This document shows, one piece after another, positions 1-64,000 of a stretch of 64,000 bases of DNA. The stretch comes from Candidatus Limnocylindrales bacterium (GTDB taxonomy: Bacteria; Chloroflexota; Limnocylindria; Limnocylindrales; CSP1-4): NCBI GenBank assembly GCA_050008515.1, contig JBEKMM010000004.1, positions 83,343 through 147,342 on the forward strand, in the 5' to 3' direction. How positions within the stretch are numbered: position 1 is the stretch's first letter; the number at the start of each line of letters is the position of its first letter. Below the pieces are notes generated by a model. That model was not told the origin of the DNA, made no database searches, and worked only from the letters and a program-made list of their open reading frames with translations. Position numbers and translations under genes: made by a program.

Positions 1-1
1 G

Positions 2-403
2 AAGGGCACGCTCTGGGTTCGCCTGAACCAGATCGTCATGGTCGCGGAGCGCGGCGTCATCTCTGCTCCGCGCCCGGGCGCCCCGGTCGTCCAGAAGGAG
101 CGCCGCAAGGCCACGATCGTCACGCCCGGCTACAGCCTGCGCGGCAACCTCCACGTCCACACGTATGGCTCGATGAAGCAGTTCCTCGAGTCTCCGGACC
201 CGCATTTCCTCCCGATCACGGAGCTGACGATCCGCTGGACGAGCGACCCCGCTCTGGTCAGCCGATGCCCGTTCGCCCTCGTGAACCGAGAGCAGCTGAT
301 CTCCCTGCTCGACGAGCCCGCAACGCCGGCGGGCGAGGGGTCCCAGTCCGAAGCGGACCAGGAGGCGGAAATGCCGCTGCACCGGAGGTGGGGCGCCGCC
401 TGA
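2..403 (+). CDS. hypothetical protein, 5'-truncated at window edge
   Basis: Reading frame is open from nt 2 (track ORF 38..403 extends upstream in frame); no domain recognised. Confidence 0.3.
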   Translation, partial: KGTLWVRLNQIVMVAERGVISAPRPGAPVVQKERRKATIVTPGYSLRGNLHVHTYGSMKQFLESPDPHFLPITELTIRWTSDPALVSRCPFALVNREQLISLLDEPATPAGEGSQSEADQEAEMPLHRRWGAA

Positions 404-431
404 GGCGTCCGACCCACGCTCCTGCGGCTCC

Positions 432-1247
432 TCAGCGCGTGGGCTGCGTGGGCAGCTGCCGGCGCACCTGGACCACTCGCTTCATCTCGAGATCGGCGAC
501 GACCACACCCGGGCCGTCCGGTGCCTGCGCGATGACGACGCCCCACGGATCGACGACCATGCTGCGGCCGTGGGTCGGCACGCCGCCGCCGATGCCGCAC
601 TGCGCCGGCGCGATGACGAAGGCGCCGTTCTCGATCGCCCGGGCGCGCAGCAGCACCTCCCAGTGGTCCCGCCCCGTGGCCTCGGTGAAGTTGGCGGGCA
701 CCGCCAGCACCACCGCCCCCGCGGCCGTCATCTCGCGGTAGAGCTCCGGAAACCTAACGTCGAAGCAGATGCTGAGGCCGATGCGCACGTCCGCTTCCTG
801 GGCCACGCCCTGCATCACCGCCACGACGCTCCGGTCGCCGGGCGTCGTCCGGGCGGACTCGCGGTCGGAGGGGCCGTCGTCGATCGACACGTCGAAGAGG
901 TGCCGCTTGCGATACGTCACGCAGACCTGGCCGGCCGGGTCGAGCAGGACGGAGGTGTTGTACGGGCGCTGGGGGTCGGCCGAGCGTTCGGCCAGGCTGC
1001 CCAGCAAGATCCAAGTGTCGAGCGCGCGAGCCAGCTCGGCGAAGGGCTCGGTCATCGGGCCTGGCATCTCCGTGGCTGAATCTCGCAGGCCTGCGGCGGG
1101 GCCGCGGTACAGGAACATCTCCGGCAGCGCGACCAGCTGCGGGCGCAGCTCGCCGGCCTGCTTGACGAGGGCGACCGCCCGCTCCACGTTCGCGGCCACG
1201 TCTTGGTCGGCGGCGAGCTGGATCAGCGCCACTCGTAGACGGCTCAT
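432..1247 (-). CDS. carbon-nitrogen hydrolase (nitrilase/amidohydrolase superfamily)
   Basis: C-terminal 271 aa of track ORF 432..2093 begins MSRLRVALIQLAADQD. Typical CN-hydrolase fold features (ALPEMF, catalytic Cys region SICFDVRFPE). ATG at 1245-1247; the upstream extension overlaps the HD gene on the other strand. Confidence 0.85.
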   Translation of the reverse strand: MSRLRVALIQLAADQDVAANVERAVALVKQAGELRPQLVALPEMFLYRGPAAGLRDSATEMPGPMTEPFAELARALDTWILLGSLAERSADPQRPYNTSVLLDPAGQVCVTYRKRHLFDVSIDDGPSDRESARTTPGDRSVVAVMQGVAQEADVRIGLSICFDVRFPELYREMTAAGAVVLAVPANFTEATGRDHWEVLLRARAIENGAFVIAPAQCGIGGGVPTHGRSMVVDPWGVVIAQAPDGPGVVVADLEMKRVVQVRRQLPTQPTR

Positions 1248-1334
1248 GGATGCTCCCCTCCCCGATCGCGGTGATGTTCGCGGCCCGTGCCGGCTGGCTT
1301 GCGTCGATGGTACGCTCCCCCCGAGGAGGTTTCC

Positions 1335-1901
1335 ATGACCAGCCCGAGCCGCGCGGATGCGTGGCAGCTCCTGACGGAATGGTCGCCGAGCGAGGCGCTT
1401 CGCAAGCACGGCCTTGCGGTCGAGGCGACGGTGGCGTGGTACGGCGCGAACCGCTTCGCGATCACCGGCTCGGAGCTCGAGACCTGGCGCATCGCCGGCC
1501 TGCTCCACGACTTCGACTACGAGCGCTTCCCCGACACTCACCCTCTGCGCGGCGCCGAAGAGCTGCGGCGTCTCGGCTACCCCGAGGTCGTGGTGGAGTC
1601 CGTCCTGGGCCACGGCGACCACACCGGCGTCCCCCGGACGAGCCTTCTGGCGAAGACCGTCTACGCCTGCGACGAGCTTTCCGGCTTCGTGATTGCCGTG
1701 AGTTACGTTCGGCCGAACCGGAGCCTCGATGAAGTGGACCCGCACGCCGTCGTCAAGAAGATGAAGGACAAAGGCTTCGCCCGCCAGGTCCCCCGCGACC
1801 AGCTGGTGCGCGGCGCCGAGGAGCTCGGGGTCCCGTTCGAGGAACACGTCGCGAACGTGGTGGCGGGGCTCAAGACCATCCGAGAGACGCTCGGCCTCTA
1901 G
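1335..1901 (+). CDS. HD-domain phosphohydrolase family protein
   Basis: GGAGG RBS followed by ATG at 1335. Motifs LLHDFDYERFPDTHPLRG and GHGDHTG are typical of HD-superfamily proteins. Confidence 0.8.
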   Translation: MTSPSRADAWQLLTEWSPSEALRKHGLAVEATVAWYGANRFAITGSELETWRIAGLLHDFDYERFPDTHPLRGAEELRRLGYPEVVVESVLGHGDHTGVPRTSLLAKTVYACDELSGFVIAVSYVRPNRSLDEVDPHAVVKKMKDKGFARQVPRDQLVRGAEELGVPFEEHVANVVAGLKTIRETLGL

Positions 1902-2079
1902 GGCGCGCCGGACATACCCAGCAGATCGCCGGTCCGACGAGCGCAGGCCAAGGCGGCGCAGAGCACCGGAGCGAGCGCACCCAGAGGTGCGTAAGCGAGG
2001 AGCGCAGGCGCCAACGCCGGAATGCGCCGGCTGACCGAGCGAGATGAGCGGCGGCCGCCCCGACGGTCCCCCGGGCGCC
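1902..2079 (+). repeat. intergenic structured repeat element, copy A (family of three in this window)
   Basis: About 85% identical to 36012..36189 and 61857..62010. Terminal inverted repeat ggcgcgccgg/ccgggcgcc and a conserved internal hairpin cgcacc-N4-ggtgcg. Confidence 0.7.
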
Positions 2080-2216
2080 TCCAACCGGCACATCGAACCA
2101 GCCTCCCTGCGGTGTTGCCAGGACGCACCCCGGCAGTGGAGGCTTCGGCCCCGGACCGGGGGTCTTGAGGCGGAGCGGAGGTCGCGGACCGGCGGCGGGG
2201 CCGGCGGAGCTTGCGG

Positions 2217-2732
2217 TCAGGCGCGGTTGGCGACGACCCGAACGCCCGGGAACGCCACGGCTTCGTCGTCGCTGGCGCGGACCCAATCAACGAGGTCCCG
2301 GTTCACGATCAAGGTGCCCACGTCCCGCAGGGCCAAGGCCCCTCGCGTGGCAAACCCGAGCGTGGCGTCGGATAGCGGAATCATCGGGCCGCGCGCCGTC
2401 AGGTACGGCAGCGGCATCTGACCCGGCGCGGCGTGCAGCAGGCCCAGGGCGCTGTACGGGCCGATCTGGACCTGCAGCCTGTGGCGGACGGTGTTGATGC
2501 GGAGCGCCCCCTCGCCTCTGGCGCCGGATGTCTCGACCGCGTACAGGATCGAGCGATTCACCTCGCCGTCACCCAGGTTGACGACCGTGTCGTCTTCGAA
2601 GCTCTCGACGTAGGCCTCGCGGATGACGACCGACTCGGTGCGATTCAGGAGGTCCGTGAGGCGCTCGCCCTCGCACTCGACGTAGCCGATGAAGCGGCGA
2701 CCCAGGGCGTACCCGATGAACGGGATGAGCAC
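2217..2732 (-). CDS. hypothetical protein
   Basis: Track ORF 2217..2774. Probable GTG start (VLIPFIGY) 5 nt after an AGGAG. No recognised domain. Confidence 0.4.
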   Translation of the reverse strand: MLIPFIGYALGRRFIGYVECEGERLTDLLNRTESVVIREAYVESFEDDTVVNLGDGEVNRSILYAVETSGARGEGALRINTVRHRLQVQIGPYSALGLLHAAPGQMPLPYLTARGPMIPLSDATLGFATRGALALRDVGTLIVNRDLVDWVRASDDEAVAFPGVRVVANRA

Positions 2733-2905
2733 GGAGGCTCCTGCTGCTCGAGGTGGGGGGCCGGGCCGGGCCATATGTGCGACCCCGCGAGGTTACCGCG
2801 ACCCCTCCGCCACTCCACCCCCACATAAGTACGGGTGGCGCGTCTGCGCACCATGCGGGGTACGTACTCTGGCGGAGAGTCTTGCCCTTGGGCCCGACGC
2901 CGGTC

Positions 2906-4039
2906 CTACCCGTTACGCAAACCGCTGGTGTCCACCACCTCGAAGTCGGCGCCGGTCAAGGTCTGCAGGCGGTGCAGCTCGTCGTCGTTCCAGCGCGTGT
3001 TCGGCTCGCCGGTGATGTACCACGGGGCGCCGTTGTCGGCCAGGATCATGCCATAGCGCTTGAGCGCGGTCAGGACGACGCGCGCCTGCGGCCCGAAGCT
3101 CGAGATGTTGACCGAGGCCTTGAGCCGAACCCGCAGCCCCATCGGCGGGAGGTTCGAGCAGGGATCGGCGGTCAGATGGCGGGCCGGGTAAATGTAGCCG
3201 CAGGTGTCCGGGGCGGTGAATCGGATGGCGTGGCGGATGGCGCCCGACTGCACCTCGGCGTAGAGGCCGAGCCCCGGCAGGATGGGCAGCCCGGCCGCGT
3301 CGGCGCTGGTCCAGCCGGCGGGTCGCAGGGCGTTCGACCGAAGGCTCCAGATTGCGCCCGAACCGGCGTGCCAGCTCGAGCCCGACTTGCGGACGTCGTA
3401 CAGCTCGTACAGGCGGCAGGCGCTCCTGTCGAGCATGAGCATGTGGCGATCGGACCCCTTCTCGATCCTGGGGTTGGCAGGGATCGGATACGGCCCGGCG
3501 TCCGACTCGTCGGCATACTGGAAGCCGACGGTGTACTTGGGCGTGCTCGAGGTCACGACGTTGAAGGGGATGCCGTCGCCGATGGCGTCGAAGTCCGGAT
3601 GCAGGTAGTCCGACCGGCCGATGGCGTCGACCATGGCCGCCGAATTGGCCGCGACCGGCAGGCTCGAGATGTCCCTGTTCCAGACGTTCGAGGACGGGAA
3701 GATCGGGCACGGAGCCGGAGTGGCCGCCGGGGTGCGCGTCGCGGTCTGAGTGCTTGTCGCGACCCGCGTGGCCACCGGAGTCACGAGCAGGCTAGGCGCG
3801 GGGCTGCCGCCCTCGGTCGGGGACTGCGATACGCTCGCGCCGAGGCTCGCGGCGGCGAGGGCCCCGGCACTGTCGATCGGGCCCGAGGCGTCGGAGGTGG
3901 CGGCTGCGCCTATGTCCGGCGCGCCGGGGCTTCCGGCCGGGCTCGCGGCGAGCGGCCCGAGCTGGACGACGACGAAGGCGGCGATGAGCAAGCCGGCGGC
4001 GCCGGTCACCAGGAGGGGGAGCGAGCGATCTTTGCGCAT
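2906..4039 (-). CDS. secreted or membrane-anchored hypothetical protein with Ala/Thr/Pro-rich linker
   Basis: N-terminal hydrophobic segment LPLLVTGAAGLLIAAFVVVQL, then a low-complexity linker and a roughly 250-aa globular C-terminal domain. Family not recognised. Confidence 0.6.
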   Translation of the reverse strand: MRKDRSLPLLVTGAAGLLIAAFVVVQLGPLAASPAGSPGAPDIGAAATSDASGPIDSAGALAAASLGASVSQSPTEGGSPAPSLLVTPVATRVATSTQTATRTPAATPAPCPIFPSSNVWNRDISSLPVAANSAAMVDAIGRSDYLHPDFDAIGDGIPFNVVTSSTPKYTVGFQYADESDAGPYPIPANPRIEKGSDRHMLMLDRSACRLYELYDVRKSGSSWHAGSGAIWSLRSNALRPAGWTSADAAGLPILPGLGLYAEVQSGAIRHAIRFTAPDTCGYIYPARHLTADPCSNLPPMGLRVRLKASVNISSFGPQARVVLTALKRYGMILADNGAPWYITGEPNTRWNDDELHRLQTLTGADFEVVDTSGLRNG

Positions 4040-4167
4040 GCGGCGATCCTACGAGCCGCCGCCTGCGTTGGCTCACGCCGAACGTCCCGGCGGGCCGATC
4101 AATCCGTACGGAACCAAGACACGCCGTACGGAACCCCGACACGCTGGTCGGGGAAGCGTGCTGCCCG

Positions 4168-5091
4168 TCAGCCCTTGATGGCTCCGCTGAGACCGCCGCC
4201 CCGCAGGAACATACGCTGGAAGATGAGGAACAGCGCGATCGGGAACAATGTCGCGATCGCCAGGGACGCGAGGAAGAGGTCGAGCTGAATGCCCCTCTCG
4301 AGGGTCGGGAGTCGCACCGAGAGCGGCTGGTTGGCCGGAGTCGGCAACACCAGCATCGGCCACAGGTAGTCCTTCCACGTCGCAATCACGGCGAAGACAG
4401 ACACGACGCCCAGGATCGGGCGCGACAGCGGCAGGACGATCGACCAGAAGAGGCGGAACGGGCCGGCGCCATCGACCCGTGCCGCCTCGAAGATCTCGCG
4501 GGGCAGGTTGTCGAAGAACCGCTTGATGATCACGACGTTGAACGCGCTGGCCCCCGCCGGCAGCCACACCGCCCAAAACGTGTCGAGCAGCTTGATGTTC
4601 ACCAGCGGCATGTCCAGGACGGTCAGGTAGAGAGGAACCAGCAAGACGATCGAGGGGACGAACAGAGTGGCCAGCACCAATCCATACAGGAGACGCGTGC
4701 CCCTGGGTCGCAATACCGAAAGAGCATAACCGGCAGTCGTCGCGACAGTGATCTGGCACATCCAAGATCCCACGGCGATCCAGACCGTGTTCATGAAGTA
4801 GCGTTCGATGTGGACCTTCGTGAAAGCCTGGGTCAGAAGGCTCAGGTCGAAGCCGTTGGGCCACAGCGCCATCGGCTGTCGCAACGTGTCCTGGGTCGGG
4901 GTGATGGCCGCCTTGGCCAGCCACAGGATCGGACCCAATCCAACGATGATCAGCAGGATCAGAGTCAGCACGTGGACCGTCTGGACAGTCCAGCGGATCC
5001 TCCGGCGATGCCAATCCGCCAGCGAAACGATGCCGCGCTGCTCGGCCGGAGGAGCCTTTCGACCCACCCGGGAAGGAAGGGACAGCTTCAT
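4168..5091 (-). CDS. carbohydrate ABC transporter permease (MalG-like)
   Basis: Starts MKLSLPS at 5089-5091. Six TM segments and the EAA-type loop (FDNLPREIFEAARVDGAG). 4-nt overlap with the upstream permease. Confidence 0.9.
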   Translation of the reverse strand: MKLSLPSRVGRKAPPAEQRGIVSLADWHRRRIRWTVQTVHVLTLILLIIVGLGPILWLAKAAITPTQDTLRQPMALWPNGFDLSLLTQAFTKVHIERYFMNTVWIAVGSWMCQITVATTAGYALSVLRPRGTRLLYGLVLATLFVPSIVLLVPLYLTVLDMPLVNIKLLDTFWAVWLPAGASAFNVVIIKRFFDNLPREIFEAARVDGAGPFRLFWSIVLPLSRPILGVVSVFAVIATWKDYLWPMLVLPTPANQPLSVRLPTLERGIQLDLFLASLAIATLFPIALFLIFQRMFLRGGGLSGAIKG

Positions 5092-6035
5092 GATGTGGTG
5101 CTCCACGACCGGGTGAGCCAGAAGTAGACCGCGGTGAATACGCCGAGGAATGCCGCCAGCATCAGGCTCAGCGCGGCAGCCTCTCCGAAGTGGCCACCGA
5201 GACTGCTCCCGAAGGCGTACTGGTATATCAGAAGCAGAACGGTCGTCGTCGCGTTGCCCGGGCCTCCCTCCGTCAGCAGGAAGGGCTCCGTGAAGACCTG
5301 GGCCGTGGCGATCAGCTGAAGGATCAGCGTGATGAACAGAATCCCTCGCAGGTGCGGCAGGGTCACGTACCGGATCTTCTGCAAGATCGAAGCCCCATCG
5401 ACCTCGGCCGCGTCGTAGAGCTCCGGTGGGACGCTGAGAAGCGCCGCGAGGTAGATGATCACGGTTCCGCCGAAGGCAGCCCAGGTCGCCTCCACCACTA
5501 TCGATGGCATCGCCATTGCGGCGTCCCCGAGCCATTGGACCGGCCCGAGCCCGACGACGCCAAGGATGGAGTTGAAGGCTCCGTTGGATCCGCCCTTGTA
5601 GAAGACCTTCCACAGGAGCACGGCAACGACGGGCGGAACGACCACTGGCAGATAAGCCAGGGCGCTGTAGAGGCTCCTGAAGCGGCGCGTCTCGCTCATG
5701 ATCACCGCCAGCACGAGCGGCATCGGGTAGCCGAAGATCAGCGCCAGAAGAGCGAAGTAGGCCGTGTTGGCGACGGCCGTGCCAAAGAGCGGATCCCCCA
5801 GGACGTTGGCGAAGTTGTCCAGGCCCACGAAGGTGGGCGTCGAGACGAGGTTGGTCTCCTGAACGCTCATGACGAACGACCGGAGGATCGGGAACCAGGA
5901 GAAGATCCCGAAAATCAATAGCAACGGCAGCAGAAAGGCCAGCGTGCTGAGTCCGTCTCTGCTGACCCAGGTCAGCGGACCACGGCGCTTGCGCACACCG
6001 CTCGCGGCAACTGCCGGTTCAGCCCGAGAGCTCAT
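5088..6035 (-). CDS. carbohydrate ABC transporter permease (MalF-like)
   Basis: MSSRAEP start. Motifs TLPHLRGILFITLILQLIATAQVFTEPF and EAA loop DAAEVDGAS. Confidence 0.9.
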   Translation of the reverse strand: MSSRAEPAVAASGVRKRRGPLTWVSRDGLSTLAFLLPLLLIFGIFSWFPILRSFVMSVQETNLVSTPTFVGLDNFANVLGDPLFGTAVANTAYFALLALIFGYPMPLVLAVIMSETRRFRSLYSALAYLPVVVPPVVAVLLWKVFYKGGSNGAFNSILGVVGLGPVQWLGDAAMAMPSIVVEATWAAFGGTVIIYLAALLSVPPELYDAAEVDGASILQKIRYVTLPHLRGILFITLILQLIATAQVFTEPFLLTEGGPGNATTTVLLLIYQYAFGSSLGGHFGEAAALSLMLAAFLGVFTAVYFWLTRSWSTTS

Positions 6036-6153
6036 TCCTGGGCATCTGCCTTTCTGCGCGTCACCCACCACGCTCTTGAGCGTGAGGGCTCTACTCGGAT
6101 CGGAGGTCTCGATGGGGGCCTGGAATGGCGTAGGCCCCCATCGAGGGTGTCGA

Positions 6154-7590
6154 TCAGCCCTTGTCGATGATCGACTGGATCTGCTTGTTCGCCGCGTCGA
6201 GCAGCGCGTTGATGTCAGCGTTCTTGTCGGTCAGGACCTTCTGAACGACGGGGTCGAGAGCCGCATAGAGATCCTGAGTGTTGTAGCGCGGCTCGGTGAC
6301 CAGAGGCTCGCTGAAGATCTTGCTGGTGAAGGGGGTCATCTGGGCCGTGGGGACGTTGATGTAGTCCTTGATCCAGATCTGTGACTGATCGTAGGTAGCC
6401 TTGTCGAAGATCGGGAGAGCCGGGACACCGACGGGCTGATTGTTGGCCTTGAGGGCCTGTGCGTCAGCCACGGCGCCGTCCTGGGTCCGAAGCTTGTTCA
6501 TGTAGTAGAAGTCGATGAAGTCGACCGCCGCATCGCGCTGGGCGTCGGTGGTGAGGACGTTGACCGCGACGAGGTTGCCGCCGCCGAGGACGCCCGCATT
6601 CGGGTCGCTGGCGAGCGGGATGACGGTGATGCCGTAATCGTCGGCCTTGAGGGCGTTGTTCTGCACCATCGCGGTGTAGAGGTCGGAACCGCCAGTGAAC
6701 ATACCGATCTGGCCGGCGGCGAAGTCCTGGTTGATGGTGCCCCAGTTGTAGTCGAACGTGGCGCCCATCGAATTGTCGTCCCAGCGCAGGCCGTGGAGGT
6801 ATGCGAGGGCGGCCTTGGTGTAGGAGTTGTTGAGGGTCGCGGTGACCTTGCCGGTCTTGGGGTCGACGGACTCCATGCGCCCACCCAGAGAGTAGGTCAT
6901 GGTTGTCAGCTGCCAGCCACCGGTGTTCTGAGTGGCCATCTGGGCGAAGCCGGCGACGCCGGTCTTCGAGGCGATGATCTTGGCGTCGGCCTTGACTTCG
7001 TCCCAAGTCGTGGGCGGCTTGTCAGGATCGAGGCCAGCGGCCTTGAACAGAGTGCGGTTGTAGGTCAGCGACATGCCGTACGCCGTGATCGGCACGGCCC
7101 AGATCTTGCCATCGGTGTCCTCGCCGTTGACGAGCACGTTCGGGTTGAACTTGTCGGCATAACCCAGCGCGCGGACGCGGGAGTCGATGTTGACGATCTG
7201 GTGCTGAGCGATCAGGCCCTTGCCGTCGGTGAACGGGATATTGAATACGGTCGGCAGTGTGCCGCCGGCGAGCTGGGCCGTGAAGGTCGGGGCCGTCCAG
7301 TTGTACTCGTTAGGCACGACTGTGACCCAGGGATACTTGGCTTCGAACTGGCTGATCTGAAGGTTCAGGGCATCGGAAGCTTCCTGCGTGGCGCCCGGCC
7401 GCAGCACGCCGACCGAGATGGTGACGGGCTTATGGGTGTCGACGCTCGGGGCCGCGGTCGCGTTGGGCGCGGTGGTGGGAGCGGTTGTCGGGGTGGTGGT
7501 GCTGGTCGAGGAACTGCAAGCGCTCACGGTGAACATGGCCAACGCGACCATCACCAGCGCCTTGGATATGCGATTGGGCTTGGCTCTCAT
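6154..7590 (-). CDS. sugar ABC transporter substrate-binding lipoprotein
   Basis: Start MRAKPNRISKALVMVALAMFTVSAC with lipobox VSAC, a Thr/Pro-rich linker, and a family-1 extracellular solute-binding fold. Confidence 0.9.
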   Translation of the reverse strand: MRAKPNRISKALVMVALAMFTVSACSSSTSTTTPTTAPTTAPNATAAPSVDTHKPVTISVGVLRPGATQEASDALNLQISQFEAKYPWVTVVPNEYNWTAPTFTAQLAGGTLPTVFNIPFTDGKGLIAQHQIVNIDSRVRALGYADKFNPNVLVNGEDTDGKIWAVPITAYGMSLTYNRTLFKAAGLDPDKPPTTWDEVKADAKIIASKTGVAGFAQMATQNTGGWQLTTMTYSLGGRMESVDPKTGKVTATLNNSYTKAALAYLHGLRWDDNSMGATFDYNWGTINQDFAAGQIGMFTGGSDLYTAMVQNNALKADDYGITVIPLASDPNAGVLGGGNLVAVNVLTTDAQRDAAVDFIDFYYMNKLRTQDGAVADAQALKANNQPVGVPALPIFDKATYDQSQIWIKDYINVPTAQMTPFTSKIFSEPLVTEPRYNTQDLYAALDPVVQKVLTDKNADINALLDAANKQIQSIIDKG

Positions 7591-7683
7591 TTGCTCACTC
7601 ACTCTAGGTTTGTCGCTCAATTGCCCTTGTCGTCTGAGCTGAAAGATCCCCTTGGAGAGCGTGTCTGGGCCGTCACACCATCC

Positions 7684-9439
7684 TCATTCTCCCTCCACTG
7701 TCGGGAACCGGAGGAATCGGTCCTCGGTTAGGGGCCGGTCGGGGCGCAACCAAGCGGTGGCGTCCGACGGCAGTAGTCCACCCGTCAGGTCGGCGCTGGC
7801 AAGCAGCACGGATGCGCCGGCGGGCAATTCGATGGGGGCGCGAGAGAGGTTGGCGATGCAGACGAAACTCTCGCCCCGCCCAAAGGCGAGCACTTCGTCG
7901 GCCGAGAGTAGCCATCGCAGATCGCCGCCGGCCAGGTCCGGGTCGCTCCGCCGGATGCGCAGCATCCTTCGATACAGGCTGAGCATCGAGGCCGAATCTC
8001 TCTGCTCCGCCTCGACGGTCAATTCCGCCCAGTGGCTCGGTTGGGGCAACCAGGGCTCGGCTGTGGCGCCGGCCGGGCTGAAGCCGAAGGGCTGATTGGA
8101 TCCGGCCCACGGCAGCGGGACGCGGCATCCGTCCCGGCCTGGATCTGCGCCACCGGAACGGTGATACATCGGGTCCTGCCGCTGTTCGGCGGGCAGGTCC
8201 TGGACCTCGTCGAGGCCCAGCTCTTCGCCCTGGTAGATGTACAAGGAGCCCGGCAGGGCGGCACACAGCAACGCGGCCGCTCTCGCTCGCTTCCGACCGA
8301 GTTCCAGATCCGTCGGAATGCCAGCCCGCTTCGTGGCGAAGGCAAACGCGGTGTCCTCCTGGCCGTATCTGGTCACGGGCCGGGTGACGTCGTGATTGGA
8401 CAGCACCCACGTGGGCGGCGCGCCGACCGGCGCGTGCGCGGCCAGCGTGCTGTCGATCGACGCCTTCAAACTGGCCGCATCCCAGGCCCGAGCCAGGAAG
8501 TCGAAGTTGAAGGCCGTGTGAAGCTCATCGGCGCGCAGGTACTTGGTGAAGCGGTCGATGTCCGGAAGCCAGATCTCCCCGACCAGAATCCGGGTGTCGG
8601 GATAGGAATCCGCCACGGACCGCCAGCGGCGGTATATCTCGTGCAGCTCGTCCCGATCCGTGTTGGGATGCTCACCGGGCCCGGGCTCCGCCGGCACCTC
8701 AGGCAGCGCCGGGTCCTTCACCAACAGGGCCGCCGAATCGACACGAACACCAGCCACTCCACGGTCGAACCAGAAGCGGAGCACAGCCTCGTGCTCGGCC
8801 CGAACGTCGGGGTGGCTCCAGTTCAGGTCGGGCTGCTGAGCCGAGAAGAGATGGAGGTACCACTCGCCTGGAGTGCCGTCCGGGTTCTGCGTCCGTGTCC
8901 AAGTCGGGCCCGAGAAGTTGGACACCCACCCATTGGGCATCTCGTTGCCATCTTCGCCCCGGCCAGGGTGGAACCAGAACCTCGCCCGTTCCGGCGAGCC
9001 CGGGCCCGAGGCAAGGGCCGCCTGGAACCACGGGTGCTGATCCGAAACGTGATTCGGGACGATGTCGACGATGGTCCGGATGCCCAGGCTTCGGGCTTCC
9101 GATATGAGCCGCTCCGCCTCGTCGAGCGACCCGAAGGACGGGTCGATGGCTCGGTAGTCCGCGACGTCGTATCCGCCGTCGGCAAGCGGCGATACGTACC
9201 AGGGAGTGAACCAGATGGCATCGACTCCCAGATCCACCAGGTACTGCAGCCGCGTCCGCACGCCAGTGAGGTCGCCGATGCCGTCGCCATTGCCGTCCGC
9301 GAAGCTCCGGACGTAGACCTGGTAGATGACGGCGCGCCGCCACCACTGGTCGTCCGCGTCCGATGCCCTGCGAGGCCACCCCTCCGGGTCGGCCGTGGTC
9401 CGCGGTGAAGCTGCGCCTGCGAGGAGCTCGTCGGTCACT
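7684..9439 (-). CDS. alpha-glucosidase / oligo-1,6-glucosidase family (GH13)
   Basis: GH13 conserved regions: WWRRAVIYQVYVRSF, DGIGDL, GIRTIVDIVPNHVS, GVRVDSAALL, EIWLPD, FNFDFL. Start uncertain: GTG near 9439 proposed, and the ORF upstream of it looks non-coding. Confidence 0.85.
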
Positions 9440-9737
9440 GGATCTGTGCTCCGGTCGGGCGGCCGGTGTCTCACCTGGAGCGCATCCGGAGGCCGCCTGG
9501 GGCAAAGTACACTATCGGACAGATCTGCGCAATATCTTGACAGTAGATCTTTTGTTCTATGTGCGCGCCCTGCAACTAGTTGACGATACCCGTCCTGCTG
9601 AGCCCGCTCGACTCGCGAACGCGCGCGCGGGACAGCTGGGACGTGGCGGCCGACGACAACGCAAAGGGCGAGCCGCATCGGCTGCCGCCCTCGTCCGGTG
9701 TCCGGAAAGGGCGCGACTCAGGCCGAGCCGGCGAGCC
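9440..9737 (-). promoter_or_regulatory. promoter/operator region of the alpha-glucoside operon
   Basis: Only AT-richer stretch in the locus (9480-9600), between the lacI-family gene and the glucosidase. Contains a TTGACA-like hexamer and repeated AGATCT palindromes. No precise operator called. Confidence 0.3.
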
Positions 9738-10751
9738 TTAGAGCGGTGATGCGGGAGGAGCCGTCGAGCCGCGCACCACAAGCTCCGGCTCGAAGAGCAG
9801 CTCGTCGTGAGACAGGCCGGTGCCGGAGATCTGGCTGACGAGAAGCTCGATGATCATTCGGCACATCGGCTCGATCGGCTGGCGCACCGTGGTCAGCGGC
9901 GGGTCAATCGAGTTCATCAAGGCCGAGTCGTCGAACCCTACGACCGAGACGTCCCGAGGCACGTTGAGGCCGGCCCTCTTTGCGGCGCGAATGGCGCCCA
10001 GGGCCATCGGGTCGCTGGCGCACACGATCCCCGACACTCCTGCCTCCAGCAGCCGCATGGCCGAGGCCTGGGCGCCTTCGAGCGAGTAGTGCGAATGCGC
10101 AATCTGGTCGTCGTTGAACGCAATGCCCGCTTTGGCGGCCACCACACGAGCGGCCGCGAGCTTGCGCTGGGACGGTACGTGGTCTGGCGGACCGATGAGG
10201 ACTCCGATGCGGGTGTGCCCGAGCGACAGCAGATGGCCCATGGCCTGCTCCATGGCGACGGAGTCGTCGCACGAGACGCAAGGGAAGTCCAGGCCTTTGA
10301 CGGAGGCGTTGACCAGCACGGTCGGCAGGCGCCGTGCGGCCAGGCGCGCGTAATGCTCGTGCGGTGCGTCCTCCTGGGCGTACAAGCCGCCTATGAATAC
10401 GATGCCGGAGACCTGCTGCTGCAGCAGCAGATCGACGTAGTCGGCCTCGGAGACGCCGCCGGTGGTCTGGGTGCACAGCACCGGCGTGAAGCCCCGCTGC
10501 GCCAGCGCCCCTCCAACGACCTCGGCAAAGGCCGGGAAGATCGGGTTCTGCAACTCCGGCAGCACCAGCCCCACGAGCCTGGCCCGCTCCCCGCGTAGCT
10601 TCGTGGGCCGCTCATAGCCCAGCACGTCAAGCGCGGTGAGAACAGCCTGGCGTGTCGATTCGGATACTCCGGGCTTCTCGTTGAGGACGCGGCTGACCGT
10701 CGCCTCGCTGACGCCGACCTTCCGAGCCACTTCCGCAAGTCGTTTCGACAT
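9738..10751 (-). CDS. LacI-family transcriptional regulator
   Basis: N-terminal HTH (LAEVARKVGVSEATVSRVLN) plus a periplasmic-binding-like sugar-binding core. Lies upstream of the glucosidase/ABC operon on the same strand. Confidence 0.9.
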   Translation of the reverse strand: MSKRLAEVARKVGVSEATVSRVLNEKPGVSESTRQAVLTALDVLGYERPTKLRGERARLVGLVLPELQNPIFPAFAEVVGGALAQRGFTPVLCTQTTGGVSEADYVDLLLQQQVSGIVFIGGLYAQEDAPHEHYARLAARRLPTVLVNASVKGLDFPCVSCDDSVAMEQAMGHLLSLGHTRIGVLIGPPDHVPSQRKLAAARVVAAKAGIAFNDDQIAHSHYSLEGAQASAMRLLEAGVSGIVCASDPMALGAIRAAKRAGLNVPRDVSVVGFDDSALMNSIDPPLTTVRQPIEPMCRMIIELLVSQISGTGLSHDELLFEPELVVRGSTAPPASPL

Positions 10752-11034
10752 TGTGCAATTCTACGCAAAAACTCGCCAGTCCTTGCAAGTCCCCGCGCCA
10801 CCATCCTCTCACCCGCTCAGATGGGCGCTCGGGTCCGTTCCGCTGGCCGGAGCTAGACTGGGCGGCGAGCCGGTCCTGATCAGTTGGAGGTCGAAGGGTG
10901 GGCAAGAGCGGACTCGGAAAGGCCTCCGCGGCAGAGGTGAAAGCGGCTGTCGAGAAGGCCCTGGCGGGCTTGGATAGACTCGCGGTCGCCCTTGAAATCG
11001 CGGGCTGAGCCGCTTGAACGACACGACGCCGCGG

Positions 11035-12177
11035 ATGCGGCCACGCGCCAAGTGGACCGCGTTCAGCTTCCTCGCCCTGTGGGGCTACCTGCTCTACGGG
11101 CTCGGCAACGCCACACCCTACCTTCGTGACGACCTGCGGCTGACGGCTTTCGAGGCCGGGCTGCATGCCTCGGCGCTCGCACTGGGCGTTCTCGTCGCAG
11201 GCGCGACCGCCGACATCCTCGGCCGAAGGGTCGGGATGAGCCGGCTGTTCGACCTCTCGATCGCCTACTTCGCGGTCGCGGTCGCCCTGATCGTGCTGGC
11301 CCCGGGCCTGCCGGTGTCTCTCTGCGGAGCGTTCCTGCTGGGCCTGGGGGGTGGCACGTTGGGCACCCAGGTCAACGTCGAGCTGAGCCGGTTCGGCCAG
11401 GCGCAGAGCCGGATACTCCTGTCCCAGGCCAATGCCTTCTCGATGATCGTGGCCGCGGCCGCGCCCCTCGCCATCGGCCTTGCCGCGTCAGTCCTGCACG
11501 CCTGGCATCTCGCCATGCTGCTGCCGATCGTCGGCGGCGCCGCCCTGACGGTGCTTCGGCCGCGCGAGAGAGTCGCCGCCGCTGCCGTCCACGCGCCGAA
11601 GGTCAGCCTGCCGCGCAGCTACTGGATTGTCTGGCTGCTGCTGGTCATCGGCGTGTCGATCGAGTTCTCGTTCGTGGTCTGGGGCTCGACGATCGTGATG
11701 CTCAGGACGGGAATCTCGACCGCCGACGCCACGCTGGTCGCCAGCCTCTTCGTGGTGGGCATGTTCGCCGGTCGGACGGTCGTCGGCAGCGGCGTAGGCT
11801 CGGGCCGCTCTTCGCTCGCGTTGCTGGCCGCGGGCCTGGTCGTGGTGCTGGTGGGCGCGGCTCTGACGTGGATCTCGACGACGCCGATCCTCTCCGGTTT
11901 CGGGCTCCTGCTGGGCGGCTGCGGCGTGGCGGGCCTGTGGCCGATAGGCGTGACGGTCGCCCTGCACACAGCCGGCGTGGGTCAGCTGCAGGCAGCCGCC
12001 CGGGCCACGCTGGGTGCCGGGCTGGCCATCCTGATCGCGCCGGCCACGCTGGGGCTGGCCGGCGACGCGGTCGGGATCACGGCGGCATGGCCGATCATCA
12101 TGGGCATGGCCGCATGCGGGCTGGGGGTGGTGGCCCTGGCGCACCGCATCGGCAGGCAGACCATTGCCGCGGGGTGA
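11035..12177 (+). CDS. MFS transporter
   Basis: Twelve predicted TM helices; glycine-rich MFS-like segments. ATG at 11035 (track ORF begins at TTG 11014). Confidence 0.8.
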   Translation: MRPRAKWTAFSFLALWGYLLYGLGNATPYLRDDLRLTAFEAGLHASALALGVLVAGATADILGRRVGMSRLFDLSIAYFAVAVALIVLAPGLPVSLCGAFLLGLGGGTLGTQVNVELSRFGQAQSRILLSQANAFSMIVAAAAPLAIGLAASVLHAWHLAMLLPIVGGAALTVLRPRERVAAAAVHAPKVSLPRSYWIVWLLLVIGVSIEFSFVVWGSTIVMLRTGISTADATLVASLFVVGMFAGRTVVGSGVGSGRSSLALLAAGLVVVLVGAALTWISTTPILSGFGLLLGGCGVAGLWPIGVTVALHTAGVGQLQAAARATLGAGLAILIAPATLGLAGDAVGITAAWPIIMGMAACGLGVVALAHRIGRQTIAAG

Positions 12178-12257
12178 TTGCCGGCAGGCCGGCCCCGTGC
12201 CATTCTTGAGTCAAGACGTGAGCGAATAACTCATGCGAGATAGCGGGGGAATCGTCC

Positions 12258-13532
12258 ATGCGATCCAGGCTCGGTTTCTCGGGCGCATTGGTAGTCGTCG
12301 CGCTCCTGGCGACGGGCTGCGGCAGCACCAGCCCCACGGCGAGCGGGGCGCCGCCGACCGTTGCCCCCACTCCGGTCAGCTCGCCCTCCGCGCCGAGTCC
12401 CACTGCGACGCCGGCGACGACCGCCACTCCCGTGCCCACTCCCACGCCCAGTCCCGCCAGTTGGGTCTCGGCCGGGTCGCTCAACGCCTCTCGCGGTTCC
12501 ACTCGCCTGGTCGCGCTGACCGACGGGCGGGCCCTCGTCGTCGGGGACGACAACTTCTGCGACCCAGGGCCGGCCTGGGACACGAGCATGGCGGCGGAGG
12601 TGTGGGAGGCCGGCAAGTGGGCCACCACCGGAAGCCTCAACTCGGCCCGCAATGACTTCACCGCCCAGCCGCTGGCGAACGGCCAGGCGTTCGTGGTGGG
12701 CGGCACCAACGTCGACTGGATCTCGTTCTCGAGTCCGAAGATCTGGGACCCGAAGACCGGCACCTGGAACACGTCGGGGCTGATGGCGACCGCGCGCTCC
12801 TATCCCGCGTCCGCCCTCCTCAAGGACGGGATGGTGATCGTCATCGCCGGCGAATACCGAAACCCCCCGGCGGACGCGTTCCTCGCGACCGCCGAGGTCT
12901 TCAATCCGGCTACCGGCAAGTTCGCCAAGACGGGCGCGCTCAAGGTGGCCCGCAGCGGGGCGATGGCCGTCACGCTCGCGGACGGGCGCGTCCTCGCGGT
13001 CGGCGGCTACACCGCCAAGGGCGCCGTGGCAGACTCCGAGATCTGGGACCCGACGACCGGCAAATGGGCCGCCGTCGGCGCCACGCCGATCTGGGGCGGA
13101 TCCGTTCTCGTGCCTCTGGCGGACGGCGGGGCGCTTCTCGCCGGCGGTCAGGACAAGGCTCTCAAGGGGATCGCCACGGCCTACCGGCTGGATCCCAAGA
13201 CCAACAAGTGGGCGGCCACCGGCAAGATGCTTACGGCGGCGTACGACCGCGCGGCGGCGGTGCTGACCAACGGACAGGTGCTGGTCGCCGGCGGCCTGCC
13301 CGATCATCTCAAGCCGGCAACAGCCGCCGCGGAGCTCTTCGATCCCGCGACCGGAACCTGGACCGCCACGCTGCCGATGCCGTCGGCCCGCGAGCAGTCG
13401 AGGGCCGTGCTCCTTCAGGACGGCTCGATCCTGGTCGCCGGCGGCGACGCCGGCTACTTCCCCCCGGCCCTTACCCCGTGGTGTCCCAAGGAGATCAAGG
13501 ACACGCTGCGCTACATCCCCGCGGTGCCTTGA
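12258..13532 (+). CDS. Kelch-repeat lipoprotein (beta-propeller)
   Basis: Lipobox LLATGC, Pro/Thr-rich linker, then repeated Kelch-like blades (ALxDGRxLVxGG, WDPxTGxW). Confidence 0.75.
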   Translation: MRSRLGFSGALVVVALLATGCGSTSPTASGAPPTVAPTPVSSPSAPSPTATPATTATPVPTPTPSPASWVSAGSLNASRGSTRLVALTDGRALVVGDDNFCDPGPAWDTSMAAEVWEAGKWATTGSLNSARNDFTAQPLANGQAFVVGGTNVDWISFSSPKIWDPKTGTWNTSGLMATARSYPASALLKDGMVIVIAGEYRNPPADAFLATAEVFNPATGKFAKTGALKVARSGAMAVTLADGRVLAVGGYTAKGAVADSEIWDPTTGKWAAVGATPIWGGSVLVPLADGGALLAGGQDKALKGIATAYRLDPKTNKWAATGKMLTAAYDRAAAVLTNGQVLVAGGLPDHLKPATAAAELFDPATGTWTATLPMPSAREQSRAVLLQDGSILVAGGDAGYFPPALTPWCPKEIKDTLRYIPAVP

Positions 13533-13572
13533 TCGGTCTCGACCACGCCACTTGCCGGTGGCCGATCAAGGC
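13526..13572. terminator. bidirectional terminator-like inverted repeat between convergent genes
   Basis: gccttgatcgg-N25-ccgatcaaggc with an inner hairpin gccac-ttgccg-gtggc. Sits between the Kelch gene stop and the PD40 gene stop. Confidence 0.45.
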
Positions 13573-14217
13573 TGCCAGTGCACCTCGGACGCCTTCGAGG
13601 TGCCGGGGATGGCCGTGACGGCTCCGCCGGTCGAACCGACAACGAAGATCCCGCCCGTGCTCTTGATGAAGGCGATCTTGCTGCCGTCAGGCGACCAGGT
13701 GGGCTTGGATCCCGTGCCGGCATAGATGATCATCCCGACTCCGGTGGTGGCGCTCTGCATGGTCAGATGGCTGCTGAAGATGGCAAGCGTGGCGCTGCTG
13801 GGGGACCATGCGAAATCGGTTGCCGCGCCGAAGTCCCGAATGGCGCCGCCGCTGAGGTTGCGGACGTAGAGATGGCCCGACTTCAGGTAGGCGATCTTCG
13901 AGCCGTTGGGGGAGATTTCAGCCCGCGTGGCCGTGATGCCCAAAGATGTGTAGACGCCGTCCGTGAGGCTCACCTTCAGCCACACACCGGAGGGGTTCAC
14001 AGCAAGGAGCGCCGATCCATCGGGCAGCCAGCGTCGGGGTCGCGGTCGGGGCTAGCGTCGGGGTCGCGGTCGGGGCTAGGGTCGGGGTCGCGGCGGAGGT
14101 GCCGCTCGGCAGCGCGGAAGATGTTTCGAGCCAGGGCGTTGTCCTCGCGGATCCGCAGGCCCCGACAACCAGGGAGAGAGCGGCGACAACCGCGGCCGCA
14201 CGGACGTTGTGACCCAT
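13566..14217 (-). pseudogene. PD40/WD40-like beta-propeller lipoprotein interrupted by a frameshift in a Pro-Thr repeat
   Basis: Track ORF 13918..14217 encodes signal peptide plus lipobox (LVVGAC) and a PTLAPTATPTLAPTATPTLA linker. It then runs out of frame into ORF 13566..14000, which encodes PD40 repeats (YLKSGHLYVRNLSGG, KPTWSPDGSKIAF). The 83-nt overlap lies inside a 12/24-bp tandem repeat. Confidence 0.5.
14020..14095. repeat. tandem 12/24-bp coding repeat (gtcggggtcgcg / gtcggggctagc units)
   Basis: About 5.5 alternating 12-mers encoding (PTATPTLA)n on the minus strand. Likely site of the frameshift above. Confidence 0.7.
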
Positions 14218-14370
14218 GCCACATCCCCCTTTGCCTCGGACCGGCGTCCCCGGGCCATCGGCGCCCTTGCTGGTCCGGCGGTCATGATCGCACGAGTCTC
14301 GACGCGCCGAAAGGCGGGCCGTGGCGCACGACGTCGTCGGACGTGGCGCGGCAGCGCGGCAGAAGGGGGA

Positions 14371-14445
14371 GTGGAGCCGACACTCGGATTCGAACCGAGG
14401 ACCTGTTGTTTACGAAACAACTGCTCTACCGCTGAGCTATGTCGG
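14371..14445 (-). tRNA. tRNA-Thr (anticodon CGU)
   Basis: Reverse complement GCCGACATAGCTCAGCGGTAGAGCAGTTGTTTCGTAAACAACAGGTCCTCGGTTCGAATCCGAGTGTCGGCTCCA folds as a canonical cloverleaf: 7-bp acceptor, D arm GCTC/GAGC, anticodon stem GTTGT/ACAAC with loop TTCGTAA, T arm CTCGG/CCGAG with TTCGAAT, encoded CCA. Confidence 0.9.
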
Positions 14446-14573
14446 CGCGAGCGGGATGGTATCACGACCGTTCGACGGGATCGAACCTGGCCGCGCCCGA
14501 GAGAGTCCACAGAGCAGGCAATCACGTTTGATTGGGGGAAGCCTTCCACTGCCCCGGTGGGTAGGATGTACGC

Positions 14574-16667
14574 ATGAAGACAGTCGCCCGGCTTCGCTCG
14601 TTCATCTGGCCCGCGCTCCTTGCCGGCGTGGTGCTGTTGCTCGCCGCCCCGGCGGCCCTTGCCCAGGGCCCGAAGCTCACTGACCACGTCATGGACCAGA
14701 CCGGCGTGCTCGGGTCCGACCAGTCGAGGGTGGAAGACGCGGTCACGTCGCTGTCCGGGAACGCCAACGTCGACCTGTGGGTCCTTTTCGTATCCACGAC
14801 CGGGAGCTCCACGGCCCCGGAATACGCGAAGGAAACCTTCGACTCGAACGGCCTGGGCGGGAATGACATGCTTCTCGTCGTCGCGGTCGACGATCACCGC
14901 TATGGCTGGGCGCAGCATGGGGCCGTCAGCCTCTCGGACGATCAGCTGACCGCACTTGCGAGCGACAGCCTCGACCCGAGGTTCAAGGCGGGCGATTACG
15001 CCGGTGGCGTGGTCGACTTCACCACCGCCCTCGCAGGGGCGGTCAACGCAGGGGTGAAGCCAACAGCCGCGCCGGCAGCTACAGGATCGGGGTCGGGATC
15101 GACCTCCAATGGGTCGTCGACCACCGGAGACCTCGGCACCTTGCTCGTATTCTTCGGCATCCTCGGCGCCATCTTCGTCGTCATCGTCTTCGCTTTCGTC
15201 TTCCGCTCCTGGAGGCTCTCGAAACTGACGGCCGAGGAGCGCGATAAGCGGACCGGCGATCTCGCCCGCCAGGCCAACAAGCTCCTGGTCGACACCGACG
15301 ACGCCATCACTTCCGCGAAGCAGGAGTTGGGCTTCGCCCAGGCCGAGTTCTCGGACGCCGACTGCGCCCCATTCGCGGCGGCGCTCGACAAGGCCCAGGA
15401 CGAGCTCAAACAGGCGTTCACGCTGCGCCAACAGCTCGACGACGCCACGCCCGAGGATCCCCCCATCCGGGAGAAGATGTACCAGGGCATCATCGCCCAC
15501 TGCCAGACTGCCGGCGCCGTCATCGACGATCAGGAGAAGCGGATCCAGGCCCTGCGCGACCTGGAGAAGACCGCTCCCCAGGCTCTCGACGGCCTTGCCA
15601 AAGCCATCGGCGATTTGCAGGCCCGGCTGCCTGCAATCAAGGACGCCATGAAGACCCTGTCCGGATACGCGCCTGCCGGCTGGGCGGCGGTCAAGGGCAA
15701 CGCCGAGGAAGCCGACAAGCGAGGCGCCTTCGCCGAGGATCAGATCAAGAAGGGCAAGGCCGCGCTGGCTCAAACACCGCCGAACAACGTCGACGCGGCC
15801 AGCGCCACGCGGGCCGCCCAGGAAGCAGTCGCCCAGTCCAACCAGCTTCTCGATGCGATCGAGAACCAGGCCAAGGCGCTCGAGGACGCGAAGTCGAAAC
15901 TTGAAGGCGAGCTCACCGCCGCGCAGGCCGACGTCGAGGCGGCCAGGGCCTCCGCGAACGCCGGGCCGACGGATCCGACGCTCGCCGGTCAGCTGGCCCA
16001 GGCGGCGACACAGCTGGCCCAAGCGCAAGCTCAGGCCACGGCGGCGGCACCGGATCCAATCGCGGCCCTGAAGGCCGCCCAGGCTGCCCACGCGACCGCC
16101 GACACGGTCCTCGCGGGCGAGCGCCAGGCCGCCGAGCTGAAGGCTCGCAACCAGGCGGCATTCGCCTCCGCGCGGGCGCTGGCAGTTTCCAGCATCGCGC
16201 GCGCGGACGGCTTCCTCTCGGCGCGGCGCAGCGCGATCGGACAGGAAGCGCGAACTCGGCTCGTGGAGGCCCAGCGCCATCTGGCACAGGCCGATGCGCT
16301 GGCCCCGACAGACCTTGCCGGCGCCACGAACGAAGCCCGCACGGCCGACAGCATGGCCGACGACGCCTACAACTCGGCCTCTTCGAACTTCGGCGGAGGA
16401 GGTTACGGGGGCGGCTACGGAGGCGGGTCCGGTGGCGGCTCGAACGTGGCCGGTGCGATTCTGGGCGGGATCATCGGCGGGATGCTGTCCGGCGGCGGAG
16501 GGCGCCGTGGCGGCTTCGGCGGCACGCCGTGGGGCTCCGGTGGCGGTTGGACCGGCGGCGGGAGCTCCGGCGGCTTCGGCGGCTTCGGCGGCACCCACAG
16601 CGGTGGCGGCAGTTTCGGTGGTGGCGGCGGAGGCGGCGGTACGCACAGTGGTGGCGGCGGCTGGTAG
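14574..16667 (+). CDS. TPM-domain (TLP18.3/Psb32/MOLO-1 family) membrane protein with long cytoplasmic coiled-coil and Gly-rich tail
   Basis: Signal peptide; TPM-like domain (LTDHVMDQTGVL...DLWVLFV...DMLLVVAVDDHRYG); Gly/Ser/Thr linker; one TM (LLVFFGILGAIFVVIVFAFVF); about 350 aa of Ala/Gln/Glu-rich coiled-coil; GGxGG C-terminal tail. Confidence 0.75.
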   Translation: MKTVARLRSFIWPALLAGVVLLLAAPAALAQGPKLTDHVMDQTGVLGSDQSRVEDAVTSLSGNANVDLWVLFVSTTGSSTAPEYAKETFDSNGLGGNDMLLVVAVDDHRYGWAQHGAVSLSDDQLTALASDSLDPRFKAGDYAGGVVDFTTALAGAVNAGVKPTAAPAATGSGSGSTSNGSSTTGDLGTLLVFFGILGAIFVVIVFAFVFRSWRLSKLTAEERDKRTGDLARQANKLLVDTDDAITSAKQELGFAQAEFSDADCAPFAAALDKAQDELKQAFTLRQQLDDATPEDPPIREKMYQGIIAHCQTAGAVIDDQEKRIQALRDLEKTAPQALDGLAKAIGDLQARLPAIKDAMKTLSGYAPAGWAAVKGNAEEADKRGAFAEDQIKKGKAALAQTPPNNVDAASATRAAQEAVAQSNQLLDAIENQAKALEDAKSKLEGELTAAQADVEAARASANAGPTDPTLAGQLAQAATQLAQAQAQATAAAPDPIAALKAAQAAHATADTVLAGERQAAELKARNQAAFASARALAVSSIARADGFLSARRSAIGQEARTRLVEAQRHLAQADALAPTDLAGATNEARTADSMADDAYNSASSNFGGGGYGGGYGGGSGGGSNVAGAILGGIIGGMLSGGGGRRGGFGGTPWGSGGGWTGGGSSGGFGGFGGTHSGGGSFGGGGGGGGTHSGGGGW

Positions 16668-16742
16668 CCAGACGCGATTCGCCTCCTCGGCACTTAGACT
16701 CACGTTCAACAATTCACGCGATTTGGAAGGGAGATCGAATCG

Positions 16743-17456
16743 ATGCCTCAGACGACGATCCTCGGGCGTGTCGGCCAGCTGCTCCGGGCAGACATCAACT
16801 CGCTCATCGACGGCGCCGAAGACCCGGAGAAGATGCTCGACCAGCTCGTTCGGGACTTCACCAACAACATGAGCCAGGCCGAAGACGCCGTTGCTCAGAC
16901 CATCGGCAACCTGCGCATGGTCGAGGACGATGCCAAAGAAGCGCGCGACGCCGCCGCCGACTGGGGCAACAAGGCGACCGTCGCCTCCAAGAAGGCCGAC
17001 GAGCTGCGCGCCGCCGGCAACACCTCCGACGCCGACAAGTTCGACAGCCTGGCCAAGCTCGCGCTCGGCCGCCAGATCAGCTTCGAGGCTCAGATCAAGA
17101 CTTTCGACACCCAAATCGAGCAGCAGACCGCGCTCGTAGCCCAGCTCAAGGACGGCCTCAACAAGATGACCGTTCGGCGCGACGAGCTGGTCCAGAAGCG
17201 CGACGAGCTGGTCGCTCGAGCCAAGATGGCGAAGGCGCAGACGCAGGTTCAGACGACGCTCAAGAACGTCTCGGTCATGGACCCGACGAGCGAGCTCAGC
17301 CAGTACGAGGAGAAGGTCCGGCGCCAGGAGGCGATGGCGCGCGGCATGGCCGAGGTCAACGCCAACTCCGTCGACGCGCAGTTCGCGTCGCTCCAGGGCG
17401 ACGAGGACGCAGCCGAGGTCGACGCTCGCCTGGCTGCCCTCAAAGCGGCCAAGTAG
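16743..17456 (+). CDS. pspA: PspA/IM30 (Vipp1) family protein
   Basis: N-terminal MPQTTILGRVGQLLRADINSLIDGAEDPEKMLDQLVRDF and a coiled-coil body typical of PspA/IM30. GGAAGGGAG RBS. Lies 76 nt downstream of the TPM gene. Confidence 0.9.
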   Translation: MPQTTILGRVGQLLRADINSLIDGAEDPEKMLDQLVRDFTNNMSQAEDAVAQTIGNLRMVEDDAKEARDAAADWGNKATVASKKADELRAAGNTSDADKFDSLAKLALGRQISFEAQIKTFDTQIEQQTALVAQLKDGLNKMTVRRDELVQKRDELVARAKMAKAQTQVQTTLKNVSVMDPTSELSQYEEKVRRQEAMARGMAEVNANSVDAQFASLQGDEDAAEVDARLAALKAAK

Positions 17457-17460
17457 CTCG

Positions 17461-17480
17461 GGGGCGCCCGAAGCGCCTCC
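17461..17480 (+). terminator. possible terminator hairpin after pspA
   Basis: ggcgcc-cgaa-ggcgcc-like stem-loop immediately after the stop codon. No U-tract. Confidence 0.25.
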
Positions 17481-17634
17481 GATCTCGCGACCCAACGGTG
17501 GGGCGGCGCGGCCGGCTGCCCGCTTTCGTGGCTAGCAGCTGAGACCGCCGCCGCTCCCTCCGCCTCCCAGGCCCGCCGGCACGGAGTCGAGTCCGTGGCG
17601 GACGATGTTGCGTATCTTCTTGAGCGCTCGAGGG

Positions 17635-17919
17635 TCAGCGGGTCGCGGCCATCGAGCGGAGAGCGGCTGCCTCGCCAGTCAGAAGCCCCGAACGCCACTC
17701 CAGGTATTGGGCGTGACGAGTCAGCTCTTCAGGAGAGGCGTCGGCCGCAGTCTTGGTGGGCTCGGCGCCGCGGCAGTCCTGTGGAAATTCGCCGCTGTCG
17801 TGGATTGGAATGAATGGGGGCGCGTTCACGCCAACCGGATTGACGGCGGGTGCCTCTCCGCCCATGGCCTGGGCGATCGCCTGGTCGCGGTGCTCTTGCT
17901 TCAACTCTGCAATGTCCAT
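17635..17919 (-). CDS. hypothetical small protein
   Basis: 94-aa ORF with reasonable composition (MDIAELKQEHRDQAIAQAM...). No homology recognised. Confidence 0.35.
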   Translation of the reverse strand: MDIAELKQEHRDQAIAQAMGGEAPAVNPVGVNAPPFIPIHDSGEFPQDCRGAEPTKTAADASPEELTRHAQYLEWRSGLLTGEAAALRSMAATR

Positions 17920-18061
17920 CGAGTCTCCTTGACGCTCACCGCGATGCCACGGCGACGCCGGAGGCCAAGGCGGACCTCCGGTGCCGATGAGGACCGTGTC
18001 TGCGGCCGTCCGCGCGTCTGCGGAGCCTGAGGGGGATAGGGTCTGTCAGATAGCCCGGCCC

Positions 18062-18130
18062 TCAGCGACGGCTGAAGCTGAACCCGCCGAAGAGCAGGAG
18101 AAGGATGACGAAGATGAGGAGCAGTTCCAT
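18062..18130 (-). CDS. candidate 22-aa hydrophobic membrane peptide (not in ORF track)
   Basis: Minus-strand ATG at 18128-18130 preceded by gaaagaagg. Encodes MELLLIFVILLLLFGGFSFSRR, stop at 18062-18064. Lies 114 nt downstream of the response-regulator gene. Confidence 0.35.
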   Translation of the reverse strand: MELLLIFVILLLLFGGFSFSRR

Positions 18131-18244
18131 GGGATACCTTCTTTCGCCCTCAGGCTGCGCCTCCTGAGCCGACGGCGCGAGGATGGAAACCCTCGCTGTC
18201 ATCGCCGGGTGAAGAGGGGGCGGGGCGGCAAGGTCCGCGACGGG

Positions 18245-18853
18245 CTAGCGATCCCCCTCGATCCAGCCCTGCCGCTGGGCCACGCGCACGAGCGACGTCC
18301 GGCTCGTCACGTCGTAGCGATCGAACATCCTCCTGAGCTGGCTCTCGACGGTCTTGACGCGGAGGGACAGGCGTTCGGCGATCTCGGAGTTGGCGTGGCC
18401 CTCGGCCACGAGCGCCAGGATCTGGGCCTCGCGCGGCGTCGGCAGGCGTAGAGCCGTGCGTGCGGCTCGGCGGACAGCGTCCGGGAAAGCCGTGCCCCCA
18501 GCGGCGACCGTTCGCACGGCTGTGACGATCTGTCCGATGCTCGCCATCTTCGAGAGATAGCCCTTCGCCCCGTGCTCGACCGCGGCGACGTAGTAGCTCG
18601 GATAGGAGTACGCGCTCAGCATGATGAACGCCGGGCCCGGCGTGTGGCGGGCCAGGATCTCGAGGCCGTCCACCGTCCCGGCCAGGCGGATATCGCACAG
18701 GATGACGTCGGGGGATTGGGCCTCGATCAGGCGGTCGGCTGCGATGCTGTCCTGCGCTGTCCCAACAACGGTCACGTCGAGCTCGCCGCCCAGAAGTGCC
18801 GTGAGCCCCTCGGCGATCGCAGGATGATCCTCGATGATCGCGAGCCGGATCAC
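18245..18853 (-). CDS. LuxR/NarL-family response regulator (REC + HTH)
   Basis: REC domain (IEDHPAIAEGL...ILCDIRLAG) and a C-terminal LuxR-type HTH (REAQILALVAEGHANSEIAERLSLRVKTVESQL). Start overlaps the HK stop by 4 nt. Confidence 0.9.
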   Translation of the reverse strand: MIRLAIIEDHPAIAEGLTALLGGELDVTVVGTAQDSIAADRLIEAQSPDVILCDIRLAGTVDGLEILARHTPGPAFIMLSAYSYPSYYVAAVEHGAKGYLSKMASIGQIVTAVRTVAAGGTAFPDAVRRAARTALRLPTPREAQILALVAEGHANSEIAERLSLRVKTVESQLRRMFDRYDVTSRTSLVRVAQRQGWIEGDR

Positions 18854-21800
18854 GTTCTTGCCCCCGCCCCCGCCTCCGCCCCCGGCCGGCCAGCTGCCCG
18901 GGGCCTCCTCCTGCCGAGCGGGAGCCGAACCATGAACGCCGTTCCCAGGCCGAGGACCGACTCGACCTCGATCGTTCCGCCATGCGCGGTCACGATCTCG
19001 CGCGCCACGTAGAGCCCGAGACCCAGCCCGGCCGACGGCTTCTGCCCCAGCAGCGTATACGGCTGAAACAGCTGCGGCAGCACGCTGCTCCCGATTCCCG
19101 GGCCATGATCGCGGACTTCGACGACGCCCGTCGAGCCGGATCGACGCACGGTCACGTCGACGGTCGACGACGTCGCCGCGTGCTCGACGGCGTTGGAGAG
19201 GAGATTGACGAAGACCTGCCCCAGGCGACCGGCATCCGCCTGGACGAAGATCGGTCCGCGAGTCGACGAGACCCGAATCGGCGGTGCCTTCGGCAGCGCT
19301 CCGGCGACCTCGACGGCATTACGCACGACCGCAGTCAGATCGATCGGTGCGATAGCAAGCTCGAGTCGACCTGCCTGGATGCGGCTCACGTCGAAGAGGC
19401 GCTCTACGAGCTCTCCGATCTGCCTCGTCTGCGCGAGTGCCCGGTTCGCATAGGCACGGGCCTGCGCGGAATCCTCCGGGCCCAAGTGACGCTCGACGAG
19501 CTGGAGGTAACCATGCAGGGCGGCTACCGGGGTCTTGAGCTCGTGACCCGCCGAGGCCATCAAGCGCTCCAAGCTGAGGCGCATCGTGCGCTCGGACAGG
19601 TCCCGGATCGTAACCACTCCGCCCCAGGTCCGGTCGCCGGCGGTGAGCGGCTCGGCCACGGCCTCGAACCAGCGCCGAATCCCCCCAGGCGGCGTCACGG
19701 CGAACTCCATGCGGAACCGTTCACCTCGGGCCGCCCGTCGTTGCGGCCAGTCGGCCCGCGGAATCGGGAGGCCGGCAGCATCCTCAGGCTCGATCTCAGC
19801 CTCGACGCCACCGAAGGTCCGATCGTAGGCGTCGTTGGTCGCGACGATCCGGCCCTCGTGGTCGACCGCGACGACCGCGTCGCCGAGGCTGGCCAGGATC
19901 GATCGGAGGCGATCGTGCTCTTCCTGGAGGCTCAACCTCTGCTGCTCGAGCGCCGTGGTTTTGACACTGAGCTCTTCGGTGCGCGTCGCGAGATCCTCAT
20001 TCGCCACCCGAAGCTCCTCGACGCTCGCGGTCAGTTCCTCGTTGAGGGTTTCGAGCTCCTCGTTGGTGGCCTGGAACTCCTCGTTGACGGTTTCGACTTC
20101 CTCGCGAGTGGCCTGCGCGTCCTCGCTGGCAAGGAGCATCGATTCGTTCGCCGCCCGAAGCTCCGCGACCAGGGCGGCCAGCTCCTCGTTCGCTCGAAGG
20201 AGCCGGCCGTTCGTGGCGACCGCCTTCTCGAGCCGCTGCCGCGTCCGGAGGTCGGCACGACGCTCCTGTTCGAGCCTCGTCGCATCGGTCAGCTCAATGA
20301 CGACACCTTCGACGGCTTGCATCTCGACACGGTAGGGGCGGACCGTGGCCTCCACGAAATGGGTCGTCTCGCTGGCGGCGTCCGAGGGTTCCACCTCGAA
20401 CACGGCCGAGGTGGTCTTGCCGGTCAAAGCGGAGTCGATGGCCGCTCGGATGGCGCTGGGCGGAAGAACCTCCGCGAGGTGGATGAAATCCTGGTCGTAG
20501 GCCGTGCCGTGGATGCCGAGCATCTGGCGTGCCGCGGAGTTGATGCGCAGGATGTAGTAGCGCGGATCGACGACGACGATACCGACGGTCAGGTTGAGGA
20601 GCAGGCTATCCGCCGACGCCGACGAATCCGCCACCCGCCGGACGTCGCGGTGCGTGACACGGATGGCCTGGTCGAGCTGGGATTCCTGGCTACGACGCGG
20701 GCGGAGCACCGCCGGTCGCATCGGTGGGATCGCGTAGCTCCCGGGCAGCCGCCGATAGACGCGCAGGCGCGCCTGCTCCTCTTCGAATGGCTCCGGCAAG
20801 GCCATGACGGTCTCGGATGGACCGAGGGCCAGCCTACCGCCGGGCCGCAACGAGAACGCGAAGGTTTCGAGAGCGATCCGCTGCATCGGCGCGGTGAAGT
20901 AGATCAGGACGTTCCGGCAGAGGAGGAGATCGATCCGCGGGAACGGCGCGCGCTCGCCGAGATCGTGCTCGCCGAAGACCATGAGGGCACGCAGCCGTTT
21001 GCCGACCTCGTAGCCGCCGTCCGATTTCACGAAGTAGCGGTCTCGAGCACCTGCGGGCAGGCCCTTGAGGGCAGCTGGCTGATAGACACCCCGGCGCGCG
21101 AAGGCGATCGCCTCGCGGTCGATGTCGGTCGCGAAGATCCGGACCTCCGGCCACGGGAACTCTTCTCCGAGGGCATCGGCAACGATGATGGCCGCTGAGT
21201 AGGCCTCTTCGCCGGTCGAGCAGCCGGCCGACCAGATGCGGAGCTCCCGCTGATCGCGTCGGGCCTCCGCTATCAGCTCGGGGAGTACACGGCCGCGCAG
21301 GTACTCGAAAAGCTTCGGGTCCCGGAAGAACTCCGTGACCTTGATCAGGAGGCTGTTGACGAGCCGGGCGAACTCCTCGGGATCGGACTCCAGATATGCC
21401 GCGTACGCGGCTAGCGTTGGGCGCGATGTGGCGTTCATTCGGCCGCGCAACCGCCGCAGAATCGTGGCCGGCTTGTAGCTGCTGAAGTCGATGCCGCTTC
21501 GCTCGTGGATCCGTTCGAGGAGGTCGCGGAGCTCGTCGTGATCGGGCCCCTCCGCGGGAGCGTTACCGGCCGCCAGGAGATCGCCCAGGATCCGTCCGAT
21601 CGAGTCGAGGTCAGCCGTCGCGTCGACCAGGGAGGGGGGAATCGAGCTCGGCATCGAGGGGAACATCGCCGTCGCGGGGTTCTCGATCACGACCGCTCCG
21701 CCCGCCTTCTTGACGTGCCACGCTCCCGCGGATCCGTCGGACCCGCTGCCGGTGAGGATCACTGCGATGAGTCCGGGACCGAAGACACCGGCCGCGCTCT

Positions 21801-22152
21801 CCAGCAACACGTCGATGGAGGGTGCGACTGCGCCGGCCTTGGCCGCGCGAAGCCGCAGGGCGCCGGAGCTGATCTCGACGAGCCGGTTCGAAGGAACGAC
21901 GAAGATCACGCCGTCCTCCAGGGCCTCCCGCTCCTCGACCACTCGGACGGGCAGCGTGGCGTGGCGGGCGAGAATCTCGTGCAGATGGCTGGGGCGGCGG
22001 GGGTCGAGATGCTGCGCGATCACGATCGGCGCCGGGAAGTCGGCCGGCAGGCTCGCCACCACGCGCGAGAGCGCCTCGATGCCGCCCGCCGATGATCCGA
22101 TCACGACGAGCTGAGATTCCTGGGGGACCGCCGGTCGCGCCACGATGGCCAC
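18850..22152 (-). CDS. CheB methylesterase-CheR methyltransferase-PAS-coiled coil-PAS-histidine kinase fusion protein
   Basis: CheB (GSSAGGIEAL, IAQHLDP); CheR SAM-binding region (IWSAGCSTGEEAYS); heptad coiled-coil NEELETLNEELTASVEELRVANEDL; PAS modules; HisKA (AGHELKTPVAAL); HATPase_c (GLGLGLYVAREIV). Confidence 0.85.
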   Translation of the reverse strand: MAIVARPAVPQESQLVVIGSSAGGIEALSRVVASLPADFPAPIVIAQHLDPRRPSHLHEILARHATLPVRVVEEREALEDGVIFVVPSNRLVEISSGALRLRAAKAGAVAPSIDVLLESAAGVFGPGLIAVILTGSGSDGSAGAWHVKKAGGAVVIENPATAMFPSMPSSIPPSLVDATADLDSIGRILGDLLAAGNAPAEGPDHDELRDLLERIHERSGIDFSSYKPATILRRLRGRMNATSRPTLAAYAAYLESDPEEFARLVNSLLIKVTEFFRDPKLFEYLRGRVLPELIAEARRDQRELRIWSAGCSTGEEAYSAAIIVADALGEEFPWPEVRIFATDIDREAIAFARRGVYQPAALKGLPAGARDRYFVKSDGGYEVGKRLRALMVFGEHDLGERAPFPRIDLLLCRNVLIYFTAPMQRIALETFAFSLRPGGRLALGPSETVMALPEPFEEEQARLRVYRRLPGSYAIPPMRPAVLRPRRSQESQLDQAIRVTHRDVRRVADSSASADSLLLNLTVGIVVVDPRYYILRINSAARQMLGIHGTAYDQDFIHLAEVLPPSAIRAAIDSALTGKTTSAVFEVEPSDAASETTHFVEATVRPYRVEMQAVEGVVIELTDATRLEQERRADLRTRQRLEKAVATNGRLLRANEELAALVAELRAANESMLLASEDAQATREEVETVNEEFQATNEELETLNEELTASVEELRVANEDLATRTEELSVKTTALEQQRLSLQEEHDRLRSILASLGDAVVAVDHEGRIVATNDAYDRTFGGVEAEIEPEDAAGLPIPRADWPQRRAARGERFRMEFAVTPPGGIRRWFEAVAEPLTAGDRTWGGVVTIRDLSERTMRLSLERLMASAGHELKTPVAALHGYLQLVERHLGPEDSAQARAYANRALAQTRQIGELVERLFDVSRIQAGRLELAIAPIDLTAVVRNAVEVAGALPKAPPIRVSSTRGPIFVQADAGRLGQVFVNLLSNAVEHAATSSTVDVTVRRSGSTGVVEVRDHGPGIGSSVLPQLFQPYTLLGQKPSAGLGLGLYVAREIVTAHGGTIEVESVLGLGTAFMVRLPLGRRRPRAAGRPGAEAGAGART

Positions 22153-22382
22153 ATTATGGTGGGCGGTCGAGTGGAATGGGTCGTGGTCTCCGCCAGACCG
22201 TCCGTCGACGTCGGCTCAGGGTTTCCATCCTCGCAGGACGAACAGCCAAAGCCTACTTTGGGGGCCTGGGTGAGTCCTATCGAGCCGCCGAGACGCGTTC
22301 GAGGCCCCGGGCCTGCTCATGGGACTCATAAGCGCTCTACTGACCCTCGCCGTGACAGTCGGTGTGGCACGGAGGATCAGAC

Positions 22383-22796
22383 ATGACGACGATGGAGGTC
22401 ACGATGGAGACCCAGGACGACGGACAGGAGTCGTTCGAGCGTGTGCGCAGCGCGATCGATCAGGCGCGAACCGAGGTGTCCGAGGCCATCGGGCACGTGC
22501 CGGAGATCGCCGGCCAGGCCCGCGATCGCGCGGAGCATGTCGCCGATCGGCTCCCCGGGGCGTTCGACAGCATTCGATCGGGCGCGGAGAGCACCGTGAC
22601 CCGCCTGCAAACGATGCCCGATTCGGCGCTGCGTCTGCTGGCAGCCGCCTCGCTCGGTTTGGGTGCCGGGCTCCGTCTTGCTGGGGCGCCGCGCCTTGTC
22701 ACGCTGGCCGGCTTCGCTCCCGCGTCGATCCTCGGCTTCGCGATCGTGTCCCGTCCACGCCGATCTCACCAGGCGCCGCACCCGGCTCGGCCCTAG
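22383..22796 (+). CDS. hypothetical protein with C-terminal hydrophobic segment
   Basis: GGAGGA RBS before ATG 22383 (MTTMEVTMETQ). Acidic N-terminal half, C-terminal TM-like stretch. Confidence 0.4.
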   Translation: MTTMEVTMETQDDGQESFERVRSAIDQARTEVSEAIGHVPEIAGQARDRAEHVADRLPGAFDSIRSGAESTVTRLQTMPDSALRLLAAASLGLGAGLRLAGAPRLVTLAGFAPASILGFAIVSRPRRSHQAPHPARP

Positions 22797-22849
22797 CGCC
22801 GAGCGCCGCGGATACGCACCGTCGCACCTGCGCGGCAGGCCCTCCTGGA

Positions 22850-23650
22850 TCAGTGCATGTAAGTTCCGGTCGGATCAACCTCCCGCAAGCCCGAGCGGCG
22901 GAGCGCAAACCACACCAGGTCCGAGAATTCCGCCTGGAGTGCCGGAGTCGCGCCAGAGGCGTCGAGTCTCCCCTCATGCATCAGCTCGTTTCGGACCTTG
23001 TAGGCCCGCTGAGTCAGCGTGCGGCCTCTGACCATGGGATTGGCGATTCCCAGATGGGACAAAGCCCTTGCCACCTTCTGGTGCTTTCGCCCGGGGAAGC
23101 GCTCCGCAAGCGCTTCAAGAATCAACCAGAGGCGAGCGATGGCAGCGGACGGGTTCGTGTCCCGGCATGCTTCCGAGAATAGATCGGCTAACACCTTCGC
23201 TTGAGGGTGATCGGTGAAGGCGTCCAGGACTCTGAGCAACTCCTCCTGCTCCGAGACGATAGGGACATTCGTTGTCTTCCGGTAGTCGGCGCGAACGTAC
23301 CTCGCCTCATACTCCCCATTTCCCAGGTCGACAAACGCCCCCAGCGGCCTGCCGCGCCCGAACTGGCTATACACAAGGGCGGTCGCGACCGCCATGGCTC
23401 TGGATGCCGTGGACGACAGCGCTTCGTCGACTTCCGTCGCCTCGATTCCCCGAAGGACGATGGCCACCATGTCCACGATGGGAGTCCGCCAGCTGGCGAA
23501 GGTGAATTCGCGCCCGAATGAGGCCGCGAACGACTTCGCGGCCTCATGCAAGGCACAGTCTTCGGCGCTCAACGGAAGAACGGCGAACTCATCGAATCTG
23601 AGTTCTTTGGGCACATAGAGCTGATCGAAGAACCATATGACTGTGGCCAT
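22850..23650 (-). CDS. hypothetical protein with C-terminal R-x4-H (HEPN-like) motif, in a lower-GC island
   Basis: Coding region is about 58-62% GC by hand count against about 70% in flanks. C-terminal motif KVRNELMHEG fits the HEPN Rx4-6H signature. Start MATVIWFF at 23648-23650. Confidence 0.45.
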   Translation of the reverse strand: MATVIWFFDQLYVPKELRFDEFAVLPLSAEDCALHEAAKSFAASFGREFTFASWRTPIVDMVAIVLRGIEATEVDEALSSTASRAMAVATALVYSQFGRGRPLGAFVDLGNGEYEARYVRADYRKTTNVPIVSEQEELLRVLDAFTDHPQAKVLADLFSEACRDTNPSAAIARLWLILEALAERFPGRKHQKVARALSHLGIANPMVRGRTLTQRAYKVRNELMHEGRLDASGATPALQAEFSDLVWFALRRSGLREVDPTGTYMH

Positions 23651-23983
23651 GTTGCCCCCTAGACGAGAAGTCTGGGCCGCGCTCGCCACTCTGGACGCTC
23701 TAGCGACAGAAGGCCGGCCCGACCGCCTGACGGCCTGGCCAAGGTCTCCGGCGCTGATGCTTCGCGCGCGGGCATCCTACGCCGTGAAGAGGCGACGGCC
23801 AACCCAACTTCGCTGAGACTGGGACTCCCCTCGACTCCGTTTCCACCGATTCGCGATCGGGGTTTTCATCCTCGCGGGACGCCCGGGGCAGGTCCAGTAT
23901 CGACCAACGACCACGGATCGAAGGCTCCACCGGCTGAATCGCCGGATGCAGGTCCATCGTCCGTCGCCGGGAAGAAGACCACC

Positions 23984-24397
23984 GTGACAATTCAGGAACA
24001 GCGGAGCGTCACCACCGACGCGCCGACCCCCACCGAGTCCGGTGGCTTGAGCAACCGGACCGTGACCAGGCGGCAGCTCGACTTTCGGCCCAGCAACAAC
24101 GAGACAACCCGCCGCATCGTCGTCCTCGTCTTCGGCCTAGTTCAGATCGTGATCGGGCTGCGGATTGTGCTGCTGCTTCTGGACGCCCGAACGGGCAACC
24201 TGCTCGTCTCGATCATCAACAACGTAGGCGGCGCCCTGGCCGCTCCGTTCCAGGGGATCCTGCGCATCAGCGCCGTATCGGCCGGGGGCTCCGTGCTCGA
24301 TGTCGCCGCGGTCGTCGCCCTTGTGGGCTGGACGATCGTCGAGCTGATCGTTCTCTGGAGCCTCGCGATCTTCCGGCACGAGCCCGCTCTCTCCTGA
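23984..24397 (+). CDS. hypothetical membrane protein
   Basis: Two or three predicted TM helices (IVVLVFGLVQIVIGLRIVLLLL, VAAVVALVGWTIVELIVLWSLAIF). Confidence 0.45.
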   Translation: MTIQEQRSVTTDAPTPTESGGLSNRTVTRRQLDFRPSNNETTRRIVVLVFGLVQIVIGLRIVLLLLDARTGNLLVSIINNVGGALAAPFQGILRISAVSAGGSVLDVAAVVALVGWTIVELIVLWSLAIFRHEPALS

Positions 24398-24483
24398 TCC
24401 ACCCCTCAGAGTACGCAGCCCCCGCCGACCGGTTTCCGGTCTACGCCTGCCAAGAAAGAAGAACTTCCGTGGACATTCCTCAA

Positions 24484-24753
24484 ATGACACTCGTTACCTG
24501 GATCGTCGTCGGCGCGATTGCCGGCTTCCTCGCCAGTCTCATTTCCGGGTCCCGTGAGGGCCTGATCATGATGGTCGTGCTCGGAATCGTGGGCGCCATC
24601 GTCGGCGGATGGGTCGCCGTCGATCTCCTCAAGATCTCCGGCGTGACTGGCGTCAACACCCAGAGCATCATCGTCGCCGTGGTCGGCGCACTCATCGTCA
24701 TCTTCGTCGTCGGAAGCCTTGGCGGCCGGCGTCGCTCGTTCGGCTGGCGCTGA
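24484..24753 (+). CDS. GlsB/YeaQ/YmgE family (transglycosylase-associated) small membrane protein
   Basis: MTLVTWIVVGAIAGFLASLI...GIVGAIVGGWV pattern typical of this roughly 85-aa stress-membrane protein family. Confidence 0.7.
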   Translation: MTLVTWIVVGAIAGFLASLISGSREGLIMMVVLGIVGAIVGGWVAVDLLKISGVTGVNTQSIIVAVVGALIVIFVVGSLGGRRRSFGWR

Positions 24754-24864
24754 TCCGAGGGGCGCCCCCCGGGGCGCTCGCCTCGATCTAGCGAAGCCAG
24801 GCAGGGTCGGTCCCCCGTGGAGGGCCGATCCTGCTTCTTTGAGCCAGCGCAGTGGAGCCACCCG

Positions 24865-26027
24865 ATGAGACCGCGCGTCGCCTTCGTATCGACCTATCCA
24901 CCTCGTCGCTGCGGCATCGCAACCTTCACGCGGGATCTGGCGGCTGCCGTGGGCAACCGCGAGATCGTGGCCATTCACCGGTCGGGCGATCCAATGCTGT
25001 ATCCGCTCGAAGTCTCAGGACTGGTCGGGACGGACGATCGCTCGGACTACCTCAGGGCTGCCGAGCGGGTATCTGCATCCGGCACCGAGGTAGTCTCGAT
25101 CCAGCACGAATACGGCCTTTTCGGCGGCCAGGACGGCGCTTACATCCTCGACCTCGTCGATCGCCTCACCGTGCCGGCCGTGGCGACCCTGCACACGGTG
25201 CTGCGACAGCCTAGCGCGTCCCAGCGCGACGTCATGTCGCGACTCCTCGACCGGACCGCTGCCGTCGTGGTCATGTCAAGAGCTGCCTCGAGGTTGCTCC
25301 AGGACGGGTACCTGCTATGTCGCAGACACGGGTGATTCCCCATGGGGTTCCAGATCTGCCGCTCGTCGATCCGGGCCTGCACAAGCCGGACTTCGGGCTC
25401 GACGGTCGGTCGGTGATCCTGAGCTTCGGGCTGCTCGGGCCGGGCAAGGGCTATGAATTGGTGATCGAAGCCATGTCGCGCGTGAGAAGGGATCGACCGG
25501 ACGCCCTCTATGTCGTGCTTGGGGCGACTCATCCGAACCTCGTCCGCACCGAGGGCGAGGCCTACCGCGATCGACTGCGAAGGGCCGTGAACGACCTGGG
25601 CCTTGGCGAGCACGTCCTCTTCGTCGACCGCTTCGTCGGGCAGGAAGAGCTTGGCAGATGGCTCCAGGCTGCGGACATCTTCGTCACGCCATATCCCAAC
25701 CTCGACCAGATCGTCTCCGGCACGCTTTCCTACGCGATGGCTGCGGGAAGACCGGTCGTCTCCACGCCCTTCGCGTATGCCTCCGAGGTGCTTTCCGGCG
25801 GTCGTGGTGTCCTTGTCGCGCCCCACTCCGCGGAGGCCCTGGCGAATGCATTGAGCGACCTTCTCGGCGACAGGGCCCGCCGCTTGGAGATCGGTCGACG
25901 GGCCTACGCCTTCAGTCGCGGACGGATCTGGCGGGAGGTCGGCGCCGCCTATGGAGCGCTATTCGCCCAGGTCGCGCGCGGCGTCGAGATTTCGTACGAC
26001 GCCCCAGCCCTTGCGGCTCATGGCTGA
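24865..26027 (+). pseudogene. GT4-family glycosyltransferase split by a frameshift near 25310-25335
   Basis: Track ORF 24817..25335 encodes the GT4 N-terminal Rossmann half. ORF 25317..26027, in a different frame, encodes the C-terminal half beginning (R)VIPHGVPD. The junction ...LQDGY / VIPHGV matches a contiguous GT4 sequence. Confidence 0.6.
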
Positions 26028-26658
26028 GCCGGCACGCCTCCACACGGCCCGACGAGAACACCTCGCGCCCCGCTTCGGCGCCCCAGGACGCGACCCAGCC
26101 AATCTCTCGCACCTGGGCATCCAACGGGTCGTCGAGGCGGCCTCTCGCAAGGGAGTCGCACTCGATATTCGGCTCATGGCCGGGTGGGCGCGCACCGCCG
26201 AGGAAACGGCAGTGGCAGTCCACGCCGAACTCGGTCAGATCGTCAACTCCATCGTTCTCGTGGCTCCGCGCCCCGAGGGTCGGTTGATCCCGATCGTCTT
26301 TCTGGTCTCCGGACGCAACCAGGTCGACCTGGGTTTGCTCGCCGCGGTGACGGGGGAGAGCTCAGTTCGCAGAGCAACCGCACGCGAGACGACCGAGCTC
26401 ACCGGCTACTCCGCGGGCGGGATTCCGCCATTCGGACATGGCCGGGACGTGCGCGTCGTGATGGACCAGGATCTATGCCAGTACCAGTCGGTCTGGGCTG
26501 CGGCCGGGACGGACGCCGCCGTCTTCCAGATTGCACCCCGGACCCTGCGAATGCTGTGCAACGCCGTCGTGGCCCCACTGGCGCAGGCATCCTTGGTGCG
26601 CCGAGCCGGCCTCCAGTTCGAGCCGCGGCTCCAGTGCGGGGCTGGCACAGGCGCTTAG
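26020..26658 (+). CDS. YbaK/ProX-type aminoacyl-tRNA deacylase domain protein
   Basis: GYSAGGIPPFGH motif and overall similarity to YbaK/EbsC editing domains. ATG at 26020 overlaps the GT4 stop by 8 nt. Confidence 0.7.
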   Translation: MAEPARLHTARREHLAPRFGAPGRDPANLSHLGIQRVVEAASRKGVALDIRLMAGWARTAEETAVAVHAELGQIVNSIVLVAPRPEGRLIPIVFLVSGRNQVDLGLLAAVTGESSVRRATARETTELTGYSAGGIPPFGHGRDVRVVMDQDLCQYQSVWAAAGTDAAVFQIAPRTLRMLCNAVVAPLAQASLVRRAGLQFEPRLQCGAGTGA

Positions 26659-26883
26659 GGGGAGCGCAGCATCTGGGCCCGGCGGCCGCCGTCTCGCCGG
26701 GCGCATGATCAGGCACACGTTGCTACGAGGCCGTCCGTGGCGCCGAACGCGGTTGGGCGCAGGATGCTCGAGCCGCGTATCTCGTGGGGCCTGTCGGCGT
26801 GGCGAGCAGAGCCCGCCAGCCGGACCAGGTGGCATTCACGACTGTGAACCGGGCGCCCGGATCTCCGGCTCGCGCCCGAAAGG

Positions 26884-27048
26884 TCAGATGATGAAGGACA
26901 GGAAGCCGAAGAACAGGCCCAGGTCGGTCCAGTCGATCTTGCCGCCGAATGAGAACACACCGGCATACGTGAGCACGGCGATCGCGAAGCAGATGCAGGC
27001 CACGAGGAGCGCCAGCCTGTCTCCGCCCCAGGATCCTCTACCAGCCAT
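26884..27048 (-). CDS. candidate 54-aa small membrane protein (not in ORF track)
   Basis: AGGAGATACCAAATG on minus strand; encodes MAGRGSWGGDRLALLVACICFAIAVLTYAGVFSFGGKIDWTDLGLFFGFLSFII with two hydrophobic segments. Confidence 0.4.
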   Translation of the reverse strand: MAGRGSWGGDRLALLVACICFAIAVLTYAGVFSFGGKIDWTDLGLFFGFLSFII

Positions 27049-27334
27049 TTGGTATCTCCTTCATCGGAGCCTGACCCGCTGGACCGATATGAGCGCAGTC
27101 GGAGTAGGCCCGACTTGAGTCTGACCACGCCCGGCCACCGGCCGTGAGGATGAAGACCCCATGCTTGCCTGAAATCGAGGCGCGGGCTCGGACCGCGTTC
27201 CGGCCCTGTCTGGCGCTGCCCCAATCACCCGAGGATGGTCGTCATGATCAAGCCGGCGGCGGCCAAGCCCATGACGATCGTGATCGCCGAAGCGCGTCAG
27301 CGGGCGGTTCTCGGCCCGCAGCTCGGGCACGGCG

Positions 27335-29437
27335 TCAACCCGCCTGTTCGCCGCGTAGTTGCGCCCGCCACGCAGTCAGCTGGCGATAGATGGCCGGCGC
27401 CCCCAGTGGCGGATCTCCGCCAAGCTCGAGGTCCGCGGGGCAGAGGATGAACGGCTCGCTCTGCCAGCCGCCGAGGCCGCCATGCGAACCGACGAGCTCC
27501 TCGAATCCGGTGACCTCCCCGGAAACGCCGTCGACGGCGCCAAGCAGAATCAGGTCGCCGGCCGTCGTGAAACCCTCGAGGTGCCGCAGGTTCTCGGCGG
27601 CCGTGGGACCGTAGTCGGCCAGGGGGTCGCCACCGTCGGGCCCGCCCGCGGTCAGGTCGAGCCGGCCGCGCCGCCCCAGCACCAGCGCATGACCGGCTGC
27701 GGATCTGACCAGGAGCGCTCCGATCCCCGGATGACGGGCCAGCGCCTCGATCAGGCCCGGGTAGAGCGTTTCGATCGCCTCGGCGGCCATCCGGCCGGGC
27801 TGGCTCGTGAAGTAGACGTGGGCCAGGCTCCCGGACGAGGCCACGACGACATCCGGAGGAGCCGCGGTCGCGCCGTGCCCCGTTCCGCCATCGAAGCGTC
27901 TCAGCGCGCTGGGCAGCCGGCGTGCCACCAGCGGCCCCAGGCCGGAGCCTCGGCCGAACTCGGCAGCCATGCGACGGCCGATGCCGGCCGATTCCACCGA
28001 GTCGGTGGTGCCCTCGACGGTCGTCTTGGCCGGCAACAACGCGGCGACTATCGCCTCGAGCGGCTGGCCGTAGCGCTGCTGGAAAGTGGCGCCCAGGCTC
28101 TGGCCGTGGTCTGAGAGCACGATAAGCCGATACGACCGGCTGGCATGTCGAGCGGCCTTCAGCAGCGACCCGATGGCCCGATCGATGCCCTCGAGCGCAT
28201 CTATCGCCTCCTGGCGTTCCGGGCCGCAGTGGTGGGCGATGGCATCGTAGCCGGAGTAGTCCACGTAGATGGTCGGTGCCCCGCAGTACATCTCTTCGAT
28301 GACGAAGGCGGTCGAGACGGTGCGCAGGGCGATGTTGGTCACGGCTCGTTCGACGGCGTAGTGGAGGTCGCGGTGCATCCGCGGCTCGACCGACCGACCG
28401 CGCTGGCTCTCCGCCTGATACAGCTCCTTGGCCACCTCGCCTGCCATCAGCACCAGCAGGCGGAGGTAGTTGACGGAGGTCGCCAGGAAGCCGCGCAGGC
28501 GCCGCCCGTCGTCGGATGGCGCGCCCTCGGCGATGGTGGCCATGGTCAGGTAGCTGCGCGGAGCGTCGCCCGTCACGAGGTTGCCGATGCTGGCCCCGTC
28601 GTCGGCCAGCAAGCCCGCGCCATCGCTAACGCGTCGGACGATCTCGGCCGCATCCTCGGGGTGGTTGGCGACCATCAACCTGGCGCTCGCCTTTTCGTAC
28701 CAGCGAAAGCCCGCGATGCCGTCGTTTCGACCGTGCAGGATGCCCGCCTGGCTGGCTGGCGTCGTGGGTGGCAGCAATGCGATCCAAGAGTGCAGAGTGG
28801 CCTCACCGTCGCGTACCAGCTGGCCGAGCACCGGCACTCGCCCAGCCCGTATCGCATGCTGCAAGACTGGCAGGCTCAGTCCGTCGATCTGCACGATGAG
28901 CAGCCCTGGCTGCGATTCCTGGGCGTGTCCGAAGTTGCGCGCGACCAACCTCCGGACCAGCACGCTGTAGTAGGAATCGTCGTCGCTCACCGCCACGAGC
29001 TCCGCGAGCAGGCTGTTCAGCGTGGTCAGCAGCAAGGCTCCCCAAGCTGCAGTCGCGTCGCCGTCCACGCGGATGCCCGGCACCACTCGCCCGAGGGCCA
29101 ACACGACCAGGAACTGGACCGCCAGGCCCAGGATCTGAGCGACGAAGATCGGCAACCCCACGAGCAGCCCGTGAAGGGCGACGGCGGAGGAGCTGTCGAG
29201 GATCAGAAGGAGGAGACCGGCCAGCAACAGGGCGGCGGGGCCGTCGATCCTCAGCCCAGGGAGCAACTTGGCCGTGATGGCCAGCGCCAGACAGGCCCCG
29301 AGGTAGGACAGGACTGCGCGGCGCACCATCGCCAGCCGGGTCGGTCGCCACTCCCACATAAGGCGGGCCTGGAGCCGGTAGAGCGCGAGCCAGTGCCGGG
29401 CCGCCCGCGCACCCGCGCTGCCGACTTCGGCCCTCAT
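27335..29437 (-). CDS. membrane-anchored alkaline-phosphatase-superfamily (type I phosphodiesterase / nucleotide pyrophosphatase-like) protein
   Basis: N-terminal polytopic membrane region. C-terminal domain carries the LIVLSDHGQS metal-ligand motif and GYDAIAHHCG, typical of the AP/NPP superfamily. Confidence 0.65.
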   Translation of the reverse strand: MRAEVGSAGARAARHWLALYRLQARLMWEWRPTRLAMVRRAVLSYLGACLALAITAKLLPGLRIDGPAALLLAGLLLLILDSSSAVALHGLLVGLPIFVAQILGLAVQFLVVLALGRVVPGIRVDGDATAAWGALLLTTLNSLLAELVAVSDDDSYYSVLVRRLVARNFGHAQESQPGLLIVQIDGLSLPVLQHAIRAGRVPVLGQLVRDGEATLHSWIALLPPTTPASQAGILHGRNDGIAGFRWYEKASARLMVANHPEDAAEIVRRVSDGAGLLADDGASIGNLVTGDAPRSYLTMATIAEGAPSDDGRRLRGFLATSVNYLRLLVLMAGEVAKELYQAESQRGRSVEPRMHRDLHYAVERAVTNIALRTVSTAFVIEEMYCGAPTIYVDYSGYDAIAHHCGPERQEAIDALEGIDRAIGSLLKAARHASRSYRLIVLSDHGQSLGATFQQRYGQPLEAIVAALLPAKTTVEGTTDSVESAGIGRRMAAEFGRGSGLGPLVARRLPSALRRFDGGTGHGATAAPPDVVVASSGSLAHVYFTSQPGRMAAEAIETLYPGLIEALARHPGIGALLVRSAAGHALVLGRRGRLDLTAGGPDGGDPLADYGPTAAENLRHLEGFTTAGDLILLGAVDGVSGEVTGFEELVGSHGGLGGWQSEPFILCPADLELGGDPPLGAPAIYRQLTAWRAQLRGEQAG

Positions 29438-30204
29438 CGCCCGACTCCCGCGGCCAGGGCCATCGACTCGCCCGGCTGCAGGACGCGTACGTCAACGTCG
29501 GGGGCGCGCGCCGCAACGGCGTCACGGAAGGCCTCGCCCGGCCCCTCGAACCGGCGGCCCGCGACGCGACGCAGGCCGAGCGGGTAAAGCGTGCCCCAGT
29601 GGATGGGCGTGGCGATCGTGGGGGAGATTCGAACCGCCGCCTCGGCGGCTTGCCGCGGGTCCAGATGGCCGCGCCCGAGCGTGGGGCCCCAGCCGCTCAC
29701 CGGCAGGAGTGCCACGTCGACGCGCCCGGCCAGCTCCCGCATTTCGGGGAAGAGGCCCGTGTCGCCGGCAAAGTAGACGCATGTCGACCCGGCGATGAGG
29801 ATGCCCAGGGAGCTTTCGGCGGAGGTGAAGAGCGAGCGGCGGCGGTCGTGTTCGGCATAGACGGCCTCCAGCGTGAGATCACCGACCTGCAGTCGGTCGC
29901 CGGCGCGCATCTCGTGAACGACACCTGGTGCGGCCTGTGCGACGACGCGCCCGAGGCCGACCGGGACTATCAGCGCCGGCTCGCCCGGGAGAGCTCGCAG
30001 GGACGCGAGATCCAGATGGTCCAGGTGACCGTGGCTGATGAAGACCGCCGAAAGGCCCGCGAGCGTTTCAGGGGGCACGGCCGGCACCTGGCGTCTGAGG
30101 ACACCTGCCGCCAGGTGGCCCAGCAACGGGTCCGTGAGCACCCGCACGCCATCGAGGTCGACGAGGACGGTCGAATGGCCGAGGAATGTCAGCCGATCGC
30201 CCAC
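29434..30204 (-). CDS. MBL-fold metallo-hydrolase
   Basis: ISHGHLDHLD (HxHxDH) motif and downstream His/Asp ligands. Confidence 0.8.
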   Translation of the reverse strand: MGDRLTFLGHSTVLVDLDGVRVLTDPLLGHLAAGVLRRQVPAVPPETLAGLSAVFISHGHLDHLDLASLRALPGEPALIVPVGLGRVVAQAAPGVVHEMRAGDRLQVGDLTLEAVYAEHDRRRSLFTSAESSLGILIAGSTCVYFAGDTGLFPEMRELAGRVDVALLPVSGWGPTLGRGHLDPRQAAEAAVRISPTIATPIHWGTLYPLGLRRVAGRRFEGPGEAFRDAVAARAPDVDVRVLQPGESMALAAGVGR

Positions 30205-30357
30205 CTAGCATCCTCCGACACCGCGCGCCACTGCGCCGTATCGACGATTGTGACCGATCCCGGCCCGCAGGCCTGGCGGGCCTTGCCCGCCGATCGCGCT
30301 GGCGACCAGCGGCAGCCTGCCAGCAGGACGGCGCTCCATGCGGAGCCGGTCGGCCCC

Positions 30358-30834
30358 CTACTTCTCTGGCGTGACGACGACGAAGACAAGAGTCGCTGCC
30401 GCGGCCTGAAGTGCCTCCGGCGTCGGTAGCTCGCCCTTGTGCATCTTCGGCAGGCCGGCCCGCTTCGCCGCCCCGTGGTGAGTGGCGAAGTAGTCGGCGG
30501 CGATGCGCTGGCCGCGGCCCGTGGTACCTGGAACGACGACCGCCGAGCCCGGGATGCGGCGGCCCTTGCGGACGATCTCGATCGGCCAGGGCGAGGTGAA
30601 GTTGCGCCACCAGCTCTTCTGCTCGGGGCGGCCGACGCGGATCAGATAGCCGCCCTCGAAAGGCTCGCAGTTGACGGGAAGCTGGCGAGGCAGCCCCGAA
30701 ACGCGGCCGGTGTAGCGGACCAGCACCACGCGCCCGGAGAGCACCCCGAACGGCGAGGCGAGCCATCGAGCCATGAAGCGGTTGAATCGAGACTGCTGAA
30801 CGACCGTGCCGGCGACCGGCGTCTTCGTCTCCAT
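30358..30834 (-). CDS. deazaflavin (F420)-dependent nitroreductase-family oxidoreductase (Ddn/DUF385-like)
   Basis: VVLVRYTGRVSGLPRQLPV...GGYLIRVGRPEQKSWWRNF resembles the split-barrel Ddn family found in Actinobacteria and Chloroflexi. Confidence 0.55.
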   Translation of the reverse strand: METKTPVAGTVVQQSRFNRFMARWLASPFGVLSGRVVLVRYTGRVSGLPRQLPVNCEPFEGGYLIRVGRPEQKSWWRNFTSPWPIEIVRKGRRIPGSAVVVPGTTGRGQRIAADYFATHHGAAKRAGLPKMHKGELPTPEALQAAAATLVFVVVTPEK

Positions 30835-30844
30835 TTGGCCCTCC

Positions 30845-31672
30845 TCAGGACTGGCTCGAACTCGAGGCCGTCTTGGCCGCCCGAAGCCTGGCCTCGAAAC
30901 CGGCGATCAAGCAGTCGACGCCAAACTCAAAGCGCTCATTCAGGCTGGCCGAGAAGATGCGCGGGGCAGCAGCATGGAGATTGGGGAAGCGGTCGGCCGG
31001 CAAGGACTCGATGTACTGGCGGAGCACCTGCCCGTAAGAGCGCATGTCCATGCCCGGATGACCCGCGCGACCGGGGCTGGCCGTCTCGAAGGTGCAGAAG
31101 CCGGTGACGAAGTTGGAGATGGTGAAGTAGGCGTCGGCCGCATCGTTGTCGTCGAATCCCGCGGCCCGGAAGACAGCGAGGGATTCCTCCAGCATCCTCA
31201 AGCCGTTGGGTCCAAATGAACCCCGGTTCACCAGGACCTGCACGGCGTTGGCGTGGCGCAGCAGGGCGGCCCGAACGGCGATGGCGCCCTGCCGGGCCGA
31301 GACCCGCCAGTCCTGCTCCGACGGCGGGAAGGAGACGCCGGCAAGCAGGCGATCCGAGACCAGGTCGAGCACCTCGTCTTTGTTCTTGACGTACCAGTAG
31401 AGCGTCATCGTCCCGACGCCGAGCTCCTGGGCCAGCGCCCGGACGGTCAGCCCGTCGAGCCCCGCGGCGTCGATCACGTGCAGGGCCGCGTCCGCGACGC
31501 TCTCAGGCGTGACGGGCTCATGAGACGGCAAGCCCGGCTGCTTGCCGTGGCGCGCGGCGCGCTCCTCCGCCCGCTGCTGCCTCCGCTGCCGGCGCTCTTC
31601 GTCTCGGGCGGCGTGGCGGCTCTCCCGGCTGTTCCACCACGGCGGAGTTGGAAGGGTATTGGGATCGCTCAT
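30845..31672 (-). CDS. TetR/AcrR-family transcriptional regulator
   Basis: HTH LTVRALAQELGVGTMTLYWYVKNKDEVL after an Arg-rich N-terminal tail. Start taken at MSDPNTLP (about 31670); the track ORF extends to 31777. Confidence 0.8.
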   Translation of the reverse strand: MSDPNTLPTPPWWNSRESRHAARDEERRQRRQQRAEERAARHGKQPGLPSHEPVTPESVADAALHVIDAAGLDGLTVRALAQELGVGTMTLYWYVKNKDEVLDLVSDRLLAGVSFPPSEQDWRVSARQGAIAVRAALLRHANAVQVLVNRGSFGPNGLRMLEESLAVFRAAGFDDNDAADAYFTISNFVTGFCTFETASPGRAGHPGMDMRSYGQVLRQYIESLPADRFPNLHAAAPRIFSASLNERFEFGVDCLIAGFEARLRAAKTASSSSQS

Positions 31673-31689
31673 TCGGTTCTTCCTCCGGT

Positions 31690-31827
31690 GCCCGATAGGG
31701 GCTTGACACTCGTGCATTGTACTAGTAACTTGTGCGAGGTCAATAGTACGCTGTACCAGCCACGCCACGTACAGCATACCAGCAAAACATCGTCCACCGT
31801 ACGAGCAAGCTCAGGAGCGCAGCACCA
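31690..31827. promoter_or_regulatory. divergent promoter region with near-palindromic TetR operator candidates
   Basis: AT-richer spacer containing TTGACA and the palindromic cores tgTACTAGTAa and tagtacgctgtac, between divergently transcribed TetR and MFS genes. Confidence 0.35.
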
Positions 31828-33405
31828 ATGCCGGACCCGACCATCCACCGCCGCCGCTGGTGGATCCTCGCCGTCCTCATCGTCAGCCTCTTCACCGTCA
31901 ACCTGGACAACACGATCCTCAACGTCGCGCTGCCCACGCTCGCTCGCGACCTGCATGCTGGCACGAGCCAGCTGCAGTGGATGGTCGACGCCTACGTGCT
32001 CCTGTTCGCCGGGCTGCTGCTCGCGTCCGGCGCGCTCGGCGACCGGTTCGGACGACGGCGGGTGATGCTCGTCGGCCTGGCGATCTTCGGAACGGGGTCG
32101 CTCGCGAGCGCCTTCGCTCCGTCGGCCGAAGCCCTGATCCTCCTCCGCGCCGCGATGGGCGTGGGCGGGGCGCTGATCGTGCCCTCCACCCTCTCGGTCA
32201 CGGCCAACGTCTTCACGATGGAGGAGCGGCCCAAGGCGATCGGCATCTGGACCGGCGTCAGCGGCCTGGGCATCGTCGCCGGGCCCGTGCTCGCCGGCTG
32301 GCTGCTCGAGCACTTCGCCTGGGGCTCCATCTTCCTCATCAACGTGCCCGTCGTCCTGATCTCGGTCGTCGGCACGCTGGCCATCGTGCCCGAGGGTCGC
32401 TCTCCGGGAGCCGCGAAGCTGGACGTTCCGGGAACGGCGCTCTCGATTGGCGGCCTGATCGCGCTCGTCTACGGCGTCATCGAGGCGCCGGCCAACGGCT
32501 GGACGTCTCCGTTCGAGCTGGTCACGTTCGCGGTCGCGGCGCTGCTGCTGGTTGGCTTCGTGATCCGTGAGCTGAGCACGACCGAGCCGCTCCTGGACGT
32601 TCGACTCCTCGCCCAGCCGACCTTCGGCGCGGCGGTGCTCGCCGTGATGCTCACCAGCTTCGGCCTCTTCGGCTCGATGTTCTTCTTCAGCCAATACCTG
32701 CAGGGAGTGCTGGGGTTCGGGACCATGGAGACCGGCTACTCGATCCTGCCCCTGGCGATCGCCATGGCCATCTTTAGCCCCTCCGGCATGGTAGTGGCGA
32801 AGCGGCTCGGGACGCGATCGACGGTGGCAGCCGGAATGGCCACGGTTTCGATCGGCCTGCTGGTCCTGCGCCTGGCCGGGACGCACGACGGCTACCCGTT
32901 CGTGGCGGTAACGCTCTTCCTGGTTGGCGGCGGCATGGGCTTCGCCCTGAGCCCGCTCACGGTGATCATGATCCGGGCCCTGCCACGCTCCAAGCAGGGC
33001 GTCGCCTCGGCGATCAACAGCACCGCTCGCGAGTTGGGCGGGGCGCTGGGCGTGGCCATCCTGGGCAGTCTTTCCGCCCCGGTCTACGCGGCGGGCGTTC
33101 GCCCCGCCACGGCGCTGCTCCCCGGCGACGCGGGCAAGGCCGTCCACGACTCTCTGGCGGGGGCCGAGGTCGTGGCGAGCTACCTGCCCGCGGCCCAGGG
33201 TGAGGCGTTGCTCGCGATGGCGCGCTCCGCATTCGTGGACGGGATGGGCGTGGCCGTGACGGTGGGAGCGGTCGTCGCTCTCGTCGGAGCGGTGGTGGCG
33301 TTCGCGTTCCTGCCCGGCCGCGGCACCGTTCAGACGGCGGCTTCCGAGCCGGCCGTCGGCAGGGCAGCGCCGGCGATGACCTCGGGCCTCTCCGAAGCAG
33401 CCTGA
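31828..33405 (+). CDS. MFS drug:H+ antiporter (DHA2/EmrB-like, 14 TMS)
   Basis: LFTVNLDNTILNVALPTL and DRFGRRRVMLVGLAIFGTGSLASAF motifs; 14 predicted TM helices. Divergent from the TetR gene. Confidence 0.9.
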   Translation: MPDPTIHRRRWWILAVLIVSLFTVNLDNTILNVALPTLARDLHAGTSQLQWMVDAYVLLFAGLLLASGALGDRFGRRRVMLVGLAIFGTGSLASAFAPSAEALILLRAAMGVGGALIVPSTLSVTANVFTMEERPKAIGIWTGVSGLGIVAGPVLAGWLLEHFAWGSIFLINVPVVLISVVGTLAIVPEGRSPGAAKLDVPGTALSIGGLIALVYGVIEAPANGWTSPFELVTFAVAALLLVGFVIRELSTTEPLLDVRLLAQPTFGAAVLAVMLTSFGLFGSMFFFSQYLQGVLGFGTMETGYSILPLAIAMAIFSPSGMVVAKRLGTRSTVAAGMATVSIGLLVLRLAGTHDGYPFVAVTLFLVGGGMGFALSPLTVIMIRALPRSKQGVASAINSTARELGGALGVAILGSLSAPVYAAGVRPATALLPGDAGKAVHDSLAGAEVVASYLPAAQGEALLAMARSAFVDGMGVAVTVGAVVALVGAVVAFAFLPGRGTVQTAASEPAVGRAAPAMTSGLSEAA

Positions 33406-33527
33406 GGCCGGTCGGCCCGCGCGCCGGGACGCCGCGGGCCGCCCCAAACGCAGGTCGCCATCGGCCCCTCCACTGCCCTAGAGTGGGGGGGCCGCTCCGT
33501 CTGCCGAGCGGCCATCAGGAGGAAGCA

Positions 33528-34235
33528 ATGCATACGGACTACATCCCGAAGTTGCTGCCGACAGCGGTTGACGAAGGCCAGGCCCAGGGCGTCCAGTTCC
33601 GAACGGACGGCGAACTGGTTCCGATGCTGACGATGGAGCTCGACGGCTCGATGCCGGTCTTCTTCGAGCACCACATCCTGCTCTGGAAGACGCCGAGCCT
33701 CGAGATCGGGATGGACCCGATGAAGGGCGCGTTCAAGCGGGCGGTCGCCGGCATGCCGATCTTCATGACCGAGGCAAAGGGCGCCGGCCAGATCGCGTTC
33801 AGCCGAGACGGAGTCGGTCATGTCTTCCACTTGAACCTGGCCCAGGGCCAGACGATCGAAGTGCGCGAGCACCAGTTCCTGGCCGCGACGGCCAACACGG
33901 AGTACAGCTTCCGCCGATTGCGCGGCGTCGGGAACATGCTCTTCGGCGGCACCGGCATCTTCATCGACACCTTCGCCGGCGGCCCGGGCGGCGGCACGAT
34001 CTGGCTCCATGGCTACGGCAACGTCTTCGAGAGGGTGCTGGGGCCGGGCGAGGTGTTCGACGTCGAGCCGGGCGGCTGGGTCTACAAGGATCCGACCGTG
34101 AACATGGAGATCAAGATGGTCGGCCTGCGGATGGGCATCCTGGGCGGCTCGGGCAACCTGATCTTCAACCGCTTCACCGGCCCCGGCCGCATCGGCATCC
34201 AGACCATGTACCTCCACATGCCGACGGAGGACTGA
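33528..34235 (+). CDS. AIM24-family protein (TIGR00266/DUF124)
   Basis: AGGAGG RBS plus ATG 33528. Segments GTGIFIDTFAGGPGGGTIWLHGYGNVFERVLGPGEVFDVEPG are typical of the AIM24 family. Confidence 0.65.
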   Translation: MHTDYIPKLLPTAVDEGQAQGVQFRTDGELVPMLTMELDGSMPVFFEHHILLWKTPSLEIGMDPMKGAFKRAVAGMPIFMTEAKGAGQIAFSRDGVGHVFHLNLAQGQTIEVREHQFLAATANTEYSFRRLRGVGNMLFGGTGIFIDTFAGGPGGGTIWLHGYGNVFERVLGPGEVFDVEPGGWVYKDPTVNMEIKMVGLRMGILGGSGNLIFNRFTGPGRIGIQTMYLHMPTED

Positions 34236-34243
34236 GCCGCGCC

Positions 34244-34290
34244 ACGCAGCGGCTGAGAATCGAAACGGCCGATGGGTCGAGCCGACCCGA
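34244..34290 (-). terminator. terminator-like hairpin plus U-rich tail (minus strand), downstream of the small membrane gene
   Basis: Minus-strand hairpin gggtcggctcgaccc followed by cggccgtttcgattctcag. The same 17-mer tail recurs at 34776-34794. Confidence 0.35.
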
Positions 34291-34328
34291 TTGGGCCTCC
34301 TGCTGCCCGTCTCGGAGGTGGTCGCGCG

Positions 34329-34688
34329 TCAGTTGGTCGTCTGGCTCGTGCGCCGCAATCCGACGAGGGTCAGCGACGCGCCGACCGCAACCAGAAGCAG
34401 GGCAACCGCGAGGTAGGGCGTCGCGTCCGGCGAAGAACACGACTGGACGATGCCGTCTGCGGCAGAGTTGAACGCGGCGCACCGAACATCCGCCAGGGCG
34501 AATAGACCTACAACACCTACGCCCACCCCGACGAGAAGACCAGCAAGACCGACCGGCCGCATCGGCTCGCGCGCAGCCCACACTATGCCAGGCACGACCA
34601 CGAGAAGCGCGAGAACTCCGACGACGAGCGTCGAACCGCCGGCGATAACGCCGAGCAGCATCCCCAGGACCCAGTGCGTGAGGCGCAT
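34329..34688 (-). CDS. hypothetical membrane protein
   Basis: GGAGGGG RBS 6 nt before ATG (MRLTHWVLGML). Four hydrophobic helices. Confidence 0.5.
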   Translation of the reverse strand: MRLTHWVLGMLLGVIAGGSTLVVGVLALLVVVPGIVWAAREPMRPVGLAGLLVGVGVGVVGLFALADVRCAAFNSAADGIVQSCSSPDATPYLAVALLLVAVGASLTLVGLRRTSQTTN

Positions 34689-34769
34689 CTCAGACCCCTC
34701 CAAATGGCCCCAACTCACTCTCGATCAGCGACCTAGCAGCGTCAAGTGCGCGGAACCGGGAGTTCATAC

Positions 34770-34816
34770 ACAGGCTCTCAGAATCGAAACGGCCGCCGGG
34801 TTTCCCGGCGGCCGTT
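34770..34816 (-). terminator. strong hairpin (13-bp perfect stem aacggccgccggg/cccggcggccgtt) with a U-containing tail on the minus strand
   Basis: Perfect inverted repeat at 34788-34816 followed on the minus strand by gtttcgattctgag. Lies downstream of the yceI-like locus. Confidence 0.45.
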
Positions 34817-34860
34817 CTCTCTGGCGAGGGATCAGGCGGCGCTGGCCGCCCTGACCCTGG

Positions 34861-35325
34861 TGGCCGCGGCCTCGGCCTGAAGGACGGCCGGGGCGATCGA
34901 GATCTTGATGTCGTCGCCGACGAGGAAGGCGGCGCGACGCCCGCCCTGGAGATTCGGCACGACGCCGCCGATCTCGGCGTCCAGCGTCACGGGTCACGTC
35001 TCGCCGCGGATCGTCAGATCGCCCTGGATCCTGTAGCCGTCGCCACTCCTCTCGATGTGCGTGCTGCGGAACACGAGCTCCGGATACGAGCCTGCGTCGA
35101 AGCAGTCCGCACTCTTGAGGTGCGCATCGCGAGCCTCCATGCCCGTATCGATGGTCGATGCGTCAATATGCGCCTCGACCGTCGAGCGCTCCGGGTCGGC
35201 CTCGTCGAAGTCCACCGCCGCGGTGAACTTGCGGAACTGGCCGTGGCCGTCGTGACCATCATGTGCCCGACGGCGAACTCGATCTGCGAATGGGCTGGGT
35301 TCAGGTCCCAGGTGCTCATCTTCAA
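34861..35325 (-). pseudogene. YceI-family protein gene disrupted by a frameshift and an in-frame TGA
   Basis: Track ORF 35014..35325 gives a YceI N-terminus (STWDLNPAHSQIEFAVGHMMV). The rest of the domain (GQFRKFTAAVDFDEADPERSTVEAHIDASTIDTGMEARDAHLKSADCFDAGSYPELVFRS...DLTIRGET) is in another frame (ORF 34994..35416). After GET comes TGA, then homologous PVTLDAEIGG... continues to about 34861. Confidence 0.55.
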
Positions 35326-35440
35326 CTCCTAGCGTTTCGGTGCTCTCGTGGACCCGACCCGGATCGTTCACTAAGCACCTAAGTGCTATAGTTGTTGAGC
35401 ACGCAAGGATCTGCAAGTGGGCAATACGAAGGAGCTATTC

Positions 35441-36007
35441 ATGGAGCAGCGCGTCGACGACGCGGAGAGCGTGGGCCGGCCGCAGGCCTCGAGCATCGCG
35501 GGTGTCCAGGGCGTCGCGGGTGGTGCGGGCGTCGCGGGTGCCGCGGGCGACCCCGAGGCTTTGCTCGCCGCCGCCCTCGATCCGGTCGAGTTGCGAGCCT
35601 GGAAGGCGTTTCTACTCCGTCACGCTCGCGTCGCTCGCCGCCTCGAGGCGGACCTGATGGCTCGCAGCGACCTTCCGCTGGCCGAGTACGACGTGCTGGT
35701 CCAGCTCGCCCTCGCCGACGGCCGGCGTCTGCGCATGAACGAGCTGGCGGATCGAGTGCTGCTCAGTCGGGCCGGCATCACGCGGCTCGTCGACCGGCTC
35801 ACCGCCGACGCCCTGGTCAGCCGCGTCAAGTGCGCCTCGGACGCGCGCGGCTACTTCGCCGTGCTCACGGCCGGAGGCCTGGCCCGACTCGAAGCGGCGA
35901 CGCCCGGTCACCTGGCCGCGGTGCGACGCTACTTCCTCGAGTCGTTCACTGAGTCCGAGCTCGAGACGCTGGCCGAGCTGCTGGAGCGCAGTCGGCCCCT
36001 CGACTGA
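35441..36007 (+). CDS. MarR-family transcriptional regulator
   Basis: AAGGAG RBS plus ATG 35441. Winged-helix region LAEYDVLVQLALADGRRLRMNELADRVLLSRAGITRLVDRL. Confidence 0.8.
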   Translation: MEQRVDDAESVGRPQASSIAGVQGVAGGAGVAGAAGDPEALLAAALDPVELRAWKAFLLRHARVARRLEADLMARSDLPLAEYDVLVQLALADGRRLRMNELADRVLLSRAGITRLVDRLTADALVSRVKCASDARGYFAVLTAGGLARLEAATPGHLAAVRRYFLESFTESELETLAELLERSRPLD

Positions 36008-36011
36008 CACC

Positions 36012-36189
36012 GAGCCCGGACCCGCCGGTCACGCGCCGCAGATCGTCGGTCCGACGAGCGCAGGCCAAGGCGACGACGAACATCGCAGCGAGCGCACCCG
36101 TAGGTGCGTGAGCGAGAAGCACAGGAGCCAACGCAGGAATGAGCCGGCTGACCGAGCGAATGCAAGCGGCGATCGGCGGATCCGGGCTC
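36012..36189 (+). repeat. intergenic structured repeat element, copy B
   Basis: Homologous to 1902..2079 and 61857..62010. Terminal stem gagcccggacccgccgg/ccggcggatccgggctc. Internal hairpin cgcacc-cgta-ggtgcg. Confidence 0.7.
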
Positions 36190-36215
36190 TAGCGTCGAGG
36201 CGGTATCGTTCGGCC

Positions 36216-37556
36216 ATGCCAACGCGCAGCGAGATCGTCGAGGTCTCCGGCCGACAGGTCGCGATCACCAACCCGGACAAGGTCTACTTCGCCGGACCGG
36301 GCTACACCAAGCGCGATCTCGTCGCCTACTACATGGCCGTGGCCGCGGGAGCCCTGAGGGGAGCAGGTGGGCGGCCGATGGCGCTGAAGCGCTACGTCAA
36401 CGGCGCCGACGGCGACTTCTTCTTCCAGAAGCGCGCCCCCGATTCGCGCCCCGATTGGATCCAAACCGTCGAGATCTCGTTTCCGTCCGGTCGCACGGCC
36501 GACGAGATCGTGATCGACGACGCGGCCGGACTGGCCTGGATCGCCAACCTTGGCTGCCTCGATCTCAACCCGCACGCGGTCCGTGCCGACGACCTAGACC
36601 ACCCCGACGAGTTGCGAGTCGACCTCGACCCGGTCCCGGGCGTGCCCTGGAACGACATCCGGCGAGTCGCGCTCGTCACGCGCGAGGTGCTCGCCGACGT
36701 GGGCCTGGTGGGCTGGCCCAAGACCTCGGGTTCGCGCGGCATCCACGTCAACGTCCGGATCGAGCGGTGCTGGTCCTTCGACGAGGTCCGTCGCGCGGCG
36801 CTGGCGCTGGCCCGCGAGGTGGAGCGGCGCGCACCCACGATAGCCACGAGCAAGTGGTGGAAGGAAGAACGCCACGGCGTCTTCATCGACTACAACCAGA
36901 ACGCCAAGGACCGAACGGTCGCGTCTGCGTACTCGGTTCGGCCGGTGCCCGATGCCCGCGTCTCGGCGCCTGTGACCTGGGACGAGCTGCCCGAATGCGA
37001 GCTGGGCGACTTCACGATCGCGACGGTGCCGGCCCGGTTCGCCGCAGTCGGCGATCCAGCCGCCGGGATCGACGCGGCGGTCGGGTCGCTGGACGGGCTG
37101 CTCGAGTTGTCGGCGCGGCAGGCGAAGGCGGGGCAGGGCGACGCGCCGTGGCCACCCAACTACGCCAAGGCCCCCGGCGAGCCGCCGAGGGTCGCGCCGT
37201 CGCGTGCTCGCAAGCCGGCCAGCGGTGCGGCCGGCGGCGGGCCCAGCGGCGCGCCCAGCGGCCCGAGCCCCCGGGCGCCCTCGCCGACCGGTCGTCGCGC
37301 GTCCACCAAGCCGCTGATCGAGATCGCCCGAGCGGCCACCAGGGAGGCGGCTCTCGCCGCGTTCGAACGCTGGAAGTCGCGCCACGCCGGCGTTGTCGCC
37401 CACCTCGAGCCGTCCGACCTGCTGGTCGATTCGATGCGCGGGCGCTTCACGCTCTGGTATCGCATCCGCGTCAACCTCGAGCACGTGCCCGAGCCGGAGC
37501 GCCCGCCGCAGGAACCCCTCGACGCCGACTACGATCCGTGGAGTCAGTATCGCTGA
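36216..37556 (+). CDS. LigD-type polymerase (primase-polymerase, PolDom) domain protein with C-terminal extension
   Basis: N-terminal 300 aa match the NHEJ polymerase domain (KVYFAGPGYTKRDLVAYY, FFFQKRAPDSRPDWI, DLDP, SRGIHVNVRI). Low-complexity Pro/Ala tail follows. Confidence 0.8.
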   Translation: MPTRSEIVEVSGRQVAITNPDKVYFAGPGYTKRDLVAYYMAVAAGALRGAGGRPMALKRYVNGADGDFFFQKRAPDSRPDWIQTVEISFPSGRTADEIVIDDAAGLAWIANLGCLDLNPHAVRADDLDHPDELRVDLDPVPGVPWNDIRRVALVTREVLADVGLVGWPKTSGSRGIHVNVRIERCWSFDEVRRAALALAREVERRAPTIATSKWWKEERHGVFIDYNQNAKDRTVASAYSVRPVPDARVSAPVTWDELPECELGDFTIATVPARFAAVGDPAAGIDAAVGSLDGLLELSARQAKAGQGDAPWPPNYAKAPGEPPRVAPSRARKPASGAAGGGPSGAPSGPSPRAPSPTGRRASTKPLIEIARAATREAALAAFERWKSRHAGVVAHLEPSDLLVDSMRGRFTLWYRIRVNLEHVPEPERPPQEPLDADYDPWSQYR

Positions 37557-37598
37557 ACGGCCAGGCTGGCACGGCCCCGCCCGCCGACCCGGACCCGC

Positions 37599-38648
37599 CT
37601 ACCCTCCGAAGATCTCCTTGAGCTCGAAGGGGGCGGTCGTCTCCAGCTGGTCGTAGCGGCAGTCCGAGGGGCTCTTGTCGGGGCGCCAGCGCAGGAAGGT
37701 GGTGGCGTGGCGGAAGCGATCGCCCTGCAGGTGGTCATACGCGACCTCGCAGACGCGCTCGGCCCGCAGCGGCTCCCACGAGAGATCGCGGTCGCGGTTC
37801 CAGCGACTCACCGCGCCGGGCATGCGCTGGCCGGACTCGCGCGCGGCGGCCTCCCATTCGGCCCATTCGGCCCAGGGGTGCCCGTCGAGGGCGCCGGCGC
37901 GCAGCGGCGCGAGCTCCTCCGTCAGCGCGACGCGCCTCTCGGTCGTGAAGCTGGCCGTGATGCCGACGTGGTTCAGCCGGCCCGTGTCGTCGTACAGCCC
38001 GAGCAGCAGCGAACCGACCATCGTGCCGGGGCCGTTCTTGTGCCAACGGAAGCCGGCCACGACGCAGTCGGCGGTCCGGGCGTGCTTGATCTTGGCCCAG
38101 CCCCGCTTCCCCGGCTGGTAGCCCTCGGTCAGCCGCTTGGCCACGACTCCGTCCAGGCCCGCGCCCTCGAAATGGTGGAACCACTCGGTGGCGCGTTCGG
38201 GGTCGCGAGTCGCGGGCGTCAGGTGGATCGGCGGCGCGGCGTCCCGAAGCAGCACCTCCAGCAACTCGCGGCGCTCGCCCTGGGGCGTGGCGCGCAGGTC
38301 GCGGTCATCGAAGGCGAGGAGATCCCAGGCCACGTAGCTGGCGGGGGTCTGCGCCGCGAGCAGCTTGACTCGCGACGCGGCGGGGTGGATGCGCAGCAGC
38401 AGCGAGTCGAAGTCCAGGCCGTCGGGTCCGGCGATCACGACCTCGCCATCGAGGATGCAACGGGCGGGCAGGTTCGCTCGCAGGGCGGGCGGCAGCTCGG
38501 GGAAGTAGCGGTCGAGCGGCTTGAGATCGCGGCTCTGGATGAAGACCTCGTCGCCGTCGCGGAAGACCAGGGCCCGGAAGCCGTCCCACTTGGGCTCGTA
38601 CTGCCAGCCGGCGCCGGCTGGGATCCCGTCGGCGAGCTTGGCCAGCAT
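37599..38648 (-). CDS. ATP-dependent DNA ligase (LigC/LigD ligase-domain type)
   Basis: KxDG adenylation motif (EPKWDGFRALVF) and downstream ligase motifs (DGEVVIAG, DGVVAKR). Start taken at MLAKLADGIP (38646-38648). Confidence 0.85.
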   Translation of the reverse strand: MLAKLADGIPAGAGWQYEPKWDGFRALVFRDGDEVFIQSRDLKPLDRYFPELPPALRANLPARCILDGEVVIAGPDGLDFDSLLLRIHPAASRVKLLAAQTPASYVAWDLLAFDDRDLRATPQGERRELLEVLLRDAAPPIHLTPATRDPERATEWFHHFEGAGLDGVVAKRLTEGYQPGKRGWAKIKHARTADCVVAGFRWHKNGPGTMVGSLLLGLYDDTGRLNHVGITASFTTERRVALTEELAPLRAGALDGHPWAEWAEWEAAARESGQRMPGAVSRWNRDRDLSWEPLRAERVCEVAYDHLQGDRFRHATTFLRWRPDKSPSDCRYDQLETTAPFELKEIFGG

Positions 38649-39118
38649 CGGCTCGAGCGGCGGCTGGAACGGCAGGTTCACGCCGCGACTATAGCCGAGG
38701 CGGTCGGCGGCGCCGACTTGTGCCGCTTCCGCGCCCAGGCCGCGACACGTTCCCCCAGCACGCCTGGAGGGAGCACTAGGTCGAACCAGAGCCGCGGGCA
38801 CGCCGCCCTGGCAGTCGACTCGGCCTATTTCGAGTCACTCGGACCGGCCGGAGCAGCTCTCCGACACCACCATGGGGCCGAACGGGGTCACGAAGCGCCT
38901 GGGCGACCGCAGTTCTCCGCGCAGCACTCCAGCCATGCGTATCGGGCAAGAAGCCGAGGCCGGCCCGACAGGGGCACGGGCCGGTCCGCCGCCCCCGCGT
39001 CCGGGGGAACGTGAGGCCCGCCCCAGGACGACAAACGGCCCTATGCCGGCCGGGCGAGGATGGGGCAACCTCGAAGACCCGGATCGGATCGGGATGCAGC
39101 AGCCAGGTGGTGAATCGA

Positions 39119-40432
39119 ATGGCGAAGGCTGGAACCGCGACTGGCGAGCGCAACTTCGAGGTGGTCGGGATCGCGCGCGTCGAAGGCGAGGGCACACTCA
39201 AGCTGCGCATCACCGACGGCGAGGTCAAGGAGGCTCGCCTCTCGATCTTCGAGGCGCCCCGCTACTTCGAGAAGCTCGTCGTGGGGCGCATGCCCAACGA
39301 GGTCGTCGACATCGTGGCGCGGATCTGCGGCATCTGCCCGGTCGCCTACCAGATGGGCGCGTCGATGGCCTTCGAGCACCTCTTCGAGGTCGAGATCGAC
39401 CCCCAGGTTCGGGCCCTGCGCAAGCTCTTCTACTGGGGCGAATGGATCGAGAGCCACGCCCTCCACGTCTACATGCTCCATGCCCCGGACTTCCTGGGCT
39501 ACGAGAGCGCGATCGCCATGGCCCGCGATCACAAGCACATCGTCGAGCAAGCCCTCCGGCTCAAGCGGACCGGCAACGAGATCATGAAGCTGATCGGAGG
39601 CCGGGCGATCCACCCCGTCGCGATGCGCGTCGGCGGCCTGTCGAGGACCCCCACGAAAGCAGAGATAGCGGCGCTGCACGATCCGCTCAAGGAAGCGCTC
39701 GACCTGTCGAAGGCGACGCTCAAGCTCGTCGGCGCGTTCAAAGCGCCGGCATTCGAGCGCGACCCGCTCTACGTTGCCATCAAGCACCCGATCGAGTACG
39801 GCCTCAACGAGGGCCGGATCGTCTCAACCGACGGGATCGACGTGCCGATCTGGGGCTGGCGCGAGGCTTTCCACGAGGAGCACCACGAAGGCACGAACGC
39901 CCTCCACGCCCGAACCAACGACGGCCGAACGTACATGCTCGGGCCGGCCGCGCGCGTGACCCTCAACGCCGACCAGCTCCATCCGATCGCCCGCGAGGCG
40001 CTCGGCGCCAGCGGCCTGGCGAAGCAGATCGCCCGCAACCCGTACTGGAGCATCGCCGCCCGCGCCGTGGAGCTGATCCACGCTTCGGCCTCGGCGCTCG
40101 ACATCGTCAAGACCTACGAGGAACCGGCCCGGCCGTTCGAGGCCTGGACGCCACGGGGCGGCGAGACGGGCTGGGGCTCGGAGGCGCCGCGCGGCATCTG
40201 CTGGCACCACTACGACGTTGACGACAACGGGCGCATCCTGGCGGCCCAGATCATCGCCCCCACGGGACAGAACCAGGGCATGATCGAGCAGGACCTGACC
40301 GGGTTCGCACCGCAGGTCCTGTCCCTATCTCACGCCGAGGCCACGGTGCGCCTGGAGCAGCTGATTCGAGCTTACGACCCCTGCATCAGCTGCGCGACGC
40401 ACTTCCTCACGCTCGAGATCGAGCGCGACTGA
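39119..40432 (+). CDS. [NiFe]-hydrogenase large-subunit homolog (short, about 437 aa), no adjacent small subunit
   Basis: N-terminal Ni-binding motif RICGICP and C-terminal DPCISCATH followed by a 9-aa tail; overall NiFe large-subunit architecture. AGGTGG RBS before ATG 39119. No FeS small-subunit gene on either side. Confidence 0.7.
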   Translation: MAKAGTATGERNFEVVGIARVEGEGTLKLRITDGEVKEARLSIFEAPRYFEKLVVGRMPNEVVDIVARICGICPVAYQMGASMAFEHLFEVEIDPQVRALRKLFYWGEWIESHALHVYMLHAPDFLGYESAIAMARDHKHIVEQALRLKRTGNEIMKLIGGRAIHPVAMRVGGLSRTPTKAEIAALHDPLKEALDLSKATLKLVGAFKAPAFERDPLYVAIKHPIEYGLNEGRIVSTDGIDVPIWGWREAFHEEHHEGTNALHARTNDGRTYMLGPAARVTLNADQLHPIAREALGASGLAKQIARNPYWSIAARAVELIHASASALDIVKTYEEPARPFEAWTPRGGETGWGSEAPRGICWHHYDVDDNGRILAAQIIAPTGQNQGMIEQDLTGFAPQVLSLSHAEATVRLEQLIRAYDPCISCATHFLTLEIERD

Positions 40433-40542
40433 TCGTCGGGCGGCCGGCACATCCCTTCGTTGGCGCCTGCGCTCCTCGGTGCTCTACGCCGCCTCGGCCT
40501 GCGCTCGGCGGCCCGGCGATCTCGCGTACTCTGGGGAACGAA

Positions 40543-41349
40543 GTGATCGAACTCTTCTTCAAGATCGTGCTGCCGGTGCTGATGATCGGCATCGTCACGC
40601 TCGTCAGCCATCGCTACGGACCCTCCGTCGGAGGCATCCTCGGCGCCGTTCCGGCGAAGGGCGGCCCGATCCTGCTCTTCCTGGCCCTGGATCAAGGGCG
40701 GTCCTTCGCCGCCACCTCGGCCGCGGCCTCGCTCGGCGGAGCCGGCGGCTGCGGCGTCTTCTGCCTGGTCTACGCCCTGGTCTGCCGCCGGGTGAGCTGG
40801 CCACTGGCGGGGGCGGCGGCGTACGGCGCGTTCGTCGCGACCTGGGCGGTGATGCTGCCCATCTCGTCCTGGGGTCTCGGGCCGGCGTTCGTGGCCACGC
40901 TGTCCATTCTGATCGTGTCGAGACGGCTGCTACCCGAGGCGCCCCCGGTCGGAGGCCGTCGGGCGACGACCCTGACCGACCTGCCGGCGCGGATGCTCAC
41001 CGGGGCCGGCATGGTCGTCTTCGTCACGACTGTCGGGCCGTACTTCGGGGCCACCATCAGCGGCATGCTGACGACGATCCCGACTGTGGCCGCGGTGCTG
41101 GCGCTCTTCACCCACGCCCAGGAAGGCCCCGAGCGGACGATCGGCGTCATGCGAGGCCTGACCCATGGCCTGCTCGGCTTCGCCGCATTCCTGACGGTCG
41201 TTGCTGCGACCCTCGTGCCGTTGGGCATCGCCGGAGCTTTCGCGCTGGCCGGCACGGCCGTGGTCGCCGTCCAGCTCGTCGAGCTGCGGTCGGCCCTGCG
41301 GGAGCGCCGACCGGAGGCGGTGCCCGCCGGCCTGGAAGCCGCGGAGTAA
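40543..41349 (+). CDS. polytopic membrane protein of unknown family (paralog 1, internal two-fold repeat)
   Basis: GTG start. Six or more TM helices. Motifs RYGPSVGG and FTHAQEGPE are shared with the 42728..43516 product. Confidence 0.55.
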   Translation: MIELFFKIVLPVLMIGIVTLVSHRYGPSVGGILGAVPAKGGPILLFLALDQGRSFAATSAAASLGGAGGCGVFCLVYALVCRRVSWPLAGAAAYGAFVATWAVMLPISSWGLGPAFVATLSILIVSRRLLPEAPPVGGRRATTLTDLPARMLTGAGMVVFVTTVGPYFGATISGMLTTIPTVAAVLALFTHAQEGPERTIGVMRGLTHGLLGFAAFLTVVAATLVPLGIAGAFALAGTAVVAVQLVELRSALRERRPEAVPAGLEAAE

Positions 41350-41365
41350 CGAGCGAAGGCGAGGC

Positions 41366-42049
41366 TCAGCCCTGTTTCGAGCCCACCCGGACACTGATGG
41401 TGCCGGCGGTGCGGGTGCGCGCCTGGATCGCTTCCCAGCCCGAGATCGCCGTCGTCATGTGAGCCTCGGCCGTGGCGACGTGGAACGATTCGTCGGTGCC
41501 CCCGCGCAACGGCGAGACGTCCGGAGCGTAGTGCTGGCCTGGTGGGATCGGGCCGCACTGTTTGGCCGCCCTGGCCAGCCGCTCGGAATCGCACAGCGCT
41601 CCAGGAGCGACGAGCAGCTCGCCCAGCAGCTCGTCGAGGTCACGGCCCAGCAGGAACACCTCCATCGTGTCCGGCATGAAGAGCTCCGGCAGGGCGACGG
41701 TGCCCTGCCAGCGGAATCCCAGCTGGTCGCCGAACGGCGTCTGCCCGAAGAAGAAGGGCCCGCCCTGCTTGGGCGGCGAGTAGACCGACCGCCACCACGG
41801 GGCGGCGTTCCATTCGAGCACCTCCGGGCCGGGCAGTCCGGAGCCGGCGTCGCCGAAGATGTAGATCTCGCCGCCGCCGAAGGAGCCCGCGCCGACTCGA
41901 AGCCAGAACAGCTGCAACGCAGCTGGCACGGAGATTCCGAACCGCTCCTCAATCGCCTCAGCCAGCGACACGCCGTCCACCGGGTGCGTCTGACCGGGAA
42001 TCGGTGGGTAGGCGGCGAGGAACGACCGGAAGGAAGCGTCCCGCTTCAT
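41366..42049 (-). CDS. hypothetical cytoplasmic protein (possible SMI1/KNR4 or SUKH-like fold)
   Basis: 227 aa. FGISVPAALQLFWLRVGAGSFGGGEIYIFGD resembles Smi1/Knr4 family cores. Assignment is tentative. Confidence 0.35.
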   Translation of the reverse strand: MKRDASFRSFLAAYPPIPGQTHPVDGVSLAEAIEERFGISVPAALQLFWLRVGAGSFGGGEIYIFGDAGSGLPGPEVLEWNAAPWWRSVYSPPKQGGPFFFGQTPFGDQLGFRWQGTVALPELFMPDTMEVFLLGRDLDELLGELLVAPGALCDSERLARAAKQCGPIPPGQHYAPDVSPLRGGTDESFHVATAEAHMTTAISGWEAIQARTRTAGTISVRVGSKQG

Positions 42050-42196
42050 TCGTACCCCACTGGGTGACTCGTCCTCCAGCCCGCTTCAATCCGAACGTCA
42101 GCTGAGACTCTACTCCGTCGGCCGCATCAAGGGGCGACGAATGCACGGTACCGGTGACGCGGCGAACCGCCCCCGATCGGCCGCTAGACTGCCGGA

Positions 42197-42724
42197 ATGA
42201 GCGACCAATCCGGGCGGCCGAGCGTGCGGGTGCTGCTCTGCGGGGAGCGCATGCGGGGCGACGACGCGGCCGCGCTTCGCGCCGCCGAGATGCTGCCCGA
42301 GGACGCGCGGGCGCTTGCCGAGGTGGTCGAGGTAGGGCAGCTGTCCGTGGAGGCGTTGCTCGACATCCCGGACGGAGTGGCGGCTATCGTCGCCGACTCG
42401 GCTGTTGGAGTGGCTCCGGGCGTGGTGGTCACGCTGCCGTTGGAGCATGTGGCGCAGGGCGCGGCCGGCGGCCCCGGCGCGGCCGGCGGCCCCGGCGCGG
42501 CCGGCGGAGCGACCCCGGCCTCCTCCCATTCGCTCCCCCCGGACCAGGTTCTGGCTCTGGCGGCGGAGTTGCGCGGGTCGTTGCCACGGGGCGTCTTCGT
42601 TGGGATCGGCGGCGCCGAGTTCGGTTTCGGGGAGCGGCTGTCGCCGGCGGTGGCGGCGGGGCTCGCCGCATACGCAGCGACTCTCGCCGACGAGATCCGG
42701 CGGCTCTCGGCGGACGAGCCCTGA
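42197..42724 (+). CDS. hydrogenase maturation endopeptidase (HycI/HyaD/HoxW family)
   Basis: VLLCGERMRGDDAAAL (N-terminal metal-binding Asp region), a His-containing segment, and GVFVGIGGAEFGFGERLSPAV typical of hydrogenase C-terminal processing proteases. Confidence 0.65.
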   Translation: MSDQSGRPSVRVLLCGERMRGDDAAALRAAEMLPEDARALAEVVEVGQLSVEALLDIPDGVAAIVADSAVGVAPGVVVTLPLEHVAQGAAGGPGAAGGPGAAGGATPASSHSLPPDQVLALAAELRGSLPRGVFVGIGGAEFGFGERLSPAVAAGLAAYAATLADEIRRLSADEP

Positions 42725-42727
42725 CCC

Positions 42728-43516
42728 GTGGCGCTTCTCCTGCTGAAGCTCTCCCTGACGCCGATACTGATCGGATCGGCGAGCCTGGCCGCGCGCCGCT
42801 GGGGTCCGTCGGTGGGCGGCTGGCTGGTGGCGTTGCCGCTGACCTCCGGGCCGGTCGCGCTGTACATCGCCCTCGACCGAGGCACGGCTTTCGCCGCGGG
42901 CACGGCCGAAGGCTCGATCGGTGGCCTGCTCGGGGACGCCGCGTTCGCCCTTGGTTATGCCTGGCTGGCGCGTCGCTTCGGTTGGCTCGCATCCATGCTC
43001 GGCGGTTTCGGGTGCTTCGCCATCGCGGCGCTGGCGATGCAGCCGTTCATCACCGGCCCGGCCGTCCTCCTGTTCGCCATCGTGGCGGTAGCGATGGTCA
43101 TCGGCCTGCGCCTCGCCCCGGCCGTTTCCGCCGCCGGCGGCATCACGCCGCTACCCCGCTGGGACATACCCGCCCGAATGGTGGTCGGCACCTCGATCGT
43201 GCTCGCCATCACCGAGGCGGCCTCGGTCCTGGGACCGCAGCTGAGCGGGATCCTCGCCGCCTTCCCGATCTACGTCACCGTGCTGGCCGTCTTTGCCCAT
43301 CGGCTGGAGGGCCCCGAGCCGGCAATGGGCGTCGCCCGCGGTCTCCAGGTCGGCCTCTTCGGCACGATCGTCTTCTTCCTGGTGGTCACCAGCACCATCG
43401 AGAGCCTGGGCATCGGATTCGCCTTCGGTGCCGGAACCCTGGCGACGGTCGCGGTTCAATCGGTCTCCTTGCGGCTGGTTCGACGGCCCGTGTCTACCTC
43501 GGTGAGTGCGCCGTAA
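42728..43516 (+). CDS. polytopic membrane protein of unknown family (paralog 2)
   Basis: GTG start 4 nt after the protease stop. Shares RWGPSVGG and FAHRLEGPEP motifs and overall topology with the 40543..41349 product. Confidence 0.55.
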   Translation: MALLLLKLSLTPILIGSASLAARRWGPSVGGWLVALPLTSGPVALYIALDRGTAFAAGTAEGSIGGLLGDAAFALGYAWLARRFGWLASMLGGFGCFAIAALAMQPFITGPAVLLFAIVAVAMVIGLRLAPAVSAAGGITPLPRWDIPARMVVGTSIVLAITEAASVLGPQLSGILAAFPIYVTVLAVFAHRLEGPEPAMGVARGLQVGLFGTIVFFLVVTSTIESLGIGFAFGAGTLATVAVQSVSLRLVRRPVSTSVSAP

Positions 43517-43524
43517 CGCTCTCT

Positions 43525-43566
43525 TGACAGGACATGCATACTGGTACGTATGTCTGACCAGTCAAC
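43525..43566 (+). promoter_or_regulatory. candidate promoter/operator upstream of the TetR-ABC operon
   Basis: Perfect TTGACA hexamer and an inverted repeat CATAC-N6-GTATG spanning the ATG of the TetR gene. Confidence 0.3.
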
Positions 43567-44359
43567 CCGGGGGACGATCCTGAGCGCGGCTCGTCGCCAG
43601 CTCCAGGCAAGCCCGACCGCGCTCTCCGTTCAGGCGATCGCGGCCGAGGCGGGAGTCTCGCGCCAGACGATCCACCACTACTTCGGCGGCCTGCGGGGGC
43701 TGCGAGCGGCTCTCGCAGCCGAGGGGCTGGACACCTCCGCCAGCCAGGACGAGCCCACGCGCGACCGGCTGATCGACGCCGCCCAAAGGCTGTTCTCGCG
43801 GCCCGGCAGCGGCCTGATCTCCGTCGAGGCCATCGCCGCCGAGGCTGGGCTGACCAAAGGCGCGATCTACCACCATTTCGACGACAGGGCGGAGCTCCTC
43901 CGCGAAGTCGCCCGCTGGGTCAGCCCGGTCGGCGAGATGCGGGCCCAGATCGAGCCGTCGATCGGGCTCGGTGCGCGGGAGGGCTTGATTGCCATCGCCC
44001 GAGCCTATTACGCGGCGATGCGCGCCCGGGCCGATCTGATCCGCAACCTTGCCGCCAACTCGTCGCAGGACCCTGAGCTTGCTCGCGTCGTCATGTCCGA
44101 GATGATCGGCCAGGGCGTCCCGCTGATGCTCGCCTGGTATGGGCTTCAGGTTGAGAAGGGCAACCTGCGCCCGATCGATCCGGCCTTGCTGATCCAGGGC
44201 CTCTTCGGCCCCGTCTTCCTGCTCATCGTCCTGGGCCCGACCGTCTTCGACGAGCTGGCCCAGATCGGTATCCATCCCGTTGTCGACAACGTCGAGGCCT
44301 ATGTGGACCTGCTCCTGCACGGCGCCGCGCAGCCCGACGGCAGCTCAGGAGGTAACTAG
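43550..44359 (+). CDS. TetR-family regulator with two tandem TetR_N HTH modules
   Basis: Two HTH-like segments: LSVQAIAAEAGVSRQTIHHYFG and ISVEAIAAEAGLTKGAIYHHFD. Confidence 0.8.
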   Translation: MSDQSTRGTILSAARRQLQASPTALSVQAIAAEAGVSRQTIHHYFGGLRGLRAALAAEGLDTSASQDEPTRDRLIDAAQRLFSRPGSGLISVEAIAAEAGLTKGAIYHHFDDRAELLREVARWVSPVGEMRAQIEPSIGLGAREGLIAIARAYYAAMRARADLIRNLAANSSQDPELARVVMSEMIGQGVPLMLAWYGLQVEKGNLRPIDPALLIQGLFGPVFLLIVLGPTVFDELAQIGIHPVVDNVEAYVDLLLHGAAQPDGSSGGN

Positions 44360-45160
44360 ATGGCAGCCGCTCCAGCTCCTCTCGCGCCGGCGCTCGAGGC
44401 AATCGCCCTGCACAAGAATTTCGGGCCGATCCACGCCGTGGACGGGATCGACATGGCGCTACCTCCCGGCCGGATCTACGGGCTGCTCGGCCCGAACGGA
44501 TCCGGCAAGACCACGCTCATCCGGCTCCTGGCCGGCCTCGCGTCGGCGACGAGCGGCAGGGCCCGCGTCCTGGGAGTGGAGATGCCGTCGCGCCCGAACC
44601 TGGCGCGCATCGGGTACATGACCCAGTCCGACGGCATCTACCCCGAGCTGTCGGTCTGGGAGAACCTGTCGTTCTTCGCCGCCCTCTACGGCCAGACCGA
44701 CAGGGCCGAGCTGATGCACTCCCTCGAGCTGGTGGAGCTTGACAAGCGGACCGGGACGCCGGCCCAGAACCTCTCCGGCGGGATGCGACGCCGCCTGTCG
44801 ATGGCTTGCGCGCTGGCCCATCGCCCGACCGTCATCTTCCTCGACGAACCCACGGTCGGCGTGGACCCGGCCCTGCGAGTCCAGTTCTGGGACCACTTCC
44901 ACCGGCTGGCCGCGGGCGGAGCCACGCTCCTGGTCTCGAGCCACGTCATGGACGAGGCCGACCGCTGCGACGAGCTGCTGTTCATCCGCGACGGGCACGT
45001 CCTAGCGCAGGGGACGCCGGCCGAGCTCCGAAAGCGGGCCGGCACTGACAGCCTCGAAACCGCCTTCCTCCGGTTCGCGGGCGAAACCCCCACCGGGTCC
45101 GCGACGACCGCCCGCGAATCCGCCGCTTCCGGCGCAGCCGCGAAGGAGACCAACCGATGA
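44360..45160 (+). CDS. ABC transporter ATP-binding protein
   Basis: Walker A GPNGSGKTT, signature LSGGMRRRL, Walker B IFLDEPTVGVD. Confidence 0.9.
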   Translation: MAAAPAPLAPALEAIALHKNFGPIHAVDGIDMALPPGRIYGLLGPNGSGKTTLIRLLAGLASATSGRARVLGVEMPSRPNLARIGYMTQSDGIYPELSVWENLSFFAALYGQTDRAELMHSLELVELDKRTGTPAQNLSGGMRRRLSMACALAHRPTVIFLDEPTVGVDPALRVQFWDHFHRLAAGGATLLVSSHVMDEADRCDELLFIRDGHVLAQGTPAELRKRAGTDSLETAFLRFAGETPTGSATTARESAASGAAAKETNR

Positions 45161-46308
45161 ACCCGCTTCGCGTCGCCGCCGTCTTCCGCCGGATCGTGGC
45201 CCAGTTCCGCCGCGACCCGCGATCCCTGGCCCTTCTGTTCGTCGCGCCCGTGGCGATCATCGCTCTGCTGGCCTGGGTCCTGAGCAGCCAGCAGTCCACC
45301 GCGGCTCGCGTGGCCGTCCTCAACGAGTCGGCCAATCCCGCCGGTACTGCCGTTGCGACCCAGCTTGCGTCGGCGCTCGACGGTCAGGCCGGCATCGTGG
45401 TCGACCGATCGGTCGTCGACGACGCGACTGCCCGGCAGATGCTCAAGGACAAGAAGCTCAACCTGGTCGTCATCCTGCCCGCGGACTTCAGCGTCCAGAA
45501 CCGCAAGATCGAGCTGCTCACGCTGGGACTCAACCCCACGGGCGAAGCTTCGGTCATTCCGGCGGTCCAGAAGGCGCTGCTCGGCGCCGTTGCCGACAGC
45601 GCGGGCGCCGCGCTGCCGACGATCGAAAGGGCGACCGTCTACGGCTCGCCGGACGCCACCCAGCTCGACTCGCTCGCCCCGGTCGTGGTCGGCTTCTTCG
45701 CCTACTTCTTCGTCTTCATCCTGACCGGCATCAGCTTCCTGCGCGAACGAATCGGCGGGACGCTGGAGCGCCTGCTGGCGACCCCGGTCAGTCGGGCGGA
45801 GATCGTGCTCGGCTACAGCCTGGGCTTCGGCTTCTTCGCAACACTTCAGGTCGCCATCGTGATGGCCTTCGTCCTGGGCCGCCTGGACATCCCGGCGCTC
45901 GGGCCGGTCCCGGCATTCGCGATGGGCCTGGGCGTACGAACGATCGGCAATCCGTTGATCGCCTACCTGCTCGTGCTGGTCCTGGGGCTCGGCGCGGTCT
46001 CGCTCGGCATCTTCCTCTCGACCTTCGCGCGGACGGAGTTGCAGATACTCCAGTTCATCCCGATCGTGATCGTGCCGCAGGGCCTGCTCGGCGGGTTCTT
46101 CTGGCCGATCGAGCAGCTGCCCGACCTGCTCCAGCCCGTCGCCCGAATCTTGCCGGTCACATACGCCATCGACGGCCTGCGCCAGGTGATGATCGCGGGC
46201 GCCGACCTGACCTCGGGACAGGTGCTCCTGGACCTGGGCGTGCTCGTCGGAATCGCGGCCTTCTTCGTGGTCCTGGCGGCGGGCACGATCCGGCGGGAAG
46301 TGGCGTAG
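45157..46308 (+). CDS. ABC-2 family transporter permease
   Basis: Six TM helices with ABC-2 type topology. 4-nt overlap with the ATPase gene. Confidence 0.85.
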   Translation: MNPLRVAAVFRRIVAQFRRDPRSLALLFVAPVAIIALLAWVLSSQQSTAARVAVLNESANPAGTAVATQLASALDGQAGIVVDRSVVDDATARQMLKDKKLNLVVILPADFSVQNRKIELLTLGLNPTGEASVIPAVQKALLGAVADSAGAALPTIERATVYGSPDATQLDSLAPVVVGFFAYFFVFILTGISFLRERIGGTLERLLATPVSRAEIVLGYSLGFGFFATLQVAIVMAFVLGRLDIPALGPVPAFAMGLGVRTIGNPLIAYLLVLVLGLGAVSLGIFLSTFARTELQILQFIPIVIVPQGLLGGFFWPIEQLPDLLQPVARILPVTYAIDGLRQVMIAGADLTSGQVLLDLGVLVGIAAFFVVLAAGTIRREVA

Positions 46309-46618
46309 GGCCCGCGCGGACGGCGCCGCGCGGACGGCGCCACGCCACGTTAGGTGCATGCGTCCGGTGACTGCTAACGGCGCTTGCGGCTCCGCCACCT
46401 TGCGTTTATGCGTGGGGTGACTCGTATCGACGTTCGGCACATCTGGAGCGGGTCGGAGGGGGCTCTTGCCCCGCCCGAGACGTCTCGGCCACGCTCGGTT
46501 GGGCGCCCGGTCGCCGGATCGCAACGCCAGAAGAGGGCCCGCACCTGGATAGCAGTCATCGGGTGCATGAACATGAAGTCATGGGTGCGAGGCAGCGCCG
46601 CGGCGGCTCGCTCGGCCG

Positions 46619-48004
46619 CTAGACGGGCAGGCGGGCCCGGGCGCTCCGCAGCCGCGCGCCCAGGCCGTGGCGGCGCGGACCGGCGATGACCAGCGCCACG
46701 GACCAGGCCAGGAGCGAGGCCATGACCACGCCGTAGACCAGCCAGTAGTTGCCCAGGCGGTCGTAGGAGATGCTGCCGACGTTCATGACGATGATCCCGC
46801 CGGTCGGGTAGGCCACGGCGATGATTCCGAAGATCGCTCCGAAGTTGTGGCCCCCGAAGACGTCGGAGAACGCGGCCGACCGGATCGCGATCGTCGCCCC
46901 GATGCCGAAGCCGTAGAGCGTGTATCCGGCCGCGGCCAGGGCCGGCGTCGCGCCCGTTGAAGCGAAGATAGCCGTCGCCCCGCCGGCGATCATCGCGGCG
47001 CAGATGAGGCCGATGTAGCGCCGCCCGAATCGATCGGACAGTCCACCTCCCAGGACCTGGCCGACCACATACGCATAACAAGACACGGCCAGCAAGATGG
47101 CCGCGTAGTCCGCAGTCATGCCCTGCGCCACGACATGGCGCGGCGACATCTGGTAGATGCCCTCATCGATGCAACCGATGCCGACCGCTCCGACGAGCAG
47201 GATCAGGAAGCGGCGGGTCCGCAGCGTGCGCCGAAGGACGTCGGGCCGCGAGCGACTGCCGGGCGGGAGTGGCTCCTGGGACGCGGCGATCGCGCCGGGC
47301 GCCGAGGTCTCATGCAATCCCCTGCCCGTTTCGCCGCCCCGTGGCGCCGCCGCGCTCTTCGGCGCCGCGCCTGCCGCCGTCCCGCTCGGTCCGTGGCGCG
47401 AGCCCCGCGCCGGGAAGATCACCGCCGCCCCGGTCGTCATGAGCCACACGAACGGAACGGCGAGGAGCGACATCGCCGCGAACACGAGGGCCATCGAGCG
47501 CCAGCCCAACTCCGGAATGGCGCCGGCCGCCAGCGGCAGGATGACGGCCACGCCGATCCCCGGACCCGCGTACGCCACACCGAGCGCGAGCCCCGCCACG
47601 CCGGCATAGCGGCGGGCGACTGCGGTCGTGGTCCCGACGAAGGTCAGCTGCAGCCCCAGGGCCAGGAAGACGCCATACGCGGCGACGAGGAGGGCAACGT
47701 CCGAAGCCACGGACGCAACCACCCAGCCGAGGGCGATCAACAGGACTCCGACCGTGAGCAAGAGCCGGTCCCCGAAGACATCGAAGGCGCGGCCAAGGAG
47801 CGGTGAGGCCAGGGCCGAGACCACCAGGAACATCGTCCAGGGCATCTGGCCGAGCTCGCGCGAGACATGGAAGGTGGTCTCGAACTCGGGTGCCAGCAGC
47901 GGGAAGCAGTACAGGGGCGCATAGGCGATCGCCCCCACGACGAAGGCCCCGAGGACGGGCAGGCTGCGGATCGCGTCCCTCCGCGGGGAGCTCAGGCTGG
48001 GCAC
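46619..48004 (-). CDS. MFS transporter
   Basis: Twelve TM helices and MFS signature-like loops. Confidence 0.85.
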   Translation of the reverse strand: MPSLSSPRRDAIRSLPVLGAFVVGAIAYAPLYCFPLLAPEFETTFHVSRELGQMPWTMFLVVSALASPLLGRAFDVFGDRLLLTVGVLLIALGWVVASVASDVALLVAAYGVFLALGLQLTFVGTTTAVARRYAGVAGLALGVAYAGPGIGVAVILPLAAGAIPELGWRSMALVFAAMSLLAVPFVWLMTTGAAVIFPARGSRHGPSGTAAGAAPKSAAAPRGGETGRGLHETSAPGAIAASQEPLPPGSRSRPDVLRRTLRTRRFLILLVGAVGIGCIDEGIYQMSPRHVVAQGMTADYAAILLAVSCYAYVVGQVLGGGLSDRFGRRYIGLICAAMIAGGATAIFASTGATPALAAAGYTLYGFGIGATIAIRSAAFSDVFGGHNFGAIFGIIAVAYPTGGIIVMNVGSISYDRLGNYWLVYGVVMASLLAWSVALVIAGPRRHGLGARLRSARARLPV

Positions 48005-48139
48005 CGCTTCATCGTACGAGGTGCCCGCACCGAGCGCAGCACTCCGCCTGCCACGGCCCTGACCGATCGGTCAGATGGCCGACGGTGAGCCGGCCGGCGG
48101 TCGCCCGAGCGACCCGGGCGACCAATCGGTTCTCCGGGT

Positions 48140-48826
48140 CTAGCTCTCGGTCGAAGGCTTCGCCTCGGCATCCGCCGGAGCAGCCTCGGCAGCCGGCTCT
48201 TCGGCCGGTGCGACAACAGGCTCCTCGACGACGTGCGGCGCGACCACCTTGACCACGATCTCGTCGAGGTCCGCCAGCAACGTCACGCCGGCGGGCAGAG
48301 TGAGATCGCGCACGTGGAGGGCGTCGTCGATCTCCGTGAGCGAGTCGATCGGGACCTCGAATGATTCCGGCAGCTTCTCGGGCAGCGCCCGCACGCGGAC
48401 GTGACTCAGGTTGTGCAGGAGCATGCCGCCCAGGCGGGCGACGGCGTGCGACTCGCCGACCGTGTGCACCGGGATCTCGACGGTGACTTCCTCGCCCGAC
48501 TTGAGGGCGAAGAGATCGACGTGGAGCAGCTGGCGATGGCGCGGGTCGATCTGGATGCCGTGGACCAGGACGCGCCTCTCGTCCTTGCCGTCGATCACGA
48601 GCGAGACGATCGAGTTCGAATGGATGGTCCGGCGCAGGTGATCGAACTCGTGCGCGTCGAGCGTGACGGGGATCGACTCCAGACCGTGGCCGAAGACCAC
48701 GGCGGGGATCTTGCCGGCCTTGCGCAGGTGCGCGACCGCCTTGCCGGTTTCGGCCCGGCTGGTGGCGGTCAGGACTGTCGGGGTGGCGCTCACTGGCTGG
48801 ATCCTCCTGCGCGGTTCGATCGACAC
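48140..48826 (-). CDS. rplY: 50S ribosomal protein L25 / general stress protein Ctc
   Basis: AGKIPAVVFGHG...IHSNSIVSLVIDG...VHGIQIDP, typical of L25/Ctc, with an acidic C-terminal tail. Exact start uncertain (MSIEP or internal GTG). Confidence 0.85.
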   Translation of the reverse strand: MSIEPRRRIQPVSATPTVLTATSRAETGKAVAHLRKAGKIPAVVFGHGLESIPVTLDAHEFDHLRRTIHSNSIVSLVIDGKDERRVLVHGIQIDPRHRQLLHVDLFALKSGEEVTVEIPVHTVGESHAVARLGGMLLHNLSHVRVRALPEKLPESFEVPIDSLTEIDDALHVRDLTLPAGVTLLADLDEIVVKVVAPHVVEEPVVAPAEEPAAEAAPADAEAKPSTES

Positions 48827-49123
48827 GCGGCCGAACGAACCGGTCGCGAGGGTTTGGTCTGTTTGTGTCGCGGCGGAGCGCGACTTCGACTGCGGAGCCT
48901 ACCACGCGCGGGCGCCCGGATCGATTCACCCGCGCGCGAGGCGTCGACGGATCCCCGATCTGGCAGAGCCGACGGCCGCCAGGGCCCGCAACACTGGCTG
49001 TTTCGCCCGTCCCCAAGCCAAACTGGCCCCGGGCGTGGGAAACTGTGCAGTGCTCGACGCCGAGCCGGCCCGCCACCACAGCCGGTACCGTGTCGCGGTC
49101 AACCGTGGGAGAGCATCCGGGGC

Positions 49124-49906
49124 ATGACCAACGTTCTCGTCAGCCTGGCAGCCGTCATGGCCATCCTCGTCGGACAGGCCGCCGCCCCAGCGCGCTCCAC
49201 GTACAACTACAACCTGTACGACCGCCGGGCGATCCGCTATCAGAACCCGGACCTGACCGCCTGCACGGCCGCGATGACGATGTCCATGCTCAACACCATC
49301 TACTACACCTCGACCCAGCCTCTGTCCGCGAAGACTGCGGTCCAGGCAGCCCAGCCGAGCTTCAGGTGGAGCCCGACTCTCTCGGGCAAGAGCCAGACGG
49401 CGATCCTGCGCTATGAGCGGTCGCACATGACCATGTCCCTGGCCACGCCCGGCTCGGACGCGCATGGCTGGCGCAACGCCCTCAACTACTACGGCTGGGG
49501 CAGCATCACCGCCGGCGTCTACAGGGACCTCTCGTACAGGACGTTCGACCAGGCGGCCAAAGCCACGGTTCGAGAGATCGCGCTGACAAACGAACCCGTC
49601 GGAATCCTGTCGGAGTTCGGCAGCCACGCCGCGATTGCGACCGGCTACTCGGTCACCGGTGCGGATCCGCGGACCGGCTCGCTGGACTTCACGGTCAACG
49701 GCGTGTACCTCACCGATCCACTCCGCGAACGACACGTCGCCGACGACTACGTCACGTACCAGGTATGGAAGTCCGGGCCGCCCCTGATCCGCTTCTTCCC
49801 ATTCATGCAGACCGACTCCGTCTTCAAGGATTCGATCGACGGCCAGGTCGGCCGGCGCGAGTGGTGGCGCAAGTTCGTGATCGTCGCGCCGGTGCTGCCC
49901 AAGTGA
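49124..49906 (+). CDS. secreted hypothetical protein, possible papain-like (C39-like) cysteine peptidase fold
   Basis: Signal peptide MTNVLVSLAAVMAILVGQAAAPA. Candidate catalytic Cys in LTACTAAMTMSMLN and His in GSHAAIATGY. Assignment tentative. Confidence 0.5.
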   Translation: MTNVLVSLAAVMAILVGQAAAPARSTYNYNLYDRRAIRYQNPDLTACTAAMTMSMLNTIYYTSTQPLSAKTAVQAAQPSFRWSPTLSGKSQTAILRYERSHMTMSLATPGSDAHGWRNALNYYGWGSITAGVYRDLSYRTFDQAAKATVREIALTNEPVGILSEFGSHAAIATGYSVTGADPRTGSLDFTVNGVYLTDPLRERHVADDYVTYQVWKSGPPLIRFFPFMQTDSVFKDSIDGQVGRREWWRKFVIVAPVLPK

Positions 49907-49963
49907 GCCCGGCGGTCGCCCCCGCGGCGATCCGCACCTGGCGCGGGGTGTAGATTCCGGCCC

Positions 49964-50662
49964 GTGGCTGCCACCATCCTGATCGTCGAGGACGAATACG
50001 CCGTCGCTCGCGGGATCCAGTACGCGCTCCAGCAGGAGGGCTATCAAGTCGCGGTGGCGCGTTCGGGCGAAGAGGGGCTCGAGGTCGCCATGCGCGAGGC
50101 GCCCGATCTGGTCGTCCTGGACGTCCGCCTGCCCGGCATCGACGGCTTCGAGGTCCTGCGCCGGATGAGGATGGGCGGGAGCAAGGCGCCGGTGCTGATC
50201 CTCACGGCGCGCGACGAGGAGATGGACAAGGTCATCGGCCTGGAGCTCGGCGCGGACGACTACGTCACCAAGCCCTTCGGCCTGCGCGAGCTGATGAGCC
50301 GCATCAAGGCACTACTGCGCCGGGCCTACGGCGACCTGTCCGATGCGGGCGGGGGACGGATGCTGCGCCACGGCGATCTGCTGATCGACCTGGAGCGGCG
50401 GCGCGTCCAGCGCGGCGAACGGCGCATCGGCCTGACGGCCACCGAGTTCGAGATCCTGCGCCACCTCGCCAGCCGCCCCGGGCGGGTCTACTCGCGACGC
50501 GAGCTGCTCGAGCTGATCCGCGACTATGAAGCGCTGGACCAGGACGAGAAGACGATCAACGTCCACATCAGCCACCTGCGCGAGAAGCTCGAGGACGACC
50601 CATCCAGCCCCAAGTTCGTGCTAACGGTGCGGGGCGCGGGGTACGCCTTCGCTGAGCGCTGA
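49964..50662 (+). CDS. OmpR-family response regulator
   Basis: REC domain (ILIVEDE...LVVLDVRLPGIDG) plus a winged-helix trans_reg_C domain. GTG start. Confidence 0.9.
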   Translation: MAATILIVEDEYAVARGIQYALQQEGYQVAVARSGEEGLEVAMREAPDLVVLDVRLPGIDGFEVLRRMRMGGSKAPVLILTARDEEMDKVIGLELGADDYVTKPFGLRELMSRIKALLRRAYGDLSDAGGGRMLRHGDLLIDLERRRVQRGERRIGLTATEFEILRHLASRPGRVYSRRELLELIRDYEALDQDEKTINVHISHLREKLEDDPSSPKFVLTVRGAGYAFAER

Positions 50663-50672
50663 GGCCAACGTC

Positions 50673-52457
50673 ATGAGCCCGGAGAGACCGATCGGGCCGA
50701 CCGTGGAGTCGCCGGCGCCCGAATCGTCGGGCAACGGCATAACTGACGACGGCACCGCCGGCGTCACCCCCAGGGGCAGGCGATCGATTCGCATCCATGT
50801 GCCGCTGCCCCGCACCTTCCAGGGTCGCCTGTCGCTCGCGTTCGTCGCGGTCTTCGCCCTGGCCGTCGGGATCGTGTCGGGCGTGACGGTCTTCGTCCTG
50901 GACCGCGACCTGCGCCAGCAGGACCAGGCCACTCTCGAGGCCCGCGCAAAGGCGGTCGCGGCGGTGCTGCGTGTCCAGGCGGAAGACATCGCCGCCCGGG
51001 ACCCCCAGGATCAGACCGTCGTGTCGGCCGCTGGAGTGCTCAACGACGACGTCCGATCGGTCTTCGAGAGCACGCTCCCCGATTACGCCAACACGGTGGC
51101 CCTGGCCGATCTGCGAGTGCGTTTCGGGTTCGGATCCGAGACTTCCACGGGCACCTTCTTCATTCCCGCAAGCGAGCCATCCACCTTCACCGCCCAGCTG
51201 ACGAGCAAGCCCGGGCGCGGGCAGACGCGCGATGCGATCAGCTACACCGAGGTCTTCAGGTTCGCCGACACCACCGGCGTGAGGCCGACCTGGTACCTGG
51301 AGGTCAGCCTCTCGGCGCCGTACTCGACTCGCGAGAGCACGATCGCGGCGGTGGTTGGGTTTCTGACCCTGTCCGCGATCGGCGCGCTGGTCCTCGCGGT
51401 CGTCGTCTCCTCCCTCCTGGCCCGGCGATTCACGGCGCCGTTGCGGCGGCTCACCGAGGCGGCTCGAGCGCTCGCCGACGGCGACCTCGACCGGCGCGTG
51501 CCGGCCGACAGAGCCCGAACCGGCGCCACCGAGATCACCGAGCTGTCGCGCCAGTTCAACGCCATGGCGGCCCAGGTCCAGGAGACGATGGACGTCATCG
51601 TCCGCGACCGCGACCGCAGTCGCGAGTTCCTGGCCGATGTCTCTCACGAGCTGCGCACCCCGCTGGCGGCCCTCCGAACCTTCAACGAGCTTCTCCGCGA
51701 GAAGGCCGGCGAGGACCCGGCCGCCCGGACCGAATTTCTCGAATCGAGCGCTCAGCAGCTCGAGCGACTCGACTGGCTGGCCCAGAACCTGCTCGAGCTG
51801 TCCAAGCTCGACTCCGGTCTGGTGCGCCTCGACCTGCGGCCCGACGACCTGCGCGCGACCGTCCTCTCGGCGACGGAGCAGGCCGAAGCCGCCGCCCGCC
51901 GGCGCGGCGTCAGCCTCACCACAGAGCTGCCCGACGGGACGCTCATCGTCCGTCACGATCCGCCGCGCATCGGCCAGGTCGTGAGCAACCTCGTCGGCAA
52001 CGCCCTCAAGTTCACTCCGCGCGGCGGGTCCGTCACCCTCAAGCTCTCCCCGCATCGCGGCGGCGGCGCCCGGATCCAGGTCATCGACACCGGCGTCGGC
52101 ATCGACGCGGCGGAGCTGCCCCACATCTTCGACCGCTTCTACCGCGGATCGCGCTCCAGCGAGGCGCGCAGCAGCGGCAGCGGACTCGGATTGGCGATCG
52201 TGCGCTCGATCGTGGAGATGCACGGTGGCCGGATCGGCGTCGAGAGCCGGGTTGGGTCGGGGTCCACGTTCACGGTCACTCTCCCGGCGGACCCGCGCAT
52301 GCCGGCGGAACGTGCCGCGGCGGCGATCCCCGAGGGAGTGGCCAAAGGCGCGTCGAAGGGCGCCGTCAAAGGCGGGGCAGGAGCCGAATCGGCCGCGGCA
52401 ACCACTTCCGCGGCCCCCAGGGCCGCCGCGCCGAAGTCATCCGCACGCGGCGAATAG
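50673..52457 (+). CDS. sensor histidine kinase (TM-HAMP-HisKA-HATPase_c)
   Basis: EFLADVSHELRTPLAAL (H-box), N/G-box motifs. 10 nt downstream of the response regulator. Confidence 0.9.
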   Translation: MSPERPIGPTVESPAPESSGNGITDDGTAGVTPRGRRSIRIHVPLPRTFQGRLSLAFVAVFALAVGIVSGVTVFVLDRDLRQQDQATLEARAKAVAAVLRVQAEDIAARDPQDQTVVSAAGVLNDDVRSVFESTLPDYANTVALADLRVRFGFGSETSTGTFFIPASEPSTFTAQLTSKPGRGQTRDAISYTEVFRFADTTGVRPTWYLEVSLSAPYSTRESTIAAVVGFLTLSAIGALVLAVVVSSLLARRFTAPLRRLTEAARALADGDLDRRVPADRARTGATEITELSRQFNAMAAQVQETMDVIVRDRDRSREFLADVSHELRTPLAALRTFNELLREKAGEDPAARTEFLESSAQQLERLDWLAQNLLELSKLDSGLVRLDLRPDDLRATVLSATEQAEAAARRRGVSLTTELPDGTLIVRHDPPRIGQVVSNLVGNALKFTPRGGSVTLKLSPHRGGGARIQVIDTGVGIDAAELPHIFDRFYRGSRSSEARSSGSGLGLAIVRSIVEMHGGRIGVESRVGSGSTFTVTLPADPRMPAERAAAAIPEGVAKGASKGAVKGGAGAESAAATTSAAPRAAAPKSSARGE

Positions 52458-52620
52458 GTGGCGGATTCTTCACCGTCCCCAGGCTGGAACGTGAATCGCG
52501 GCGGCGCATGCTGACGATCGTCCCGTGGGCTGCCCGCGGCGTCTGCCGTTGGGCGCGATTCTCCGCCGTTCCGTAGCATTCCCCCGGCCACCCACCGTTG
52601 CCAGGATTTCGAAGCCCCAG

Positions 52621-53883
52621 ATGACGGAAGCCAACCACTACGAGCCGGTGCCCGAGCAGCGTCCCCACTGGCAGGCCGGTCTCCAGCCCGACGGGTCGAC
52701 TCCCGAGCGGTGGTTCGAGCCGGCAGCGGCCGTCGCGCCCCAGGCGGAGCAACGCGTCGCCCCAAGCCGGGGCTTGATCGGGGCCCTCCTGGCAACTTCC
52801 CTGGTTGGCGCGGTCCTGGGCGGTGGCGGGACCTTCCTGGCGCTCCGGGAAACGGGAATCCTGGACGCCCCGGTCGCGACCGCGACCCCAGGAGGCGGGA
52901 TTCACGTCTCCGTCCAGTCCGAGTCGAGCGCCATCATCCAGGCCGTGGCGAATGTCGGGCCCTCGGTCGTCACCATCGTCGCCCGGCAGGCGACCGGTGA
53001 GATCACCGGCTCGGGCATCGTCTACGACGCCTCCGGCTGGGTCCTCACCAACAAGCACGTCGTGGCCAGCGCAACCGGCATCGACGTTCGCCTCAAGGAC
53101 GGCCGCGACTTCCAGGGCACCCTCTACGGAGTGGACACGCTGACGGATCTCGCGATCGTAAAGATCGACGGTGCGCGCGGCCTCTCGCCCGCCCCGATCG
53201 GGACCTCGTCCGGTCTGCAGGTGGGCCAGCTGGCGATCGCGATCGGCAGCCCGCTCGGCGTCGACTACCCCGACAGCGTCACGACCGGCATCGTGTCGGC
53301 GCTGGGCCGCGACGTCACCGTCACCAGCGACACGGGCCTCTCGGGCGGAACGAACCTTCACGGCCTGATCCAGACCGACGCCGCGATCAACGCCGGCAAC
53401 AGCGGCGGCCCACTCGTGGACGGCTCCGGGCGGGTGGTCGGCGTCACGACGACTCTGGCCGACACGGCTCAGGGGATCGGCTTCGCCATCCCGATCGACA
53501 TCGCCAAGCCGATCATGCAGCAGGCCCTGGCCGGAACGAAGCTCTCGCGGCCGTTCATCGGCATCAGCTACATCGCCCTCAACGCAGGGCTCGCCGCGAA
53601 GGACAACCTGTCCCTGGACCACGGCGCGTGGGTCCACAAGGAGGACGCTGACGGCAACTCGGTCGAAGCCGTTGTGGCGGACGGGCCGGCAGCCCAGGCA
53701 GGCATCAAGACCGGCGACATCATCACCGCGATGGAGGGGCAGCAGATCGACGCGACCCATCCGCTCGAGGACACGCTCGTGCAGTTCGCCCCCGGCCGGA
53801 CCATAAGCATCGAGCTGTTCCGCGGCGGCCAGTACCTGACCGTCCGCGTCACCCTCGGCACGCGCCCGACGGCAGCTGCCTGA
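52621..53883 (+). CDS. HtrA/DegP-family serine protease with PDZ domain
   Basis: Catalytic triad context (TNKHVV, D, GNSGGPLV) plus a C-terminal PDZ domain. Confidence 0.9.
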   Translation: MTEANHYEPVPEQRPHWQAGLQPDGSTPERWFEPAAAVAPQAEQRVAPSRGLIGALLATSLVGAVLGGGGTFLALRETGILDAPVATATPGGGIHVSVQSESSAIIQAVANVGPSVVTIVARQATGEITGSGIVYDASGWVLTNKHVVASATGIDVRLKDGRDFQGTLYGVDTLTDLAIVKIDGARGLSPAPIGTSSGLQVGQLAIAIGSPLGVDYPDSVTTGIVSALGRDVTVTSDTGLSGGTNLHGLIQTDAAINAGNSGGPLVDGSGRVVGVTTTLADTAQGIGFAIPIDIAKPIMQQALAGTKLSRPFIGISYIALNAGLAAKDNLSLDHGAWVHKEDADGNSVEAVVADGPAAQAGIKTGDIITAMEGQQIDATHPLEDTLVQFAPGRTISIELFRGGQYLTVRVTLGTRPTAAA

Positions 53884-53916
53884 GCCGACCGCCGGTTGGC
53901 GGCGATCCCGGCGTCG

Positions 53917-54291
53917 CTATCGCTCGCGGCGGCGGGTGATCTCGACGGAGGCGTGGTCGAGCTGGCCGGGCAGCGGGGCTTCCGGCTTGCGGATGCGCAC
54001 CACGACCTCGGTTGTGCCCGCGGCAGCCGAACGCGCGAGCACGGCCTCCGCGATCGACTCGGCCAGGGTTTCGATGAGCTGGCGGCTCGGGCCCTCCACG
54101 ATGGAACGGCAGATCTCGAAGACGTCGCGGTAGTCGACGGTCTGGGACAGGTCGTCGGCAAGGCCCGCCGGCCGGGTGTCGAGGTGCATCTCCACGTCGA
54201 CCTCGAACGGCTGAGCCTCCGCGCGCTCCGCCGCGTCGACGCCGTGGCGGCCCTGGAAGACCATGTTCGAGAGCACGATCCGGTCGGTCAT
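53917..54291 (-). CDS. folB: dihydroneopterin aldolase
   Basis: 124 aa. MTDRIVLSNMVFQGRHGVDAAERAEAQPFEVDVEM matches the FolB family. ATGA overlap with folP. Confidence 0.85.
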   Translation of the reverse strand: MTDRIVLSNMVFQGRHGVDAAERAEAQPFEVDVEMHLDTRPAGLADDLSQTVDYRDVFEICRSIVEGPSRQLIETLAESIAEAVLARSAAAGTTEVVVRIRKPEAPLPGQLDHASVEITRRRER

Positions 54292-55184
54292 ATGACGACT
54301 CCTCGGACTATGGCGTCGCTCATTCGGGCGGCCCGAACGTTGGGCAGGACGTCGTGGACACGGACGATGTCGACTCCGGCGGCGATCCCGAGAGCGGTCG
54401 TAGCCAGGGTCGCCTCGAGGCGCTCCTCGGGCGGAACTCCACCCAGGACGCGGCCCAGGGTCGACTTGCGCGAGGTGCCCAAAAGGACGGGGAAGCCCAG
54501 CTCGCGCAGCTCGCGAAGGTGGCGCATGAGCTCGAGATTGTGCTCGGGCGTCTTGCCGAAGCCGAAGCCCGGGTCGACGATCAGGTTTCCGCGCGGGACG
54601 CCGACTGACTGCGCCCGATCCAGGGCGGCTCGCAGGTCGGCGAAGAACTCGGCCACGAAGTCGACGTAGTGGGCGACCTCGCGGTTGTGCATGATGACGA
54701 GCGGCACCTGCCGCTCTCCGGCGAGGCGGGCCATAGCGTCGTCGCGGCCCACGCCCCAGACGTCGTTGAGGAGCACCGCCCCCGCGTCCAGGGCGGCGGC
54801 AGCGACCCCGGCCTTGGTGGTGTCGACGCTGATCGGGACCTTCGGCAGCTCGGCGTGGATCGCGGCGATGACCGGCAGGACGCGACCGACTTCCTCGGCC
54901 GCGGAGACCGGCTCGTGGCCCGGGCGCGTGGACTCGCCGCCGACGTCGAGGATGTCGGCGCCCTCCTCGACCATGCGCCGGGCCTGGATGACCGCGGCTT
55001 CGACGGCGGCGCCGCCGCGGCCGGCGACAGTGGCCAGCAACCCGTCGCCGGAAAAGGAATCGGGCGTGACGTTGACGATCCCCATGACGTAGGTGCGGCT
55101 GCCCCACTCGAAGACGCGCGGCCCGATTCGGGTCGGGGGCAGCGGCGCGGGGGCGGTCATCGCGCCGCTCATCTGGGAGCTCAT
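54288..55184 (-). CDS. folP: dihydropteroate synthase
   Basis: VMGIVNVTPDSFSGDG, ADILDVGGESTRPG, ISVDT, GFGFGKT. The track ORF extends upstream, but only the C-terminal 298 aa look like real protein. Confidence 0.9.
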   Translation of the reverse strand: MSSQMSGAMTAPAPLPPTRIGPRVFEWGSRTYVMGIVNVTPDSFSGDGLLATVAGRGGAAVEAAVIQARRMVEEGADILDVGGESTRPGHEPVSAAEEVGRVLPVIAAIHAELPKVPISVDTTKAGVAAAALDAGAVLLNDVWGVGRDDAMARLAGERQVPLVIMHNREVAHYVDFVAEFFADLRAALDRAQSVGVPRGNLIVDPGFGFGKTPEHNLELMRHLRELRELGFPVLLGTSRKSTLGRVLGGVPPEERLEATLATTALGIAAGVDIVRVHDVLPNVRAARMSDAIVRGVVI

Positions 55185-56617
55185 CGGGACGCGGTCTCCA
55201 CTGGCGGCAGCGGCGGGTCGGGCACGAGCAGCGGGTCCGCGACGAGTATGGCGCGCGCGGCGCCGACAAGGTAGAGGGAGCCGGCCACGATCACGGGGCC
55301 GGTTGCGGAGCCACTCCCCAGGGCAGCTTCCAGCGCGGCGCGAGGATCGGCGATGGCCTCGGGCCGCGTGGCCGCGCCCGGCGTCTCCACTCCCCGTTGA
55401 GCGGGCCCTCCCCGTTGAGCCGCCACGGCCGCCCAGTGCGCGGCAAGCTGCTCGGGCGGCATCGCCCGGCCGCCCGCCGGGGCCGTGCAGATGATTCGCG
55501 CCTCCCGCAGCAGCGCCGCTCCCGCCAGCGCACCCACCACTCCGTCCACGTCCTTGTCGGCCATGATCGCCAGCACGAGTGTCGGGCGGCCGGGCGCCAG
55601 GAACGGGGCGAGGTCGTCGAGCGCTTCGGCGAGGGTCGCGGCCCCGGCCGGGTTGTGGGCGCCGTCGAGCAGCACTTCGCGCCCCGCGACGTCGATCAGT
55701 TCCAGCCGCCCCGGCCAGCGGACTGCCGCGTAGCCGGCCCGCCTCGCCTGGTCGCCCACAGTGGCGATCCCCGCCGCCTCGAGCGCGTCCAGGGTGGCGT
55801 CGGCGACCGCCACGTTGGCCGCCTGGTGGCGCCCTCGAAGGGCCACGCGGACCCGTCCCAGCCGCCCGAGCTCGACCTCGATCCCGTCGCGGTCCAGGCC
55901 GCGCAGCGGCGCCGGCGGCGTCACGGTCAGTGGAGCCGCCACTCGCCGGCTTCGGCGCTCGATCACATCGAGCGCCCCACCCCAAGCTCCGGTCACCGCC
56001 AGATCGCCGCGCATGATGATCGCCGCCTTCTCGCGCGCGATCGCCTCGACCGTGTGACCGAGCCGGTCCGTGTGGTCGAGCGCGACGTTCGTGACCACCG
56101 CCACGCCTCCGTCCCAGGCGTGAGTGGCGTCGAGCCGCCCGCCGAGGCCGACCTCGACGACCGCCAGATCGATCCCGGCCTCGGCAAACCAGCGGAACGT
56201 GATCGCCGTCAGCAGCTCGAACTCCGTCGGCTCGCCGTGGCGCCGGGCAACCTCGTCGGCCAGCGCCAGCACCTCGCTCGCGATCCGGGCGAACGTCTCC
56301 GGATCCACCGGCACGCCGTCGATCTGGAGCCGCTCGCGATACGTGACCAGGTGCGGTTTGGGCGTCTCGCCCGTCCGGCATCCGGCGGCCTGCAGCGCCG
56401 CGCTGACAAGCGCCAGGACGCTGCCCTTCCCGTTCGTGCCCGCGATCAGCGCGCCGCGGAAGGACCGCTCCGGATGGCCGAGGGCCACAAGCAGGGCTCG
56501 CGTCCGCGAAAGCCCCAGGTGGATTCCGAATCGGCCGCGCGACTCGAGCGCGGCAAGGGCGTCAGGATAGCTAAGATCGGCGCCGCGATGCCCCTGGTTG
56601 GCCCGCGCCGGCTGCAT
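55181..56617 (-). CDS. folC: dihydrofolate synthase / folylpolyglutamate synthase
   Basis: Mur-ligase P-loop GTNGKGS and DGAHNPAG motif. Overlaps the folP start by 4 nt. Confidence 0.85.
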   Translation of the reverse strand: MQPARANQGHRGADLSYPDALAALESRGRFGIHLGLSRTRALLVALGHPERSFRGALIAGTNGKGSVLALVSAALQAAGCRTGETPKPHLVTYRERLQIDGVPVDPETFARIASEVLALADEVARRHGEPTEFELLTAITFRWFAEAGIDLAVVEVGLGGRLDATHAWDGGVAVVTNVALDHTDRLGHTVEAIAREKAAIIMRGDLAVTGAWGGALDVIERRSRRVAAPLTVTPPAPLRGLDRDGIEVELGRLGRVRVALRGRHQAANVAVADATLDALEAAGIATVGDQARRAGYAAVRWPGRLELIDVAGREVLLDGAHNPAGAATLAEALDDLAPFLAPGRPTLVLAIMADKDVDGVVGALAGAALLREARIICTAPAGGRAMPPEQLAAHWAAVAAQRGGPAQRGVETPGAATRPEAIADPRAALEAALGSGSATGPVIVAGSLYLVGAARAILVADPLLVPDPPLPPVETASR

Positions 56618-56664
56618 GGCATGGGCCCGCGCCGAGTTGCCCGAGCGCCCGATCCCGGTCGGCG

Positions 56665-57200
56665 TCAATCCTTCGTCAGCTCGTCTTCGTAGAAGACGCA
56701 CTGGTTGAACCTCGGCGTCAGGCAGACGTCGTTGACGTAGCCCTGCTCGAGGTGGACCCCGCCGCGCAGCTGGCAGCGCGAGACGTTCTGCTCCTGGCGG
56801 ATCAGGGCCTTGAGCAGATGCGGGGCCTGGATCGGGATCGCGCCGCGGCTGCCCGTCATGTAGAAATGGGGGCAGACGTTGCGGCGCAGGTTCGGCAGCC
56901 CGAAGCCGGTTCGGACGCCGGGCATCGATGCGTAACGGCTCGACTGTCCGCCATCCGCGTGAGTGATTATCGGCGGCGTCCGCGGCATCGGACGCAGGGC
57001 GATCCGGCCCGAAACCGGGAACGGGTTGGCGGGGTACGGGCCGGTGCGATCGGGAGCCCTCGTAGCCGAGCCGCTCAGGACCGGCACGACGCCGCCTCGC
57101 ACGGCCGAAGCCTGGCGTCCGGAGGGTCCGGCGTCAGAGGCGCGGGGCCGATCGGGCTTGGGGTTGCGAACCTCCACCAGTGAGCCTCGTACCGTAGCGG
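56665..57200 (-). CDS. hypothetical protein (boundaries uncertain)
   Basis: C-terminal about 150 aa of track ORF 56665..57726 have protein-like composition; the N-terminal part is low-complexity. No domain assigned. Confidence 0.3.
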
Positions 57201-57373
57201 ACATTCCTGCACGTCCGCTCTCTGCAGCAGAGTACATCCATCCACCCGCAACGCGCACGCCCGTCACACGGAGGACGGAATGGTCGTACCAGGGGGGTGT
57301 CGGTCGGGATGGCCCGAATAGAAGCGAGGAACCGCCGCGCCGGACGACACCCGAGTGATGCGACAATGGAGCC

Positions 57374-58579
57374 ATGCCGATGCGAGAACGGCGAGCGGCC
57401 CACGTTCGACCACTGCCCCCCTCGGGCGAGCGATTTCGGACGCACCAGATCCGGGCCTCTGCGCCGCCACCGGAGCTGATCCGCCGGTACCGGCCGATCC
57501 GGACGAACAAGGGGGTCCCGGCCCCACTCGGCATCGGCGCAATTGCCGTGTTCCTCGTCCTCGGCGTCGCGATGCTGATCGTGGGCGGCAACATCCTGGT
57601 GAACGTCGTGGGCCAGCTCGCGCACGCGTTCGACAGCGCGATCTCGCAGGTCTCGTCCATGCCGCCGGCCACCATGGCGCCCTCGGGCGTGGCCCTCGAC
57701 ACTCCGGTCCTCGACGCGCCCGACAACGGCGGCTACACGAACCACGCGACGGTGTCGCTGTCGGGCAGCGTCCCGGGCGCGGCCATCGGCAAGAGCGGCT
57801 ACAAGGTCCGGGTCTACGCCATCGCCTCGAACGGGACCCGCAGCCAGGTCGCCGAGATCGAGGTTGGCGCAACGACTCACTTCACCACGGCTGCCCTCAC
57901 GCTCGTCGAGGGCTCGAATACCTTCGCGGCGGCGCTGGTTACTCCGAGCACCGAGGGCCAACCGTCGCCGGAGGTCGTCTACATCCTGGACACCGCGCCG
58001 CCGGTGATGTCGGTCACCTCGCCGGTGGACGGCAGCTCCCAGTCGGGCAGCTCGGTCGTCGTTTCGGGCAAGAGCGACCCGGACTCGACGGTCACGGTCC
58101 GCAACAGGCAGGCGCCCGGCGGCGGGCTCAGCAGCAAGGTCGTCGGCCAGGACGGTCGGTTCGCGATCACGGTGGGCCTGGTCGCGGGCTCGAACTCGAT
58201 CCAGGTGACCGCCACAGATCGGGCCGGCAACGTGACCACGGACCAGCTGACGGTCAAGCGGTCGTACGGCAAGCTGGCGGCGCACCTTGCCGTTGCGCCG
58301 GCCACGTTCAAGGCCAGCGGTCCCACGACGCTCAAGCTGACGACCCACGCCACCTCCGCGAACGGCGGCCCGCTGGCCGGGGCGAAGGTCGTCTTCACGG
58401 TCACCGTGCAGGGGCTCGGGCCGATCGTCTCGCCCGAGCTGACGACGGATCAGACGGGGACCGCGACCTGGAAGGTGACCGTCTCGGGGGCGACGCCGGG
58501 AATCGGCGCGGCCACCGCGCTCGTCACGACGAGCGACGGCGACCAGGTGTCCGCCACCACGCGCCTGACGACAACCTGA
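57374..58579 (+). CDS. membrane-anchored surface protein with Ig-like (bacterial Ig/invasin-like) repeats
   Basis: Single N-terminal TM (GAIAVFLVLGVAMLIVGG) followed by beta-rich Thr/Ser/Val repeats resembling Big/Ig-like domains. Confidence 0.55.
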   Translation: MPMRERRAAHVRPLPPSGERFRTHQIRASAPPPELIRRYRPIRTNKGVPAPLGIGAIAVFLVLGVAMLIVGGNILVNVVGQLAHAFDSAISQVSSMPPATMAPSGVALDTPVLDAPDNGGYTNHATVSLSGSVPGAAIGKSGYKVRVYAIASNGTRSQVAEIEVGATTHFTTAALTLVEGSNTFAAALVTPSTEGQPSPEVVYILDTAPPVMSVTSPVDGSSQSGSSVVVSGKSDPDSTVTVRNRQAPGGGLSSKVVGQDGRFAITVGLVAGSNSIQVTATDRAGNVTTDQLTVKRSYGKLAAHLAVAPATFKASGPTTLKLTTHATSANGGPLAGAKVVFTVTVQGLGPIVSPELTTDQTGTATWKVTVSGATPGIGAATALVTTSDGDQVSATTRLTTT

Positions 58580-58585
58580 TCCGGG

Positions 58586-60451
58586 TTACGCGGTCGGGCT
58601 CGGGGTGGGGGTTGGTGTCGGGGTCGGGGTTGGTGTGGGCGTGGGCGTCGGGGTGGGTGTGGGCGTCGGGGTGGGTGTGGGCGTCGGGGTGGGCGTGGGC
58701 GTCGGCTCGGGCCCCAACGAGACGACGTAGTCGACGGTCGAGTCCTTCAGGACGGTCAGACCCCTCTTGGGGTTGCTGCTGATGATCTGACCCTCGGGAA
58801 CTGTGGGGTCGTAGGCCTCAGTGCGATCGCCCGGTTGCAGGCCCGCCGACGTGAGGGCTTTGGTGGCCTCGCTTTCGATCAGATTCCGGATATCCGGGAC
58901 GACGACCTGCGCCGTTCCGGTGACGACCGTGACGTAGATCGTGTCGCCCTTGTTCATGGCGTTTCCGGCCGGCGGGACCTGGGACAGGATCGTCTTGTCG
59001 TCGTGGGTGCCGTCGTTGGGCTTGGTGTCGGAAATTGAGATCTGCAGTCCATAGGATTGGGCGGTCTGCTGGGCATCGCTGAAGGTGAGGCCCACCAGAC
59101 TCGGGGAGTACACCGTCGAGCCGGACGGCGAGTTCCGGCTGATCATCAGGTAGATCGTCAGACCGAGGAGCGTCACCAGGAAGAGAGCCAGGAAGCCCGC
59201 CACCCAGGCCCAGGTGCTGACCGGCTCCGTGTCTTCATCGGGCAGCTCGGACTCCGTCTCGACCGGATTGATCCGGCGGGTGACCCGATGGGCGATGCCG
59301 TCGGGCGAGTAGCCGCTCTGGTCGCCGGACCCGGCGGCGTAGTCATCCTGCACCGGGGGCCGGGTCGCGTAGGCGTCGGTAGAGTAGGTGACGCGGGCGG
59401 TCGGGTTGGGGCGTCGGACCAGCGGCGCCGTAGGCGGGACCGGCGGAACAACGGGCGGGACCACGGGCGGCACCGGCGGTGGTGCCACGACGCGCACGAC
59501 GGGAGCGGGGGGCGTCACCGGCCTGGCGTATCGCTCCGGCTCGGGCTCGGGCTCGGGCGCCAGATGAGCCCCCGGCTCGGTCTCCGCCTCCGCCTCGTCC
59601 ACGACGGGAGCCGCCGCAAGCTGGGCATCGAGCCGCGCGATCAGGGCCTCCAGCGCGTCCGCAAGCGCCCCGGCCGAGTCGTATCGCCTCGGGGGCTCGG
59701 CCGCCATCGCCTTGCGGACGATCGCCTCGAACTCGTCGGGAACGCCGCCCTGGAAGTCGGACGGGGATGGGTTGGGGTCCGCCAGACGAGCCTTCGCCAC
59801 CGCATCTGCCGTCTTGCCGTCCCACGGGCCACGGCCGGTCAGCAGCTCGAAGAGCAGAACGCCCAGGGCGTATGTGTCCGACGCGTCGGTGGCACGCCGA
59901 CCTCTCGCCTGCTCGGGGCTCTGGTACCACGCCTCCTGGACGGAGAGCGCCGGTCGCAGCAACGACTCGGCCAGGGCGCGGACGAGACCGAGATCCGCCA
60001 CCTTGATCTGGCCGTCACGGGTGACGATGACGCTGCCGGACGTCAGGCCGCCGTGGACGATGCCGCGCTCGTGAGCCGCAGCCAGCGCCGTCGCCACCAC
60101 GCTCGTGACGCTGGCGGCGCGGCGCGGCGGAACGGCGCCGTTGCGCGCCAGGAGCGAGCCCAGCTCCTGGCCGTCGATGAACTCGGTGGCAATGTAGACG
60201 TCGGAGGCATCCGCCCCGAAGTCGTGGATGGCGACGATGTTGGGGTGGTCCAGACCGGCCGCGGCTCGCATCGCAAGGCGGAAGTCGGCTACGAAGTCCG
60301 CGTCGGTGCCGAGTTCGGGGCTCAGCACCCTAACGGCGACGACGCCGCCACTCTGGGAATCGATGGCCCGGAAGACAGTCGAGATTGCATCTTCGCCACG
60401 CAGCTCCATGAGCCGGTAGCGCCCTGCGATCACCTGTCCGATCTCGGCCAC
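58586..60451 (-). CDS. PASTA-domain Ser/Thr protein kinase homolog lacking catalytic residues (pseudokinase) with (PT)n tail
   Basis: Kinase fold retained (SPEQARG, activation segment), but VAVK is VAVR, HRD is HGG and DFG is DLG, and the glycine loop is degenerate. TM helix, extracellular PASTA repeats, then C-terminal PTPTPT... x15. Confidence 0.8.
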   Translation of the reverse strand: MAEIGQVIAGRYRLMELRGEDAISTVFRAIDSQSGGVVAVRVLSPELGTDADFVADFRLAMRAAAGLDHPNIVAIHDFGADASDVYIATEFIDGQELGSLLARNGAVPPRRAASVTSVVATALAAAHERGIVHGGLTSGSVIVTRDGQIKVADLGLVRALAESLLRPALSVQEAWYQSPEQARGRRATDASDTYALGVLLFELLTGRGPWDGKTADAVAKARLADPNPSPSDFQGGVPDEFEAIVRKAMAAEPPRRYDSAGALADALEALIARLDAQLAAAPVVDEAEAETEPGAHLAPEPEPEPERYARPVTPPAPVVRVVAPPPVPPVVPPVVPPVPPTAPLVRRPNPTARVTYSTDAYATRPPVQDDYAAGSGDQSGYSPDGIAHRVTRRINPVETESELPDEDTEPVSTWAWVAGFLALFLVTLLGLTIYLMISRNSPSGSTVYSPSLVGLTFSDAQQTAQSYGLQISISDTKPNDGTHDDKTILSQVPPAGNAMNKGDTIYVTVVTGTAQVVVPDIRNLIESEATKALTSAGLQPGDRTEAYDPTVPEGQIISSNPKRGLTVLKDSTVDYVVSLGPEPTPTPTPTPTPTPTPTPTPTPTPTPTPTPTPTPTPSPTA

Positions 60452-60536
60452 AAGAGTTCCTCAGAATGCCGGCGCCACCTGCGCCGGAGCTTGATCGATG
60501 CCATCGGCCGGCGCTGAGCCGGTCCGTTGGGGCGGG

Positions 60537-61415
60537 TTAGCTCAGGTCGAGCCCCTGCAAGTATCGCCTGAACTCGCCGCCGATGTCCTGACGCTGCATT
60601 GCCAGCTCGACTGACGCCTTCAGCCAGCCCATTGTGGTGCCGGCGTCGTAGCGCTTGCCCTCGAACGCGTACCCGTAGACATCCTGCTCTTGCATCAAGG
60701 CTTCGATTGCGTCAGTCAGCTGGATCTCTCCGCCGGCGCCGCGAGGCGTTTGCTCCAGCTTGTCGAAGATCTTGGGCGTCAGGATGTAACGGCCGACGAT
60801 CGCGAGATTGGATGGTGCGTCAGCCGGGTCGGGCTTCTCGACGAGGCCCGAGACCTTGTAGAGGCGGGGGTCCATACCGCCGTCGGCGAGATGGCCGTCG
60901 ATGATGCCGTAGCGGCAGGTCTCCTCGTGCGGCACTTCGGTGACGGCCACCACCGACCCGTGGGTCTGCTGATAGGCGTGGATCAGCTGCCCGATGCAGG
61001 GCCGCTCGCCCACCACCACATCATCCGAGAGGATCACCGCAAACGGCTCGTGGCCGACGAGCTCCTTGGTGACGAGCACCGCGTGGCCCAGGCCGAGCTG
61101 CTCCTTCTGGCGAACGTACGAGATCTGGGCCAGGTCCGAGATCGCTCGTATCTGTCGCAGCATCTCGATGTCGCCGCGCGACTCCAAGAGTTGCTCGAGC
61201 TCCAGGTTCAGGTCGAAATGGTCTTCGATCGCGCGCTTCTGGCTGCTGGTGACGATGATGACCTGCTCGATGCCGGCCGCGACCGCCTCCTCGACGGCGT
61301 ACTGGATGACCGGCTTGTCAACGAGCGGGAGCATCTCCTTGGGCTGCGCCTTGGTGGCCGGGAGGAAGCGCGTTCCCCAGCCCGCAGCGGGAAAGACCGC
61401 CTTGCGTACTCGCAT
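60537..61415 (-). CDS. galU: UTP--glucose-1-phosphate uridylyltransferase
   Basis: MRVRKAVFPAAGWGTRFLPATKAQPKEMLPLVDKPVIQY canonical GalU N-terminus. Confidence 0.9.
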   Translation of the reverse strand: MRVRKAVFPAAGWGTRFLPATKAQPKEMLPLVDKPVIQYAVEEAVAAGIEQVIIVTSSQKRAIEDHFDLNLELEQLLESRGDIEMLRQIRAISDLAQISYVRQKEQLGLGHAVLVTKELVGHEPFAVILSDDVVVGERPCIGQLIHAYQQTHGSVVAVTEVPHEETCRYGIIDGHLADGGMDPRLYKVSGLVEKPDPADAPSNLAIVGRYILTPKIFDKLEQTPRGAGGEIQLTDAIEALMQEQDVYGYAFEGKRYDAGTTMGWLKASVELAMQRQDIGGEFRRYLQGLDLS

Positions 61416-61421
61416 CTGCCC

Positions 61422-61799
61422 TCAGCTTCGATCGGCCGCCAGGGCGGCCGGGTCCACGAACTCGTGGTCGTCGCGATGAAGGCCGTCGCACAACCCCAAC
61501 CGGCGCGGCTCGACGGGCAGCCAGACCGGTCTCATGATCTCGCGAACCTGGGAGCGACGGCAGAAGAGCAGCCCGCGCCCCGACATCCAGGTCAGCACGT
61601 GGCTCGGCTCGCTGTGGAACTCGAACGGGCCGGGGTTCAGGCTGGCGGTCTCCGCCCAGGATACGGGCGCCTCGGGCGCCACGACATCCAGGATGCTGAT
61701 GCGCCAGGGCATTCCTTCGACGATCTTGCCGCAGCCGGCACACCGGGCGGCGACGTTTTCGGTGACGATCGTGGGGATGCGGACGCCGTAGAGTTCCAT
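61422..61799 (-). CDS. hypothetical protein (125 aa)
   Basis: MELYGVRIPTIV... start at 61797-61799. The longer track ORF 61422..62015 runs into the repeat element. Confidence 0.4.
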   Translation of the reverse strand: MELYGVRIPTIVTENVAARCAGCGKIVEGMPWRISILDVVAPEAPVSWAETASLNPGPFEFHSEPSHVLTWMSGRGLLFCRRSQVREIMRPVWLPVEPRRLGLCDGLHRDDHEFVDPAALAADRS

Positions 61800-61856
61800 C
61801 TGTTCCGGATCGTAGCAGGTCGGTTGAAGATGGTCCGGCACGTGGAGCGAGACGAA

Positions 61857-62010
61857 CCCGGATCCACCGGTCACGCGCCGCAGATCGCCGGGCCGACGAG
61901 CGCAGGCCAAGGCGGCGACGAGCATCGGAGCGAGCGCACCTGGAGGTGCGTGAGCGAGAAGCGCAGGAGCCAACGGAGCGAGATGCAAGCGGCGATCCGG
62001 TGGATCCGGG
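61857..62010 (+). repeat. intergenic structured repeat element, copy C
   Basis: Homologous to copies A and B. Terminal stem cccggatccaccgg/ccggtggatccggg (perfect). Internal hairpin cgcacc-tgga-ggtgcg. Confidence 0.7.
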
Positions 62011-62258
62011 TTCAATGGAAGAGGACGAGCTTTCGCCTGCCGAGGCGGCCCGGGAGAAGAGGCGCGACCGCGATGCGGAGGCGCGGGCGCGGGCCGGCAT
62101 GCGCACCGGTCTGGCGAAGCAGTTCAAGCAGGTGCTCGACGTGCAGCGACAGCGCGCCGAAGAGGTGGAGCTGCGCCAGGAGGAGTCCGCGGCGGAGCCC
62201 GGGGCCCACGGCGCGCCCAAGGGGAGACGGCGCAAGCCCTAGGAGCCGGCCCCGTGGC

Positions 62259-63989
62259 TCAATTCATCGTGAAGTAGCCCGAGACGTCGAATACCACGTC
62301 GGCACGAGCCACGGTCATGGCCACGAACGTGACCCACAGGCCGCCGTCGGTACCGATCGGAACCGTGACCGCGTTTGCTCGGGTGTCGCCTTTGGGGAAG
62401 TTGAGGGTCGAGGTGTCGGGCACTCCACCCGGATCTTCGGGCGTCAGGGCGAAGAACCCGGCTGCGCCCTCGCCCACCGCCGTCAGGTTGCCCGTTACGC
62501 CGACCGCGCCCGCCGGAACGTTGAGCGCCGGGTCGGTCGATTGGCCCGTCACCGCGAACTCCTTCTGCACCAGGCAGAGCAGTGACGCCGACAGTCCCAG
62601 ACGCGTGCCCTTGCGCGAGTCGACCAGCCGGTTCGGAGTCAGGGCTACGTAGGTTGCGCCGGTCGTGTCCGGGACGAAGTAGCCGGTGACGTCGAAGAGC
62701 ACGTCCGCGTGCGCGCCCGCTGAGCCCGCGAAGTAGACCCACAGGACGCCGCCGGTGCCGAGGGGAACGGTCACGCCGTTGGCTCTGACGTCGCCCTTGG
62801 GGAAGTTGATGGTCGATGTCGGCGGCTGGCCGACCGGCCTGACCGGGGTCAGAGCGAAGAGACCGCCGGAGCTCTCGTTCACGGCGGTGAGGTTGCCTAC
62901 GACCGCGACCGCTTCCGCCGGGACGTTGAGCGCCACGTCAGCCGATTGACCGGTCACGTGGAAGCTCGCCGAGGTGCCGGCGGTCAGCGACTTCGACATG
63001 CCGAGCCAAGTGGGGCGACGCGAGTCCAGCACCCGATTCGGCGTGAGCGGCTTGTACGTGGCACCGCTCGTGTTGCCGACGAAGTAGCCCGTGACGTCGA
63101 AGACGACATCCGCCTTCCTGCCGGAGACGCTGACATATGTGATCCACAGCTTTCCGCCCGCCCTCAGCGGAACGGTCACGGCGTTGGCCCTGACGTCGCC
63201 CTTGGGGAAGTTGAGCGTCGAAGTATCGGGCACTCCGCCGGGGTCGTCCGGGGTCAGCGCGAAGAACCCGGCGGCATCCTCGTTCACGGCGGTCAGGTTG
63301 CCCGTGACTGCCACGGCACCCGTCGGTATGTTCTTCGCCGGATCGGCGGAGCGGCCCGTGGCCTGGAACCAGACCGGGACCTTGTTGCTCAACGACGCCT
63401 TGAGCCCCAGGGGCACGCGGGAGTCCACCAGCCGGTTCGGAGTGACGGTCACGTACGTGGCCCCGGCGAGCGGCATCGCGGCGGGCGAGGCAGCGGAGGG
63501 GTCGCTCGTCCCCGCAACGTTGGTGGCCGTCACCGTGAAGGTGTACCAGGACCGGTTCGTCAGCCCCGTGACGGTGCAGGAGCGCGCCCCCGTGGTGTGG
63601 CACGGCACGCCGCCGGGCGAGGGGATCACGTCGTACCGAGTCACGGGGCTGCCGCCGTCGAATGGCGGAGCGCTCCACGAGACCAGGGCGTAGCCGTTGG
63701 AGGCGAGGGCTTTGACGTTCACCGGGGCGTCCGGTTTGGTCCGCGGCGTGGCCGCAGGTGACGGGTCGGACGGCAGCCCAGGACCCAGAGAATTGGTCGC
63801 GGTGACTTTGAACGTGTATGCCACGCCGTTGGTCAGGCCGGTCACGGTGCAGCCGATGGTGACGCCGTTGCTGCACGTCTTGCCGCCCGGCGACGCCGTG
63901 ACGGTGTAGCTGGTGATCGGGCTCGAGCCGTGATCGGCTGGGGCGGTCCAGGTCACCGCGACGGTGGTGTTGTCAGGCGTGCCCAACAC
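62259..63989 (-). CDS. surface protein with two FN3-like domains and three tandem about 140-aa repeats of an unrecognised domain; N-terminus outside window
   Basis: FN3-like segments (SPITSYTVTASPGG...YTFKVTATN). Then three copies of LTPNRLxDSR...FxVTGQSxDxALNVPAxAVAVxGNLTAVNE...NFPKGDxRANxVTVPL...ADVxFDVTGYF. The ORF is open to the window end. Confidence 0.6.
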   Translation of the reverse strand: MLGTPDNTTVAVTWTAPADHGSSPITSYTVTASPGGKTCSNGVTIGCTVTGLTNGVAYTFKVTATNSLGPGLPSDPSPAATPRTKPDAPVNVKALASNGYALVSWSAPPFDGGSPVTRYDVIPSPGGVPCHTTGARSCTVTGLTNRSWYTFTVTATNVAGTSDPSAASPAAMPLAGATYVTVTPNRLVDSRVPLGLKASLSNKVPVWFQATGRSADPAKNIPTGAVAVTGNLTAVNEDAAGFFALTPDDPGGVPDTSTLNFPKGDVRANAVTVPLRAGGKLWITYVSVSGRKADVVFDVTGYFVGNTSGATYKPLTPNRVLDSRRPTWLGMSKSLTAGTSASFHVTGQSADVALNVPAEAVAVVGNLTAVNESSGGLFALTPVRPVGQPPTSTINFPKGDVRANGVTVPLGTGGVLWVYFAGSAGAHADVLFDVTGYFVPDTTGATYVALTPNRLVDSRKGTRLGLSASLLCLVQKEFAVTGQSTDPALNVPAGAVGVTGNLTAVGEGAAGFFALTPEDPGGVPDTSTLNFPKGDTRANAVTVPIGTDGGLWVTFVAMTVARADVVFDVSGYFTMN

Positions 63990-64000
63990 GGCGGTTGGCC

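Follow-up and report, generated by a model that had tools for sequence, protein, structure and literature searches.

The stretch of 64,000 nucleotides analysed here (the window) carries four copies, A to D, of an element that we regard as probably representing a new family of interspersed repeats from Candidatus Limnocylindrales that are non-coding, fold back on themselves and are of the same kind as MITE, ERIC and Correia elements. The repeat is present in multiple copies, does not code for protein, conserves its hairpin, is gained and lost and occurs in both orientations, and the best-supported view is that it behaves as dispersed, unstable DNA and not as a locus-specific RNA or a dedicated RNA gene.

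The host genome has a G+C content of about 70%, and the window is 99.85% identical to contig JAFMOA010000890.1 of assembly GCA_017886315.1. Homologues of the GalU protein bear the label Candidatus Limnocylindrales. An initial annotation had listed three copies of the element, all of them in the same orientation. All three (copies A, B and C) were recovered and align with each other along their entire length. Two core motifs have six (four of them exact) and three matches in the window, numbers that were reached by none of 100 shuffles in either case, and a covariance model (R1, 127 positions and 27 pairs, run on the window with filters off) assigned 135.5, 133.3 and 96.1 bits to copies A, B and C (E 1e-31 to 7e-22), with the next unrelated match at 15 bits. 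A common orientation holds for these three copies but not for the fourth, copy D, which is located on the minus strand and is also visible as inverted-repeat pairs I1-I4 when the window is searched for inverted-repeat pairing. Every one of the four copies is intergenic and non-coding. Their features are as follows, with z scores for the folds of copies A to C calculated against dinucleotide shuffles:

Copy A, 1902..2079, plus strand: full-length element; fold -96.3 kcal/mol, z -3.5
Copy A ends, GGCGCGCCGG at 1902-1911 and CCGGGCGCC at 2071-2079, plus strand: diverged, yet self-complementary
Copy A, conserved core of 127 nt, 1921..2047, plus strand: 135.5 bits with the covariance model, E 1e-31
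Copy A, apical hairpin: GCGCACC at 1975-1981, loop CAGA at 1982-1985, GGTGCGT at 1986-1992
Copy A, setting: begins right behind the TAG stop codon (1899-1901) of an HD-domain gene; the genes around the copy are convergent
Copy B, 36012..36189, plus strand: full-length element; 133.3 bits; minimum free energy -93 kcal/mol, z -5.5
Copy B, terminal inverted repeats: left CCCGGACCCGCCGGTCA at 36015-36031, right CGATCGGCGGATCCGGG at 36170-36186
Copy B, core at 36038-36164, apical hairpin at 36092-36109
Copy B, setting: between a MarR-family gene (stop codon 36005-36007) and a LigD primase-polymerase gene (ATG at 36216); sense to both
Copy C, 61857..62010, or 61854..62013 including a GAA/TTC extension, plus strand: 96.1 bits; minimum free energy -92 kcal/mol, z -6.9
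Copy C, terminal inverted repeats, perfect: CCCGGATCCACCGGTCA at 61857-61873 and GATCCGGTGGATCCGGG at 61994-62010
Copy C, core at 61880-62007, apical hairpin at 61934-61951
Copy C, setting: between divergent genes for a 125-aa protein (minus strand) and a 75-aa protein (from 62016); upstream of galU
Copy D, 40427..40524, minus strand: partial, inverted element; 67.5 bits, E 9e-15
Copy D, setting: 111-nt spacer between a NiFe-hydrogenase large-subunit gene (stop codon 40430-40432) and a membrane-protein gene (40543); antisense to both

Each full copy forms a single long irregular hairpin, i.e., an imperfect palindrome, with minimum free energies between -91 and -96 kcal/mol, and a stable fold is likewise obtained for single-stranded DNA (z -5.0 with DNA parameters). 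The outermost part consists of terminal inverted repeats (TIRs) of 17-30 nt with the consensus CCCGGATCCACCGGTCAAGCGCCGC / GCGGCGATC(C)GGTGGATCCGGG; they are near-identical in 11 full copies, which have the ends CCCGGATCCACCGGTCA / TGA(C/T)CGGTGGATCCGGG. The next part inward is a basal stem (GATCGCCGG.. / ..CCGAGCGAGAT), apparently with tandem G.A, followed by short helices that are split by sequence-conserved internal loops (GCAGG-CC-AA-GGCGGCG ... GCC-AACGC-AGG-AATGC). Innermost is an apical hairpin of 7 bp (GCGCACC-N4-GGTGCGT, one G.U among the pairs) flanked by GA/GA, whose loop is free to vary (CAGA in copy A, CGTA in B, TGGA in C). The initial annotation had described this hairpin as having 6 bp and a variable tetraloop, and it was recovered with a stem of 7 bp. 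What had been taken for the closing stem does pair, but it is only the outer part of the TIRs within the one long hairpin. Its ends were said to differ among the copies while remaining internally complementary, and this is indeed what we see: ggcgcgccgg/ccgggcgcc with one bulge in copy A, gacccgccgg/cggcggatc with one C.A mismatch and one base absent in copy B, and a perfect gatccaccgg/ccggtggatc in copy C. Copy D has neither the outer TIRs nor the apical hairpin and still forms a hairpin of -57.8 kcal/mol. Across the family, copy lengths range from 98 to 185 nt. A conserved terminal GTAG or CGTC tag is absent, GTAG being present only within some of the variable apical loops.

A search for further copies, as recommended by the initial annotation, yielded copy D and about 25 additional distinct copies, the latter confined to metagenome-assembled genomes (MAGs) of Chloroflexota/Limnocylindrales and to soil or peat metagenomes. 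Scanning a single genome from each species with a 20-mer mainly returned chance matches; the four true copies (L053, L086, L100 and L114) all reside in Chloroflexota/Limnocylindrales MAGs. An apparent enrichment in Solirubrobacterales in the same scan is an artefact of one conserved protein-coding gene that carries the 20-mer. A stricter 38-nt pattern returned 23 metagenome loci, and all 23 are true copies. As this pattern from the left part of the core was used to fetch L117-L139, conservation of the corresponding stretch among these copies is given by construction, a bias that does not affect the copies found by synteny (L155, L156, L158, L159/L160 and the second copy of L100/L138). The distinct copies come in two forms, a full one with TIRs and a shorter one that shares the core of about 127 nt and has 7-13-bp self-complementary ends in place of the TIRs. 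The basal stems of the shorter forms are unrelated to each other in sequence:

L136: GTCTCGCTCGG/CCGAGCGAGAC
L120: GATCGCCGTC/GACGGCGATC
L126: GTTGGCG/CGCCAAC
L128: CTCGCCGCTG/CAGCGAGCGAG
L119: GCCGGTCCGCCA/TGGCGGGCTGGC
L159/L160, antisense copy between rpsJ and rplC: TGTCGCGAGC.../...GTTGTGCGACA

An imperfect basal stem has been made perfect twice, in L136 by alteration of the left arm and in L120 by alteration of the right arm. Selection for the fold would be expected to produce such perfecting, and so would templated correction within a strand of a quasi-palindrome.

The hairpin is preserved by compensatory changes above the level seen in controls. Standard pairs account for 96.9-97.2% of the cells when 27 distinct sequences are aligned with the model, and both sides have changed in eight of the 27 pairs; the sequences are related to each other, and the counts are biased in favour of the model. 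All five pairing measures exceed every shuffle (0/500 reach the observed values), and pairing falls to 17-43% when the 3' partners are slid. The structure-preserving covariation proposed on the basis of three copies persists when many more are aligned. Pair 46/94 is C-G in 21 sequences and U-A in six, U-A replaces C-G as the seventh apical pair in variants with ACU...AGU, and the outermost TIR pair is mostly G-C, with A-T in copy C and C-G in L114. The compensatory difference between copies B and C that had been noted in the initial annotation is a genuine double change, A-T versus G-C, at alignment pair 15/176 of the TIRs (A-U in ten sequences, G-C in two, namely copies A and B). In 20 of the 27 copies, the strand on which the model was built folds more stably than the complementary strand, by 4.5 kcal/mol on average (Wilcoxon p 0.0016, with copies that are not independent of each other). 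In the stems, 13-21 instances of G.U compare with six of A.C when one fixed and one misaligned pair are set aside, and here, too, the copies are not independent. Taken together, the G.U excess and the asymmetry between the strands are a weak hint at a strand-specific folded form.

Intergenic sites acquire and lose copies, which lie in either orientation. The site of copy C lacks the element in three relatives with GalU proteins that are 97, 93 and 91% identical, and there is no copy anywhere in the 100 kb of syntenic loci of these relatives; their spacers have diverged too much for any target duplication to be read. A second such site is the spacer between rpsJ and rplC, which measures 4 nt in L157 and L161/L162, contains a sense copy in L128/L100/L130/L138, L155/L156 and L158, and contains an antisense copy in L159/L160. 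The tree derived from ribosomal-protein gene identity is ((L128,L155),L157),L158, and the pattern of presence therefore requires either precise loss or repeated gains. Similarly, the rplF-rplR spacer comprises 28 nt in L155 and L158, a diverged copy (42.9 bits) in L100/L138 and an internally deleted remnant in L157. Orientation relative to the flanking genes is mixed throughout the family, with about ten sense and about eight antisense copies. There are also decayed variants: 20 nt of the 3' arm (after 61975) are missing from copy C and present at the same site in the 99.85%-identical L140, the apical hairpin is absent from copy D and L086, and L131 and L157 are truncated remnants. In other assemblies of the same population, contigs terminate within the element. 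Positions directly beside a stop or start codon are common, as are positions within operons; A, L121, L122, L123, L139 and L159 are located at, or a few bases from, a stop codon.

The interior of the element is more conserved than its ends, contrary to what is typical of MITEs, and the subfamilies keep the core while they exchange the basal stem. When L128 and L158 are compared, the cores in the rpsJ-rplC spacer are 92.9% identical, as opposed to 87.5, 88.6 and 82.7% for the DNA of rplC, tuf and rplD-rplB, and the 30-nt leader next to the copy is mostly unalignable. Between L128 and L155, however, core identity is 93.7% and that of rplC DNA is higher, 96.6%. Core identity at this site thus amounts to 92-94% irrespective of genome distance. 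The first comparison could reflect purifying selection; an identity of about 93% throughout could mean either that a few free positions are saturated and all others constrained or that similar master copies were inserted independently at a hot spot. A conserved core together with free ends hints that the propagating machinery or the host recognizes the folded core and not the termini. Carried further, the 127-nt core could be a folded RNA or single-stranded DNA module under purifying selection that is recognized by a dedicated protein, a proposal that we put forward only tentatively and consider rather improbable. Loops and bulges of such a module would be invariant and its basal stem changeable as long as pairing holds; it would be conserved across genera of Limnocylindrales, would repeatedly colonize spacers of highly transcribed operons such as rpsJ-rplC and rplF-rplR and would have acquired classical TIRs in one lineage. 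If this were true, the element would be either a new class of structured RNA on mobile ends or what a new transposition system, dependent on the hairpin, acts on.

Several other explanations had to be weighed. That the element is a protein-coding module and the peptides predicted on the minus strand are real can virtually be dismissed. It is true that one minus-strand frame is open through copies A, B and C and that the 125-aa protein is called as a 167-aa protein through copy C where the element is present, but orthologues have 125 aa where it is absent, and the copies differ by indels of 1, 2 and 20 nt that break the frames. The minus-strand peptide has no homologue among 5.8 billion proteins, and the peptide from a second frame belongs to no protein family and produced only two weak matches among 1.84 billion representatives. 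The initial annotation, which had judged the element to be non-coding and the peptide to be a side effect, was correct in this respect. Very stable hairpins and the many copies at or near stop codons might point to rho-independent terminators or to protective 3'-end hairpins selected at gene ends. We consider this very unlikely: a T-run does not follow any of the window copies A, B and C, a terminator scan at copy B was empty, copies are situated between co-transcribed ribosomal-protein genes (rpsJ-rplC, rplF-rplR) and, in the case of copy C, in a divergent promoter region, and termination does not need 180 nt of conserved sequence. More serious is the idea of a functional structured RNA: the 127-nt core would be a small RNA, or act in cis as part of an mRNA, and would have multiplied or be hitch-hiking on mobile ends. 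Selection on the RNA fold would maintain its stems, and the loops GCAGGCCAAGG and GCCAACGC and the tandem GA/GA would be predicted binding sites. Conserved internal loops beside covarying stems fit this idea, as do basal stems that differ completely among subfamilies and are always paired, the conservation of the rpsJ-rplC core above flanking coding DNA between L128 and L158, the greater stability of the model strand and the excess of G.U over A.C in the stems. In addition, two sense copies lie within the ribosomal-protein operon and are hence certainly transcribed. On the other hand, orientation is mixed, to the extent that the rpsJ-rplC spacer itself holds an antisense copy in L159/L160, close relatives have empty sites, the apical hairpin or one arm can be deleted, and the core is less conserved than rplC DNA in the closest pair, L128/L155. 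An element of a regulon would not be expected four times within 64 kb beside genes that are unrelated, and a scan around copy B revealed neither a promoter-like nor a terminator-like site. A known RNA family was sought and rejected: at the gathering threshold, the only Rfam match in the whole window is a tRNA, and a search with copy B and the L128 copy at E<=10 returned nothing relevant, the best E values of 0.7-9 being far below gathering scores, such that the Rfam scan advised by the initial annotation did not provide a relative. Altogether, a functional RNA appears unlikely.

The initial annotation had derived selection on RNA structure from the compensatory changes. This step is not supported in view of the mixed orientation, the empty sites and the deletions of an arm or the apical hairpin. 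Covariation is no proof of selection on RNA, because a foldback element acting as DNA should accumulate changes that keep the hairpin just as readily, be it through recognition of single-stranded DNA, through a need for matched ends or through templated repair inside quasi-palindromes. A related proposal places the fold in DNA: a folded single strand, similar to REP and REPIN sequences, would be moved by an HUH transposase (RAYT or IS200-IS605 type) that recognizes the hairpin with its conserved bulges, without target duplication. The stable fold under DNA parameters and some strand asymmetry agree with it, and so do a core and hairpin that outdo the termini in conservation, lineage-specific basal stems with compensatory or "perfecting" changes (L136, L120) and TIR-less insertions that lack a target duplication. 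Nevertheless, it seems doubtful, since the unit has 127-180 nt and is neither a 20-40-nt REP nor a REP doublet, the terminal GTAG or CGTC tag is absent, and the full-length subfamily has classical TIRs, with TNA/CTNAG direct repeats at three of 11 copies. Moreover, a Y1/HUH (RAYT) transposase gene was found neither among the window genes that were scanned nor beside copies in the loci for which gene and Pfam lists were available.

The reading as a foldback interspersed repeat of the MITE/ERIC/Correia kind is also the one towards which the choice between structured RNA and MITE, posed in the initial annotation, is resolved. With fewer than 500 bp and no coding capacity, TIRs, and multiple intergenic copies with presence/absence polymorphism, the element has several of the properties by which MITEs are defined. 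A match to a known IS or MITE family with fixed TIRs had been named as an argument against an RNA; TIRs are nearly fixed in one subfamily, and a sequence match to a known IS or MITE family was not found. Nothing similar to the element is contained in plasmid, phage and IMG/VR viral collections, where the single match of the TIR 17-mer (L147) lies inside a coding region and was discarded. In the published literature, we found no account of Limnocylindrales repeats.

The flanks of the 11 full copies have the consensus CTAA|GCCCGG...CCGGGC|TAAG, with T/A strongly enriched on both sides. Target-site duplications, which the initial annotation had suggested looking for, are perfect as direct repeats in three of these copies (L129, TAA or CTAAG; L125, TAA; L123, TCA or CTCAG) and partial, at two of three positions, in L139 and L086; there is none at the window copies or at the TIR-less insertions. 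Complementary extensions flank copies B (GAG...CTC) and C (GAA...TTC). As a lead, the flanking letters may represent a target duplication of 3-5 bp that is centred on TNA. Duplications of this type are typical of some IS5-family (IS1031-group) and PIF/Harbinger-type transposases. Neither a transposase nor an autonomous element with these ends was detected among the window genes that were scanned or in the lists of genes and Pfam domains for the fetched loci L140-L164. Solo TIR-like matches were also considered as traces of an autonomous partner and turned out to be chance matches in coding regions, except for a decayed left end in L131 and the start of a second element in L114. We propose that an enzyme encoded at another place in the genome would mobilize the copies in trans; the most likely candidate is a DDE transposase with duplication of a TNA (CTNAG) target. 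The fold may be kept because propagation requires matched ends or a folded single strand, and self-correction of the quasi-palindrome by intrastrand templating could contribute as well. Where the element is co-transcribed, it would give rise to a very stable RNA hairpin and may incidentally influence how the mRNA is processed or how stable it is, an effect known from ERIC and Correia elements.

Limnocylindrales are abundant uncultured Chloroflexota of soil and freshwater, for which a repeat family with a working covariance model is now defined. The family explains contig breaks in metagenome assemblies of these organisms, flags errors in gene calling where open reading frames are stretched into the element, and can serve as a marker for strain-level variation. 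It adds a further case of a long hairpin that is gained and lost in operon spacers, including those of ribosomal-protein operons, where it would be expected to change the mRNA.

Comparison with known systems helps to place the element. REP, BIME and REPIN sequences are extragenic palindromes that occur in both orientations and in operon interiors, have lineage-specific variants and keep their hairpins by compensatory change; together with RAYT, they are presumed to move as single-stranded DNA. Two superfamilies of REPs have been delimited by a terminal GTAG or CGTC tag (PMC3733652). The unit described here is three to five times longer and untagged, and one of its subfamilies has TIRs and probable target duplications. 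Prokaryotic MITEs, in turn, are shorter than 500 bp, have TIRs of 4-30 bp and direct repeats that fade with age, are intergenic and give rise to stable transcript hairpins; truncated copies without TIRs resemble REPs, MITEs affect mRNA decay via RNase III or RNase E, and ERIC can also alter mRNA decay (PMC10969869). In QMITE2 of Coxiella burnetii, direct repeats and TIRs of 23-29 bp enclose a core of 113-145 bp, the predicted transcript hairpin is very stable, and truncation has deprived many copies of their TIRs and direct repeats, which makes them REP-like (PMC10969869). In its TIRs, core and hairpin, this architecture matches that of the Limnocylindrales element, and the truncated QMITE2 forms are comparable to window copy D and the TIR-less copies. 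The sequences are unrelated, however, and the TIR-less Limnocylindrales forms are not mere truncations: they have self-complementary basal stems of their own and were recently inserted (rplF-rplR, L100 lineage).

Correia elements duplicate TA upon insertion and carry IHF and promoter motifs. Correia/NEMIS elements of Neisseria comprise 100-200 bp with TIRs of about 26 bp, and their long transcript hairpin is cut by RNase III (PMC10969869). The Limnocylindrales element shares with them the intergenic location, often at gene ends and in operon interiors, and the existence of internal-deletion variants, but it is unrelated to them in sequence and host, and its flanks suggest TNA/CTNAG. ERIC/IRU sequences are imperfect palindromes of about 127 bp that are intergenic, mostly co-transcribed with their neighbours and inserted in either orientation. 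Their copy number differs strongly among related taxa, size variants arise by indels, and the consensus is conserved across genera; to our knowledge, the enzyme that mobilizes them is not known. The biology of these palindromes is reportedly covered in the work of Hulton from 1991, of Sharples and Lloyd from 1990 and of Wilson and Sharp from 2006. The family from Limnocylindrales resembles them in its palindromic core of about 127 nt, its intergenic location, its occurrence in both orientations and its internal-deletion variants. It behaves in the manner of ERIC and is not regarded as a member of that family; its host belongs to the Chloroflexota and not to the Gammaproteobacteria (Enterobacteriaceae or Vibrionaceae), and it differs from ERIC in that the basal stems vary with the subfamily and long TIRs have been added in one of them.

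The long minus-strand open reading frames that cross copies A (432..2093) and B (35929..36222) of the element are artefacts, as is the extension of a gene call into copy C. There, the 125-aa protein encoded upstream of galU was called at 167 aa, the extra length being a read into the element, and element-free orthologues of this protein comprise 125 aa.

Window 61422-62015, minus strand, and L140 9491-9994 (a close relative with the same copy-C site): protein upstream of galU, over-extended by the gene caller

A coding context of a different kind was encountered with the 20-mer that served as the query of the genome scan for the element, as this sequence also occurs within a conserved protein-coding gene of Solirubrobacterales. 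These loci were ruled out as element copies: when aligned, their flanks vary at third positions in a codon-like manner, and this gene has no relation to the element.

L097, L078, L064, L055, L034, L026, L012, L011 and others: Solirubrobacterales loci containing the 20-mer

Several copies at loci from other genomes carry additional or degraded structures. The core of the L118 copy harbors a small nested palindrome, GCGAGCCAGGCAAGCCTGGCTTG, which is found again just 3' as AAAGCCAGGCTTCGCCTGGCTCGCG and may represent a further short palindromic repeat family in this genome. In L114, an additional end resembling the terminal inverted repeat (TIR), CCCGGATGCTCCGGTCA, overlaps the first element (end 7862) in the latter's final two bases; the sequence that follows is unlike that of the first element, and the contig ends 21 nt further on. 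This second end could stem from a tandem insertion or from a related family with the same TIR. The decayed left end GCCCGAATCCACCCGTCCAGCGCCAGGATCGCCGCTCCG... in L131, where the core is not recognisable, is probably an old truncated copy.

L118 4154-4299, corresponding to L133 11175-11320: copy with nested palindrome
L114 7861-7877: second TIR-like end
L131 11540-11830, minus strand: decayed left end

In other assemblies of the same population, contigs end within the element. The L141 copy differs from the window at 7 positions, yet its flanks are 99.9% identical; this probably reflects repeat-induced assembly breaks or chimeras.

L141 1-168, L142 1-35, L144 11993-12023 and L145 4042-4072: contig ends within the element

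When the whole window was searched against Rfam, a tRNA gene was the only match. Other repeats in the window comprise three internal 282-nt units (spacing 405 nt, 72% identity) in a 576-aa reading frame, which are tandem protein domains of ~135 aa each, and GTCGGG/GTGGGC repeats of short period (6-12 nt) at two far-apart sites, probably low-complexity coding linkers.

Window 14375-14446, minus strand: tRNA gene (Rfam, 72.7 bits)
Window 62271-63362: three 282-nt repeats in ORF 62259..63989 (minus strand)
Window 14033-14110 and 58575-58712: GTCGGG/GTGGGC repeats

The 3' arm of the element may be a source of translation signals for downstream genes. At the rpsJ-rplC site, the arm GCGAGCGAG lies 4-8 nt upstream of the rplC ATG, whereas empty sites have a 4-nt coupled junction in its place. 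In L132, the downstream reading frame apparently starts at the ATG within GAGCGAGATG.

L132 about 880-900, L155 590-601 and L158 8992-9003: 3' arm with possible translation signals

What the first reader, a model, noticed from the sequence alone, without database searches (positions are those of the whole stretch)
14574..17456. TPM-domain protein with 350-aa cytoplasmic coiled-coil immediately upstream of pspA
A periplasmic TPM domain is joined through a single TM helix to an unusually long Ala/Gln/Glu-rich coiled-coil and a GGxGG-rich tail. PspA/IM30 follows 76 nt downstream in the same orientation, and a tRNA-Thr lies just upstream. PspA partners vary across phyla. Here the pspA partner is a TPM-domain protein, where the B. 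subtilis operon has YdjG/H/I and M. tuberculosis has Rv2743c/Rv2742c. The pair may form an envelope-stress sensing and membrane-repair module. Whether this pairing is already catalogued is uncertain to me.
Basis: partly seen in the sequence, partly recalled or inferred. Interest (0 to 1): 0.6.

Follow-up and report, generated by a model that had tools for sequence, protein, structure and literature searches.

The report
Conserved TPM membrane protein–PspA gene pair
A membrane protein with an outward-facing TPM domain and a long helical cytoplasmic rod is encoded directly upstream of the membrane-repair protein PspA; the pair is strongly conserved across Chloroflexota and Actinobacteria, but the TPM-PspA partnership is already described (B. 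subtilis YdjH), so this is a new lineage of a known system.

Summary
A 697-aa protein (14574-16667, +) has a signal-like N-terminus, a TPM domain (E=1.2e-18), one strong TM helix, a ~385-aa all-helical region and a 92-aa tail that is 59% glycine. PspA (16743-17456, +; E=3.5e-38) follows after 75 nt.

The adjacency is not chance. PspA sits directly downstream, on the same strand, in 67 of 68 assessable species-level genome loci and in 8 of 8 further contigs, including Streptomyces venezuelae, Actinomadura and Nonomuraea. Flanking genes are not conserved. Starting instead from PspA, 44 of 53 loci carry the partner upstream.

The interpretation needs correcting. Ravi et al. 2024 call it the conserved PspA partner, and it binds PspA and is needed to bring it to the membrane (Scholz et al. 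2021). The pairing is therefore already catalogued.

The "coiled coil" is a confidently predicted helical rod (pLDDT 93.5) with a ~100-residue internal repeat. It has no Pfam model and no significant solved-structure match. It defines a family of more than 1,000 clusters that also reaches Mycobacterium and Corynebacterium members.

Most likely role: membrane anchor or receptor for PspA. Verdict: new member of a known kind, modest interest.

The parts
14556..14573 (+). Conserved box GGTGGGTAGGATGTACGC directly before the ATG. It contains a TANNNT-type -10-like hexamer, TAGGAT (14562-14567), 6 nt from the start codon, and there is no Shine-Dalgarno. Probable promoter of a leaderless mRNA (inferred).
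   Evidence: Sequence. TAGGATG(T/A) directly before the ATG is kept in 21 of 23 upstream regions (20 of 22 distinct loci) although sequence further upstream is unrelated. The transcription start has not been mapped.
14574..16667 (+). Gene for the 697-aa TPM-TM-helical rod-Gly tail membrane protein (YgcG-type; same full-length family as a Corynebacterium sp. 689-aa protein and a Mycobacterium sp. homolog)
   Evidence: ORF. 696 homologs of about 700 aa. End-to-end alignment with the S. venezuelae homolog, 31% over 605 aa, E=5e-61.
14574..14663 (+). N-terminal signal-like hydrophobic segment (aa 1-30, ...AAPAALA/QG)
   Evidence: Hydropathy. Ravi et al. annotate the YdjH-type architecture as SIG+TPM+TM. 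Cleavage was not tested.
14688..15035 (+). TPM domain (aa 39-154), predicted to be extracytoplasmic
   Evidence: Pfam PF04536 E=1.2e-18. Foldseek top hits are all TPM structures: 2KPT, 2KW7, 5ANP, 3PTJ, 8C7I. Profile against PDB: 2KPT E=4.3e-11.
15135..15221 (+). Single strong transmembrane helix (about aa 188-216), followed by a positively charged juxtamembrane stretch
   Evidence: Kyte-Doolittle maximum 3.1. Helix 188-216 in the AF2 model.
15231..16388 (+). Cytoplasmic all-alpha rod domain (aa 220-605) with a ~100-residue internal repeat. The most conserved motifs lie next to the membrane (EERDxxTG, QELGFAEAEF, RQQLDDxxPED), with a second one near the C-terminus (EARTRLAEAQRH).
   Evidence: AF2 on the domain alone: pLDDT 93.5, pTM 0.67, 11 helices. 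HHalign self-match prob 90%, E=1.7e-6, offset about 100 aa. No Pfam family. 1,485 representative clusters at E<=1e-3. Invariant columns.
16389..16667 (+). Gly-rich tail (59% Gly) with a conserved short hydrophobic GAILGGIIGG segment and a terminal Trp, then the stop codon
   Evidence: Composition. Conservation. Terminal W in 59 of 69 homologs. pLDDT below 50.
16668..16742 (+). 75-nt spacer with no terminator. It holds a strong Shine-Dalgarno, GGAAGGGAG, at 16725-16733.
   Evidence: Sequence. No terminator-like site. Fold z-score -0.13. SD conserved in nearly all loci. Median gap 85 nt.
16743..17456 (+). pspA (PspA/IM30/Vipp1 family, ESCRT-III-type membrane-remodelling protein), 237 aa
   Evidence: Pfam PF04012 E=3.5e-38. 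Full-length matches to solved Vipp1/PspA structures, E down to 1e-19. 54-73% identical across Chloroflexota and Actinobacteria.
17458..17482 (+). 10-bp GC-rich hairpin immediately after the pspA stop. Possible terminator without a U-tract.
   Evidence: Fold. Not picked up by the T-run-requiring scan. Inferred only.

Best explanation
This is a minimal two-gene PSP-type membrane-maintenance module. The first gene encodes a bitopic membrane protein. Its TPM domain faces outward, a single TM helix crosses the membrane, and a ~385-aa helical rod plus a Gly-rich tail lie on the cytoplasmic side. The second gene encodes PspA, the ESCRT-III-like protein that coats and repairs damaged membrane.

The most likely mechanism is that the TPM-rod protein acts as PspA's dedicated membrane anchor or receptor. 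It would stand in the membrane and recruit or position PspA oligomers through its cytoplasmic rod. The TPM domain would couple this to the state of the outer face of the membrane.

Shown here: domain identities, predicted topology, strict and ancient gene linkage, and the absence of any third conserved partner. Taken from the literature on the B. subtilis counterpart YdjH: physical interaction with PspA and the requirement for PspA membrane foci. Inferred: that the rod is the PspA-binding surface; that the partner gene has its own leaderless promoter; and that pspA can additionally be induced from a stress (ECF-type) promoter in the spacer, as is validated for Streptomyces coelicolor pspA.
For: - Domain calls: TPM E=1.2e-18, PspA E=3.5e-38.
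- Linkage: PspA lies immediately downstream on the same strand in every genome locus with enough sequence except one. That is 69 of 70 loci, or 67 of 68 distinct. The median gap is 85 nt.
- The dyad is kept while the flanks change completely. No flank family occurs in more than 10 of 56 loci.
- The dyad is present in Actinobacteria: Nonomuraea, S. venezuelae, Actinomadura, Actinacidiphila and two metagenome contigs.
- Reverse survey from PspA: 44 of 53 loci have the partner upstream.
- There is no terminator between the genes.
- Literature: TPM-PspA association and YdjH architecture (PMC11237479). YdjH-PspA two-hybrid interaction and loss of PspA foci in a ydjH deletion (PMC8581546). S. coelicolor pspA is a sigma-E (ECF) target (PMC6767563).
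- An ECF-like GAAC[CT]T-N15-18-GTCA box lies about 60 nt before pspA in 10 of 69 spacers, against a background of 0.0016 per 130 nt.
Against: - No interaction data exist for this family, and I could not run a complex prediction.
- YdjH works together with YdjG and the band-7 protein YdjI. Neither is present here, so the mechanism may differ.
- Family members in Corynebacterium lack an adjacent PspA, so the protein can function without linkage.
- 9 of 53 PspA loci of this clade lack the partner.
- The window's own spacer lacks the GAAC -35 element.
- Gene order (TPM then PspA) is the reverse of B. subtilis.
Confidence: 0.6

Rival explanations
1. The two proteins are co-regulated but independent. 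The TPM protein would be an extracytoplasmic assembly factor or phosphatase for membrane complexes, as proposed for Psb32/TLP18.3, AscF and Rv2345. It would sit next to pspA only because both belong to an envelope-stress regulon, with no physical contact.
For: The TPM domain's closest structural relatives are assembly factors or subunits of photosystem II and of the mycobacterial CIII-CIV supercomplex. The Rv2345 TPM domain is reported to be an acid phosphatase (cited in PMC13456599). The 33-250 nt spacer and the separate promoter-like elements suggest partly independent expression.
Against: Linkage this strict and this old (67 of 68 loci, two phyla, PspA 54-73% identical), with no other conserved neighbour, usually marks physical partners. 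The large, highly conserved cytoplasmic rod has no role in a purely extracytoplasmic function. The B. subtilis TPM protein does bind PspA.
Confidence: 0.2
2. The TPM-rod protein is a cell-division or cytoskeletal scaffold (ZipA- or EzrA-like), and PspA supplies membrane remodelling at the septum.
For: Rv2345 and Cg2496 were proposed as ZipA-like from expression profiling (review PMC3989709). The full-length model gave a weak EzrA hit: 4UXV, prob 0.91, E=0.11, 466 columns. The TM + long helical repeat architecture resembles EzrA.
Against: The EzrA hit was not reproduced with the better domain-only model. There the best PDB hit is E=0.2 to a designed protein and EzrA is absent from the top 50. 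There is no sequence match to EzrA or ZipA families. The review itself says the division role is unvalidated. EzrA has no extracytoplasmic domain. Membership of Rv2345 and cg2496 themselves in this full-length family was not tested here.
Confidence: 0.1
3. The partner is a negative regulator. The rod would sequester PspA in an inactive form at the membrane and release it when the TPM domain senses damage. This is a sensor-switch model rather than a passive anchor.
For: It rests on the same linkage evidence as the main explanation. The extracytoplasmic domain, TM and cytoplasmic domain form a typical signalling topology.
Against: No data distinguish this from anchoring. In B. subtilis, deleting ydjH abolishes PspA foci rather than activating them.
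Confidence: 0.1

Closest known systems
B. subtilis PspA-YdjG-YdjH-YdjI system (YdjH = TPM membrane protein)
   Same: Signal + TPM domain + TM + low-complexity or helical C-terminus, encoded in one cluster with pspA. It is described as the conserved PspA partner. YdjH binds PspA and is required for its membrane foci. B. subtilis pspA is under an ECF sigma, sigma-W (as cited in PMC6767563, and PMC8581546), in line with the ECF-type signals seen here.
   Different: Here the unit has two genes, with no YdjG (ZnR/NTF2) and no band-7 YdjI. Gene order is reversed, with the TPM gene first. The protein carries a ~385-aa rod domain with its own large family; by my recollection YdjH is only about 250 aa. 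Direct sequence homology outside the TPM domain was not tested.
Actinobacterial pspA locus (Streptomyces; S. coelicolor sco2168 / S. lividans PspA)
   Same: The same dyad, with an orthologous ~700-aa TPM-rod protein directly upstream of pspA, in S. venezuelae, Actinacidiphila, Actinomadura and Nonomuraea. It aligns with the window protein at 31% identity over 605 aa. S. coelicolor pspA is stress-induced through ECF sigma-E.
   Different: Different phylum. The conserved leaderless-type -10 box and spacer motif of the Chloroflexota subclade are not seen in the actinobacterial loci. In the searchable library no paper combines 'TPM domain', PspA and Streptomyces, so the partner appears to be unstudied there.
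M. tuberculosis Rv2345 / C. glutamicum Cg2496 (TPM membrane proteins)
   Same: The Cg2496 N-terminal domain (PDB 2KPT) is the best solved match to the window's TPM domain by fold and by profile. Full-length family members were found in Mycobacterium sp. (29% over aa 22-639) and Corynebacterium sp. (28% over 406 aa of the rod).
   Different: The Corynebacterium member has no PspA next to it. The proposed roles (ZipA-like, acid phosphatase) have nothing to do with PSP. That Rv2345 and Cg2496 themselves carry the rod domain is inferred, not tested.
Other PspA membrane partners: PspB/PspC (E. coli), LiaI/LiaF (B. subtilis LiaH), PspM/PspN (M. tuberculosis)
   Same: Small or bitopic membrane proteins encoded with a PspA homolog that tether or regulate it. 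This is established knowledge, summarised in PMC11237479.
   Different: The folds are unrelated. None of them has a TPM domain or a long helical rod, and no such domains were found at this locus.
EzrA (spectrin-like repeat, TM-anchored division regulator)
   Same: N-terminal membrane anchorage followed by a long rod of repeated helical bundles. Repeat period of about 100 aa.
   Different: The similarity is not significant: E=0.11 with TM-score 0.23-0.29, and it is not reproduced with the better model. There is no sequence relationship.

Membership tests
TPM domain family (Pfam PF04536) | Profile match above the curated threshold | tested here: met
   67.7 bits against a cutoff of 22.1, E=1.2e-18, profile positions 1-123 of 125.
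TPM domain family (Pfam PF04536) | TPM alpha/beta fold | tested here: met
   AF2 pLDDT 83-95 over aa 31-160. Foldseek hits to 2KW7, 5ANP, 7TBR and others, with target TM-score 0.7-0.8 and rmsd 2.2-2.5.
TPM domain family (Pfam PF04536) | Phosphatase or nucleotidase activity (claimed for some members) | not testable with these tools
   Activity is disputed in the literature. No catalytic-site analysis was done.
PspA/IM30/Vipp1 family (PF04012) | Full-length profile match | tested here: met
   131.9 bits against a cutoff of 33.9, aa 6-235, profile positions 2-216 of 220. Full-length matches to solved Vipp1/PspA chains.
PspA sensu stricto (proteobacterial equivalog TIGR02977) / LiaH equivalog | Score above the NCBIfam equivalog cutoff | tested here: not met
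   67 bits against 243 for TIGR02977, and 51 bits against 380 for LiaH. It is a family member but not an ortholog of E. coli PspA or B. subtilis LiaH.
YdjH-type PspA partner (Ravi et al. 2024) | Architecture: signal + TPM + TM + low-complexity or coiled-coil C-terminus | tested here: met
   compared with the description.
YdjH-type PspA partner (Ravi et al. 2024) | Conserved genomic linkage to pspA | tested here: met
   67 of 68 distinct genome loci, 8 of 8 contigs, and 44 of 53 in the reverse direction.
YdjH-type PspA partner (Ravi et al. 2024) | Accompanied by YdjG (ZnR) and the band-7 protein YdjI | tested here: not met
   Neighbours are Kelch, PD40, LuxR response-regulator and CheB-CheR-PAS kinase genes. 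No conserved third gene.
YdjH-type PspA partner (Ravi et al. 2024) | Physical interaction with PspA, and requirement for PspA membrane localisation | not testable with these tools
   Shown only for B. subtilis YdjH.
YdjH-type PspA partner (Ravi et al. 2024) | Sequence orthology to YdjH | not tested
EzrA / spectrin-repeat rods | Significant fold or sequence similarity to EzrA | tested here: not met
   E=0.11 and TM-score up to 0.29. Absent from the top 50 with the domain-only model. No Pfam EzrA hit.

The most novel reading that the evidence does not exclude
The ~385-aa rod may be a dedicated PspA-docking or templating domain that is so far unnamed: it has no Pfam model and no solved relative. 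TPM-rod + PspA would then be the ancestral minimal PSP system of Actinomycetota and Chloroflexota. The mycobacterial and corynebacterial family members (and Rv2345/Cg2496, if they carry the rod) would be descendants that lost linkage to pspA. In that case their real role would be PspA-related membrane maintenance, not ZipA-like division or phosphatase activity.
Probability: 0.3. Interest if true: 0.55.

Novelty: new member of a known kind. Interest (0 to 1): 0.3.

Why it matters
PspA partners outside Proteobacteria and Firmicutes are poorly understood. This survey shows that one partner type, a TPM domain plus a long helical rod, is almost obligatorily linked to PspA in Limnocylindria-type Chloroflexota. 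[quoted passage not shown] That gives a direct experimental route to testing how PspA is targeted to membranes in these phyla. It also suggests a membrane-maintenance role to test for family members in Mycobacterium and Corynebacterium. It does not reveal a new kind of system.

Tried and rejected
- EzrA or spectrin homology of the rod: a weak hit with the full-length model was not reproduced with the better domain-only model, so I rejected it as a family assignment.
- Pfam on the isolated rod and tail gave only sub-threshold noise. NCBIfam gave only noise for the TPM protein.
- PADLOC defence models gave only noise, E around 0.003-0.008. A defence-system reading is rejected.
- Rfam, over the whole window and with relaxed thresholds at the locus, found only the tRNA. 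The spacer has no unusual RNA structure, z=-0.13. A riboswitch or leader reading is rejected.
- A third conserved gene was sought by all-against-all clustering of flank ORFs. None was found.
There was no hit. This is a crude test and does not exclude one.
- A shared promoter motif in the actinobacterial loci, including the S. coelicolor sigma-E type, was sought. Nothing consistent was found.
- The Vrancken 2008 Streptomyces PspA paper is not held in the library.
- The sigma-70 consensus scan found no promoter in the region.
- Chance adjacency is rejected on the survey numbers.
Full report
**1. What is there.**

Between 14574 and 17456 the + strand carries two ORFs.

The first ORF (14574-16667, 697 aa) matches Pfam TPM_phosphatase at aa 39-154, with E=1.2e-18 and 67.7 bits against a cutoff of 22.1. 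Hydropathy shows an N-terminal signal-like segment ending ...AALA/QG and one strong transmembrane segment at about aa 188-216, followed by basic residues. That places the TPM domain outside the cell and everything after the TM inside. This topology is an inference from the positive-inside rule and agrees with the 'SIG+TPM+TM' annotation of the B. subtilis counterpart.

Residues 220-605 are 26% Ala and acidic overall, and are predicted to be entirely helical. Residues 606-697 are 59% Gly and end in Trp.

The second ORF (16743-17456, 237 aa) is a full-length PspA/IM30 protein, with E=3.5e-38. It aligns over its whole length with solved Vipp1/PspA structures.

The spacer is 75 nt and has no terminator-like site. 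tRNA-Thr(CGT) is present at 14372-14446 but on the minus strand.

**2. Is the adjacency meaningful?**

A scan of one genome per species with a family alignment returned 80 loci. Nearly all are Chloroflexota of the Limnocylindria/CSP1-4 type. Also present are Nitrolancea, Dehalococcoidia MAGs, and the Actinobacteria Nonomuraea, Mycobacterium sp. and Corynebacterium sp.

In every locus with roughly 700 nt or more of downstream sequence, PspA lies immediately downstream on the same strand. The single exception is the Corynebacterium locus. The count is 69 of 70, or 67 of 68 after removing two loci that duplicate contigs fetched earlier. The stop-to-start gap has a median of 85 nt and is mostly 33-250 nt. 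The outliers are frameshifted assemblies.

Three relatives at 77%, 53% and 43% identity keep the dyad in completely different surroundings. Clustering of all flanking ORFs found no family in more than 10 of 56 loci. The conserved unit is therefore exactly these two genes.

A second homolog search, starting from the Nonomuraea protein, showed the same ~700-aa family throughout Streptomyces, Actinomadura, Spirillospora and relatives. The dyad is present in S. venezuelae, Actinomadura barringtoniae, Actinacidiphila alni and two further contigs.

I also ran the survey in the other direction. I scanned metagenome contigs with a PspA alignment and looked upstream. 44 of 53 loci with enough sequence carry the TPM-rod gene. 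The nine exceptions all have PspA at 60% identity or less to the window's protein, and they sit next to unrelated housekeeping genes.

PspA of the dyad is 54-73% identical between the two phyla, whereas the partner is about 31-33% identical.

**3. The cytoplasmic region.**

It is not a plain coiled coil. With a 42-sequence cross-phylum alignment, AlphaFold gives pLDDT 93.5 and pTM 0.67 for aa 220-605: eleven helices joined by short turns. A profile self-comparison finds an internal repeat offset by about 100 residues, with prob 90% and E=1.7e-6.

No Pfam or NCBIfam family covers the region. A profile search of PDB sequences hits only the TPM domain.

Foldseek with the full-length model gave a weak EzrA hit, E=0.11. 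The better domain-only model has no significant PDB match, and EzrA is absent from its top 50. I therefore do not assign it to the EzrA or spectrin families. It is an elongated helical-bundle rod with no solved relative.

An exhaustive phmmer search of 1.84 billion representatives found 1,485 clusters at E<=1e-3 and 1,062 at E<=1e-10. Nearly all of the full-length ones among the 150 listed are 640-740 aa with the rod starting at residue 200-250, so the architecture is fixed.

The strongest conservation lies just after the membrane (EERDxxTG, QELGFAEAEF, RQQLDDxxPED) and in an EARTRLAEAQRH motif near the end of the rod.

**4. Regulatory anatomy (inferred, not tested).**

The TPM gene has no Shine-Dalgarno. 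Directly before its ATG lies TGGGTAGGATGTACGC. The TAGGAT hexamer is 6 nt from the start codon. It is conserved in 20 of 22 distinct close relatives even though their upstream sequences are otherwise unrelated. This is the arrangement expected for a leaderless mRNA.

By contrast, pspA has a strong, nearly universal Shine-Dalgarno: GGAAGGGAG, 9 nt before the ATG.

In 10 of 69 spacers (9 distinct loci) a GAAC[CT]T-N15-18-GTCA box lies about 60 nt before pspA. The background rate is 0.0016 per 130 nt. This resembles ECF-sigma promoters. S. coelicolor pspA is a validated sigma-E target with GGGAAC-N17-CGTCTG (PMC6767563).

The window's own spacer lacks the GAAC element. A similar box (GAACCT-N16-GTCCA, 14483-14509) lies upstream of the TPM gene, but that region may instead belong to the divergent tRNA promoter. 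I did not find these motifs in the actinobacterial loci.

**5. Comparison with what is known.**

Ravi et al. 2024 (PMC11237479) list TPM_phosphatase among PspA's genomic partners. [quoted passage not shown] Their supplement gives the operon as PspA -> ZnR+TM -> SIG+TPM+TM -> Band-7+ZnR.

Scholz et al. 2021 (PMC8581546) showed that YdjH interacts with PspA and YdjI in two-hybrid assays. They also showed that deleting ydjH abolishes PspA foci and membrane recruitment.

This version differs in three ways. It is a two-gene unit without the ZnR and band-7 proteins. The gene order is reversed. It carries the large rod domain.

The family also reaches Corynebacteriales. The Cg2496 N-terminal domain (2KPT) is the best solved match for the window's TPM domain. 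A Corynebacterium sp. protein shares the rod at 28% identity over 406 aa, but it has no adjacent pspA. Rv2345 and Cg2496 have been proposed as ZipA-like division factors, which the review itself notes is unvalidated. Rv2345 has also been reported as an acid phosphatase.

**6. Mechanism.**

The best-supported reading is that the TPM-rod protein is PspA's membrane anchor or receptor (confidence about 0.6).

The rivals are:
- co-regulation without contact, with the TPM protein acting as an extracytoplasmic assembly factor (0.2);
- a division scaffold (0.1);
- a sequestering sensor-switch (0.1).

Chance adjacency is excluded.

**7. Verdict.**

It is nevertheless a new lineage of a known kind of PspA partnership, not a new system.

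The residual interest lies in the unnamed rod domain, in the untested Streptomyces ortholog, and in a possible reinterpretation of the mycobacterial and corynebacterial family members (and of Rv2345/Cg2496, if they carry the rod).

Noticed in passing
window 14556-14576; also L001, L004-L023, L033 upstream of the TPM gene: The box TGGGTAGGATGT(G/A)CG directly abuts the ATG of the TPM gene, with no Shine-Dalgarno. It is conserved in 20 of 22 distinct relatives whose upstream sequence is otherwise unrelated. It looks like a -10 element for a leaderless mRNA in a Chloroflexota lineage.
   Followed up: partly
spacers of L002/L015, L007, L008, L011, L013, L014, L018, L019, L022 (about 60 nt before the pspA ATG); window 14483-14509: An ECF-sigma-like GAAC[CT]T-N15-18-GTCA motif is about 90-fold enriched in the TPM-pspA spacer of one subclade. 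The window lacks it in the spacer but has GAACCT-N16-GTCCA between the divergent tRNA-Thr and the TPM gene. No ECF sigma gene was detected in the window by a crude tblastn.
   Followed up: partly
window 18245-18853 (-) and 18850-22152 (-): A LuxR-type response regulator overlaps by 4 nt with a 1,100-aa fusion protein that combines CheB methylesterase, CheR methyltransferase, PAS domains and a histidine kinase. The same pair sits next to the dyad in the closest relative (L001) but not in more distant ones.
   Followed up: no
window 16389-16667 (aa 606-697 of the TPM protein): The Gly-rich tail contains a conserved 15-residue hydrophobic glycine-zipper-like segment (VAGAILGGIIGGMLS) and a near-universal C-terminal Trp. 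It is too short for a classical TM helix and has low pLDDT. Its topology and role are unexplained.
   Followed up: partly
window 17458-17482: A perfect 10-bp GC-rich hairpin lies immediately after the pspA stop, without a U-tract. It may be a terminator of the high-GC type.
   Followed up: no
window 17635-17919 (-): A 94-aa ORF with no Pfam hit lies downstream of pspA. A gene of the same length is called at the equivalent place in L001 (9049-9333, -).
   Followed up: no
L042 (labelled Sphingomonadales MAG) and L057 (labelled Saccharimonadales MAG): Short contigs that carry the Chloroflexota-type dyad (PspA 61-66% identical to the window's) are filed under unrelated phyla. These are probably binning errors in the public MAGs.
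   Followed up: no
L016, L023, L024, L071, L082 (long-read MFD MAGs): The TPM or pspA reading frames are broken or fused (gaps of -806, -665 and 682 nt; split PspA matches). This is consistent with frameshift errors in the assemblies rather than biology.
   Followed up: no
window 4000-9700: A dip in GC content to 0.63 with strong AT skew corresponds to a minus-strand sugar ABC transporter (two permeases and a solute-binding protein) followed by an alpha-amylase. This is ordinary.
   Followed up: yes
window 12258-13532 (+) and 13566-14000 (-): A secreted Kelch-repeat beta-propeller protein with a Pro/Thr/Ala-rich linker, and a PD40/WD40-like beta-propeller fragment, lie upstream of the tRNA. 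The Kelch gene is also present near the dyad in L001.
   Followed up: no

What the first reader, a model, noticed from the sequence alone, without database searches (positions are those of the whole stretch)
22850..23650. Single-gene lower-GC island encoding a protein with an R-x4-H (HEPN-like) C-terminal motif
The roughly 800-bp coding region is about 58-62% GC by hand count of two 60-nt samples, against about 70% in flanking genes. That suggests horizontal acquisition. The 266-aa product ends with ...RAYKVRNELMHEG..., matching the Rx4-6H HEPN RNase signature common in abortive-infection and toxin proteins. It sits in a poorly conserved stretch of hypothetical and small membrane genes. It is a candidate stand-alone defence or toxin gene.
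Basis: partly seen in the sequence, partly recalled or inferred. Interest (0 to 1): 0.6.

Follow-up and report, generated by a model that had tools for sequence, protein, structure and literature searches.

The report
Stand-alone HEPN-like gene, unnamed family
This lower-GC gene from a peat-soil Chloroflexota bacterium encodes a 266-residue protein of a small unnamed family whose C-terminal half looks like a HEPN ribonuclease domain, most like that of the anti-phage protein ApeA. This makes it a plausible but untested single-gene RNA-cutting toxin or defence protein, not a recently acquired island.

Summary
The gene lies at 22850-23650 on the minus strand and encodes 266 aa. Its GC is 61.5% against 68.9% for the window, the lowest of about 54 ORFs. 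RNELMH sits at residues 220-225.

A bare Rx4H motif means little, because 43% of shuffles of this protein contain one. The evidence comes from relatives. In a rare, unannotated family (52 clusters at 50% identity among 1.84 billion), W175 and E179 are invariant and R220, N221, H225 and G227 are invariant or nearly so, down to about 20% identity.

A confident AlphaFold model (pLDDT 89) places the motif at the end of helix 3, the invariant Glu in helix 2, and an insert between helices 2 and 3. This is the published HEPN layout. A profile of the C-terminal domain marginally matches the ApeA HEPN domain (E 8e-4; 0 of 5000 shuffles), with R220 falling on catalytic R502.

No Pfam, PADLOC or NCBIfam family matches the window protein. 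No antitoxin or MNT partner is present.

This is not a recent island. Nine related species carry the gene at 76-90% identity, with dN/dS about 0.19. It does behave as a discrete cassette of about 1 kb with its own upstream block, found in at least five contexts.

About a fifth of close orthologs have lost the His. A defence role is untested.

The parts
22850..23650 (-). CDS, 266 aa including the stop codon. It matches NCBI MGD0018634.1 (locus tag ABSD62_05215, Candidatus Limnocylindrales bacterium) exactly.
   Evidence: dN/dS median is 0.19 across 16 orthologs.
23276..23650 (-). N-terminal alpha/beta domain (residues 1-125). Predicted order is b-b-a-b-a-b-b. A77 and Q96 are nearly invariant family-wide, and an FGRGR loop (97-101) is invariant in the close clade. 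Function unknown; inferred to be a regulatory or sensor domain.
   Evidence: AF2 model m60a9718798e2. Conservation. Only weak, non-significant fold matches to PII and 2H-phosphoesterase-like proteins.
22883..23215 (-). C-terminal HEPN-like helical domain (residues 146-256). Predicted H1 149-162, H2 167-181, an insert (helix 189-199 plus a hairpin), H3 212-226, H4 235-253.
   Evidence: Topology criteria from PMC3710099.
23114..23131 (-). LWLILE (residues 174-179) in predicted helix 2. W175 and E179 are invariant in 42 of 42 diverse family members. E179 is the candidate second acidic active-site residue.
   Evidence: It aligns with NLWIALESL of Ec3ApeA.
22976..22993 (-). RNELMH (residues 220-225), the Rx4H motif at the end of predicted helix 3.
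   Evidence: In the ungapped HMMER match, R220 falls on Ec2ApeA R502, the residue changed in the catalytic mutant.
23651..23805 (-). Conserved upstream block of about 155 nt that travels with the gene. It holds a promoter-like TTGGCC (23797-23802) - 17 nt - TAGGAT (23774-23779), a GC-rich leader of about 120 nt, and an SD-like AGGGGG (23655-23660).
   Evidence: 71-92% identical in 8 loci from different contexts. No covariation, no Rfam family, and below the threshold of the sigma-70 scan.
22810..23858 (-). Cassette of 1049 bp: 208 nt upstream, the CDS, and 40 nt downstream. It is present here between the two small flanking genes and replaced by 90 unrelated nt in relative L007.
   Evidence: Empty-site comparison. 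Sharp drops in identity at both ends.

Best explanation
The gene encodes a stand-alone two-domain protein of an unnamed family. It has an N-terminal alpha/beta domain of about 125 aa, followed by a C-terminal HEPN-superfamily domain closest to the HEPN domain of ApeA.

The window copy keeps the full predicted active-site set: E179 in helix 2, and R220-N221-x3-H225 at the end of helix 3.

Inferred mechanism, by analogy with characterised HEPN enzymes:
- Two HEPN domains dimerise to form a composite active site.
- This site is a metal-independent endoribonuclease.
- Activity is held in check and released by the fused N-terminal domain, not by a separately encoded antitoxin.
- This would be a one-protein sensor-effector, as in ApeA, Csm6 or RnlA.

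The gene is an accessory cassette of about 1 kb with its own upstream control region. It has been kept, and has moved around, within one peat-dwelling Limnocylindrales clade.

Shown here: gene reality, family, conservation pattern, predicted topology, marginal similarity to ApeA, lack of a partner, and cassette behaviour. Inferred only: RNase activity, dimerisation, the regulatory role of the N-terminal domain, and any defence or toxin role.
For: 1. Family-wide conservation of W175 and E179 (42 of 42), R220 (41 of 42), H225 (38 of 42), N221 and G227, down to about 20% identity. This includes long forms of 460-536 aa.
2. The AF2 model (pLDDT 89.2, pTM 0.75) places Rx4H at the end of H3, the invariant Glu in H2, and an insert between H2 and H3. 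This is the layout that Anantharaman et al. 2013 give for HEPN.
3. The C-terminal profile against PDB sequences gives Ec3ApeA as best hit (E 8.3e-4), with two collinear stretches. Ec2, Ec4, Thr1 and Ec1 ApeA and CRISPR-associated proteins (8y75/8y7f, depositor name only) follow.
4. The real ApeA sequence scores 22.7 bits against a maximum of 13.3 in 5000 shuffles. hhalign gives probability 49% and E 1.7e-4, collinear over both motifs.
5. R220 maps onto Ec2ApeA R502, the residue changed in the catalytic mutant.
6. The top Foldseek PDB hit is the HEPN protein 2hsb (probability 0.77), and HepT 5yep is also listed.
7. There are weak hits to PADLOC CARF_HEPN models and to Pfam HEPN_RiboL-PSP.
8. 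Purifying selection: dN/dS 0.19.
9. The gene is solo in every context examined.
Against: - No curated HEPN, Abi or defence model matches the window protein at E<=10.
- The fold match is not significant (E 0.09, TM 0.42).
- The ApeA link is marginal. RNase A, an obvious false positive, reaches E 0.009 in the same search.
- H225 is replaced in 6 of 27 close orthologs, by R, R, Q, Q, I and D. One of the Q cases has a His one position later. R220 is replaced in 2 of 27. These genes still look constrained.
- The gene is not in a defence island and is not near mobility genes in this clade.
- No homolog was found in phage, plasmid or viral-contig collections.
Confidence: 0.55

Rival explanations
1. 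The fold is HEPN-like, but the protein is not primarily a toxin or defence RNase. It would instead be a lineage-specific housekeeping or stress protein, for example an RNA- or ligand-binding regulator or a processing RNase, and its catalytic site would be dispensable in this clade.
For: - Nine related species carry it, at about the same divergence as the neighbouring CheB/CheR kinase gene (84-87% against 76-87%).
- dN/dS is 0.19 in both domains.
- His225 is lost in about a fifth of orthologs, and dN/dS is not obviously higher in those (L007 0.24, L011 0.21).
- The most invariant clade-level segments lie outside the motif: MATVIWFFDQLYVP, FGRGRPLG and HPQAK..ADLFSEACRD.
- Neighbours are ordinary membrane or stress genes such as PspA and Transgly_assoc.
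- The 2013 survey describes inactive HEPN domains that act as binding domains.
Against: - Outside this clade, R, N and H are kept in 31 of 32 sequences, which argues for catalysis as the ancestral function.
- Distribution is patchy and rare, at 52 clusters among 1.84 billion.
- The gene relocates as a cassette.
- One distant member lies next to an integrase, DUF3987 and NYN genes.
- These features are typical of accessory or conflict genes, not core genes.
Confidence: 0.25
2. It is not HEPN at all. The motif and helical topology would be convergent, and the C-terminal domain would belong to another helical family, such as the MauJ-like domain of unknown function.
For: - There is no significant structural hit, and no HEPN model matches the window protein.
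- Seven of 24 family members give sub-threshold hits to Pfam MauJ (PF17419), best 19.8 bits against a cut-off of 28. The six whose coordinates were printed match in one register, roughly residues 158-260 against profile positions 2-87 of 116.
- Rx4H is common by chance.
Against: - Chance does not explain invariance of R, N, H and G together with W and E across sequences only 20% identical.
- The two motifs are collinear with those of ApeA, and the Arg falls on the catalytic Arg.
- MauJ may itself be HEPN-related. That could not be checked here, so this rival may not truly exclude the HEPN reading.
Confidence: 0.12
3. This is a recently acquired single-gene genomic island carrying an orphan toxin.
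For: - It has the lowest GC in the window.
- It has sharp cassette boundaries.
- It occupies at least five genomic contexts among close relatives.
Against: - The same gene sits at the same site in relatives L004 (87% identity) and L018 (76%), and L004 shows the same GC dip.
- Its divergence tracks that of its neighbours.
- No integrase or transposase is nearby, the nearest tRNA is 8.4 kb away, and there are no convincing flanking repeats.
- The GC3 deviation is only -1.3 sd.
Confidence: 0.06

Closest known systems
ApeA. A single-protein anti-phage HEPN system with the HEPN_ApeA domain, solved as PDB 9hxi (Ec2ApeA) and 9hxj (Ec3ApeA). It cleaves tRNA anticodon loops and is activated by deoxydinucleotides (bioRxiv 10.64898/2026.01.26.701840).
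   Same: - Both are solo genes with no antitoxin.
- Both have a C-terminal HEPN domain with the same two motifs in the same order: 'LW..LE.L' in helix 2 and 'Y..RN..(V/M)H.G' in helix 3.
- R220 aligns with catalytic R502.
- Both have a non-catalytic N-terminal part that could gate activity.

   Different: - ApeA is about 590 aa, with helical N-terminal and Mid domains, large HEPN inserts, and decamer or dodecamer rings.
- This protein is 266 aa with an alpha/beta N-domain of about 125 aa.
- No PADLOC or Pfam model matches the window protein, so any ApeA model among them does not match either.
- The similarity is only marginal and confined to the HEPN core.
HepT/MntA (type VII HEPN/MNT toxin-antitoxin; the minimal HEPN, PDB 5yep and 7ae8)
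   Same: A four-helix HEPN core with Rx4H. HepT 5yep appears among the Foldseek hits.
   Different: - There is no adjacent MNT or nucleotidyltransferase gene in any context.
- An N-terminal domain is fused here.
- No DUF86 or HEPN Pfam hit was found.
Pfam PF17419 MauJ (methylamine utilization protein MauJ, function unknown)
   Same: This is the only Pfam family hit recurrently by family members: 7 of 24, and in one register over helices 1-3 for the six whose coordinates were printed.
   Different: - All hits are below the gathering score (at most 19.8 bits against 28).
- The window protein itself gives no hit.
- No mau genes lie nearby.
- Whether MauJ is itself HEPN-related could not be checked here.
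Sensor-fused HEPN RNases (Csm6/Csx1 with CARF-HEPN; RnlA/LsoA)
   Same: The architectural logic of an N-terminal alpha/beta domain followed by a C-terminal HEPN. Single members give weak hits to PADLOC CARF_HEPN models.
   Different: - No significant CARF similarity was found.
- No CRISPR or cyclic-oligonucleotide genes lie nearby.
- This protein is much smaller.

Membership tests
HEPN superfamily (criteria of Anantharaman et al. 2013, PMC3710099) | An Rx4-6H motif, with the residue after R usually N, D or H, conserved across the family | tested here: met
   R220-N221-x3-H225. R is kept in 41 of 42, N in 36 of 42 and H in 38 of 42 diverse members, and all three in 11 of 11 in the set that includes long forms. 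Within the close clade H is kept in only 21 of 27.
HEPN superfamily (criteria of Anantharaman et al. 2013, PMC3710099) | The motif lies at the end of helix 3, or the start of the H3-H4 loop, of a four-helix up-down bundle, often with an insert between H2 and H3 | tested here: met
   The AF2 model (pLDDT 89) gives H1 149-162, H2 167-181, an insert at 189-211, H3 212-226 (motif at 220-227) and H4 235-253. This rests on a predicted structure, not a solved one.
HEPN superfamily (criteria of Anantharaman et al. 2013, PMC3710099) | A second conserved acidic residue in helix 2, typically within Ex3[KR] | tested here: inconclusive
   E179 is invariant (42 of 42) and lies in predicted helix 2. However, the literal Ex3[KR] spacing is not present, because position 183 is E or variable.
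HEPN superfamily (criteria of Anantharaman et al. 2013, PMC3710099) | Significant sequence or structure similarity to an established HEPN domain | tested here: inconclusive
   - Profile against PDB sequences: Ec3ApeA at E 8.3e-4.
- 0 of 5000 shuffles reach the real score.
- hhalign probability is 49%.
- Foldseek to 2hsb gives E 0.09 and probability 0.77.
- No Pfam HEPN family matches the window protein.
HEPN superfamily (criteria of Anantharaman et al. 2013, PMC3710099) | Metal-independent endoRNase activity that depends on R and H | not testable with these tools
   This needs biochemistry.
ApeA defence system | Full architecture of about 590 aa: helical N-terminal domain, Mid domain and HEPN_ApeA domain | tested here: not met
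   The protein is 266 aa with an alpha/beta N-domain. Neither Pfam nor PADLOC returns any model, ApeA included if they hold one, at E<=10.
HepT/MntA type VII toxin-antitoxin | An adjacent MNT (nucleotidyltransferase) antitoxin gene | tested here: not met
   No such neighbour was found in the window or in about 15 related loci.
   Pfam, PADLOC and NCBIfam return nothing for the window protein at E<=10. No Abi family appears among the listed hits for other family members.
Pfam MauJ (PF17419) | Score at or above the gathering cut-off of 28 bits | tested here: not met
   The window protein gives no hit. The best family member reaches 19.8 bits.
PII nitrogen regulatory protein (the label JGI gives this exact protein) | A match to the P-II family profile and the b-a-b-b-a-b order | tested here: not met
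   The label is seen. No Pfam hit was found. The predicted order is b-b-a-b-a-b-b. Only weak Foldseek matches to PII appear (E>1).
Recently acquired genomic island | Atypical composition, plus mobility genes or a tRNA or flanking repeats, plus absence from close relatives | tested here: not met
   - Composition is atypical.
- No integrase or transposase was found, the nearest tRNA is 8.4 kb away, and only chance-level repeats occur.
- The gene is present at the same site in L004 and L018, and in nine related species.

The most novel reading that the evidence does not exclude
This is the founding example of a new, compact single-protein sensor-effector RNase family with a novel alpha/beta sensor domain and an ApeA-type HEPN domain. 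It would act as an abortive-infection or stress toxin. It would spread within genomes as a self-contained cassette of about 1 kb, with promoter, leader and gene but no recombinase of its own. The recurrent loss of the catalytic His in some lineages would reflect ongoing selection against self-toxicity.
Probability: 0.2. Interest if true: 0.6.

Novelty: new variant of a known kind. Interest (0 to 1): 0.4.

Why it matters
If the prediction holds, this adds a very small ApeA-like HEPN effector with a previously undescribed N-terminal domain. It would be a tractable minimal model for how a fused domain gates a HEPN RNase without an antitoxin.

It would also give a first functional handle on an unannotated family found in uncultured peat Chloroflexota and a few other lineages. 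The family might link the unexplained Pfam family MauJ to HEPN.

In practical terms, JGI labels this exact protein 'nitrogen regulatory protein PII', and that label appears to be wrong.

The finding is not surprising in kind. HEPN domains are known to recombine with many partner domains, and nothing here has been tested experimentally.

Tried and rejected
- Pfam, PADLOC and NCBIfam on the window protein at E<=10 returned nothing. PHROGs on 42 family members gave only scattered weak hits to families of unknown function.
- The first AF2 run, with only close homologs, gave a poor model (pLDDT 68). Its Foldseek search was uninformative.
- The upstream leader was tested as a structured RNA or riboswitch. 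No Rfam family reached its gathering score and there were 0 compensatory pairs, so there is no support. Indels between relatives break the frame of every candidate upstream ORF.
- The sigma-70 scan found no promoter at its threshold.
- The flanking direct repeat D1 (18 nt, 83% identity) was rejected as a target-site duplication. One copy starts at the cassette edge, but the other lies 64 nt outside the other edge, inside a conserved flanking gene.
- The flanking 137-144-aa genes were rejected as partners, because they are absent from most other contexts.
- Hits of residues 91-132 to giant surface proteins (VWA, RHS-repeat and Ig-like repeat proteins) were treated as spurious repeat matches.
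- Searches for family members in plasmids, phages and IMG/VR found none.
- A literature search for MauJ found nothing useful.
- The third large homology search, with the C-terminal profile, did not reach any annotated family.

Full report
**What is there**

The ORF list shows a 279-codon frame at 22850..23689 on the minus strand. All 27 full-length close homologs begin at MATVIWFF, and 25 of them are 266 aa, the other two being 264 and 274 aa. An AGGGGG Shine-Dalgarno-like site lies 5 nt before the ATG at 23650. The 13 codons between the upstream GTG and this ATG are interrupted by indels in relatives.

The protein is identical to NCBI MGD0018634.1, a 'hypothetical protein' of a Candidatus Limnocylindrales (Chloroflexota) MAG.

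**Composition**

The 840-nt ORF is 61.5% GC, against 68.9% for the window (sd 2.6% for same-size sliding windows). This puts it in the lowest 0.2% of windows and makes it the lowest of about 54 crude ORFs. GC3 is 74% against a mean of 83% (sd 6.6%), a mild deviation.

Other ordinary genes are almost as low. These are an ABC sugar transporter at 4168-7620 and a YceI gene at 34994-35416.

The GC dip is shared by the 87%-identical ortholog in L004. It is weaker or absent in more distant orthologs.

**Is it a recent island?**

No.

- A scan of one genome per GTDB species found the gene in nine Limnocylindrales or Chloroflexota MAG species, several of them from fen or SPRUCE samples, at 76-90% identity.
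- Where neighbours are shared, they are about as diverged as the gene. The CheB/CheR kinase is 84-87% identical and the target 76-87%.
- Pairwise dN/dS has a median of 0.19 (range 0.11-0.31), and is similar in both halves of the protein.
- No integrase or transposase lies nearby, and the nearest tRNA is 8.4 kb away. The only flanking repeat does not sit on both boundaries.

The gene does behave as a discrete unit, however. It occurs in at least five contexts:

- the CheB/CheR-kinase and Transgly_assoc neighbourhood (window, L004, L007, L013, L015, L018, L024);
- between CorA and a sortase-like gene (L010, L020);
- next to acylphosphatase and DNA polymerase III delta' genes (L011, L022);
- after CoA-transferase genes and before a TetR/MFS pair (L006);
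- between a 4HBT gene and an MFS/TetR pair (L009).

Identity to the window drops from 71-92% to background about 150 nt upstream of the ATG and about 35 nt after the stop.

In L007 the two small genes that flank the target here are adjacent. That comparison defines a 1049-bp segment, window 22810-23858, which is replaced by 90 unrelated nt in L007.

**The protein family**

No Pfam, PADLOC or NCBIfam model matches at E<=10, and no PDB sequence matches.

An exhaustive profile search of 1.84 billion cluster representatives found only 52 at E<=0.001. Most are 250-330 aa. A few are 460-536 aa, with an extra N-terminal region; one of these is in Pedobacter alluvionis (L019 7518-9128).

In alignments reaching about 20% identity:

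- W175 and E179 are invariant.
- R220, N221, H225, G227, Y217, A161, L157, A77 and Q96 are invariant or at least 90% conserved.

This matters because a bare Rx4H motif occurs in 43% of shuffles of this protein. The conservation is informative; the motif alone is not.

**Structure**

With only close homologs, AlphaFold gave pLDDT 68. With the 42-sequence diverse alignment it gave pLDDT 89.2 and pTM 0.75.

The model has two parts:

- An N-terminal alpha/beta domain, with strands at 2-9 and 22-30, a helix at 33-44, a strand at 58-69, a helix at 74-96, and strands at 101-108 and 114-118.
- A C-terminal helical domain, with helices at 134-147, 149-162, 167-181, 189-199, 212-226 and 235-253.

Anantharaman et al. 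2013 describe HEPN as two alpha-hairpins, with Rx4-6H at the end of helix 3 running into the H3-H4 loop. They also describe a conserved acidic residue in helix 2 and frequent inserts between helices 2 and 3.

The model fits point for point:

- E179 lies in helix 167-181.
- The insert spans 189-211.
- R220...H225-G227 closes helix 212-226.

Whole-model Foldseek is not significant. Its top PDB hit is nevertheless the HEPN protein 2hsb (E 0.09, probability 0.77), and HepT 5yep is also listed.

**Link to ApeA**

A profile of the C-terminal domain alone (A10) was searched against PDB sequences. Ec3ApeA was the best hit, at E 8.3e-4. Two collinear stretches matched:

- '..LFseA......vrlWtiLEtLa' against 'LHSMALKSENVENQLLNLWIALESLV'
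- 'llraaYaiRNafvHeGr' against 'LRRIYRTRNNIVHSGK'

Ec2, Ec4, Thr1 and Ec1 ApeA and CRISPR-associated proteins (8y75/8y7f) follow in the list.

I recovered the Ec3ApeA C-terminal sequence from an IMG/VR contig. It is identical to 9hxj_A residues 658-1029 apart from the GTG start codon, which ORF listing renders as M. The family HMM scores it at 22.7 bits, against a maximum of 13.3 in 5000 shuffles. hhalign against an Ec3+Ec2 ApeA alignment gives probability 49% and E 1.7e-4, collinear across ApeA's large insert.

The Ec2ApeA catalytic mutant R502A changes the R of 'YRTRNLIVH'. In the ungapped match (chain 492-515 against profile positions 65-89), that R corresponds to the family's R220.

The link is marginal. 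RNase A, an evident false positive, reaches E 0.009 in the same search.

Seven of 24 family members also give sub-threshold hits to Pfam MauJ. The six whose coordinates were printed match in one register. Whether MauJ is itself HEPN-related could not be tested here.

**Mechanism**

The HEPN-type active-site layout in the window copy is shown, but only as a prediction.

The rest is inferred from characterised HEPN enzymes (the 2013 survey; the ApeA preprint):

- dimerisation to form a composite site;
- metal-independent RNA cleavage;
- control by the fused N-terminal domain, not by a partner protein.

The third point rests on the absence of any conserved neighbour, and of any MNT gene, in any context.

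**What speaks against a simple toxin or defence story**

- Within the close clade, H225 is replaced in 6 of 27 clusters: by R twice, by Q twice, and by I and D once each. One of the Q cases has a His one position later. R220 is replaced in 2 of 27.
- Outside the clade, 31 of 32 sequences keep the His.
- The orthologs that lack His (L007, L011) show no obvious relaxation, with dN/dS of 0.24 and 0.21 against the window copy.
- The most invariant clade-level segments lie outside the motif.
- Neighbours in this clade are ordinary metabolic, membrane or stress genes.
- No homolog is found in phage, plasmid or viral-contig collections.

Among distant members, one lies near an integrase-like gene, DUF3987 and an NYN gene. 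Another sits 33 nt downstream of an adenosine-deaminase-family gene.

**Verdict**

- HEPN-like: probably yes, of an ApeA-like type, in a new and unnamed architecture.
- Recent horizontal island: no. It is an old accessory cassette that relocates within the clade.
- Stand-alone: yes.
- Defence or toxin: plausible but untested, with some evidence pointing to a non-catalytic or non-defence role in this clade.

This is a new variant within a well-known superfamily, and of moderate interest.

Noticed in passing
window 23651-23805 (minus strand): A conserved block of about 155 nt upstream of the gene is as conserved as the coding sequence (71-92%) in 8 relatives from different genomic contexts. It holds a promoter-like TTGGCC-N17-TAGGAT and a GC-rich leader of about 120 nt. 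L012 and L024 keep the promoter-like part but appear to have a leader about 70 nt shorter. No Rfam family reaches its gathering score, there is no covariation, and there is no conserved small ORF.
   Followed up: partly
alignment A2, column H225; loci L007, L011, L006: The putative catalytic His is nearly invariant in distant family members, but it is replaced by R, Q, I or D in about a fifth of the closest orthologs. These orthologs otherwise remain well conserved.
   Followed up: partly
L026 158-2046; L027 1-1484: In one distant subfamily (P0058, 288 aa), the homolog lies 33 nt downstream of, and co-oriented with, a 329-aa adenosine-deaminase-family gene (PF00962). In L027 the upstream gene is cut by the contig end and has no Pfam record, but the 33-nt spacing is the same. 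This may be a two-gene unit or a coincidence.
   Followed up: no
L019 7518-9128 (Pedobacter alluvionis DSM 19624); P0068, P0074, P0078, P0080: These are long forms of the family (460-536 aa). They carry an extra N-terminal region of about 140-190 aa with no Pfam match, and larger inserts before the RN...H helix.
   Followed up: partly
protein P0001 (identical to the window gene product): JGI/IMG names this exact protein 'nitrogen regulatory protein PII'. No Pfam match supports this. Only weak Foldseek similarity of the N-terminal domain to PII proteins was seen.
   Followed up: yes
window 18245-22152 (minus strand): A 1100-aa fusion protein combines CheB methylesterase, CheR methyltransferase, PAS, HisKA and HATPase domains. 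A LuxR-type response regulator overlaps it by 4 nt. The pair is conserved next to the variable region in several relatives.
   Followed up: no
window 24817-26027 (plus strand): A glycosyltransferase (Glycos_transf_1) appears split into two overlapping ORFs of 172 aa and 236 aa, overlapping at 25317-25335. This may be a frameshift or a pseudogene. The same split is called on the identical contig L001.
   Followed up: no
window 4168-7620 (minus strand): This is a second lower-GC stretch (62.6-63.3%). It encodes ordinary ABC sugar-transporter components (BPD_transp_1 and SBP_bac_1), which shows that low GC in this window is not specific to foreign-looking genes.
   Followed up: partly
window 22362-24753 and loci L004, L007, L013, L015, L018, L024: The neighbourhood next to the CheB/CheR kinase operon is rearranged in almost every relative. 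It holds two hypothetical genes of 137-144 aa, a Transgly_assoc gene, a YbaK-like gene and a DUF8253 gene. This marks it as a local hotspot of gene-order change.
   Followed up: partly
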